DNA of 64,000 bases from Eledone cirrhosa (GCA_964016885.1 OZ024747.1:68758001-68822000); one strand, 5' to 3'. Numbered from the stretch's first letter, positions 1 through 64,000 are shown. Notes: generated from the sequence alone by a model not told the origin. Numbers and translations are program-made.

Positions 1-34
1 CTGTGAAATGATACTCAAAAATATAAATGCACTA

Positions 35-85
<51 letters not shown>

Positions 86-88
<3 letters not shown>

Positions 89-1291
89 TCATCATCATCA
101 TTTTACGTCTGCTTTTCCCTGCTTGCAGGGGTGGGATGGGTATTATTAAGCACGACATCTCTCCATTCGTCACGGTCCTTTGTCAGCCCCTCCATGAGCT
201 CCGCCCCATGTTTTTTGTAGTCTTCCTCCACTGCTTCTTCCTTCTACTGGGTTTTCTTGGCACTTCTTTACCCAGCGGTCATCCTCCATGCGCATCACAT
301 GTCCATACGAATGCAGTCTTCTCTCCTGCACACTACAGCCTATCCCTCTTATACAGTTTCTCTCTCAACTCGTCCATGCTGGGTCGTTCACACACATTGA
401 CATTGCACATCCAATGAAGCATGCTTATTTCATGTCTCTCCAGCCGTCACATATCTTCCACAGTTGCTACCCATGTCTCACTACCATGCAGCATTGCGCA
501 TCTCACACAGACATCATATAACTGGCATTTCATTCTTTGTCAACAGAGGAAGCAGCTCCCTAAACTTCTTCCAGCCCATCCTTATTTTAGATACTATGGC
601 CTTGGAGCACCCTCCTCTCTTACTAATCTGATCACCTAGGTATCAGAAGCTATCAACTACCTCTATAGGTTCTACTCGGATTTGAAAAATGTATCTATCA
701 CTGCGACTTCTACTGTTAAATTTCCCTGTACATCTACTGCATATGTAGTTTTCTCTACCTGTTAGTTTGTCTGCTATCCCAGTACATCTCTTATGCACCC
801 AAGATCATTGTGTACATTTCATAGAATTTATGCTAACTCCTTTCCTACATATTGAACATGGCCATTTCCCTGATGGAATCAGAGTTTTGTCCTCTTTCCT
901 ACTTATCAACACCTTTGTCTTAGCTAGCCCTCTTGATTCCAACTGCTGTTTCCATAGCCAGAATTTATTCTCTAGCTTCTCTACTGATTCTGATACAAGT
1001 ACCAGATCATCAGCATAGAGAAGTTCCCATGGGCAGCCAGTCATAAACTCCTCTGTTATGGCTTGGAGGACTATAACGAACAAGAGCAGGCTGAGGACTG
1101 AACCCTGATGTACTCCTACTTGTATTTGGAATTCCTCACTAAACTCCATTCATACTCTCACTTAACTGACAGCACCCCTGTACATAGCTTGCACTGTCCT
1201 CACAAGACATTCATCTACACCTAGTTTCCTTAGGGACCACCAGATGACAGATTGGGCTACTCTATCAAAGGCCTTCTCTAGGTCAACAAAG
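86..1291 (-). mobile_element. RTE-clade LINE, degenerate 3' part (RT C-terminal half + (GAT)n tail)
   Basis: ORF 805-1149(-) has GVHQGSVLS and ELLYADDL RT motifs, homologous to the 2929-4161 ORF; (CAT)n tail at 86-101 abuts (TA)n. Confidence 0.9.
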
Positions 1292-1370
1292 TATATATAT
1301 ATTAGAAAGTGAGGGTTTTTTTTTACAAAATGAAAAATAACCGAAGTGTCCTACATGAGTGAAAGTATAA

Positions 1371-1644
1371 GGAAAAAAGATGAAATCGAAAATGCAACTG
1401 GAGTCTTTTTTTAAATATATATTTATTTGGTTCCTTTACCGGTTTTACAGTTCTTCTGCTTTTCAAAAGTAGAATTGAGATGGAGGATCTGTGGTTTTTC
1501 TCACATCTGATGTGAGAAAAACCACAGATCCTCCATCTCAATTCTCCCTTTGAAAAGCACAAGAACTGCAAAACCGGTAAAGGAACCAAATAAATATATA
1601 TTTAAAAAAAGACTCCAGTTGCATTTTCGATCTCATTTTTTTCC
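1371..1644. repeat. Fold-back inverted repeat (~137-bp arms, centre at 1508) with relic hammerhead
   Basis: ...ggatctgtggtttttctcacatc-t-gatgtgagaaaaaccacagatcc...; arms near-identical. Confidence 0.9.
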
Positions 1645-2580
<936 letters not shown>

Positions 2581-5500
2581 CATCATCATCATCAACGTTT
2601 AACGTCCGTGTTCCACGCTTGCATGGGTTTGGACGGGGGTAGTCCCACTTGAGGCAAGAGTGATTGTCTTGCTCGCATAGGACTGTCTGGCAGGTTTTCT
2701 ACAGTTGGATGCCCTTCCTAACACCAACCACATTTACAGTGTGGGTCTGGGAGGTTTTTACCGTGTTGCCTACACGGCCACATTACAGCGTGGACTGTGT
2801 GTTTTTTTGTCGTGACACCTACACGATCTCATTTGATTCGGCCTGGATGGCGCGGCACCAACATAACTTTACATAGAACGGGGTGGTGTGGATGGGGTGG
2901 GGGTGGTGGCGGGACGGGGTGTATTTTGTTAGAGATGCCTACTGGCAAGGCGGGTCTTCTCTGTTACTGAGTACCGCCAAAGGTCACGGTCCAGTGACAT
3001 TGTCTTGGAGAGGTGTAAGTGTGTGAGGTCGGAGTTTATCAGCTCATCCCATGTTTTTCTAGGTCTGCCTATTCCGTGGCTACCGTCTATCTTTATTGCC
3101 CTGCACTTTGTAATACAGCTATCGACTTTCATGCGCATCACGTGTCCATACCAACGCAGCCTTCTCTCGAGTAAACAACATCTGATCCCTCTTATCTCTA
3201 ATTTTTTCCTTAGTTCGTTTATGCTTTGCCGTTCACGTATATTACTGTTACACATCCAGCGGAGCATGCAAGCTTCGTTCCTCTCTAGTCTGCGTATATC
3301 CTCTGCACACAATGCCCAGGTCTCACTACCATGCAACATTGCTGTTCGTATGCAGGCATCGTACAACCTGCCTTTCATTTTTAGGGAGAACCCTTTAGCA
3401 GCTAATAGTGGTATAAGCTCTCTGAACTTTTTCCAACCAGTTCTGACTCTAGCTACAGTACTTTCAGAGCACCCTCCCCCACTGCTGATTTTATCGCCCA
3501 GGTAACGGAAGCTGTCCACTATTTCTATAGAACCCTCTGCGCAATTGAAAGAGCTAGTATTTTGTGGGCACTTGCTGCTACTTATTGCACCAGAACACCG
3601 GCCACATGTAAAGTCTATGTTCTTAGTTAGCTTACCTGTGATCCCACTACATCTTTTATGCACCCATACTTTGCATTTAGGACATAAGATGGAGTTTCTA
3701 CCTACGCCTTTCCTACATACCGAGCACGACCATTTCCCAGAAGGGACCGCCGCCTTGTTTTCTTTCCTACAAACTAGAACTTTGGTCTTAGCCAGGTTAA
3801 TTTTAAGTCCTTTTGACTCTAGGCCGTGCTTCCATGTTTGGAATTTCTTCTCTAGCTCGGCCATTGATTCCGCTATGAGTGTCAGGTCGTCTGCGTATAG
3901 GAGTTCCCATGGGCAGCCTGTCTTGAACTCCTCTGTTATAGCCTGAAGGGCAATAATAAATAGTAGGGGCCTGAGAACAGAGCCCTGATGGACGCCAACT
4001 TTTACGCTAAACTCTTCACTATATTCGTTGTTAATTCTAACCTTGCTGACTGTTTCTTTATACATGGCTTGTATAGCCCTCACAAGCCATTCGTCAACGC
4101 CTAGTTTTCTAAGAGCCCACCAGATAATGGAGCGGGGGACTCTGTCGAAGGCTTTCTCCAAGTCGACAAAAGCTAAGTTTAGCTAGGTACTTCTCCTGTA
4201 GTTGTCGTACTATGAAAAGAGCGTCTGTGGTGCTTTTGCCTGACACAAACCCGAACTGCATTTCATCTAGATCAATTCTCTCTCTGATTAGTTGCGCTAT
4301 TACTTTTTCCGTGACCTTCATGACCTGGTCGATTAATTTAATGCCTCTATAGTTACTCCTATCTAGGGCGTCTCCTTTACCCTTATAACAGTTAACGATG
4401 ATGCTGCTATGCCAGTCCTTCGGAACAACCCCATTCTGTACGACTTGGTTAACTATGCGGGTGACCATGGTGTGTCCCACCGTGCCAGATGCCTTCAGCA
4501 TCTCAGCAACTATTTCCGAAGGCCCAGCCGCCTTACCAGTCTTCATATCCTTGATTGCCTTACTTATTATACTCCCCTCGACTAACACTGCTGGTCCCTC
4601 TATCGGGTCGATAAGGGGGAGACTGTCTTTCTCCCATTTATTCTCCTCATTTAGTAGCCTTTCATAGTGACACTTCCAAGCTACCTTCTTATCAGTGTCG
4701 GTGATGGCAAGTATGCCATCATCGTTAAGTACACACTTCTCCCCGACAATATCACGGTTTTCCTTGACGCATTGCCTGGCAATCCTGAACACCTCACGTT
4801 TTTGGTCATCGCGTTGTAGAACATGCTTGAACTTTCTTTCCTCAGCTTCCCTTCTTGCTAAGTACACTTCTCTCCTAGCTTCCCTCCTGGCCACTTGATA
4901 GTCTACTCTACTTCCCCCATCCCGCCATACTTTCCAAGCCTGCTTTTTGGCCTTAATTGACCCCTCCACCCTATTGTTCCACCACCATGTTACTCTCCTC
5001 CTGCCTACAGGCCTGCTCCAGCCACAGACTTCGTCTGTCGCCAACAGCAGGTTTGCTTTCAGAAATTTCCACTGTCCCTCTATATTGTCCGATTCTAGAT
5101 GCTCTTCCTTACTGTCGAAAGCATCAAGTAATATGCTTTGAAATTTATTTCTGGCTGTGGGGTCCTTTAGTTTCCATATTTTCCTCCTGAGGATAGTCCT
5201 CTTCTGCTGTCGGGTACGTCTCGTCCTGACTATGAGGTCGCTAATTATCAGTCTATGTTGGGAGGTGCATTCTTCATGGGGGAGGGATTTAGTGTTTACA
5301 ACAGACACTCTGTCACGTCTTCTGGTAAGGATATAATCTACCTGGCTTGTGTGTTCCCCGGATCTATAGGTAATCAGGTGATTGTCACGTTTTTTGAAGT
5401 TAGTGTTACAGATAGTTAGGTTATTTGCATCACAGTATTCCAGAATTCTGGAGCCTTCCTCATTTCTAGTACCAAACCCATAGCCTCCATGGATTTCGTC

Positions 5501-6683
5501 GTAGCCGTCACAATGTTGTCCAACGTGACCATTTAGGTCGCCTGCAATAATTATATAGTCACTGTCAGATATTTGGGAGGTAGTTAGCAACAGTGTCTCA
5601 TAGAATCTGTCTTTTATAGTGCCGGGCAGTCCGGATTGGGGTGCGTACGCAGATATTACTGTCACCGTAGTTCTATTGAGGACAAGTCTTATTTTAATTA
5701 TTCTGTCGTTCACTCTATTTACGTCTATTATCTTATCTGCCCACTTTTCTGCTACCATGATTCCTACTCCACCCAGCCCATCGTCGTTTCCCACCCAGAA
5801 AAGCTTATAACATCGTTTTTTTTTTTTACCCTCAATGAATCTAGCAGACCCACCCCTCCACCTGGTCTCTTGAATACAACAAACATCGACCTCCTTACGT
5901 TCAAGCATTTCTACAACCTCGTTAGCGCGACCCTTTAGGGTGCCTACATTTATGGTACCAACTCTGAAGTTTTGGGTTGCGTTTGGAGGGTGGGGGTGGT
6001 GGGGGGCGGGAGGAGATAGGGTTATGTTAGCCATCCGCGGACGAAACAAAGAGGAGTGCTCGCATTCTCGTCCACGAAGTGAATTTGACTTTAACTTTGG
6101 CATTTTCGCTCTGGGCGTCCAGATTTTTCTCTCCCTTCCACTCTCCAGGATTCCGCAGTCCGTCTGTCCATCCATCCATCCATCATATATCGAAGGCAAC
6201 CGGGCAAGCGATAGTATAGGCCTCTGGCTTATGATTTGGTCCGCGTAATAATAATAATGGTGATGCGTGGGGGTGGGGGTGGGGGGCTCTGGCTTATAAT
6301 AATGGTGGTGATGCGGGGGGGGGGCTCTGGCTTATGATTGGTCCACGTATTAAGTATGGTGGCGTGTGGGGGCGGGAGGGAGGGGTGTGGGGTAGCTAGC
6401 TGGAAGGTTATGAATGTTTAACAAGCGATTTAACAAAAAGCAAAACTGCAAGATTTGTTCTGTTCAATACGACAAAAACACCGTATTTAAACCTTAAATA
6501 GATAACAAAAAAAATACAGATTTCGGATTTTGCGAGATTGGATGTTTGTTTGGACTATGTACGGAATTGAGCGTGGAAATGGAGAGAAGAATTGTACTTT
6601 ACGATTTACATGAGTCCATCATAGAAATAATTGAAGCAGCGGTGGATTGGCGAAAGTGAATAAACATGAAGGAGAACTTATCT

Positions 6684-6718
<35 letters not shown>

Positions 6719-6830
6719 AGCTAAGAGAGAGATAGAGGGGAAGAAAGAGAGGGGGGGGGAAGGGGGAGAGATATTGTGGCTGACCGCAGCCCCTCGTGGA
6801 GTAGCAAGGAGGGTGAAGGGGTGGATCGGA
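2581..6830 (-). mobile_element. Near-full-length RTE-clade LINE (5'UTR, APE+RT ORF, 3'UTR, (GAT)n tail)
   Basis: APE motifs (GTINVGTL, QETRW, SAYAPQ, GDLNGH, DYIL), RT motifs (YRGIKL, QFGF, QGSVL, YADD); flanked by microsatellite; 5' boundary approximate. Confidence 0.93.
2929..6199 (-). pseudogene. RTE APE-endonuclease/reverse transcriptase ORF split by one frameshift near 4175
   Basis: ORFs 4109-6199 and 2929-4161; versus the copy near 9830 a 13-bp deletion (tagaggggtttac) explains the shift. Confidence 0.9.
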
Positions 6831-7548
<718 letters not shown>

Positions 7549-7935
7549 TTGTTATACTTGGAGAGGGTCATATTGTTGTAATAATATTGCCAGAAATAAC
7601 AGAACACACTCACTGTTTGGTTGGTTTTCGCTTCTGCATGTTTTATATCTCCATAGTTAATTTATTTGGCAATCAATGTTTACCATTGACTGACCAACGG
7701 TTAAAAATACAGGTATAAATATATATATATATATATATATATACTCTAGCAAAGTTCTTTCGTTGCACATCTGCAACATCATCAGTGGTACTATTATCAA
7801 GTTTCCTCCTATTGTGTTGTATTGTAATGTTCAAGCCATTTTTATTTTATTTATTTTTGTCTCCGTCTCTGCGCATGCGTTTGCATGTGTGTATAATGTT
7901 TGGTGTGTGTGTTCGCGTTTGGGTGTATGTGTTTT
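7549..7935 (-). mobile_element. Penelope-like element 3' end/pLTR fragment (family of 25100-26218)
   Basis: Reverse complement of the 3' region 25850-26218; carries HHR at 7748-7789. Confidence 0.8.
7748..7789 (-). ncRNA. Minimal type-I hammerhead motif (weak stem I)
   Basis: acca CUGAUGA u guugca gaug ugcaac GAAA gaac UU ugcu. Confidence 0.6.
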
Positions 7936-7950
7936 ATATATATATATGTA

Positions 7951-10900
7951 TCATCATCATCATCATCATCAACGTTTAACGTCCGTGTTCCACTCTTGCA
8001 TGGGTTTGGACGGGGGTAGTCCCACTTGAGGCAAGAGTGATTGTCTTGCTCGCATAGGACTGTCTGGCAGGTTTTCTACAGTTGGATGCCCTTCCTAACA
8101 CCAACCCCGTTTACAGTGTGGACTGGGAGGTTTTTACCGTGTTACCTACACGGCCACATTACAGCGTGGACTGTGTGTTTTTTTGTTGTGACACCTACAC
8201 GATCTCATTTGTTTCGGCCTGGATGGTGTGGCACCAACATAACTTTACATAGAACGGGGTGGTGTAGATGGGGTGGGGGTGGTGGTGCATGGGTTAGACG
8301 GGAGTTGTCCCACTTGAGGCAAGATTGGTTGGGTGACTGTGTCTCACTCGTATAGGACTATCTGGCAGGTTTTCTACGGCTGGATGCCCTTCTTAACACC
8401 AACCACATTTACAGTGTGGACTGGGAACTTTTTACCGTGTTACCTACATGGCCACATTACAGCGTGGACTGTGTGTGTTTTTTGTTGTGACACATACACG
8501 ATCTCGATCTCATTATCTCATTAGTTTGGACTTTACAGAGAAAGGGTGGTGTTGGTGGGAGTGGTGCCTACTGACTGTAGGTTTCGCTTTGTATATAGGC
8601 AAGGCGGGTCTTCTGTATTACTGTATAGCGCCAAAGATCTCGGTTCAGTGACATTGTCTTAGAGAGGTGCAAGTGTGTAAGGTCGGAATTTATCAAATCG
8701 TCCCAGCTTTTTCTGGGTCTACCTACTCTGTAACTTCCATCAATTTTGATCGCCCTGCACTTTTTTATATAGCTGTCATCTTTCATGCGCATCACGTAAC
8801 CATACCAACGTAGTCTTCTCTCAAGTAAACAGCATCTGATCCCTCTTATTCCTAATGTCTCACTTAGTTCATTTATGTTTTGCTGTTCGCATATATTACT
8901 ATTACACATCCAACGGAGCATGCATGCTTCATTCCTTTCCAATCTGTGCAGGTCCTCTGCACACAATGCCCATGTCTCACTGCCATGTAACATTGCTGTT
9001 CGTATACAGGCATCATACAATCTGCCTTTCTTTTTTAGAGAGAAACCTTTTGTGGCCAACAGCGGTATAAGCTCTCTGAACTTTTTCCATCCCGTTCTGA
9101 CTCTGGCTACTGTACTTTCAGAGCACCCTCCACCACTGTTGATTTTGTCACCCAGGGAACAGAAAGTGTCCACTATTTCTATAGAACCATCTGGACAATA
9201 GAAGGAGCTAGTATCCTGTGGGCTCTTCTTACTTAGTGCACCTGAGCATCGGCCACATATAAAATCTACGTTTTTAGATAACTTACCTGTGATCCCACTA
9301 CATCTTTTATGTACCCATAGTTTGCATTTGGGACATAAAATGGAATTTCTACCTACTCCTTTCCTACACACTGAGCATGGCCATTTCCAAGAGAGGACCA
9401 GTGCCCTATTTTCCTTTCTACATACTAGAACTTTAGTCTTATACAAGTTAACTTTAAGGCCTTTTGATTCTAGGTCATGCTTCCATGATTGGAATTTCTT
9501 CTCTAGTTCAGCCATAGATTCAGCTATGAGAGTTAGATCATCTGCGTATAGGAGTTCCCATGGGCAGCCGGTCTTGAACTCCTCTCTTATAGCCTGAAGG
9601 GCAATATTAAATAAGAGGGGGCTAAGGACAGAGCCTTGATGAACACCAACTTTTACACTAAATTCTTCACTATATTCATTGTTAATTCTAACCTTACTGA
9701 CTGTTTCATTATACATAGCTTGTATAGCTCTCACAAGCCATTCATCAACACCTGGTTTTCTAAGAGCCCATCAGATAATGAAGCGGGGGACTCTGTGAAA
9801 GGCTTTCTCCAAGTCAACAAAAGCTAAGTAGAGGGGTTTACTTTTAGCTAGGTACTTCTCCTGTAGTTGCCGTACAAGGAAAAGAGCGTCTGTGGTACTT
9901 TTACCTGACACAAATCCAAACTGCATTTCATCTAGATCAATTCGGTCTCTGATTAGTTGTGCTATAACTCTTTCTGTGACCTTCACGACCTGGTCAACTA
10001 ACTTAATGCCTCTATAGTTTCCCCTATCTAGAGCATCTCCTTTACCCTTGTAGCAGTTAATGATGCTGCTGCTATGCCAGTCATTTGGTATGACCCCATT
10101 CTGTATTACTTGGTTAACTATACTGGTGACCATAGTATGTCCCACCATTCCAGATGCTTTCAACATCTTGGCAACTATCTCTGAAGGCCCACCTGCCTTG
10201 CCTGTCTTCATATCTTTGATTGCCTTACTTATTATACCTTTAACTTGCACCGCTGGTCCTTCTATTGGATCGATTTGGGGCAGACTATCTTTTTCCCATT
10301 TATCCTCCTCATTTAGTAGTGACACTTCCAAGCTACCTTATTATCGGTATCAGTGAGGGCAAGTACACACTTTTCCCCTAAAAATCACGGTTTTCCTTGA
10401 CACATTGTCTTGCAATCCTGAACACCTCACGTTTTTGGTCCTCACATTGTAGAACATGCTTGAACTTTCTATCCTTTGCTTTCCTTCTTGCAAAGTACAC
10501 TTGTCTCTTAGCTTCTCTCCTGGACACTTGATAGCGTTTTAGCCTTGATTGACTCCTCCACCCTACTGTTCCACCACCATGTTACTCTCCTCCTGCCTAT
10601 AGGTCTGCTCCAGCCACAGATTTCATCTGTTGCCATCAGTAGGTTAACTTTCAATAAATCCCACTGTTCCTCTATATTGTATGTCTCTAATTGCTCTTCC
10701 TTACTGTCAAAAGCATCAAGTAATAAGCTTTTAAATTTGTCACTGGCTGTGGGGTCCTTCAACTTCATATTCTTCTCCTCAAGCTAGTCCTTCTCTGTCA
10801 TTGAGTACGTCTAGTCCTGACTATGAGGTCACTAATGACTAGGCTATGTTGGGAGGTGCATTCTTCATAGAGGAGGGATTTAGTGTTTACAACAGACAAT

Positions 10901-11160
10901 TTGTCACGTCTTCTAGTAAGGATATAATTTATCTGGCTGGCGCGTTCCCCTGATCTGCAGGTGATCAAGTGATTGTCTCGTTTTTTGAAGTTTGTGTTAC
11001 AGATAGTTAGGTTATTAGCATCACAGAATTCCAGGATTCTGAAGCCTTCCTCATTTCTATTACCAAACACATAGCCTCCATGGATTCCATCATAGCCATC
11101 ACTATGTTGTCCAATGCGACCATTTAGGTTGCCAGCAATAATTAAGTAGTCGCTGTCGAC
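7951..11160 (-). mobile_element. Degenerate RTE LINE copy with duplicated 3'UTR
   Basis: ORFs 8568-9734, 9771-10331, 10508-10768, 10798-11178 collinear with the 2929-6199 element. Confidence 0.92.
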
Positions 11161-11822
11161 TATCATCATCATCATCATCTTCGTTTAACGTCCATTTTCC
11201 ACGCTAGCATGGGTTAGACGGGAGTTGTCCCACTTGAGGCAAGGCTGGTCGGGTGACCGTGTCTCGCTCATATAGGACTATCTGGCAGGTTTTCTACGGC
11301 TGGATGCCCTTCCTAACACCAACCACATTTACAGGGTGGAACTGGGAACTTTTTACCGTGTTACCTACACGGCCACATTATAGCGTGGACTGTGTGTGTT
11401 TTTTGTCGTGACACCTACACGATCTCGATCTCATTATCTCGTGCTGTTGGTGGGAGTGGAAGGATAGGGTAGGGGTAGTGGATTGGGGTGTATATTTGGT
11501 TAAGAGGTGCCTACTGACTGTAGGTTTCACTTTGTACATAGGCAAGGCAGATCTTCTGTATTACTGCGTAGCGCCAAAGATCTCGGTCCAGAGACATTGT
11601 CTTAGAGAGATGTAAGTGTGTGAGGTTAGAATTTATCAGATCATCCCAGGTTTTTCTGGGTCTACCTACTCCGTAACTACCATCAATTTTGATCGCCCTG
11701 CACTTTTTTATGCAGCTGTCGTCTTTCATGCGCATCACGTGACCATACCAACGTAGTCTTCTCTCAAGTAAACAGCATCTGATCCCTCTTATTCCTAATT
11801 TCTCACTTAGTTCATTTATGCT
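11161..11822 (-). mobile_element. 5'-truncated RTE LINE copy
   Basis: ORF 11511-11738 is the RT C-terminus; 3'UTR and (GAT)n tail. Confidence 0.9.
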
Positions 11823-12146
11823 TTATATATATAAAACAACATTGTTGATATATATATATGTGTGTGTGTATATATATATATATAAAATGACATTGTTGAT
11901 ATATATATATTATATATGTGTGAATGTGTAATGTCATTCAAGTGTAGTTGATATCACTTCTGGTAGTAGTATCTATAGGTATTTATAGAAAAAGCCACCA
12001 AAGTCTATCTTTGTTGTTATGACAATGACATTTTCCCTTCCTTGTTGATCTTCAATTATTTACTTTGTTGATGAATTCTTACAAGTTATGTAACATTTAG
12101 CAAACAATGCAATAAACATGTTTTTCTATTTCTTTTATTTTATTAG

Positions 12147-12213
12147 ATTTTCTGTAAAAAGTTCATCGGGGAAGTTAATTGTGGAAAGCTTTCACTATTC
12201 TTGACTTTAACAG
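12147..12213 (+). CDS. SLC35F3/F4-like transporter, internal exon (IFCKKFIGEVNCGKLSLFLTLT)
   Basis: pyrimidine tract-AG acceptor and GTAAG donor; phase fits next exon; resembles SLC35F3 VLFKLLLGSAKFGEAALFLSILG as recalled. Confidence 0.8.
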
Positions 12214-12261
12214 GTAAGTTTATTTTATATTTTGTTTTTATTGTCCTACAATTTTTCTATA

Positions 12262-12484
12262 TTAACCCTTTAGCTTTTAAACCGACTGTATCAAGCCAGA
12301 ATTCTCTCACCTCTTTCTGTTAAAACCAGTTGTAACTGGCCACTCATACTGATGTTAAGGTATTGTTCTCAAAATAAATAACATAAAAATTTCATAGATT
12401 CGATATTATGTGAGATAATTAGGTGAACCTTTACCACGAAAATACAATAGTATATATAAAGTAATGTAAATGCTAAAGGGTTAA
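12262..12484. mobile_element. piggyBac-type MITE
   Basis: TTAA-ccctttagc...gctaaaggg-TTAA; copies at 15200 and 57097. Confidence 0.85.
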
Positions 12485-12631
12485 TCTGAGTAAGGTTAGT
12501 ATTAGTAAGAACAATTATTTTTCAGTTATTTGGCCTTTCTGCCAACAACACAAACATGCCGTAGACTTTCTTTTCATGCTTTGATTGGCATTCTTGCAGT
12601 TACTGTCCTCTTTATTTTTATGTATGTATAT

Positions 12632-12810
12632 GGCTGAGTGGTGTAGGCATAACTGTGTAGTTGGTTAAGGAGTTTGCTTTGTTGTCATATAGTTCTGGGT
12701 TCAGTCATCATGTGCAATACCACATGCCCTTGTCTTCTACAATTGCCTCGAGGTGACCAATGCTTCCTTGTAAGTAGAATTTTGTAGGTGAAAACTGTAG
12801 AAGCCTGTTG
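12632..12810 (+). mobile_element. Degenerate tRNA-derived SINE
   Basis: A/B-box-like tggctgagtgg / gggttcagtc; related minus copy near 56860-57010. Confidence 0.5.
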
Positions 12811-12814
12811 TATA

Positions 12815-12850
<36 letters not shown>

Positions 12851-13377
12851 CATATTTCCTCCTTAAATAAGTTTCATCTTCTTGAAGGGCTTAGCACTTT
12901 TTAATACAATTATTGCTTTCCTTACACATCACATGTCAACACCAGCACAATTGTACTGAATCTATACAAAGTAAATGATATTTCAACATTTTCTTGCATG
13001 GCTATTTCTTGTTAGTAAAAAAAGAGCAGACACTCAATAACTTTTATAATGCACTTACAATTTACTTGCATATTCTACCTTGCAGTTTGATTCAACAATT
13101 CTCTAAGACATTTAAGAATGAATATTACCAGGTCAATAGCCACTCAATGACATTTACAGAGTTCTTGTTAGTCAAAGCACAGATGAACATTTAAAATGCG
13201 TTTCTTTACATATAGTTTTGAATCTTTATTAAACTTTGCATGGAAAAATAAACAATATGTATAATCATAAGTTTGGTCATAATAAATGAAATCAAAATTA
13301 GTGAATTAAGCTACATGAAAGAATGTTTCTAATTGCTGAATGTCAACTTGGAAAAATAATTCCATGGTTGGATAATG

Positions 13378-13595
13378 GTTTCTTATATAGGCACAAAGCC
13401 AGCAATTTTGGGGAGGGGAAAGTCAATTAAATCGACCCCAGTGCATGACTGGTACTTTATTTTATCGACCCCGTAAGGATGAAAGGCAAAGTTAACCTTG
13501 GCGGGATTTGAACTCAGATCATAAAGGGTCGTAACTCTATCCTGCAAAGCATGTTGTCCGACACACTACTGATACTGCCAATCGACTGCCCTCTT
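13378..13595 (-). mobile_element. tRNA-derived SINE with Meta/MESC-like central domain (family A)
   Basis: reverse complement of the 20198-20385 copy. Confidence 0.85.
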
Positions 13596-14314
13596 TGGTT
13601 GAATAATAGAAGCAAACCTGTGAGCAATTTCAGTGGATAGGCTGTTCACTGATAGGTTTGTTGTTAAGCCTGTGGTTGTGGAACTTCCTGCGTTCATGGC
13701 TCCTGGACCACACCCTTACTCACTGCTCAGAGTTGGCTACCTGCAGATGCAAGCCCCACGAGGTAAAATGGCTGTTCCAACATGTCTCCCTCACCGTCCT
13801 CCGGGGCAATATCATTCTCCATCCGGTTGGCTGGGACCATGGGGCAGACTGACCATTAAGTTTCATTTATGGAAGTGGCATGTGGAACTGATTTATTTGC
13901 ATTTCATTATTTTGTATAGATTCTTGTTAGTTTGTTATAGTAAATAAATAAATGAGTTAGTAGTTGAGGCTGCTGATGTTGATTGAGACCATGAAGTAGA
14001 AAGTGTTAAACAATAGAAATTACTAACTAGGACACTCTGGTTGTACTTGTAATTGTAAAGTGGTGTTCATTTCTGTAGCTGGTGACCAGGAAATAAAATG
14101 TGTTCTCAGCAAACCTCATTTCCACTTTTCCTAGTTGACAAACAACATTTAATAAGTGACCTTAAATGTAATTGAACATGAATAACAAAGTATGCAGATG
14201 ACCTTTCAATGCTGAATGTCAACAATGCTGTTGTTGGTGGAATTCACTTCCAAGAAGAAGGTAGCCTTCAGGAACAAATGTATATATGAATCAGAGACTA
14301 TAGCAGAAGAAATT

Positions 14315-14800
14315 ATAAACAGAGTGGACTCTTTCGTCCTCCACCTGCTTTCCTGTCGCCATAGTGCCAGCCGCCTTCCATGCCATGCTGCCCTCAATGA
14401 GGTCATAAAGCATGGCTTGGACACTGCAGTCTTCCCTTCCCAGCTCGAGTCGGTGGAGCTGGACCGAGGGGACGGCAAAAGGCCAGATGGCATAACCCTC
14501 TTCCCGTTCCGCGGTGGCAAACCCCTTGTCTGGGATGCCACTTGCACCGATACTTTCTGCAGCCGCAACTTGGTGCAGTCTGCAACTAAAACTCCTCAAA
14601 TACCGGTCGCTCTCCGACAGGTTTGCGGTTGTACCCTTGGCAGTGGAGACTTCTGGTGTCCTTGGCCCTAGGGCTACCTCCCTACTCATCACCATAGGCG
14701 CTGAGCTGGCCAGCCCCAGATGTGAGCTCCGCGGGTTGGAATGGCTTTTCCAGTGCATCTCCCGGGGGAACGCCTTCTCCATTCTGTCTGCCAGGGCTGT
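14315..14800 (+). mobile_element. CRE-clade non-LTR retrotransposon 3' fragment (restriction-like endonuclease)
   Basis: HLLSC..H..LN, DGKRPDGITL, LVWDATCTDT, KY, PLAVETSG, RGNA motifs; frameshifted. Confidence 0.8.
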
Positions 14801-14889
14801 GTGTGTGTGTGGTGGGGGGACATCACGTATCATTCCACTGAATCAAGTATTTAAAGTTTGAATTGTAACCACATTTTCTATTGCTATAG

Positions 14890-15150
14890 GAAGGAGGTGG
14901 GTCTATGTTTCAGTAATTGTAGTGGTAGAAGTGGTAGACTAAGGAAGGAGTGGGGGTCTATGTATCAGTGAGTGTAGTGGTAGAAGTGATAGCCTGAGAA
15001 AGGAGGGGGGGGGGTCTATGTACCAGTCATTGTAGTGGTAGAAGTGGTAGACTGAGGAAGGAGAAAGTCTGTGTACCAGTGATTGTAGTGGTAGAAGTAA
15101 TATATATAGGAACAAAGTCTGTGTACCAGTAATTGTAGTGGTAGAAGTAA
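14890..15150. repeat. ~50-55-bp minisatellite (gtctatgtaccagtgattgtagtggtagaagt core), ~5 copies
   Basis: direct reading. Confidence 0.85.
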
Positions 15151-15199
15151 TATATATATAAAAGAGCAAGGAAATCTATAAATCATTGTTTGCAGCCTC

Positions 15200-15404
15200 T
15201 TAACCCTTTAATGTTCAAACCGGCCAGAACTCTCTACCTCTTTCCGTTGAAACTGGCTGTAACTGGTCGCTCAAACTGATGTTAAGGTATTGTTCTCAAA
15301 ATAAATACTTTCAAAATCTCATAGATTCGATGTTATGTGAGATGAAGCCTTTACCATGAAAATATAATAGTATATAGAGAGTAATGTGAATACTAAAGGG
15401 TTAA
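15200..15404. mobile_element. piggyBac-type MITE
   Basis: TTAA TSD, ccctt/aaggg termini, homologous to 12262. Confidence 0.85.
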
Positions 15405-15456
15405 TGTGTAAATGTACTCAGAAATATTTCATTTATATCTCCTTTCACATTTTCAG

Positions 15457-15579
15457 GTTTGATGAATATCATTATGATTTGGCCATTTGTTCTCTTATTT
15501 TATTTTACTAAAACTGAATTTGTTGACTGGTCAGATTTACCTTGGACACCAGTGTTTGCTTCAGCTATCTTCATTACAG
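15457..15579 (+). CDS. SLC35F3/F4-like exon (GLMNIIMIWPFVLLFYFTKTEFVDWSDLPWTPVFASAIFIT)
   Basis: tttcAG/GT boundaries, 123 bp phase 1-1; YFTK.E...D.PW motif of SLC35F3/4. Confidence 0.88.
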
Positions 15580-16927
15580 GTGGGTAATTACTATGGCTGC
15601 TTATTTAATTGTTAATCATGTAGTTGGTTGACTTCTACTAGAGAAAGACATCAGTGCATGCTTCTCTTCACCACCTACTAAATATAGTAATATATAGACT
15701 AATTGGACGTGAACATTCCACAGTTCTTGACAACTAAGACACAATAATTACTCTGACATATATTTGTACAGCCACTTGATGAAGTAATATATCACCTGTG
15801 GATGAACAGATGAGAAGGAAAATGGAATTATTTTATTTTCCTTCAGCACTTACTAATTAATAACATTTTAATCGTTTCACTGTTATATCAATATAATTAT
15901 TACATCATTGTCTTATTTGAATCATTATACTGCTAATTATCATTGTCATAATTCATATCATTAATTTAATACTGCTTTATATGCAATGTTTTTTAATTAT
16001 AGTTTTTCATGTTTTCCTTGTTTATTCATATTAAGTATCCTAACAACAGAATCAGTTAATGTCTTAACCCTAGAGTATGCAATATGGTTGGAAAGAGAGA
16101 GAGAGGGGAGTGTTTATCAGGGAGAAAATGATAACAGTGAAAGGCTGAAGAAGGGAATGCTATTTACTGATATATAATCAAATGTACACATGTAGACATG
16201 CCTATGTGATATACTGAGAACTGTGATAACTGTTAACTTGGGAGCATTATCAGAAGGGATATTGGTTCATGGGAGTGGGGGTGCTGGTTGTGGGTATGGT
16301 AAGCAGGGAAAGGCAAAGACTATCCATGACTAAATACTCATTGTGGTGAGTAAATCTATATCTTATTAAATGTTTGATTTTGTGCTCTTTAATTGTCATT
16401 GAATAAGCTAATCTAACTGAAACTTAAGTTTTTTGTAAAACGTTCAGATAAGCAGATGACGATTAATTGCACTAAAGCAGATGCGTCAAATTATTTATGT
16501 TTAAAAAAAAAACGGTTTTCTGGTTCAATAAAAAATAGTTTTTACCTTCCTCTCCTTACCACCACTTCCATTAACCAATATCTTTACTTATGATACCACC
16601 TAGTTAACAGCTACAGCAGTTCTGAACACATCACATATGCATGTCTATGTATATGTGTATGATTATATGTTAGTAAATAGCATTCCTTTCTTCTGCCTCT
16701 CACTGTTTTTACATTCTCTTTATCAAACACTCTTCTACATTAGCATGCAACAACCAAGATTGCTTCTTAAACTTGGATCACCAATGATCCGATTTGAGAT
16801 CACACTCTGGCCAGTTCAGCATTGTGGACCTGTTTGTTGATGTGTACACCTATGCAGTGAAGCACTTCAACATCTCGAAGCAAGCTCATCTTAACCTCAC
16901 CTGCTCCAAACTCTCAGTCCTCTACAC

Positions 16928-17096
16928 CAGGTATGTCAAATTGAGGGTCAACTCAAGAGCCACATGGGTCACATATGTGTTGTGTGAGGGTCACACACGA
17001 CAACTAATTTTACGAAGATAAAACATGCCAGTGCTGTAAAAACCTTTGTGCAGGCCACAGATGTTGTTGTAAAGGGCCGCATGTTTGACATGCCTG
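16928..17096. mobile_element. hAT (Charlie-like) MITE
   Basis: TIRs caggtatgtcaaa / tttgacatgcctg; imperfect 8-bp TSD ctctacac/atatacac. Confidence 0.7.
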
Positions 17097-17363
17097 ATAT
17101 ACACCCTTCAATACCATAATGACATTGTCATAAAACCAGAGCCATGATGGTATGCCACTCTCACTTTTATATATACTTCATTCATGTACAAAGCCTCAAA
17201 AGATTGCTGTAGGCCAATCAATCTATCAATGGCTCACTGTTTCTGAAGAGACTTTCAATTTTGTTTTCTATTTTCTTCTTTCTTATATTATTTTTCTAAT
17301 TCAAAACTAACTTATTGAATTTAAAAGAGAAATGAAGATTTTTGCTTTGTTATATATTTTTAG

Positions 17364-17453
17364 TACACCAGTTGGTATTTAATTATTCAGGATTCATTAC
17401 CATCAACTTCTTCTTGGAAACAACTCTTCTATTTGGTATTCCTCTGGGTGCAA
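17364..17453 (+). CDS. SLC35F3/F4-like exon (VHQLVFNYSGFITINFFLETTLLFGIPLGA)
   Basis: tttttAG/GTAAG, 90 bp phase 1-1, hydrophobic. Confidence 0.85.
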
Positions 17454-17889
17454 GTAAGCCTGATTTTATTCATCAAATCTTTTTCTATTAATCAATAATC
17501 AAACATTTTATTCATTACAGGTGAATTCCATGAAACTAACTTACACCTCTTTGCAATACTCCCATCATTTCTTGAAGACCTGCCACAGTATCAATATTTG
17601 GTTGGGTGTATTGTATCCGGGGTGAAAACCACACTGTTCATCAGTTAACCTTCATTCAATAATATGCCTACATCTCTTTGCCAGATACTTAACATAAACT
17701 GTACCAGGGAGGCTTAACAAAGATACCTCTATAATTAGACTAACCTGCGTTTCCATTTTTGAATATTGGGATTATCACTTGATAGGTTTGATGCCGAGTG
17801 CTGCATAGCTAGAATAAAAATCAGTGCTACGAAAACTTAGATATTCATCCTCTCAAGGAAGCCTGCACAATGCACTCGACATGTGAAAA

Positions 17890-18510
17890 GAGTTTCACTG
17901 AAGCAGATAGAGAATTTCAAGTATCTCAGGGCCATGTTCATGAATGATGGAAGGCAGGAAACTGAATTAATTTCAAGAATTGCAGGTGATGGTACAGTAT
18001 GCACCAGCTTCAGCATTCAGTAATCAGAAGGGTGGTAGGCATAAAAGCCAAACTTGCTATCTTCAATTCAGTATTCGAGCCAACCCTTACCTATGGTCAT
18101 GAATCTTCAGAAATGATCGAATGCATACGATCTCGAATACAAGTGGCCGGAATAGGATTCCTCTAAAGGGTCTTTGGAGTAACGTTATCAATAGAATGTG
18201 TAGCTCAGAGATCAGAGAGTCATTCCAGGTAGAGCTGCTACTTCTTTGAATTGAGAGATCACAGCTCCGATATTATGGGTATGGGGTTAGAATATCTCAT
18301 CAAAGAATCGCTGAACAGCTATTACAGCAAAACCAACTGCCAGAAGACCCAGGGGTAGACTCTGAGCAAGACAATTGGATAACATCTATGAGCTTGACTA
18401 GTCTTGCTTGGGAATCCAGCCAGATTAGTTGGAGACAGGACCCACTGGAAGGAGTGTTTGAGAACTTTTCCCTCACAACCCTCTCAGGAATAAGGGGGTG
18501 AAGAAGAAGG
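17890..18510 (+). mobile_element. Old RTE (BovB/Expander-like) RT C-terminal fragment
   Basis: FKYL, KAKLAIFNSVFEPTLTYGHES motifs with stops; 3' end recurs inverted near 38585-38770. Confidence 0.7.
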
Positions 18511-19129
18511 GATTATCAGTCCCAATTGTAATTGCTTTGGTGCCTTTTCTGAGATCTGGGCCATCTGGCGCTCATGAGTCAGCTACAGAATAGATTCTCT
18601 ATTTAAGGCTTTTAACATCTCAGGCTGAATTTCATTCCCCTCCCAGAGGCCATGCCACATTTGAGCTCTTTAATTGCTTTAATTTCATGGACCTCAGAAA
18701 GACATATAACTGCATTTCACAGAACTTGTTGGAGAAGGTTTTGCAGAAGCATGGGTTTGATGGACAACTTGTTGCCTTGAAGTTCCTAGTATTTGTGTTT
18801 GTATAAATGGTGCTAAGTTGAAACCATTCAATATTGATGTTGGGCTTTGTGATGGGTACATTCTGTCATCTCTCCTGTTCATAATCTTCATGAATAGGAT
18901 TAACATGCACAGCCATGTTAGGAGTGGTATCAAGAGTGGCAGGTAGAGGATCAGTCAGCTGGAATTTACAGACAACATGGTACTACTGAACTTGAAATTC
19001 TGTAACCTTGACTCTGAGCTATTTATGACATAACACTGCCTGCCTATTGACCATCGATTTCCTCCAGCTGTGTATGGTCTGTCACTCCATCCCCACTTTC
19101 CATTATACAATTCTATGAAACTGATTTAA

Positions 19130-19440
19130 GCACAAGGCTAGCAATTTTGGTGGGGGAGGAAATTGATTAAATCGATCCCAGTGCATTACTGGTACTTTAT
19201 TTTATTGACCCCAGTAAGGATGAAAGGCAAAGTTAACCTCGGCAGGATTTGAACTCAGAATGTAGAAAGTCATAACTAAATACTGCAAAGCATGTTCGAC
19301 ACTACCGATACTGCCACTCCAATCTATACTATGAAAATAATTGTTTCTACTTTTGGCACAAGGCCAGCAATTATCCCAGTGCATTACTGGTACTTTATTT
19401 TATCGACCGCATAAGGATGAAAGGCAAAGTTAACCTATTC
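19130..19440 (-). mobile_element. SINE family A, one copy plus a partial copy
   Basis: ggatgaaaggcaaagttaacctcggcaggatttgaactcag. Confidence 0.85.
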
Positions 19441-19686
19441 TATGAAAATAATGTAAAGTGAATATATGAGTTTTTTTTAGTATGTGTGTGTGGGGGGGGG
19501 GGGGGGGGCACACACAGACTATTTTATAATGTAATTGCAATTTCAGCACACAGCTTCAAATCTAATCAGTTGCCAAACAAGTACAATTCCAATATATATT
19601 GAGATTAATAACAATTATTTTGTATCAAATATTTTGTTTGTAATTCTTCTAAAAGATTTTTTTTCTCAATTTATATATTCTATTAG

Positions 19687-19907
19687 TTGCTGACATTGTA
19701 TGGAGAAATACTCAGTTTTCAGGAATGAAAATAACTGCAGTGGTTTTAATTGAAGTTGGACTTTTACTCACAATCTTACCTGAAGGTTGGCATCATTATG
19801 TAAGTCGTGCTTTTAGATTCATCAAAGAATTAATAATTAAACCACCACCTGAAGAAGATATCACACCACCGACATCGAGATTTGAGTGGAGGAACTCTAT
19901 CAACTAA
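19687..19907 (+). CDS. SLC35F3/F4-like terminal coding exon (IADIVWRNTQFSGMKITAVVLIEVGLLLTILPEGW...RNSIN*)
   Basis: AG acceptor at 19685-19686, in frame with prior exons; F.G....A...I..G.LL..LPE.W motif; AATAAA at 20127-20132. Confidence 0.88.
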
Positions 19908-20197
19908 ATATTTTTGAAGGACATTTTATACAAAAATAATGACAGTGGACACAATCCTTGTTGTGCATTCATTTACACAACATTTCTCTTGCTTGCTTCT
20001 TTCTTTTTTTTAATTTCTCTTTGAAGCATGACTGGTTTATTTATTACTTGAGAATTCTGAAATATCATTCATAATAGATACTTAAATGAAATGTTTGACA
20101 ATCACAAGACTTAAAATGAATTAAATAATAAATTAAGTCTATTCATATTATACAGCATGCATTTAAACCTCATTATATCATGTACGGTAATGGTGAT

Positions 20198-20385
20198 GGC
20201 GGTGGATTGGCAGTATCGGTAGAGGGTCGGACGCCATGCTTTGAAGCATAGAGTTACCTCCCTTTATGATCTGAGTTCAAATCCTGCCGAGATTAACTTT
20301 GCCTTTCCTCTTTACGGGGTCAATAAAATAAAGTACCAGTAATGTACTGGGTAATTGCTGGCCTTGTGCCAAAAGTAGAAACAAT
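20198..20385 (+). mobile_element. SINE family A, sense copy
   Basis: A box tggcagtatcgg, B box gagttcaaatcc, central tttgcctttcctc..ggggtcaataaaataaagtaccag; other copies near 20850, 36415, 38350. Confidence 0.85.
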
Positions 20386-20481
20386 TATATCATGTATGGT
20401 GAATTATTTCACTCAAATACAAATGTATACATAAAACAAACCTCACTATGATGTATATGTATTTAAAAACAAAATATATTT

Positions 20482-20562
<81 letters not shown>

Positions 20563-21329
20563 TGCTGGCATGATTTCTACACCTGAATGGTCTTACTAAT
20601 CTTATTGTGGCACCAGTACTAGAGAGATGGTCAGAACCTTGACAAGATACAAGGGTCTTCTTTACTCTCTATTGACTCTTTTCAAATTCAGCCTGTCCTG
20701 TTCATGCATGGTCCCATAACTCCTGAGGAGTTGTAGGGGTGCCATGTTGACAAACAACGTTTCTAGGGCATTATTTAAACATGGCAGAGCCCATCTCCTC
20801 TTCATGTCTGAATGCAGCAGATTTCTTCCTGAGAGAGGAAGAATCAACCTCAGTATTAGACTGGTACTTTTTTATCTACCTTGAATGGATGAAAGGCAAA
20901 GTTGATCTTGGCGGGATTTAAACTCAGAGAGTGGAAACGAATACCATTAAGCAATCTATCTGATGTTTTAATGACTCTGCCAATTAGCCACCTATTCTGT
21001 TCACAGCAGGATAAAAGGAGACATTTCCACACCATGCAGCCTCTGAACTTTCATCACATTTGCATTTAGCATCACTATAATTGTGCTTGTGAGTGGGTCT
21101 TTCTTATTATGGCATATCATCATGATTCTGTGTCATATCCTTCGTGAGGTTCAGTTTTTTGAGGTCATTATTCACAACCTCGTCTCATGTCTTCCTTGGT
21201 CTCTCTCTTCCACAGATTCCATCCACTTCTTTATACAATGGCTTTCTGTATACATCACATGTCCAGTGCAACCGTGTCTCTTGCACACTACATCTCCTTC
21301 CTCTCATATTCAATTTTTCTCTCAGTCTT

Positions 21330-21545
21330 CATGCATTCTCACATTACACATTTAGTGGAGCATACATGCATTCTCACATTACACATTTAGTGGAGCATAC
21401 ATGCATTATCACATTACTCATTTAGTGGAGCATACATGCATTCTCACATTACACATTTAGTGGAGCATACATGCATTCTCACATTACACATTTAGTGGAG
21501 CATACATGCATTCTCACATTACACATTTAGTGGAGCATACATGCT
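21330..21545. repeat. 35-bp minisatellite, ~6 copies
   Basis: catacatgcattctcacattacacatttagtggag. Confidence 0.95.
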
Positions 21546-21665
21546 TCATTATTTTCCTGTTGATATGATTATATGTGTGTGTATAAGTGTATATGTGTGT
21601 GTATATTTCTGTAGTTGTGTGTATGGGTGAGTGTATATATAATTAAATAATATATATATACACAC

Positions 21666-21702
<37 letters not shown>

Positions 21703-22077
21703 CACTCACACACACACACATACACATATATATATATATAACGAAGGAGTTGTGGTAAGGAACCAGATGGACCATAAATAAGGACCCAGAAATAGCCGTA
21801 GAAACGGCTTGAGCTCTGCCGTCGGGGTCATACTTTTTCCTATATATATATATATATAATATATAAGAAGTTGAAAATGTAATTAGAGTTTTTAAGAAGG
21901 TTAAATTATTGTAAATAAAACTTCTTAAAGACTCCAGTTTCATTTTTCAACTTCTTTTTTCTATATTTTTACCAGTGTGGGATATATTAAAAAACCTTAT
22001 TTTCGAATATATATATACATATATATACATATATATATACATTTATATACATATATATATACATATATATATACATA

Positions 22078-22325
22078 GTGAAGGCGCATGGCTTAGTGGT
22101 TAGAGCATTGGGCTTGCAATCGAAAGGTTGTGAGTTCAATTCTCGGACCGGGCGATGTGTTGTTTCCTTGAGCAAGACACTTTATTTCACATTGCTCCAG
22201 TTTACTCAGCTGTAGAAATGAGATACCGACCTGCCCGCCCAGCCAGTGAGATGGCGTTATCTTATGGCTAAAACAGCACGACGTGCTGTGACCAGTGGCG
22301 CCCGACAGACTGGTCGGTCAAGGTG
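22078..22325 (+). mobile_element. tRNA-derived CORE-like SINE (family B)
   Basis: A box tggcttagtgg, B box gagttcaattc, ccttgagcaagacacttt; related copies near 31180, 33812, 53420. Confidence 0.8.
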
Positions 22326-22427
<102 letters not shown>

Positions 22428-22989
22428 ATATATATATATTCTGGAATAGAGAAATATCTAATGGTAATCAAATTGTAGACCTGAAAAAAAACAATAATAT
22501 TCAAATGTTTGCTTTGTTTTCAATTCTTTTTTGTTTTGTTTATCAGAGAAATGTTACATTTTAAAATCAAAATATTTGAAGTGCAATTTTAAAAAATAAA
22601 ATACCAAGAAATAATGTATTGTTTAACAATCTTTCTTTACAATTATTAGAATCTTTCATTACAAGATTATTTCAGACATTCTCTAAGGCCATCTGTTTTC
22701 TGTAAAGTAACTAGCTGTTATTATAAATATGCTGTCTTTTGGTCCTAGCTTCAGACATTCTCTGCCACATCACCTGTTTGACAACAATCTTTTACATAAT
22801 GATTTACCACTACTACTACTACTTCTGTTGGCAACTCAACCACTGTCTGACTACAAACTTGTTACCTTTTAAGGGAACATCCCAAGGTAAATAAAGTGAC
22901 TGCTTGCACAACACAGAGGCCTTATTGAACATTATAATCATCGATAATATTTTTTCCTTTAGTGAGGTGAAGTAAAACTATGTATAATT

Positions 22990-23175
22990 ATTTCTACTTT
23001 TGGCACAAGGCCAGCAATTACTTCAGTGTATTACTGGTACTTTATTTTATCGACCCTGTAAGGATGAAAGGCAAAGCTAACCTTGGCGAGATTTGAACTC
23101 TGAATGTAAAGGACCATAACTCTATGCTGCAAAGCATGGTGTCTGGCGCTCTACCGATTGTACCAAACCACCGCT
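22990..23175 (-). mobile_element. SINE family A
   Basis: homology to 20198-20385. Confidence 0.85.
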
Positions 23176-23732
23176 ATATATAATAAACCAGAATTGTTAT
23201 ATTTGTTATGGTCATCTCTTCTTCCACAACTAATAAACTTCACTTCACATATATACGATTTGAGCTGAAATGACTCAGTTTTTATCGCAAAAGCTAAAAC
23301 ATATATGGAGATTCAAATACCCAGTATGAGAGCTTAGCTTTAATGAACTAGTAAGACATATCATTAAATGTAAATTGATTCATATAACTGAAATGACTGA
23401 TTCAATGCTGGCTAACTCCTATAAGTAAGACAACAAACAGTGATACACATTATAATACTATCATTAAATCAAACAGTGATGAACAGGCAGACAGCTGAAC
23501 CATTAAAGTTAGAAACAAGCAAGAAATATGTTCTCTCTTGATCTCGACCATTTACAGTTTATCTGAAATTCACAAGCACAATATCTAGAACTTGAAAAAT
23601 CTATAACAACTTCTTAAAAGTTAATGGATGAATAATTACACTAAGATCAATGAAAAGACTCTTATCTTTACAACCTAGCCATGTAGCAGGTGGCCACTCA
23701 AAATAAACTTGAAATTAAGAATATGAAAAGCA

Positions 23733-24205
23733 CATACATATGTATCATCATCATCATCATTTTACATCCGCTTTTCCTTGCTTGCAAGGGTGGGACGGGC
23801 CCTATTCAGCACAGCATCTCTCCACTTATCACGTTCCTTTGTCATCTCCTCTGTGACCTTCAGCGATCTGAGGTCTGCGCTCACCACCTCCGCCCATGTT
23901 TTTCATGGCCTTTCTGTACGTCTTCCTTCAACTGGGATTTCTTGGCACTTCTTTACCCAGCGGTCATCCTCCATGTGCATTACATGTCCATACTATTGCA
24001 GTATCCTCTCTCCCACACTACAATTTATCCCTCTCAGACACAGTTTCTCTCTCAACATATCCATGCTCGGTCGTTCACGCACATTGACATTGCATATCCA
24101 ACGGAGCATGCTTGCCTCATTTCTCTCCAGCTGTCACATATCCTCTGCAGTTGTTGCCCATGTCTCACTACCATGCAGCATCGCGCTCCTCACACAGGCA
24201 TCATA
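23733..24205 (-). mobile_element. RTE LINE 3' fragment
   Basis: homologous to 86-520. Confidence 0.85.
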
Positions 24206-24551
24206 TGAATATATATATATGAATATATATATATATACACACACACATACACACAGCCCTAACATGGTTAGTGTTATTGCTGTTGATGCAGTTCTCATTT
24301 GTTGTGCTCATAGTCTTTGGCAGTAGTATATATATTGGTTGGATGAGAACAAAAATGGCTTATATATACAAACTTATATGCAAACACTTTCAATGACGTA
24401 TACATATAAATGTTATATGCAAACACATTCAACACAATTTATATCACATACAAATCACATACATATATATATATATACAAATCTCATATATATATATAAA
24501 TAATTCAAAATATTAACAAATGAAAAATATTCTCATAATCAAAATATATAC

Positions 24552-24611
24552 TTTATTATATATATTTCAAAGGTACTGTGTTGTTTTTTCAGTACGTCCT
24601 CATCAGACAAA
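24552..24611 (-). ncRNA. Minimal type-I hammerhead (family of 50651/55711)
   Basis: uuugu CUGAUGA ggacguacug..caguaccuuu GAAA uauaua UA auaaa. Confidence 0.65.
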
Positions 24612-25099
24612 AAATATGATTTGATATATGACATACCACTACGGTCTTGATGATTCAATTCCAGTATTGGCAGTGATTTATTTCATCAAATCTCAATGTT
24701 TATATACCACAAATAATATGATAAACTTAAAGAAGAAAAGGACGTAGAGGAAATTAAAAATATGAGAGAGATATTAAAAACTGCAGGAAAACTTTCTTGT
24801 TGAGTGCTTCTAATCTATTGTAAAATTGTATTCATTGAGTAAACAACGAACGATACTAATCTTTGGTTTTATATATATATATATATACAACCGAAAAAGT
24901 TTGGAGACATAAATATATGATAAAACACAAATACCAACATATAAGTGTTTGTATTATAAATGACTAAGTTAGCTAGATTGAAAAATACTAATTATAATAA
25001 TACAGTTTGCCTGTCTCGATTTAAAATAATAAATCAATAAAAACAAACGATATTGGCAAATGGCCGTGGTACTTAGACAAATTTAAATTTCAAAATCAA

Positions 25100-26218
25100 A
25101 CCTGTTCCATACACATAAGATAGGGAAAGCCACCTCATGGTACGACAACCAGAGATACCAGAGTGTCATGTTTGTGGACACTACCCCTGGAGGGAAATTA
25201 GCTAACCAGTGTAGAAAGGCCCTGAGAAAGACCCACTTAAAAATTAAGGTGGTAGAAAAGCCAGGAACCACCATGAAATCCCTGATCAGCAAAACATACC
25301 CCTTTAAGAAAACCCACTGTACCAATAGGAAATGTATCATATGTAAGGTAAACCCCCGGATAAACTGTAAAACTAGAAACGTAGTCTATAGCATAAGATG
25401 TACAGAGGATACTTGCAGAAACATGACAACAACATACATAGGTGAGACAGCTCGTAGCATAGGTGAAAGGATAGACCAACACTGGGGGGAACTAAAAGGA
25501 CGAAAAAACGGGTCAGTACTATACGAACACGCCAGACAACAACATGAGAGTAACATAGACAACATAGAAATTAGAATAATATCTAAACATAGAAATGACC
25601 CAGCAGATAGGCAAATCAGAGAGGCAAGTGAAATAGAGCTTAGAAAGCCAAAGCTAAACAGAAAGAATGAATGGAATAACAACAACACCCAAACAAACAA
25701 CACTGACCTAAGAGAAGTATAAATAAGTAAATAAAATAAAATAAAATAAAATAAAATAAATAAGTAAATAAATAAATACATACACAAGCACAATAACAAC
25801 AAACACATAAACACACATTAGTCACCCAATCACGAACACACATCACACATCAAACAAAACACTATACACACACGCAAACGCATGCGCAAAGAAGACAAAA
25901 TAAAATAAACAAACAAGCAAATAAATAAATAAATATATAGACAGACTAAATAAAAATGGCGTAGCCATACAATTCAACAGGAGGAAACAATAGAACCACT
26001 GACGATGTTGCAGATGTGCAACGAAAGATTTATGATAAACTATATATATGTGTTTGTGTCGATATTGTATCTGTATTATTTTTGACCGTCGGTCAGTCAA
26101 TGGCAACCGATATAAAAGACACAGAAGCGAAAAGCGAAAACCAACCAAACAGTGAGTGTGTTCTGTTATTAATTCTGGCAATATTACACAAATATGACCC
26201 TCCCCAAGTATAACAACA
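25100..26218 (+). mobile_element. 5'-truncated Penelope-like element (Neptune-like) with GIY-YIG ORF and HHR-bearing 3' end
   Basis: ORF 25168-25722: Cys knuckle, NVVYSIRC..YIGETARSIGER..H; ends in (TA)n. Confidence 0.88.
25995..26036 (+). ncRNA. Minimal type-I hammerhead in PLE 3' end
   Basis: acca CUGACGA u guugca gaug ugcaac GAAA gauu UA ugau; same strand as the ORF. Confidence 0.7.
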
Positions 26219-26341
26219 TATATATATATGTATATATATACGTATATATATATATATGTATATATATACATATATATATATATACATATATATATATACA
26301 TGTATATATATACATGTATATATATACATATATATATATAC

Positions 26342-26404
<63 letters not shown>

Positions 26405-26479
26405 TACATATACATATATATATACATATACATATACATATATATATACATATACATATACATATATATATACATATAC

Positions 26480-26537
<58 letters not shown>

Positions 26538-26937
26538 GTGTGTATATATATATGTGTGTATATATATATATATATGTGTGTATATATATATATGTGTGTG
26601 TATATATATATATATATATATGTGCATATATATATATGTATATATGTGTATATATATATATGTATATATGTGTATATATGTGTATATGTATATATATATG
26701 TATATGTGTATATATGTGTATATATATATATGTATATATATATGTATATATATATATGTGTATATATATATATGTATATATATATGTATATATATATGTA
26801 TACTAAGGTTAATAGGAGTTAGGTATTATATACCCGTGTCCCGTTAAGGTATTGGCAGCATAATAATTAGCTCTATGCTTTGGAGCAGAGCCGTATATAT
26901 GAAAAAGAACACAAGAGCGTCTACAACATCGAAAAAT

Positions 26938-26999
26938 TTTTATTGGCTAACAATGTTTCTTCCTTACGTGTAACCGTAGGATTCATCAGAGCTATAAAA
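26938..26999 (-). ncRNA. Type-I hammerhead (left arm)
   Basis: reverse complement of 28603-28664. Confidence 0.7.
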
Positions 27000-28602
27000 G
27001 CGGTTTGATTGGTGTTATGGACTCTACCAACCAAACACCCAAGAACAAAGAGTAAAGAGAGTAAAGAGCAAAAGTAGGGGACGATAAGTCTAATTTTGGT
27101 GCGGGAGGGTGGGGTGTTGGTCCTTGTTTACTAGCTGCGGTCATATTCATTCCCGGGAGTCGGGTGGTTAGCTGAACCATAGATGGGGTGGCGTCGATAG
27201 TATGGTGCAGAGGGTGCGCAGAGGCTACACAAACACAAAGGGCGTAGAATACATATATACATATAGCGGAGGAGAAGGTACATGAGGTAATTAGAAATGG
27301 AAAAAGAGTAATAATAATAATCTATAATTAATAGTGTATAATAAGAAATGGGGAAGATTACACTATAATAAGGTATAAAGGTAAGAATAAGGTAAAATAT
27401 AAAGGAGGATAAAAGTGGAAATAATAAAGATAAAAAAATATATATAGAGAATATATAAGGAAATATAAGCAAATATTTGGAGGGGAAAACACAATGTAAA
27501 AAAACCGATTTTTTTCAAACAATAATAAAAATATAATAATTATGGGGGGAGAAAACAGGATAGAGAAATATGATCAAGTGTGATTAGTTGAGAGAATATA
27601 AGATGATAATAGTTATGTCCAGTTTATACATCTTAATAATAAATAATAAACAATATGTGTATCAGAGTTGCAGAACCTTCAATTCACTTACGGGTTCAAG
27701 CCACGTGGCATGGTCCATTGTTTATCTGTGCGGTCATGTGCGTTTGTTTTTGACACCACAGCAGATGCAGATAGAAATCAATTGATTTCTATCTGCAATT
27801 GATTTCTATCTGCATTGGAATTTACAAACTTGTGCATCTGCTGTGGTGTCAAAAACAAACGCACATGACCGCACAGATAAACAATGGACCATGCCACGTG
27901 GCTTGAACCCGTAAGTGAATTGAAGGTTCTGCAACTCTGATACACATATTGTTTATTATTTATTATTAAGATGTATAAACTGGACATAACTATTATCATC
28001 TTATATTCTCTCAACTAATCACACTTGATCATATTTCTCTATCCTGTTTTCTCCCCCCATAATTATTATATTTTTATTATTGTTTGAAAAAAATCGGTTT
28101 TTTTACATTGTGTTTTCCCCTCCAAATATTTGCTTATATTTCCTTATATATTCTCTATATATATTTTTTTATCTTTATTATTTCCACTTTTATCCTCCTT
28201 TATATTTTACCTTATTCTTCCCTTTATACCTTATTATAGTGTAATCTTCCCCATTTCTTATTATACACTATTAATTATAGATTATTATTATTACTCTTTA
28301 TCCATTTCTAATTACCTCATGTACCTTCTCCTCCGCTATATGTATATATGTATTCTACGCCCTTTGTGTTTGTGTAGCCTCTGCGCACCCTCTGCACCAT
28401 ACTATCGACACCACCCCATCTATGGTTCAGCTAACCACCCGACTCCCGGGAATGAATATGACCGCAGCTAGTAGACAAGGACCAACACCCCACCCTCCCG
28501 CACCAAAATTAGACTTATCGTCCCCTACTTTTGCTCTTTACTCTCTATACTCTTTGTTCTTGGGTGTTTGGTTGGTAGAGTCCATAACACCAATCAAACC
28601 GC

Positions 28603-28664
28603 TTTTATAGCTCTGATGAATCCTACGGTTACACGTAAGGAAGAAACATTGTTAGCCAATAAAA
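28603..28664 (+). ncRNA. Type-I hammerhead (right arm)
   Basis: uuuuauagcu CUGAUGA a uccuacg guuaca cguaagga a GAAA cauug UU agccaauaaaa. Confidence 0.7.
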
Positions 28665-28808
28665 ATCTTTTGATGTTGTAGACGCTCTTGTGTTCTTTTT
28701 CATATATACATGTATATGTATATATATATGTATATGTATATATATATGTATATGTATGTGTATATATATATGTATATATATATATGTATATATATATGTA
28801 TATATATG

Positions 28809-28881
<73 letters not shown>

Positions 28882-29014
28882 GTATATATATATATGTATA
28901 TATATATGTATATATATATGTATATATATATGTACATATATATGTATGTATATATATGTATATGTATATATATATATATGTATGTATATGTATATATATA
29001 TATGTATATATATG

Positions 29015-29059
<45 letters not shown>

Positions 29060-29094
29060 GTATATGTATATATATATATATGTATATATATATG

Positions 29095-29129
<35 letters not shown>

Positions 29130-29142
29130 GTATATATATATG

Positions 29143-29196
<54 letters not shown>

Positions 29197-29197
29197 C

Positions 29198-29228
<31 letters not shown>

Positions 29229-29229
29229 C

Positions 29230-29274
<45 letters not shown>

Positions 29275-29289
29275 CATATATATATATAC

Positions 29290-29340
<51 letters not shown>

Positions 29341-29568
29341 CATATATATATATACATATATATACATATACATATATATATATACAAATATATATATATA
29401 CATATATATATATATACATAGATTTTGAGTTTATGTTGGTTGTATACCAACACCTCAGTATGCAGGCTGGAGCACTCGACGAAGTGCGCAGGTTGGTTTG
29501 GTTACTCCGGAGTAGTGTAAAATAAAGTTAAATAAAAGTCAAATGATTAAAATTTAGCTTCGTTTATT

Positions 29569-29623
29569 ACTGCTATATATATTTCAGTGACAGCCATCTT
29601 TGGCTGTGACCTCTTCAGGCAGT
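29569..29623 (-). ncRNA. Minimal type-I hammerhead
   Basis: acugc CUGAAGA ggucacagcca aaga uggcugucacu GAAA uauaua UA gcagu. Confidence 0.85.
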
Positions 29624-29736
29624 TTGAATTAGTATGGTATAGACAAGTACATATGTTGTTTAGGTGTATAATATTGTCAATACTCTGATATGCCCAGTTC
29701 CTTGTTGGGTTGTTAATTCACTGAGGAACTGGAGTC

Positions 29737-29767
<31 letters not shown>

Positions 29768-29982
29768 CCTATATATATATATATATATACACATATATAT
29801 ATATACACATATATATATACATATATATACATATATATATATATATACATACATATATATATACATACAGTTGTAATAGAATGAAAACGAAATTTCATTT
29901 CTCACTCTTAGTACGGCACTTACTTAAATGTAAGTATGTATGTATACGTACATACATATATGTATACAGACGTACAGTAGCA

Positions 29983-30034
<52 letters not shown>

Positions 30035-30185
30035 CAGGTACACATACATATATGTACGTATCAGTTTAGCGGACGTTTATTATAACGCCCGCTTTGTCCG
30101 TTTGTAAACAAACGAACAGCCTGAATTTATGCCGTACGGTGTTAAGGCAACCACGTCACCTTTTTGTTCAACACTGACACAGGAA

Positions 30186-30226
30186 CGATGTACTAGTTTC
30201 AAGCTTCTTAGCTATCCTCAGCACCG
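30186..30226 (-). ncRNA. Minimal type-I hammerhead
   Basis: cggug CUGAGGA u agcu aaga agcu u GAAA cuag UA caucg. Confidence 0.85.
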
Positions 30227-30410
30227 TATACCCTTCTGCCAGATGGTTGAATGTTCGAAAGTATATACTTTCCTTATGAAAATTAACGGCTGAGCAGCCT
30301 TAACACCGTACGGCATAAATTCAGGCTGTTCGTTTGTTTACAAACGGACAAAGCGGGCGTTATAACAAACGTCCGCTAAACTGATACGTACATATATGTA
30401 TGTGTACCTG

Positions 30411-30488
<78 letters not shown>

Positions 30489-30717
30489 TGCTACTGTACG
30501 TCTGTATACATATATGTATGTACGTATACATACATACTTACATTTAAGTAAGTGCCGTACTAAGAGTGAGAAATGAAATTTCGTTTTCATTCTATTACAA
30601 CTTATCGTTTTCGGTGCGCCTGGCCGACTGAACTCACTTGATTAGGCTGCTCAGCCGTTAGTTTTCATAAGGAAAGTATATACTTTCGAACGTTCAACCA
30701 TCTATCAGAAGGGTATA

Positions 30718-30758
30718 CAGTGCTGATGATAGCTAAGAAGCTTGAAACTAGTACATCG
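30718..30758 (+). ncRNA. Minimal type-I hammerhead
   Basis: cagug CUGAUGA u agcu aaga agcu u GAAA cuag UA caucg. Confidence 0.8.
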
Positions 30759-30909
30759 TTCCTGTGTCAGTGTTGAACAAAAAGGTGACGTGGTTGCCTT
30801 AACACCGTACGGCATAAATTCAGGCTGTTCGTTTGTTTACAAACGGACAAAGCGGGCGTTATAATAAACGTCCGCTAAACTGATACGTACATATATGTAT
30901 GTGTACCTG

Positions 30910-30949
<40 letters not shown>

Positions 30950-31108
30950 TGCTACTGTACGTCTGTATACATATATGTATGTACGTATACATACATACTT
31001 ATATACATACATATATATATACATATATATACATATATATATATACATATATACATACAAATATATATATATACATACATATATATATATGCATACATCT
31101 ATATATAT

Positions 31109-31156
<48 letters not shown>

Positions 31157-31392
31157 ATACATATATATAAAATATAACATCACCCGGTCTGAGAATTGAA
31201 CTCACAACCTTTCGATTGCAAGGCCAATGCTCTAACCACTAAGACATGTGTCTATATATATCATCATCACCGTTTTACGTCCTTTCTTCCACGCTAGCAT
31301 GGGTTAGACGCGTTGTCCTGTTGTGGGCAGTGTCTGGTCGGCTGACCATGCCTTGCTCATACAGGAACTGATTTGGCTTGATTTCTACAGCT

Positions 31393-31467
<75 letters not shown>

Positions 31468-31568
31468 TATAAATAAATATAAATATATAAATAAATATAA
31501 ATATATAATTAAATATAAATATAAATATATATATATATAAATAAATATAAATATATATAAATATAAAT

Positions 31569-31599
<31 letters not shown>

Positions 31600-31692
31600 A
31601 ATAAATATAAATATATACAAATATAAATATATATAAATATATAAATAAATATATATATAAATATAAATATATATATAAATATATATAAATAA

Positions 31693-31768
<76 letters not shown>

Positions 31769-31774
31769 GGAAAA

Positions 31775-32140
31775 AATGAAACAAAATTTCATTTCCCACT
31801 CTTAGTACGGCTGTTACTTAAATATAAGTATGTACACGTGCATACATATATGTATACAGACGTACAGTAGTATGTATATATATATACATACATGCACACA
31901 TATATATATGTACGTATGGATTCACCGAACATTTATTATAATGCTCGGTGTGTTTATAAACAAACATCCCGTATTAAGCCGTAGTGTCCAGCAACCATCG
32001 TTGCTCGTTTGTTCACCACTGACAAAGGAACGCTGTACTAGTTTCAAGCTTATTAGCTATCGTCAGCAACGTATACCTTCCTGCCAGATTGTTGAACATA
32101 TATACTTACCTTATGCATATTAACGGCTGAGTCGCCCAAT
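31775..32140 (-). mobile_element. Diverged copy of the ~500-bp HHR unit
   Basis: homologous to 29880-30300. Confidence 0.8.
32031..32071 (-). ncRNA. Minimal type-I hammerhead
   Basis: cguug CUGACGA u agcu aaua agcu u GAAA cuag UA cagcg. Confidence 0.85.
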
Positions 32141-32151
32141 TTGCATATCGA

Positions 32152-32487
32152 GCACCAGTTGCTTTCACTTCAATTTATTATAATAAATTTATAAATTTAG
32201 GAATTTATAAATTTCCAGTGCGCAAACTAAGCACACAACACACACACAAAAACAAGATGGCGTAGGACAGAACAAAGGAGAGACACAAAAAAACAAAGAA
32301 AAGAATCCCCAGTCACCGAAGAGGTCACAGAATGTGTGACGAAAGAACTTTGACAATATATAAACAAGCATCTGGTTGTGGAACCAACCAACCAACCGGA
32401 AATTTATAAATTTATTATAATAAAAGTGAAAGCAACTGGTGCGTGTGTTTCTTATTGGCAACATGACCCTCCCAAAGTATAGCAAAA
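32152..32487 (+). mobile_element. PLE pLTR copy with core-mutated HHR (32312-32354) and short 5' inversion
   Basis: reverse complement of ~32730-33000; core CCGAAGA; 32152-32198 inverted relative to ~32400-32445. Confidence 0.8.
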
Positions 32488-32502
32488 TATATATATATAT
32501 AT

Positions 32503-32555
<53 letters not shown>

Positions 32556-32560
32556 TATAC

Positions 32561-32657
<97 letters not shown>

Positions 32658-32670
32658 CATATATATATAT

Positions 32671-33812
32671 TTCGTTTCTGAATTTGTTTAGCAAGATTCT
32701 TTATCTGAAATCGTGTGTTGAAACCGATATTGTTATACTTTGGGAGGGTCATGTTGCCAATAAGAAACACACGCACCAGTTACTTTCACTTCAATTTATT
32801 ATAATAAATTTATAAATTTCTGGTTGGTTGGTTGGTTCCATAACCAGATAGTTGTTTATAGTTTATATATTGTCATAGTTCTTTCGTCACACATTCTGTG
32901 ACCTCTTCAGTGACTCGGGATTCTTTTCTTTGTTTTTTGTGCCTCTCTTTTGTTCTGTCCTACGCCATTTTGTTTCTGTGTGTGTGTTGTGTGCTCAGTC
33001 TGCTCATGCACCACATCCGGGTGTCTGTGTGTGTTTATGTTCATTTATATATTTGTTTATTTACATGTTACTGGTTGGTTGTTTGTTCTCTGTGTGTGTG
33101 TGTTTTCATTTTGTCCTTAATTGTAAGTTGTGATGTTGCTGTTCCACTCATATTTTCTATTTAATTTTGGTTGTAATTCTTTTATGTTTATTGCCTCTGT
33201 GATTTGTCTAAACATTGCGTCTTTTCTGTGTGTAGATTCTATTTCTATTTCTATGTTCTCTAATTTACCCTTGTGTTCTATTTTAGCATGTTGGTAGAGT
33301 ACAGATGATTCTTTACTATCTTGAAGGTCTCGCCAGTGTTCATTTATCCGTTCCCCTATACTACGAGCTGTCTCACCTATGTACACTATCTTTTTGTCTC
33401 TACATTGTCCTTCAGTACATCTTATGCTATACACTACATTTCTAGTTTTACAGTTAATATGGGGGCTTATTTTACAGGTTATACATTTCTTATCTATACA
33501 TGAGGGTCTTTGAAAAGGGTATGTCTTGCTAATAAGTGTTTTTACGGAGGTACCTGGTCTTTCTACTATCTTAATGTTGAGTTTATGTTTATCTAGGGCC
33601 CTTCTAAATTTGTAAGCTAATTCACCTCTAGGGGTTGTATCGATGAACATTACACTCTGGTATTTATTGCTATCATACCATGAGTTTATTCTATTAGCCT
33701 TGTTCCTAGTTCTTTCTATTCTATTCCAAAATTTGCTCCTATACAAGGGGCAGGTCCCATTTATGTCATTATTTACCATTTTTTCCCATTTCGTTCTGGC
33801 TCCTCTATACAC
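32671..33812 (-). mobile_element. 5'-truncated Penelope-like element (Neptune-like), GIY-YIG ORF 33117-33812
   Basis: C..KKCITCK...C, NVVYSIRC, VYIGETARSIGERINEH; paralog of the 25168 ORF. Confidence 0.9.
32872..32914 (-). ncRNA. Minimal type-I hammerhead in PLE 3' end
   Basis: guca CUGAAGA g gucaca gaaug ugugac GAAA gaac UA ugac. Confidence 0.78.
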
Positions 33813-34356
33813 GCTGATTTTATCTGGCTTGATTTCTACAGCTGGATGCCCTTCCTAACACCAACCTCATTTACAGTGAGTGCTGGGTGCTTTTTTGCTG
33901 TGGCACCTCCACGACCACTTTGCAGTGGAATGATAGGGACCCCATTCCCTATCATCTCATTTCTACAGCTGAGTAAACTGTATGTATATGTATATATCTA
34001 AATATATACATATAAATATGTATATATCTATATATATATCTATATTTATGTATATATATAGATATATACATATATATATGTATATATATAGATATATACA
34101 TATATATATGTAGATATATACATATATATATGTACATATATACATATATATATGTATATATATAGATATATAAATATATATATGTTCATATATATATGTA
34201 TATAGATATATACATATGTATATATATAGATATATACATATATATATGTATATATATAGATATATATACACATATATGTATATACGTATAAATATATATG
34301 TATGTATATATATAGATATATACATATATATATGTGTATATATATATACATATATG

Positions 34357-34392
<36 letters not shown>

Positions 34393-34644
34393 TATACATA
34401 TATATATAGATGTATATATATATAGATATACACAGATATATATGTATTTATGTGTGTATATGTATATATATGTGTATATATGTATATGTGTATATATATA
34501 TATACACATATATAGAGAGATATACATATATATGTATATATATATATATGTGTGTATATATGTATATGTGTATATATATATACATATATATAGAGAGAGA
34601 TATACATATATATGTATATATATATGTGTATATATGTATATGTG

Positions 34645-35920
34645 TGGCCGAGCTAGAGAAGAAATTCCAAACATGGAAGCATGGCCTAGAATCAAAAGGC
34701 CTTAAAATTAACCTGGCTAAGACTAAAGTTCTAGTTTGTAGGAAAGAAAATAAGGCGCTGGTCCCCTCCGGGAAATGGCCATGCTCAGTGTGTAGGAAAG
34801 GCGTAGGTAGAAACTCCATTTTATGTCCCAAATGCAAAGTATGGGTGCATAAAAGATGTAGTGGGATCACAGGTAAGCTAACTAAGAACACAGATCTTAC
34901 ATGTGGCCGGTGCTCTGGTGCAATAAGTAGCAGCAAGTGCCCAAAAAATACTAGCTCTTTCAATTGTGTAGAGGGTTCTATAGAAATAGTGGACAGCTTC
35001 CGTTACCTGGGTGACAAAATCAGCAGTGGGGGAGGGTGTTCTGAAAGTACAGTAGCTAGAGTCAGAACTGGATGGAAAAAGTTCAGAGAGCTTATACCAC
35101 TATTAGCCGCTAAAGGGTTCTCCCTAAAAATGAAAGGCAGGTTGTATGATGCCTGCATACGAACAGCAATGTTGCATGGCAGTGAGACCTGGGCATTGTG
35201 TGCAGAGGATATACGCAGACTAGAGAGGAACGAAGCTTGCATGCTCCGCTGGATGTGTAATAGTAATATACGTGAACGGCAAAGCATAAACGAACTAAGG
35301 AAAAAATTAGAAATAAGAGGGATCAGATGTTGTTTACTCGAGAGAAGGCTACGTTGGTATGGTCACGTGATGCGCATGAAAGACGACAGCTGTATAACAA
35401 AGTGCAGGGCAATAAAGATAGATGGTAGCCACGGAGTAGGCTACCATCTATCTTTCACACACTTACACCTTTCCAAGACAATGTCACTGGACCGAGACCT
35501 TTGGTGGTACTCAGTAACAGAGAAGACCCGCCTTACCTAAATACAAAGTAAAACCTACTACAGTCAGTAGACATCTCTAATAAAATACACCCCCGTCCCA
35601 CCACCCCCACCCCATCCACACCACCCCTTTCAATGCAAAGTTATGTTGGTGCCACAACATCCAGGCTGAAACAAATGAGATCGTGTAGGTGTCACGACAA
35701 AAAACACACAGTCCACGCTGTAATGTGGCCGTGTAGGCAACACGGTAAAAACCTCCCAGTCCCACACTGTAAATGTGGTTGGTGTTAGGAAGGGCATCCA
35801 GCCATAGAAAACCCACCAGACCTATGCGAGCAAGACAACCACTCTTGCCTCAAGTGGGAAAACCCCCGTCCAAACCCATGCAAGCGTGGAACAGGGACGT
35901 TAAACGATGATGATGATGAT
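34645..35920 (+). mobile_element. 5'-truncated RTE LINE, same subfamily as 2581-6830
   Basis: [18 protein letters not shown]...; 3'UTR and (GAT)n tail into (TA)n. Confidence 0.93.
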
Positions 35921-36045
35921 ACATATATATAGAGAGATATACATATATATGTATATATATATGTGTATATATGTATATGTGTATATATGTATATGTGTAT
36001 ATATATATATACATATATATATATAGAGAGATATACATATATATG

Positions 36046-36099
<54 letters not shown>

Positions 36100-36569
36100 T
36101 ATACATATATATGTATATATATATATATAGAGATATACATATATATGTATATATATAGATATATACATATGTATATATATGTGTGTGTATATATGTATAT
36201 ATGTGTATATATGTATATATATATGTGTGTATATATATGTATATATATATGTGTATATATATATATGTATATATGTGTATATATATATAAGTGTATATGT
36301 ATATATATAAGTGTATATATATATAAGTGTATATATATATATAAGTGTATATATATATATATATATATATATGTGTATATATATCTATCTGTATATATAA
36401 TAAATGTTTCTCCGTTAGGCACAAGGCCAGCAATTACCCAGTGTATTACTGGTACTTTATTTTATCGACCCCGTAAGGATGAAAGGCAAAGTTAACCTCG
36501 GCGGGATTTGAACTCAGAATGGCAAGGGCCGTAACTCTATGCGTCAAAGCATATATCTGTATATATACA

Positions 36570-37625
36570 AAGAAAGTTCATAAGGAGTTAGAGACTGAAA
36601 ATGGAAACATATCAGCAGTATCAAAGCATAAAAAGGATTCCTAACACTCTGACATCATCAAAATATCTGAATTTATCCAGCAAGTTCTGCACACCATTGA
36701 CAACATTCCCAGAAAATCCATGAGGTCACTTGCAAATGATTTCTATGTGTCACAAAGAACAATCAGAAATGTTGTCCGCGAAAACAGATATGTCTTATGT
36801 TATGAGGAAAGGTCAATTTATGTCAGAAAAACGAAAAAGAAAATAACTTAATCAGATCCAAAAGGCTCTTAAACAAACTTAAAAATCCTGCAGAAGATGT
36901 GATTTGGTGTTTCTCAGAAAAACTTTGACCAAGATCAGAAATTTAACAAAAGAAATGACCGATGGTTATGTGCAGACCCTTCTGAAGTTCCAACAGTTAT
37001 GCATACAACATTTCCTGCAACTCTCATAATTTTAGGGATTATAGGCAATGAAGGACATGTGATGCCTCCTCACTTCCTTCCACAAGACTTTAGAGTTAAC
37101 TCTACTGCCTACATTGAGGTACTGGAAACAGTTGTTAAGCCCTGGATAGACAGTGCATGTAATGGAAGGCCTTATGTGCTTCAACAATACACTGCATTAT
37201 TACACAAAGCTCAAGTAATGCAGGAATGGATGGCTAAACATTTTCATGATCACATGATCCCTAATATTTGGCCTCCTAACTCCTCAGTTCTCAATCCATT
37301 GGACTACTATATGTAAAGTGGTCAGTGAACAATTCCATTACACCAAAGATTCTTTGAAAGCCACCATAGTCAGAGTAATGTCCAGTATGAACCAGGGCTA
37401 TTTAATTCGAGCATGTAGATGATTTCAACCTCACAGAGAAAAAAACTATTGAAGCTGAAGGTGGCTTTGTTGAACAGAATTATAAAAAAGATGATTTACT
37501 TTTATGCTTATAGCATTTTATCAATAATTATTATTAATATTATTAATAATAAATATTATATTAATAATAAATATTATTTGTTGTTATATGTTTTTCTATA
37601 AACATAAATCTGTCCTCAAATACCT
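36570..37625 (+). mobile_element. Tc1/mariner (maT/DD37D-like) transposase relic
   Basis: NDRWL, EGHVMPPHF, Y..VL..VVKPW, WPPNSSVLNPLDYY. Confidence 0.85.
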
Positions 37626-37869
37626 ATATATATATATATATATGTCTGTGTGTGTGGGGGGGGGGGGGGGGGGGGGGGTAAGTGTGTGCATGTATATATA
37701 AATCTTAGAATTCATAAATTTTTGCATTCCTATATGCTGCAATCTTTCCCAACATTTTTTTATTTATATTATATATTTCACATTAAGCAATTTATAATTC
37801 TAATGACATGTATAATTGAAGAACATATTTCAAATACCAATTATAATTATGCAATTTATTAATTTAATT

Positions 37870-38340
37870 ACTGTATATGCTGGCATATAAGTCGATCCGG
37901 CATATAGGTCGACTCCTAAAATTCAGGTTTAGGGCTATATTCGCCAGATAAGATGACCCCAAAATATGACACTTGCAAGGGGAATAATTAAAAAAATTTA
38001 GTGACACCCTAAAGTCTAAGACACTTCTAAATCACTTCAGTCGCAAGTGAGTTCTAACTCACTGAGTAAACCAGCCTAACCTAACCTTAACGAACCTATG
38101 GTAACCTACTCTATGAGTTTACGGCAAGTCTTTGATATTATTATAATCTCTACATTAAATAGACTTAACAAATATGAGATTCAGTAGGAAATAATTGTGG
38201 TGGGTTACTAGAGTTATGGTAAGTGTTGTATAAGGAGTGTTAGGCAGGCAGTTGCACAGTCTATCCCTCAGTGGTAAAGGTTCATATTTTATATTTGGCA
38301 GACAAATCGACCTCTGCTTTTTGAGAGATATTTTTAGGCT
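37870..38340. mobile_element. Possible pogo/Tigger-like non-autonomous DNA element fragment
   Basis: tactgtatatgctggcatataagtcga resembles pogo-type termini; second end not identified. Confidence 0.35.
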
Positions 38341-39045
38341 CCGGTAATTAAAGCAAAGTTAACCTCGGCAAATCCCGCCGAGGTTAACTTTGCCTTTCAT
38401 TCTTATGGGGTCGATTTAATCGACTTTACTCTCCCCCAAATTACTGGCCTTGTGCCTATACTAGAAATCATTATCACTCTAAAAAGTACAGTTATAACAT
38501 CAAATCACTTCATATGATAACAAGGGAAATAACTCTAAAATGCCAAGCTTCTGATAAGTATATACATGTGCATATGTTTATTTGTTTATGTATAAATATA
38601 TCTTCTTTTCTTCTTTACTCAATTATTCCCGAGATGGTCGTGGGTGCAGAGTCCTCAAACACTCCTTCCCGCGGGTCCTGTCAGAAGCAACCGTTTTCAA
38701 ATGAACCGGCTGGATCTCCAAGTAAGACTAGCTGAGCTCATGGATGTTATCCAACTATCTTGCTCGTAGTCTATTAAAGTATAGTTATCAGAAGAAGTAA
38801 TAAAACACTATATTTATAGTGGGTAGGTAACAATAGTTATAGGTAGTTCACCTGTCAGTGCACTCAATGCAGTTCTAAAGACCCGTCATGTGTAGGGTTA
38901 TACTTCCACGTAGTTGTCATAAGTGAAAACAGTCTATACATGGTGCAACCATGAGATTTTATTTTTGCTTATATATATATAATTGGTGTTGGATGCTTAA
39001 AGCGTCCGTATGAGCACTCGATGCCCTTATAGAGCAGAGTATGAG

Positions 39046-39209
39046 ATCACAGAAAAAAGAGAATCAGTGTTGCGACGAAAGGAATTTATTACAATTTTCA
39101 GAGTCAGGTTTGATCACCATATCGATCGTGCCTCGAGCTGGTCGCCCGAGAAACAATTGTAATATGTCCAATAAATTCCTTTTGTCGCAACACTGATTCT
39201 CTTTTTTCT

Positions 39210-39214
<5 letters not shown>
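39046..39214. repeat. Hairpin with ~45-bp arms enclosing an HHR-like relic
   Basis: atcacagaaaaaagagaatcagtgttgcgac / gtcgcaacactgattctcttttttctgtgat. Confidence 0.85.
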
Positions 39215-39256
<42 letters not shown>

Positions 39257-39258
39257 TA

Positions 39259-39374
39259 TAGAAATGGCTTCTATAGGATTACAAATGTTTTATTCAAAAG
39301 AAGTCATCAGGAAAGCCCTTTCCTGGTGATTTCCTTTGAATGAAATAATTCTAGTTCCGTAGAAGCCATTTCTA
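39259..39374. repeat. Fold-back of two degenerate HHR cores
   Basis: gtcatcaggaaa-gccc-tttcctggtgat; right arm ctggtga tttcctttgaat gaaa. Confidence 0.7.
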
Positions 39375-39435
39375 CACTAAACATGATGTTTACACTCTAT
39401 TAATGGTTACCCCAAATTCTCTCATATATATATAT

Positions 39436-39660
39436 ATAGTTATGTAATAAACAACATAAGATAATTATTTCATTTACCAGTGGTTTCTTGAAAGCAAACA
39501 AATCTGCTTTCAGTCATCAGAATGAAAAAATCCAGGTGTTTTTATTGAATGTGGATTTGAAAAACCACATTCAATAAAAACACCAGGATTTTTTCATTCT
39601 GATGACTGAAAGCAAATTTGTTTGCTTTCAAGAAACCACTGTTGTTTATTACATAACTAT
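39436..39660. repeat. Fold-back with intact HHR (left, -) and truncated HHR (right, +)
   Basis: arms pair around loop 39555-39564. Confidence 0.9.
39468..39527 (-). ncRNA. Type-I hammerhead
   Basis: uuucauu CUGAUGA c ugaaagcaga uuug uuugcuuuca a GAAA ccacugg UA aaugaaa. Confidence 0.85.
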
Positions 39661-40610
39661 TAAGCTACATAGAGCACTCTTTTTTACTGGACCTTTCCGA
39701 CGGAATTACTTCATTTATATATATATATATAGCGGATAAATGGTATTGTTCGTGTGGTAGTTTGTTGAAAAGAATAATGTCATGATTGAGTTGTTAACAA
39801 CGTTTATTTTATAACAACAATATTTTATAACAACAATATTCACTTTGAACATCGAGTAATAATATTTATGGCATGAAATATCCCTACATTAATTTGTTGA
39901 CTAACTTCTCCGAGTTAGCGTAAATGCATGTATCACAGAAAACGATACAGTAAAAGTTGTGTTGTATCTTACAGATACAATATGACAGGAAGAATAGGGT
40001 GAGCGTAGAATGTAAACAATATGAACTTAATATGTGTGTGTGTGCCTATTCTTAGAATATATTCTTCTCAAGGATGGTGCCTCATGTCTGGCTGCCTGGC
40101 TTTGTCTGTGGCCGGTAAGGTGGAAGCCAGTAAGGGCCGGGAGAGAGATAGGGTGAAAGGTCTGCTACATCGTGAACCTTAACACGGACTGCTTGCTTCG
40201 GTCTCTCTGGCTTTAGATTCCTTAACTCCTTCTATTTATAATAGTGCTATAGTTAGAAGGTTGTGTATATGAGTTGATTTATGGGCAGCCATGTGGATAT
40301 CGTCTCCCAGGAAGCTGGGATCAGAGGTCAAGAGGAATGTATGTTTATCATCGTTGTCTTGACAGGACAATGCTGAGAACCTTCCATTAATGGGTGGTCC
40401 CAGAGGCGAGAAACCTCAGATTCGGTTTCGAATCGTCGCCGGTAAAATATAGGAGTATTCCGTTATATATATATAACAGAATACTCCTATGTTTTCTCGC
40501 TGTTCAAAGTGAATATTGTTATTATAAAATAAAAGTTGTTAACTCAATCATGGCATTATTCTTTTCAAGGATGCTGCTTTATGTCTGGCTGCCTGAAAAT
40601 AAATATATAT

Positions 40611-40664
<54 letters not shown>

Positions 40665-40699
40665 ATATAAGATCAAAAGATGGTTAAAGGAGTTCCATG

Positions 40700-40770
40700 T
40701 ATTTTATTATGCGCATTTCAAAAACAAACATCATCATGCAATAATATTTGTGTTTTCATCAGATAAAACA
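40700..40770 (-). ncRNA. Minimal type-I hammerhead in dispersed repeat ~40665-40830 (copy at ~54915-55080)
   Basis: uguuuuau CUGAUGA long stem II GAAA ugcgca UA auaaaaua. Confidence 0.82.
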
Positions 40771-40823
40771 GGAGAACATGATATGAAGGCTAAAAAACAC
40801 TTGTGGATAGTGCAGTTTTAAAT

Positions 40824-40870
<47 letters not shown>

Positions 40871-41064
40871 GATAAATCTACCAAGAGTTTACGGTAGTGT
40901 CCAATCCGTATGAAGAACTCAATGTAATCCGGATATCATGGAAAGAAGAGATGCAATGAAAAATCACTTTCGGTGAAAGATAAACGGAAAACAGAGTCAA
41001 GATAAAATATTAAAAAAATAATGAATAAAACAATGAAGCAGTTCCTTATATTAAACAAAAAAAG

Positions 41065-41270
41065 TTCATTATTTAACGATCGTTTCTAGGATACATATGT
41101 GTTAGAATTGGCATGCATATTCAACAGATCTATGTACAAAATTATACAAAATTATACAAACTATCAAAATTAAATATGCCCCAGCATGGCCTTAGCCGGA
41201 TGGCTGAAACAGGTAAAAGAGTAAAAGAGTATACCAAACACATAGATATGCCGTCTTCAGAAATAATGAA
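41065..41270 (-). ncRNA. Hammerhead with very long stem II (left arm)
   Basis: reverse complement of 48236-48441. Confidence 0.7.
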
Positions 41271-42258
41271 ATATATTTATTGATAATAACAACAATTCAA
41301 AATTAGAGGTCTGTTTGGGAACAGAGTTCAGATTGACCAATGAAAATACAAAAAGTTTATACAGTTAGGTGTGTGTATATATTCATATAAGTAACTTCGT
41401 TCACAGATATGCATAAAGATATATGTTCACATGCATACGCTTGCCAAAAAGATGTATGTAAATACAAAAATTCAAGGCTAATGTCTCTGTATGTTTATAA
41501 TCTACAGATAAAATACGTACCCACATATATAAATATAAAATAAATATATACACACATTCATATACTCACACATATACGTACATTCACACACAGACGCGGG
41601 TATACGCAAACACATACACACAACCACGAACATACATACACACATACACCCCCACACACATATATATGTGTGTATATACTATTATCATAAGCATATGGAT
41701 ATTAATGCGCGCACATAAACACTGCCACACACATTTAGATCCAGATACAGAAAGTAGGTGGGGGGGGGGGGGAGAGGTCAGTATTCACCGGTGTCAGCAG
41801 ACTGCCTATTTATAAATGTATCTATAAACTTAGAAATAAAAAGAAAAGAAAAAGAAAAAAGAAATATATCAAGAAAATATATATATATATAATATATACA
41901 TACACACACATATATATATATATACACATATATATATATATACATACACACATATATAAACAAGTAAATATAAAATATACATCGATATACATACATATAC
42001 ATATATATATATATATATACATATATACACATACATACACATACATACATATATATACACATATACACAAACACATACATACACATACATATACATACAC
42101 ACACCATATAAATACACATATACATACACACCCGCATACATATAGAGACACATACATATACACATATAAATACTTAGACATATACACATATACACACATA
42201 TATATATATATATACACATATACGCATACATATATATACACGTACATTCACAACACAC

Positions 42259-42356
<98 letters not shown>

Positions 42357-42412
42357 CTACACACATATATAAACACACTCATGTATATACACACATACAC
42401 ATACATACCCAC

Positions 42413-42463
<51 letters not shown>

Positions 42464-42478
42464 TATACACATATATAT

Positions 42479-42521
<43 letters not shown>

Positions 42522-42609
42522 TATATATATATATATAGACACATACATACACACACATACGCATACATATATATATAAAGATATATATACACACACACAC
42601 ACACACATA

Positions 42610-42676
<67 letters not shown>

Positions 42677-43029
42677 TATACATATACACACACACATATA
42701 TATACACACATACATACACACACATACATACTCATACATAGACATACATATATACTCACACACACATACACACATACATATACGCATATATACACATACA
42801 TACACATCCATGTAAGCGTATATACATACAAACACCACCACACGCTCACACAACTCAGACATACATAAATAAAGGGATATACATACACATATATACATAT
42901 ATAATATATATATATAAATATATAAATAGAGATACATATATATATATATAAAAATATATACACACGTACACACACAAAAACACACATACATACACATACA
43001 TACACACATACATATATATATACACACAT

Positions 43030-43092
<63 letters not shown>

Positions 43093-43326
43093 TATATATA
43101 TATATACACACACACATACATGCACATATATATATATATATAAAAAAAAAAGAAATAAGATAAATAAATAAATAAATAAATTAATACACACAGTCAGACA
43201 AATATGCACACACATACATATACATATATATATATATACACACACACATACATATACATATATATATATATATATACATACATACACATATATATATATA
43301 CATACACACACATACACACATCAACT

Positions 43327-43413
<87 letters not shown>

Positions 43414-43450
43414 ATGTGTATATGTGTACGTATGTGCGCATGTATATGTG

Positions 43451-43526
<76 letters not shown>

Positions 43527-44529
43527 TACATATACACATATACATATATATATACATATATATATATACACACAATCATACACTCTTATTTACATGCGCC
43601 CATATGTATTTTTATACTCACATACAAACACCCAAACATACATACCTACCTACATATACATACATACATCAACGCTTACAAATACAAATAATAATAGTAG
43701 GGGGGGGGGATTATAGTAAATATAGGTTTCAAGAAACATAGAATATTAATCTGCATTTAGATCATAATATGTGTTTACATAGTTTCAGTATTAGGAAATG
43801 TAAGAAAGAAGGCAAAATTATGCATTTCAATATAATTATACCATTAACCATAGGTTAACTAAATTAAGGATAGTTAATATATTGATTTCTAAGGTGTATA
43901 CTACTTAGGTTTATAATATTTGAAGCGGAATTTTGAAGTTAAATAGTAGTAGAGTATTAATAATAGTATAACTAAATTAAAATTATTAACGTTATGGTAT
44001 CAATATTAGGAAATGAATTTAGTAATAGGGAAAAAACAAATAAAGTATTACATCGGTAGTAGAATATAAATTATAGGTTAACTAAATTAAAAATTATATA
44101 TTAATTTCTATAGTATATGTTAATTAGGTTTATAATAATTAAAACAGATATTGTATTTTATATATTGTATCTCTATTTATATATGTATATATGTGTATGT
44201 ATATCCCTTTATTTATGTATGTCTGAGTTGTGTGAGCGTGTGGTGGTGTTTGTATGTATATACGCTTACATGGATGTGTATGTATGTGTATATATGCGTA
44301 TATGTATGTGTGTATGTGTGTGTGAGTATATATGTATGTCTATGTATGAGTATGTATGTGTGTCTATGTATGTGTGTATATATATGTGTGTGTATATGTA
44401 TATATATGTATATATATATGTATATATATATATATATATATATTTATTATGTGTGTGTGTGTGTGTATATATATCTTTATATATATATGTATGCGTATGT
44501 GTGTGTATGTATGTGTCTATATATATATA

Positions 44530-44560
<31 letters not shown>

Positions 44561-44618
44561 GTGTATATGTATGTGTCTATATATATATATATATGTGTGT
44601 ATATATATATATATATAT

Positions 44619-46043
44619 GAATATAGACATAGAATATTCGAAAATATTCTGTATGTTTATAATAAACATTTTGAAGACCTAATCGCTATAGAATAGAATA
44701 CGTCACGTATTACAATTAGATTCTCGATAAAAGCAAGGGAAGTAATCTACGCGTTTCATTCTCGTTAGAAATCATCAGGACTACATATCCAGTGCTTTTA
44801 TCGAGAATGACACAGCTAGAGACTTATAGAATACTTAGCTGTGTACAGGAACTGGTTTGAAAGAGCGGTTGCCGGTCCGGCAGAAATTAGAAATTGGAAT
44901 AAATGCTCTGAAATAGCGATATATATGTGAATATAGACATAGAATATTCGAAAATATTCTGTATGTTTATAATAAACATTTTGAAGACCTAATCGCTATA
45001 GAATAGAATACGTCACGTATTACAATTAGATTCTCGATAAAAGCAAGGGAAGTAATCTACGCGTTTCATTCTCGTTAGAAATCATCAGGACTACATATCC
45101 AGTGCTTTTATCGAGAATGACACAGCTAGAGACTTATAGAATACTTAGCTGTGTACAGGAACTGGTTTGAAAGAGCGGTTGCCGGTCCGGCAGAAATTAG
45201 AAATTGGAATAAATGCTCTGAAATAGCGATATATATGTGAATATAGACATAGAATATTCGAAAATATTCTGTATGTTTATAATAAACATTTTGAAGACCT
45301 AATCGCTATAGAATAGAATACGTCACGTATTACAATTAGATTCTCGATAAAAGCAAGGGAAGTAATCTACGCGTTTCATTCTCGTTAGAAATCATCAGGA
45401 CTACATATCCAGTGCTTTTATCGAGAATGACACAGCTAGAGACTTATAGAATACTTAGCTGTGTACAGGAACTGGTTTGAAAGAGCGGTTGCCGGTCCGG
45501 CAGAAATTAGAAATTGGAATAAATGCTCTGAAATAGCGATATATATGTGAATATAGACATAGAATATTCGAAAATATTCTGTATGTTTATAATAAACATT
45601 TTGAAGACCTAATCGCTATAGAATAGAATACGTCACGTATTACAATTAGATTCTCGATAAAAGCAAGGGAAGTAATCTACGCGTTTCATTCTCGTTAGAA
45701 ATCATCAGGACTACATATCCAGTGCTTTTATCGAGAATGACACAGCTAGAGACTTATAGAATACTTAGCTGTGTACAGGAACTGGTTTGAAAGAGCGGTT
45801 GCCGGTCCGGCAGAAATTAGAAATTGGAATAAATGCTCTGAAATAGCGATATATATGTGAATATAGACATAGAATATTCGAAAATATTCTGTATGTTTAT
45901 AATAAACATTTTGAAGACCTAATCGCTATAGAATAGAATACGTCACGTATTACAATTAGATTCTCGATAAAAGCAAGGGAAGTAATCTACGCGTTTCATT
46001 CTCGTTAGAAATCATCAGGACTACATATCCAGTGCTTTTATCG
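44619..46043 (-). mobile_element. Retrozyme-like 310-bp tandem array, 4.6 copies; HHRs at 44721-44807, 45031-45117, 45341-45427, 45651-45737, 45961-46043
   Basis: unit starts at 44621, 44931, 45241, 45551, 45861; copies appear identical. Confidence 0.92.
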
Positions 46044-47022
46044 TATGTCTATATTCACATATATATCGCTATTTCAGAGCATTTATTCCAATTTCTAATT
46101 TCTGCCGGACCGGCAACCGCTCTTTCAAACCAGTTCCTGTACACAGCTAAGTATTCTATAAGTCTCTAGCTGTGTCATTCTCGATAAAAGCACTGGATAT
46201 GTAGTCCTGATGATTTCTAACGAGAATGAAACGCGTAGATTACTTCCCTTGCTTTTATCGAGAATCTAATTGTAATACGTGACGTATTCTATTCTATAGC
46301 GATTAGGTCTTCAAAATGTTTATTATAAACATACAGAATATTTTCGAATATTCTATGTCTATATTCACATATATATCGCTATTTCAGAGCATTTATTCCA
46401 ATTTCTAATTTCTGCCGGACCGGCAACCGCTCTTTCAAACCAGTTCCTGTACACAGCTAAGTATTCTATAAGTCTCTAGCTGTGTCATTCTCGATAAAAG
46501 CACTGGATATGTAGTCCTGATGATTTCTAACGAGAATGAAACGCGTAGATTACTTCCCTTGCTTTTATCGAGAATCTAATTGTAATACGTGACGTATTCT
46601 ATTCTATAGCGATTAGGTCTTCAAAATGTTTATTATAAACATACAGAATATTTTCGAATATTCTATGTCTATATTCACATATATATCGCTATTTCAGAGC
46701 ATTTATTCCAATTTCTAATTTCTGCCGGACCGGCAACCGCTCTTTCAAACCAGTTCCTGTACACAGCTAAGTATTCTATAAGTCTCTAGCTGTGTCATTC
46801 TCGATAAAAGCACTGGATATGTAGTCCTGATGATTTCTAACGAGAATGAAACGCGTAGATTACTTCCCTTGCTTTTATCGAGAATCTAATTGTAATACGT
46901 GACGTATTCTATTCTATAGCGATTAGGTCTTCAAAATGTTTATTATAAACATACAGAATATTTTCGAATATTCCATGTCTATATTCACATATATATCGCT
47001 ATTTCAGAGCATTTATTCCAAT

Positions 47023-47024
<2 letters not shown>
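46044..47024 (+). mobile_element. Retrozyme-like 310-bp tandem array, 3.2 copies; HHRs at 46178-46264, 46488-46574, 46798-46884
   Basis: reverse complement of the left array; starts at 46044, 46354, 46664, 46974. Confidence 0.92.
46178..46264 (+). ncRNA. Type-I hammerhead with extended stem I (representative of 8 copies); predicted cleavage after 46237
   Basis: uucucgauaaaagca..gga uau guaguc CUGAUGA u uucu aacg agaa u GAAA cgcg UA gauuac u ucc..ugcuuuuaucgagaa. Confidence 0.92.
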
Positions 47025-47060
<36 letters not shown>

Positions 47061-47075
47061 ATATATATGTGTATA

Positions 47076-47130
<55 letters not shown>

Positions 47131-47186
47131 GTGGGTATGTATGTGTATGTGTGTATATACATGAGTGTGTTTATATATGTTTGTAG

Positions 47187-47291
<105 letters not shown>

Positions 47292-48235
47292 TATACGTGT
47301 GTTGTGAATGTACGTGTATATATATGTATGCGTATATGTGTATATATATATATATATGTGTGTATATGTGTATATGTCTATGTATTTATATGTGTATATG
47401 TATGTGTCTCTATATGTATGCGGGTGTGTATGTATATGTGTATTTATATGGTGTGTGTATGTATATGTATGTGTATGTATGTGTTTGTGTATATGTGTAT
47501 ATATATGTATGTATGTGTATGTATGTGTATATATGTATATATATATATATATATGTATATGTATGTATATCGATGTATATTTTATATTTACTTGTTTATA
47601 CATGTGTGTGTATGTATATATTATATATATATATATTTTCTTGATATATTTCTTTTTTCTTTTTCTTTTCTTTTTATTTCTAAGTTTATAGATACATTTA
47701 TAAATAGGCAGTCTGCTGACACCGGTGAATACTGACCTCTCCCCCCCCACCTACTTTCTGTATCTGGATCTAAATGTGTGTGGCAGTGTTTATGTGCGCG
47801 CATTAATATCCATATGCTTATGATAATAGTATATACACACATATATATGTGTGTGGGGGTGTATGTGTGTATGTATGTTCGTGGTTGTGTATGTGTTTGC
47901 GTATACCCGCGTCTGTGTGTGAATGTACGTATATGTGTGAGTATATGAATGTGTGTATATATTTATTTTATATTTATATATGTGGGTACGTATTTTATCT
48001 GTAGATTATAAACATACAGAGACATTAGCCTTGAATTTTTGTATTTACATACATCTTTTTGGCAAGCGTATGCATGTGAACATATATCTTTATGCATATC
48101 TGTGAACGAAGTTACTTATATGAATATATACACACACCTAACTGTATAAACTTTTTGTATTTTCATTGGTCAATTTGAACTCTGTTCCCAAACAGACCTC
48201 TAATTTTGAATTGTTGTTATTATCAATAAATATAT

Positions 48236-48441
48236 TTCATTATTTCTGAAGACGGCATATATATGTGTTTGGTATACTCTTTTACTCTTTTACCTGTTTC
48301 AGCCATCCGGCTGAGGCCATTCTGGGGCATATTTAATTTTGATAGTTTGTATAATTTTGTATAATTTTGTACATAGATCTGTTGAATATGCATGCCAATT
48401 CTAACACATATGTATCCTAGAAACGATCGTTAAATAATGAA
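48236..48441 (+). ncRNA. Hammerhead with 167-nt stem II domain
   Basis: uucauuauuu CUGAAGA [48253-48419] GAAA cgaucg UU aaauaaugaa. Confidence 0.72.
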
Positions 48442-48653
48442 CTTTTTTTGTTTAATATAAGGAACTGCTTCATTGTTTTATTCATTATTTTTTAATATTT
48501 TATATATATATATATATATATCATCATCATCATCATGATTTTACGTCTGCTTTTCCCTGCTTGCAAGGGTATATATATATATGTATATAATATATATTTA
48601 TTAAAATAACAGTTTAAGCAAAGAATCGCTGGTTTCACCCTAACGGGATCTTC

Positions 48654-48723
<70 letters not shown>

Positions 48724-49227
48724 TAAATTAAAAATCGATAGACATATATACATATAAAATAAACACATCAAACAATTACAGGGGATAATTTGTAAAGAGT
48801 GTAAACACACATAGTTACGGAGGTGACATTAAAAATTAACAAGAATCCTGAATATAGATAGCTTGCAATAATGATTAATCTCCTTTGTATATATTCCATT
48901 AAAGAAATATATTTCACCATTAATCGGTGAATCACAGATGTTAAATCTTGGATCATCGGCAAAGGAGAAGATTTAACTATGATTACACACTTAAAGCAAA
49001 CCAGGAAATGACGATGAAATGCACATGTGGTTTTAAAAATACACATCGTCCGCCATCAAGCCAGTGGCTTGAATGGTGTTATCGACCGCTAAAAATAGCA
49101 GCCGAGTCCTTTCAACAGAATAAGTTCTACTAACAGAATATATAGGAGCCGTAAATGCTACCAAAATTAAATTAAAGATGTCCTGTCTGAGAATATCAGA
49201 AACATGTGCCATACCATCTGTAAATTA

Positions 49228-49500
49228 TATATATTGTTATACTTTGTGTCATGCTGCCAATAAAAACACACGCACAAATTGGTTTTCACTTCAATTTGTT
49301 GTAAATTTCCGGTGGGTTGGTTGGTTTGATAACTGGATGGTTGTTCATATATTGTCAAAGCTCTTTCGTCACACATTCTGTCGCCTCCTCAATGTCTAGT
49401 CCGCATGCATTACATCCGGGTGTGTGTGCGAGTTTGTATTTATGTGTTTATTTACTTGTCACTAGTTAGTTGTTTGTTCTATCTCCCAAAGTATAACAAT
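49228..49500 (-). mobile_element. Degenerate Neptune-like pLTR
   Basis: homologous to 32730-33090; HHR core decayed. Confidence 0.75.
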
Positions 49501-50087
49501 GACACTAACCTTAACCTTTTGGTTTTCCTCCTTTACATAATAAATTTCCTCCTGACATAATAAGAATTTAGATTTGAGCTATGAAAATACAGAGTATGAG
49601 GTATAGAACCACTTTCTGGCTTTAAATACACAACAGTAGGCTCCAAAAACAGACAAATAAAAAGGCGGGAAATATCATGTTTTGGTCACATGATTCACGA
49701 AACCAGCAATTTCCATCAATGAAATTACTACTAAACTGTTTAGAAAAGTTGCGCTGGTGAGCTTACTTTTGAGGTATTTACCTGCTGACTCATTTATATA
49801 TATATTGTAATGCCTCCGCCATTTTTTCGCAGATGTGTGATGAAAGAACTTTGATAGACTATATATATATATTTATATCTGTATTTTTAACCGTTGGTCA
49901 ATCAATAACATACATTAATTGGCAGATAAATTAACTATGGAGATATAAAAGATACAGAAGCGAAAACCAACCCAAACCAAACAGTGAGTGTGTTCTGTTA
50001 TTATTTCTGGCAATATTATAACAATATAACCCTCCCCAAGTATAACAATATTTGTTTCAACACGATTTCATATCAAAAACCTTGCGA

Positions 50088-50136
<49 letters not shown>

Positions 50137-50485
50137 ATTTTAATCATTGTTTATCAATCTTTCTATTTATCCATCTATCTACCTGCTATGAATAAAACTG
50201 AAAACATGTTTAGTTATTGATTTTCGATTGCGAATTACCTTAGCCCTAACTCTAACCCTTCAGTTTTTCTCCATTACCACGTCCTGACATAATGAGAATT
50301 TAGATTTGAGCTATGAAAATACAGACTATGAGGTATAGAACAGCTTTCTGCCTTTAAATACACAGCAGTAGGTTCCAAAAACAGTAAGATAAAAAGGCGG
50401 GAATATCATGTTGTGGTCACATGATTCAGGGAACCAGCAATTTCCACCAATGAAATTACTGCTAAATTGTTTAGAGAAGTTGCCT
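49500..50485. repeat. ~250-bp direct repeat (49500-49755 and 50235-50485) flanking a PLE pLTR fragment (~49830-50095, +)
   Basis: ctgacataat.agaatttagatttgagctatgaaaatacaga twice. Confidence 0.8.
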
Positions 50486-50546
50486 ATTTTCAGGTATCTA
50501 CTTGCTTGCTTATATATATATATAAATATATTTATATATATATATT

Positions 50547-50581
<35 letters not shown>

Positions 50582-50650
50582 ACATTTATATATATATATA
50601 TATTTATATATAATATTAATAAATAGAAAATATCTTTATAAAACCATATT

Positions 50651-50711
50651 TATTTTATTATACGTATTTCAAGGGTACTAATATTTAAGTACGCTTTCGT
50701 CAGATAAAATA
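50651..50711 (-). ncRNA. Minimal type-I hammerhead (3' pLTR)
   Basis: uauuuuau CUGACGA aagcguacu uaaauauu aguacccuu GAAA uacgua UA auaaaaua. Confidence 0.88.
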
Positions 50712-50714
50712 TAA

Positions 50715-50898
50715 TTATTTCTACTTTTGGCACAAGGCCAGCAATTATCCCAGTACATTACTGGTACTTTATTTTATCGACCCCGTAAGGATGAAAGGCA
50801 AAGTTAACCTCGGCGGGATTTGAACTCAGACCATAAAGGGCCGTAACTCTTTGCTGCAAAGCATGGCGTCCGACCCTCTACCGATACTGCCAATCCAC
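50715..50898 (-). mobile_element. SINE family A with TSD cagataaaatata
   Basis: TSD at 50701 and 50898. Confidence 0.85.
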
Positions 50899-52019
50899 AG
50901 ATAAAATATAATAATTGGTGTTAAGATAGTGATATGTCTTCATGTGAACTTAATGGTATAAGTCTAGTGAAGATAGTGAATAGCAAGGTTCAACACTCAA
51001 GGGATATATGCTAATGAGGATAACGTTAAAACTGAAAAAACCCGTTAAGTTTAGATGCTAGATAAATATTAAATACTTATTTAAATTTTTTTTAAGGGTT
51101 TGCTATTATAGGTTGAAAAATTATTGTAGAGTCATTTTAGAGTTAGTTATAGAAATATACATATATATATGCACCCAAAGATATATACATGAGTTTAGAA
51201 AGAATGACATAATTATACTTATTTATTTATTTAATTTTTAAATATATATTTTAAGAATATGGATATATTTATAATATTTAGATGAGAATTATAATATATT
51301 GTATTAAATTATAAACTATTAATTCATTAAAGCAATTACAACAATATAATATGTGAATGAATATACACCGTATTTACATATACGAGTACATTTATTTTTT
51401 TGCATATATTTTAATACTATGAATGTAGTTATAAATATAATGTATTGTAGTATAAAAAATAAGTAATTATTTAGTACATAAATGATTATGCCTGAATATA
51501 GATCTTATTTAAGCATATATATACATAGAATTATAAAGGAGCGCAGGATAGATCAAGTAATAATATATATGTATTTTGTATATATACTTTAAGAATGTGA
51601 AAGTAATTATATTTTTTAAGTAAAAATGTATAGTATTATGGTATAATCTATTATTGCATATGGTTAGTAATATAATATTTAAACATGTATGCAAGTTGAA
51701 ATGTCTTGTATATGTGAATTGTAAGTAAAGAAATTTTTGGGGAGATAATTTAGTATTTTAAAGAATGTTTACGATAGATATATTGTTTCATCTAATGTTT
51801 AACCTAATAATTAATTATAATTAATATTATAATATAAGTAAATAGTTCATATAAGATTTCAGAGCACCATATAGTAAATATGGTTTTGATAATAGTGTTT
51901 TACATTGTATAAGAAATATTTCTATGTATAAATTTAAAAACATTTAAAAACAATTAAAAATATATTGTACATAGGCAACTTATATAAACCACAGTGTAAT
52001 AGGTTCTATAAATGATAAA

Positions 52020-54473
52020 TATTGTGAAATGTTCTGGAGAATCGATGCAAACAAGAATTAAATATTTCCCTTTTTTTTTTGTTAATAATATTACCAGGAT
52101 TAGTAATCATATGAAAGATTTCTTCAATACAGAGATGACAAATTCTTGAGAGTGCCATATTTTGGTAAACCGGCGCATTCGATATTTTTCTCCAAGAGAT
52201 TGAATAGTCAGTGTTATTGTCTTTTAAAGACCAAATTAATAGTGATAGTGAGGTTGAGAATTTTTTATCCGATTGTTTGAAAATATGTTTATGATTATAC
52301 CAATGCTCCTTAAATTTTGAAGAAGTTGCTCCTATATAGTTATATAATCTATCTCTAGTTTTTATGGTGCATTTGTATACTAATTTTCTATCAAAGCAAT
52401 TATTCTATAAAGGGCATTATATGTTATTTCTGCAATTACATTTCCTTATATTGCTATTTGAAGATACCGTATTATTATTCATGTATTCGCTATTATTATT
52501 ATTCGTAATGTTATTAATTATATTGTTATTGTCATTTGAGTTTACTTCGGTTGGGTTTAATTTCAAATTCCTATTATTAATTCTAGCAATATTCTAGCAA
52601 TATTCATAGTTGTAGAGTAAGAGAGCTTGACTGTATGTCTGTTAAAAATGGAGTGATACTTATGGGAGTTAGGAAAAGATTTATCTAGAGCTTTAAAGAA
52701 TTGGTGTGCTAAATTCCTAATGAAATTGGAGGTGAATACCAAATTATATTTCTAGTTCTGGCTTTTTTATATGATTTATTATTTTGCTTAATTTGTTTAA
52801 ATTTATTATTATTATAATAAACTTTAGGAGGTTGGTTTATACTATTCTTATCTATGTAGTTAATTTTATTAGTGTATCCAGCTCTGTGTATAGCGTCATT
52901 GTAGTATTCTGCTTTGTTATCAAATATATTTTTATTAGCTGTTGGACACTATTAAGTATAGCTTTTTTTAACATTTCTATGGTGGTTAGAGTAGAAGCTA
53001 ACATAGTTTAGATTCTCATTAATCTTATGGAATGGGTAATATAGGCCAGAGTTAAGGTTTAGTGTAACGTCTAAGAAATTAACAATTTTATTATCGTTTT
53101 CTATTTCTAACTTAATTATTAAAGAAGTCTATAATAATTTTCTTTTTTCTGCTAAGTTCACTATTGTTATGTTTATCAACTATAAATAACGCATCATCAC
53201 GATATAAACTTCCGCCAATTTCCTATGTAAGGCGTTAAGAATGAAGATGCTAATGAGGTCTGTAATCTGAGCTGAGTCGTAATAATTCTTCGGTCTATCA
53301 GCTCTAGTCCAGAGATCGTTGTTAAATTCAATAAGAGTTTTTCGTGCAGTTAATATATATAATGTTTATTTCTTCGCTAGATAAGTCAGTATGCTTGGAT
53401 GCGTATATTAGTGCTTTATTACGTCCGCTTTTTCCCTGCTTGCAAGGGTGGGACGGGAACTGATTCTGGCTTGATTTCCTAACACCAATCTCATTTACAG
53501 TGGCACCTCCACGACCACTTTACAGTGGAATGATAGGGACCCCAGTCCCTACCATCTCATTTCTACAGCTGAGTAAACTGGAGCAATGTGAAATAAAGTG
53601 TCTTGCTCAAGGAAACAACACATCACCCGGTCTGAGAATTGAACTCACAACCTTTCGATTGCAAGGCCAACGCTCTAACCACTAAGCCATGTGCCTCCAT
53701 AGAGTTATTGAAGAATAATAATTAGCTATATTCATTTGTATAAATTTAGTCTTATTTTTAGATTTAATGCTTACAAATCAATCTATTACTTCATTTGTAC
53801 CATTCCAAAGCTTGAGATATAATTTTTGTTTGAGTATTGGTATAATTCTATCAAGCATATTTTTACTAATAATTCCTAGATCGTATTTAGACGGTGCTAT
53901 AAGTCTGACTGGTAGTTCTGCTTCAAAATTTCTTTTATGGTCTTTCATATTTATTTTCGGTTGCCTTGGAGATAATTTCAAAAGCTTCTTTGTTTAAGGT
54001 TGATAGATCTTCTTTACAGGTTTTTTAAATAATTTTTTCTAAGTTCTTTCAGTATTAAATTATTGTAGTCTTCCTTTTCAATTCCATATAAGTTATTATT
54101 TTTGTCAGATTTAACGAGGATCTTATTTGTTTTTTTCAAGTTATCCATTTTATGTTTGAGGCCTTTGAGGTATTCCTGGCTTCTGTAAGTTTTTTTTTTA
54201 AAAATTAATACCCTGTATTATACTTATTAGTTCATTTTCGAACTCAGCTAAAATTTTATTGAATGGTGGATTCTTCCTGGATTTAGATATAAGATCGAAG
54301 TTATATTTAGAATTGATCTTTTCAGCTCTTGATTTCTTTTCAAAATGGAAAGCACGCCAGTGGAGTCTTCTTATGAAAGAATCTGATTTTTCAATTAACT
54401 GTTTCATGTATTCCTTATTAGTTGGTAAAGGTACATCCTTGAGAGATGAAGAGATCTTAAAATATTTCATCAT
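52020..54473 (-). pseudogene. PLE reverse transcriptase + GIY-YIG endonuclease, multiple stops and frameshifts
   Basis: SLKDVPLP..FIRRLHWRAF; KDHK..PVRLI; GSLYRDDAL near 53200; CNCR..CPL..C, LVYKC..YIGAT..FK..WYNH near 52300-52440. Confidence 0.85.
53420..53700 (-). mobile_element. SINE family B with RTE-derived 3' tail, inserted in the PLE ORF
   Basis: head matches 22078; tail matches the RTE 3' end at ~105-135. Confidence 0.85.
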
Positions 54474-54974
54474 TTATTATAATCTGTTATAGAGTAAAGC
54501 GCTCTACTTAAAGGAGCTAAGTATAGACAATGAGTTATATGGTCTGTTGATTATCAACAAAGTTAATTTTACAACAGAAGCAGTCTACAGTTTTTTCTGG
54601 AGTATTATTAATATTAATAATATTGATAAATGGGAAATATCTTTATAAAACCATATTTATTTTATTATACTTATTTCAAGGGTACTAATATTTAAGTACG
54701 CTTTTGTCAGATAAAATATATATATATATACATATACATGTATATATATATAATATATATATATACATATATGTATACATATATATACATATATATACAT
54801 ATCATCATCATCATCATCAACGTTTAACGTCCGTGTTCCACGCTTGCATGGGTTTGGAATATATATATATACATATATATATACATATATATATACATAT
54901 ATATATATAATATATATGTTGATTTAAAACTGCACTATTCACAAGTGTTTTTTAACCTTCATATCATGTCTCTC

Positions 54975-55045
54975 TATTTTATCTGACGAAAACGCAAATG
55001 TTATCGCATGATGATATTTGTTTTTGAAATGCGCATAATAAAATA
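54975..55045 (+). ncRNA. Minimal type-I hammerhead
   Basis: uauuuuau CUGACGA aaacgcaaauguuauc gcau gaugauauuuguuuuu GAAA ugcgca UA auaaaaua. Confidence 0.85.
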
Positions 55046-55171
55046 CATGGAACTCTTTTAACCATCTTTTGATCTTATATTATTTATACTCCAGTCCTAC
55101 AAACTGTAGAGTGCTACTTATCCGATATCTGCATTGTTTTATTGTACTACAATAAAACTCACCTCCTACAT

Positions 55172-55223
<52 letters not shown>

Positions 55224-55323
55224 CATATACATATATATATGATATATATATTATATAAATATCATGTTCATAAATATCAGGTTCATTGGGTGCATTTTTC
55301 ATGTCAGCAGCACTGTATACATG

Positions 55324-55430
<107 letters not shown>

Positions 55431-55710
55431 AACACAAAGAGATATTTAATTTGTTGGTTATTCAACAAATTTATTTATAACAGATTCGAAGCACTCTATA
55501 GATTTCTTCAGGATTTGATCCATACAATTATATTTCCCTTAAACATTTACATTTACCTAGTGTCTAAATATAATGATCTTTTTCAACTGTACGTTTAGCC
55601 TAATTAACATATTCATACTAAGATTTGAAATTTCTTTCACTATCCAAACTGAACTTAAAACGATAAATTCTTGTTATTTGGACATGTCAATATTTTTAAA
55701 ACAACTTTTG

Positions 55711-55768
55711 TATTTTATCTGATGAGGGCGTACCAATTTGTTACCTTTGAAATATATATAATAAAATA
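55711..55768 (+). ncRNA. Minimal type-I hammerhead (pLTR family of 50651)
   Basis: uauuuuau CUGAUGA gggcguac..uuaccuuu GAAA uauaua UA auaaaaua. Confidence 0.75.
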
Positions 55769-55809
55769 AATATGGTTTTATAAATATAGTTTCCATTTAT
55801 TAATATCAT

Positions 55810-55847
<38 letters not shown>

Positions 55848-56383
55848 CAATGACGATAGACATCGTGATTTCTTCAGACAGCAAAAATTGATTAAAATAG
55901 TTTTCTAGACTTCTAACTTTTAACATTTAACATCTGAAATTTAGAATTTTTGGGGATTTTCAGGTTGTGAAAGCTTAAATATTTTCTATGATAAGTTATA
56001 TTAACCATAGCAGTAGGTAACTTTCTCACTTTGAGGTTGATGGTCTGTATATTATCCTGCCATAAACGGGTAGTGGGTACGAATGCACTAAAATTCTGCT
56101 GGTCACCAAAGCTAGCAGTAAATAAATTTTGGCTGATTTGAGCTCCCACTGACCATATCGAGTTGGTAGGAGACTGGTAGCTAGAGAGAACAAATAAGGT
56201 TGGTGGTAGTCTTTGTTGTAGTTGTGTGGTCAGCCACCCACACCCCTGTGACTATGCAGGGCTGTCGGGATGTTCTGAAAGTTAGAAGGGAGCAGACACT
56301 CAAAGCAAAAACATGCACATTTTTTTAGTCTGCTCCCTTCCACTCAAAATTCCCTCGGAAATGTTACCTTTTAATCAATTTTT

Positions 56384-56434
56384 GCTGTCTGAAGAAATCA
56401 CGATATCTATCATCATTGAAATATATATAACAGC
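56384..56434 (+). ncRNA. Minimal type-I hammerhead; inverted truncated twin at 55837-55897
   Basis: gcugu CUGAAGA aaucacgaua uc uaucaucauu GAAA uauaua UA acagc. Confidence 0.85.
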
Positions 56435-56661
56435 TCAATTAATAAAGGACCCTAATATCTTCAACTTCGCATTTTCCTCTTTATTAATATACTCTGTCAT
56501 CCCTGTTTTTAGGAAGTGATATGACGTTGAGTATATATGTATATATATGAAAAAAATATATATATAAATATATATATATGAAAATATATATATATATGCT
56601 TTCATTAATTAATTAAAGAAACCATATATATGTATATATGCACATAAATGTGTGTATGCAT

Positions 56662-64000: not shown

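Follow-up and report, generated by a model that had tools for sequence, protein, structure and literature searches.

Metazoan non-LTR retrozymes are short tandem repeats whose non-coding units measure 170-400 nt, are low in G+C and carry one type I hammerhead each; they are dispersed in thousands of copies, are without LTR features and share their genomes with PLEs (Cervera and de la Pena 2020, PMC7229834; Li, Clavereau and Pollet 2026, bioRxiv 10.64898/2026.07.22.740005). The available text of these studies proposes PLE mobilisation from this co-occurrence and from pLTR similarity, and the literature we searched held no direct evidence for that route. According to the accessible part of an earlier article, canonical metazoan type I motifs have a helix I of 6 bp, a helix II of 4 bp and a helix III of 1-2 bp, with a palindromic stem III loop, and are active as dimers; it also proposes circles as the templates from which more than one unit length is copied (Cervera and de la Pena 2014, PMC4209133). 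For PLEs, the accessible parts of two reports describe insertions that are partial tandems, include a 5'-truncated copy in inverted orientation, usually carry a tail of 30-40 bp at one end only and are biased towards (TA)n (Craig et al. 2021, 10.1101/2021.04.23.441226), and a PLE protein, predicted to be dimeric, that cuts and extends both strands in vitro, its RT starting at two internal sites downstream of the hammerhead and the tail being the intervening sequence (Frangieh et al. 2024, PMC11167929). This literature leaves two questions explicitly open: by what route retrozymes move in animals, and how tandem, inverted and tailed insertions are produced by PLEs.

Octopus and other cephalopods, head-to-head arrays, fixed ends and insertion targets are absent from the available main texts of both retrozyme studies, whose supplements may name other species. 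A preliminary description of the locus studied here, made from its sequence, knew of no such family in cephalopods, and our search agrees: we found no account of a cephalopod retrozyme, or of head-to-head, two-site retrozyme insertions, in the literature searched, and the accessible part of the giant squid genome paper counts 235 Hammerhead_1 loci and describes them no further (PMC6962438).

Our window is a stretch of 64,000 nucleotides from Eledone cirrhosa (GCA_964016885.1, OZ024747.1:68758001-68822000). Hemocyanin genes in the genome (39 matches) mark the host as a mollusc; one exon scored 659 bits with 4yd9_C and 650 bits with 1js8_A, single units from squid and octopus, and 460 bits with 8tnv_A, from a gastropod, which agrees with a cephalopod at the level of the group. 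The window holds an array of two arms, the left (44618..46043, minus strand) with 4.6 head-to-tail copies of a 310-nt unit and the right (46044..47024, plus strand) with 3.16 copies, meeting at a blunt head-to-head junction (46043..46044) where the arms neither overlap nor are separated by an inserted base. Tandem Repeats Finder reported 44609-46043 (period 310, 4.6 copies) and 46044-47024 (3.2 copies). In a base-by-base walk the minus arm matched the unit with zero mismatches from 46043 down to 44618, 44619 being the last left-arm base that could not equally be read as part of the TA tract. The plus arm differed only at 46974; the preliminary description had read the copy numbers and the single difference correctly. 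One unit from cleavage site to cleavage site (46238..46547, plus strand) is the predicted 310-nt monomer or circle, and unit positions are counted from the first base after the predicted cut (46238 = 1). The unit has a G+C content of about 0.3, and neither strand of its concatemer holds an open frame of more than 59 codons.

The array lies between two (TA)n target tracts (44600..44618 and 47025..47050). Its left arm has its outer (3') end, a short end, 130 nt past the cleavage site and its inner end at unit position 255; the right arm has its outer (3') end, a long end, 167 nt past the cleavage site and its inner end at position 117. Thus, both outer ends lie away from the cleavage site, as had been noticed at the outset. 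Artefacts are known in which DNA flanked by simple repeats forms near-perfect palindromes, and one would have to consider that the inversion arose by fold-back assembly or in the library. However, the window also contains an inverted paralogue of the array flanks that is without the array (42300..43100, minus strand), in which the left and right flanks, different from each other, are collinear across a single (TA)n tract; this excludes a fold-back chimera, one of the outcomes that would have undone the preliminary description. In the wider sample described below, unequal arms, two different fixed end sites and asymmetric joins in 75/75 arrays also stand against an artefact, which we regard as barely credible.

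The first plus copy contains a type I hammerhead (46177..46265, plus strand) in sequence and fold. It is composed of a 15-bp extension helix (46177-46191 with 46251-46265), a 6-bp stem I (46201-46206 with 46238-46243), the CUGAUGA box (46207-46213), a 4-bp stem II (46215-46218 with 46223-46226), GAAA (46228-46231; GAAA-CGCG-UA spans 46228-46237) and a palindromic stem III, ACGCGU (46231-46236), with predicted cleavage after the GUA site at 46237. Other hammerhead cores start at 46517 and 46827 on the plus strand and at 46018, 45708, 45398, 45088 and 44778 on the minus strand. This layout agrees with the canonical metazoan motif as given in the accessible part of PMC4209133. The claim of a complete type I hammerhead held in part: the motif elements are present in all 8 copies in the window array, but stem II has a U-U at its base and a predicted formation probability of only about 0.15 in the window haplotype (93% is predicted in a natural haplotype with A at unit position 287), and the Rfam match fell below threshold. 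A search with a 151-nt stretch did find Hammerhead_HH9, with 15.8 bits (E 0.15) where the gathering score is 52, and a scan of 6 kb returned zero hammerhead matches at E <= 5, giving only microsatellite-driven microRNA noise. Stem III is only 1-2 bp long around its palindrome, for which the predicted self-duplex has -7.5 kcal/mol. The U-U at the base of stem II and the weak palindromic stem III are shared with axolotl retrozyme motifs, which cleave better as dimers. By prediction, this hammerhead is weak and probably needs the dimer form. Of nine Xenopus retrozyme dimers, eight were without cleavage in vitro.

The predicted fold of the whole unit has an MFE of -72.5 kcal/mol (z = -3.9; 1 of 100 shuffles was equally good), and its two ends are paired with each other. 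The hairpins listed in the preliminary description and the long-range atcgctat/atagcgat pair all appear in it. The exact 31-nt hammerhead core has 4,226 matches in the 3.0-Gb genome (reversed control, 0) and is intact in 795 of 799 sampled units. We rejected this invariance as a sign of selection, since changes in 4/799 units approximate the neutral expectation and conservation inside the family therefore proves nothing.

Genome counts of the unit and the array were made with exact sequence patterns. Patterns in which an array end is joined to TA gave 744 plus-strand matches for the long end and 716 for the short end in the whole genome (on the minus strand, where one place can match several times, the counts are too high); the commonest long end gave 499 + 516 matches. 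From these counts we estimate about 1,400-1,500 arrays, so that the element is dispersed, as the preliminary description of a young, non-autonomous hammerhead tandem element expected, and is not a single-locus satellite. We analysed a sample of 92 arrays: that of the window, 10 chosen by the core and 81 chosen by the end pattern, so that most of the 91 arrays other than the window's were selected by an end, and all 91 lie on contig C1. Arms under 40 nt and matches under 88% identity were dropped, variants were counted outside the terminal 25 nt of inner and 14 nt of outer ends, four arrays truncated by the edge of the fetched DNA (L091, L105, L110 and L111) were excluded from the end count, L041 was left out of the junction count and seven arrays were left out of the mirror test. 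The sampled arrays have a mean size of about 9 units. DNA-level turnover was visible in L053, with period-7 variants, and also in L050, and one array (L086/L153) has more than 40 units with irregular variants.

Judged by what sequence can tell, the family has every feature of metazoan non-LTR retrozymes: a short tandem non-coding unit of low G+C, one type I hammerhead per unit, many dispersed copies without LTR features, and PLEs in the same genome. The retrozyme class itself is already known; the end anatomy of the arrays is what we did not find described for it in the literature searched. Two arms were present in 79 of the 92 arrays, and in 79/79 these were arranged head to head, minus then plus. 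This bears out the PLE-style inversion that had been suggested for the window, and corresponds to the inverted 5'-truncated copy at the head of PLE insertions. The 13 one-armed arrays include one that ends in a gap and one that extends beyond the fetched DNA.

The outer ends, fixed at two sites about 35 nt apart, are the most informative feature. All 75 two-armed arrays in which both outer ends were seen had one short end (128-139) and one long end (about 163-172), and none had two short or two long ends. As the choice of arrays fixed at most one end, the class of the opposite end was unselected. The short end of L072 was placed at about 147 by BLAST and at 130 by exact walk. On the first full plus unit, A and U alternate at the short-end start site (46365..46376, unit 128-139, plus strand), so that a (TA)n primer could pair there, and the long-end start site lies at 46400..46409 (unit 163-172, mostly 165, plus strand). 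Only 1-3 bases of the long site match a TA primer, and so a protein must presumably place it. The 25-40 nt between the two sites are a PLE-type tail, present at one end only in 75/75 arrays and matching the 30-40 nt of PLE insertions. A (TA)n tract, by a strict pattern, stood directly at 158 of 167 classed ends, with imperfect TA tracts at 8 of the remaining 9; together with the empty site, which lies in a TA tract, this reproduces the (TA)n or AT-rich targets of PLEs. The array ends had been expected to be permuted. This is true of the inner junctions, but the outer ends are fixed at the two sites, a feature that had been overlooked.

The inner junctions are spread evenly over the unit (Rayleigh p 0.30, 80 ends). 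The lengths of the two arms, which range from under 1 to 27 units, show no correlation (rho 0.23, p 0.15, 40 arrays). Among 76 junctions, 39 had an overlap of at least 1 nt, 10 were blunt and 27 contained inserted bases; the overlap was at least 2 nt in 31/76, compared with 18% for random joins. As in endonuclease-bearing PLEs, to judge from the accessible parts of the two reports, the insertions thus combine an inverted truncated head copy, a one-end tail and (TA)n targets, and would have used two internal RT start sites downstream of the hammerhead, with both DNA strands extended. Unlike those elements, the family is without an open frame (the RT plus GIY-YIG frame of an autonomous PLE was not found, the unit having no frame of more than 59 codons), and the entire element is the 310-nt unit, present up to 27 times per arm. 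Unlike in the PLE cases, the start sites can here be assigned one per arm and both arms traced to one haplotype.

Array haplotypes were defined at unit positions 284, 287, 294 and 295. The two arms carried the same haplotype in 70 of 71 informative arrays, against an expected proportion of 0.25. The 71st, L100, was a tie on the cut arm, and its full sequence revealed a mirrored haplotype switch, both arms reading, from their outer ends, two units of one haplotype and then another. Private variants were common to both arms of an array and fixed in all their units, in arrays with as many as 20 of them. At sites 20, 259 and 276 the variant was all-or-none per array (12 site-by-array cases all, 217 none and 2 mixed, in L067 and L072), which indicates that the change precedes multimerisation and is not an RT error made in each round. 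The rolling copying of a monomer proposed in the preliminary description is thereby strengthened. Two sets of observations do not fit the simplest form of this model. The same order of units in both arms of L082, where one change is mirrored at one site, and of L100 is contrary to a homogeneous circle without a joint template switch, and the arm-specific changes in L108 (one change) and L067 (where position 276 is G throughout the 7 units of one arm, but in the other only in the last 2 of 6) are contrary to a single template.

The mirrored order of L082 and L100 would be simply explained if PLE two-site priming usually used an uncut, linear multimeric transcript, the ribozyme being dispensable for integration. 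The weak stem II favours this alternative, as do the in vitro insertions of Poseidon-Ac, which were unaffected by hammerhead mutants and led the authors, in the accessible part of their report, to favour an uncut RNA template (PMC11167929). Against it, private variants are carried by all units of the two arms, and the A>G changes at the hot sites are all-or-none and not scattered over units; truncating copies of linear multimers cannot alone spread a new variant to all units. Furthermore, we saw 1 mirrored single-unit change and 57 unmirrored ones, whereas a linear multimer of average load should give about 31 mirrored, an expectation which assumes source arrays as mutated as the average array and which drops if most single-unit changes are errors of assembly or mutations acquired later. 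We consider an uncut multimer unlikely to be the usual template.

A cleaved linear monomer would explain the monomer bottleneck equally well. Its ends, paired in the predicted fold, would be held together by stem I and the 15-bp helix, and the RT would jump from the 5' end to the monomer's own 3' end, occasionally to another monomer, which offers a natural route to the switch in L100. RT jumping usually leaves scars. The junctions at the cleavage site are instead seamless, 808/811 having one of four array-wide spellings, and the variants near them lie two bases inside stem I; for that reason we also rejected insertions near the cleavage site as ligation scars. In the accessible text on other metazoan retrozymes, their RNAs are mostly circular (PMC7229834). 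A pseudo-circular monomer of this kind therefore seems improbable to us. Our preference for the rolled monomer is held with good confidence, and on balance we lean towards a covalent circle. Contigs from 4 sequencing runs each bridge the unit end to its start, which tandem DNA would give likewise.

It is also conceivable that one terminal fragment of a PLE is inserted and later multiplied in place, as DNA, by unequal crossover, the arms being kept alike by gene conversion; local unequal-crossover amplification is suggested in the available discussion of bioRxiv 10.64898/2026.07.22.740005. Such amplification is real in L053, L050 and L086, where DNA turnover can be seen, yet it is not the rule. 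In nearly every array the two arms are each multimeric and break off at arbitrary inner ends, after a non-integer number of units; the sampled arrays retain about 0.12 single-unit changes per unit, which have escaped homogenisation; and DNA processes would not be expected to produce a strand-biased excess of A>G. As a general explanation we find it very unlikely, and the rolled monomer remains our preferred template.

The spectrum of the private changes points to events on the RNA. Counting a private variant once per haplotype background, the 28 array-wide changes comprised 15 A>G, 2 T>C, 1 C>T and 10 others, whereas the 95 single-unit changes, some of which cluster at junctions and are probably alignment artefacts, included 7 A>G, 12 T>C and 19 C>T. 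The A>G share differed between the two classes (Fisher p 4e-7), as did A>G relative to T>C (p 0.002); when only distinct sites were counted the latter comparison was borderline (8:2 versus 7:12, p 0.05). A>G recurred at 276 on four backgrounds and at 20 and 259 on three each, and recombination is unlikely to have carried it because distant haplotype markers remain linked. Under descent from one random parent unit, the changes other than A>G were close to expectation (13 seen, 10.1 expected), whereas A>G was not (15 seen, 0.8 expected). In the predicted fold, 7/8 private A>G sites are paired at p > 0.8, compared with 38/92 adenines. The three recurrent sites (20, 259 and 276) have a 5' U, and 276 is UAG; ADAR prefers a 5' U or UAG context, and heavy RNA editing is known in cephalopods. 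We rejected the idea that selection for G-U wobble is by itself responsible, since C>T is equally wobble-tolerant; it is the commonest single-unit change, yet has 1 private fixed case (p 2e-5). We hypothesize, as a fairly probable reading of the variant spectrum, that the A>G excess is A-to-I editing of the hammerhead-strand RNA, subsequently copied into every unit. Editing has been raised, in the available text, as one possible cause of the heterogeneity of mussel circles (Cervera and de la Pena, PMC7229834).

Consequently, the model that we favour as probable is that of a young non-LTR retrozyme family mobilised by PLE machinery, in which a sometimes edited and probably circular monomer is rolled. 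Arrays would be transcribed on the hammerhead strand and the ribozyme would cut, probably as dimers through the palindromic stem III, giving 310-nt monomers that, by analogy with other retrozymes, may be closed to circles, and some of which, as the variant spectrum suggests, would be A-to-I edited in helices. A PLE RT-endonuclease, probably a dimer, would cut both strands of a (TA)n tract, and the two DNA ends would be primed on the same RNA molecule, each at a different one of the internal sites, which lie about 35 nt apart. Each RT would then copy round the monomer an independent number of times and stop at an arbitrary position, and the two cDNAs would be joined by 1-6 nt of microhomology or a short filler and made double-stranded, presumably by repair, the product being a head-to-head array with one short and one long end. 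The end positions and the shared haplotype behind two-site priming are observed, as are the independent arm lengths, the arbitrary inner ends and the junction spectrum; the enzyme itself we infer. We have high confidence that the machinery is of PLE type, and consider it very likely that the template is RNA of the hammerhead strand.

LINE-1 twin priming also involves two primings on one RNA from two cut DNA ends and a microhomology-joined inversion. The arrays share these features, and differ in that both primings are internal, about 35 nt apart and without poly(A), and in that both arms run many times through the same sequence.

The value of the family lies in its evidence on an open mechanism and not in a new class. 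It supplies about 1,500 natural products of the reaction, almost identical and with fixed start sites, through which retrozymes are linked to PLE machinery by their insertion ends, where the available retrozyme literature relied on co-occurrence and pLTR similarity. The two start sites are assigned to the two DNA ends, and a monomer template is favoured over the uncut multimer and local amplification. Should the editing signal hold, the family would be a clear instance of A-to-I edits becoming fixed in DNA. Tentatively, and with slightly less than even confidence, the arrays might be taken as a genomic record of PLE integration on circular RNA, with edits written into germ-line DNA; were this true, RNA editing would be the main source of new heritable variants (about 14 of the 28 private changes), and circle-rolling would also yield, as by-products, the pLTR, the tail and the inverted head that PLEs in general possess.

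The genome contains a young PLE family, with 39,142 candidates, the best 150 of which have 95-100% identity, frames of up to 1,049 aa from ATG and a hammerhead of its own. Behind this hammerhead lie two fixed places, about 59 nt from each other, at which the copies give way to (TA)n (24/30, by eye). The 1,049-aa frame has RT motifs, a CX4CxxC linker and a GIY-YIG-like end, and its Atlas look-alikes are RT/GIY-YIG clusters (0.96-0.98); a Pfam scan of the whole protein gave no family, and a PLE fragment in the window matched Pfam GIY-YIG at E 2e-4, below the cut-off. Similarity to a pLTR, described for published metazoan retrozymes, was not found for the 310-nt unit in the PLE 3' regions compared: 30 copies of one PLE family (BLAST with both retrozyme families, the second being described below), and, with a second query, 20 of the 150 listed PLE copies (BLAST and profile search), in a genome that holds tens of thousands of PLE candidates. 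The best weak match of this search (E 0.01) was another hammerhead repeat in the window, at 31900-32078.

Finally, we identified a diverged sister family with a unit of about 320 nt and a stronger hammerhead. It has the same head-to-head form and equivalent ends, and its tail motif has 2,722 matches. Between the two families, 19/38 named pairs change on both sides, including 8/12 pairs in the extension helix and 4/6 in stem I. In six sequences (one of the 310-nt family and five of the sister family) 92% of cells were paired, against 29-44% in slid controls, a comparison that leans in favour of the structure because it was named from the same six sequences. Sequence conservation with the sister family is highest over unit positions 59-235, around the two start sites. 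Within it, the best conserved region (46296..46412, unit 59-175, plus strand) comprises two covarying hairpins and both start sites, and may be a binding element for the PLE protein.

A segment comprising both unique and microsatellite sequence is present twice in the window, in opposite orientations, at 41013-43100 and ~44170-48493; its unique parts are 96-99% identical. The array of 310-nt units is located inside the second of these copies. Thus, the array is younger than the duplication.

Among the genomic loci examined for arrays, we observed a sister retrozyme family with a unit of ~318-324 nt (L081:950-1870, L045:250-790 and L122-L151). Its arrays are head-to-head, like those of the 310-nt family, and carry equivalent short and long outer ends, while its hammerhead is stronger, with a long, palindromic stem III. 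The sister family is the older of the two; the hammerhead core has decayed in many of its copies, and its tail motif has 2,722 matches in the genome. At one site in the species' own genome (G000:C1:56078496-56078846), copies of this motif follow one another every 163 nt, possibly a half-size variant of the family.

Some arrays of the 310-nt family are atypical. Loci L086 and L153 (G000:C1:97461500-97475000 and beyond) belong to one array of more than 40 units in a single orientation, over which a two-site variant is irregularly scattered. This array could reflect satellite-like turnover; alternatively, it is possibly a source locus. Locus L053 carries a variant unit of 308 nt with two single-base variants, each recurring 7 units apart, which suggests later duplication or a multimeric template.

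The window also contains a third hammerhead-bearing repeat (29870-30890 and 31775-32140), with a unit of ~500 nt that includes a TA tract. It is arranged head-to-head, with a palindromic stem III and cores at 30221 (-), 30723 (+) and 32066 (-), and its match to the two retrozyme families in a profile search was weak (E 0.01). A young inverted element lies in (TA)n at 26803-28709, with arms of 877 nt that are 99% complementary and a minimal hammerhead close to each outer end (26989 (-) and 28613 (+)). Its left arm is ~90 nt longer than the right, an end structure of the PLE type in which the tail is longer.

Fragments of PLE (Penelope-like element) endonuclease occur at 25087-25722 (+), 33117-33854 (-) and 52006-52404 (-). 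The fragment at 33117-33854 is part of a family that is young and present in high copy number, with its own hammerhead pLTR (terminal repeat) and two fixed ends ~59 nt apart. Short inverted repeats and CUGANGA...GAAA motifs at 39478-39641, 40670-40827 with 54918-55075, 50703 (-), 55719 (+) and 55846-56420 are probably the ends of other PLE families.

Other repeats in the window comprise LINE copies with endonuclease and RT frames (2581-6331, 7958-11824 and 34645-35920), which by eye we take to be RTE-like, and at least 10 copies of a SINE-like repeat of ~200 bp (13372-13593, 19121-19436, 20196-20389, 22983-23188, 36399-36553, 50708-50915 and 57850-59437).

Elsewhere, a near-identical 310-nt unit (0.89-1.00 of sampled words) was present in six sequencing runs of unrecorded kind (X1-X6), which represent four organism labels from four studies; relatives, mislabelling or carry-over could account for this. 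Finally, several multi-unit hemocyanin genes lie at G000:C1:173.7-173.9 Mb, and inverted hemocyanin gene copies at C26:21.9-22.0 Mb score equally.
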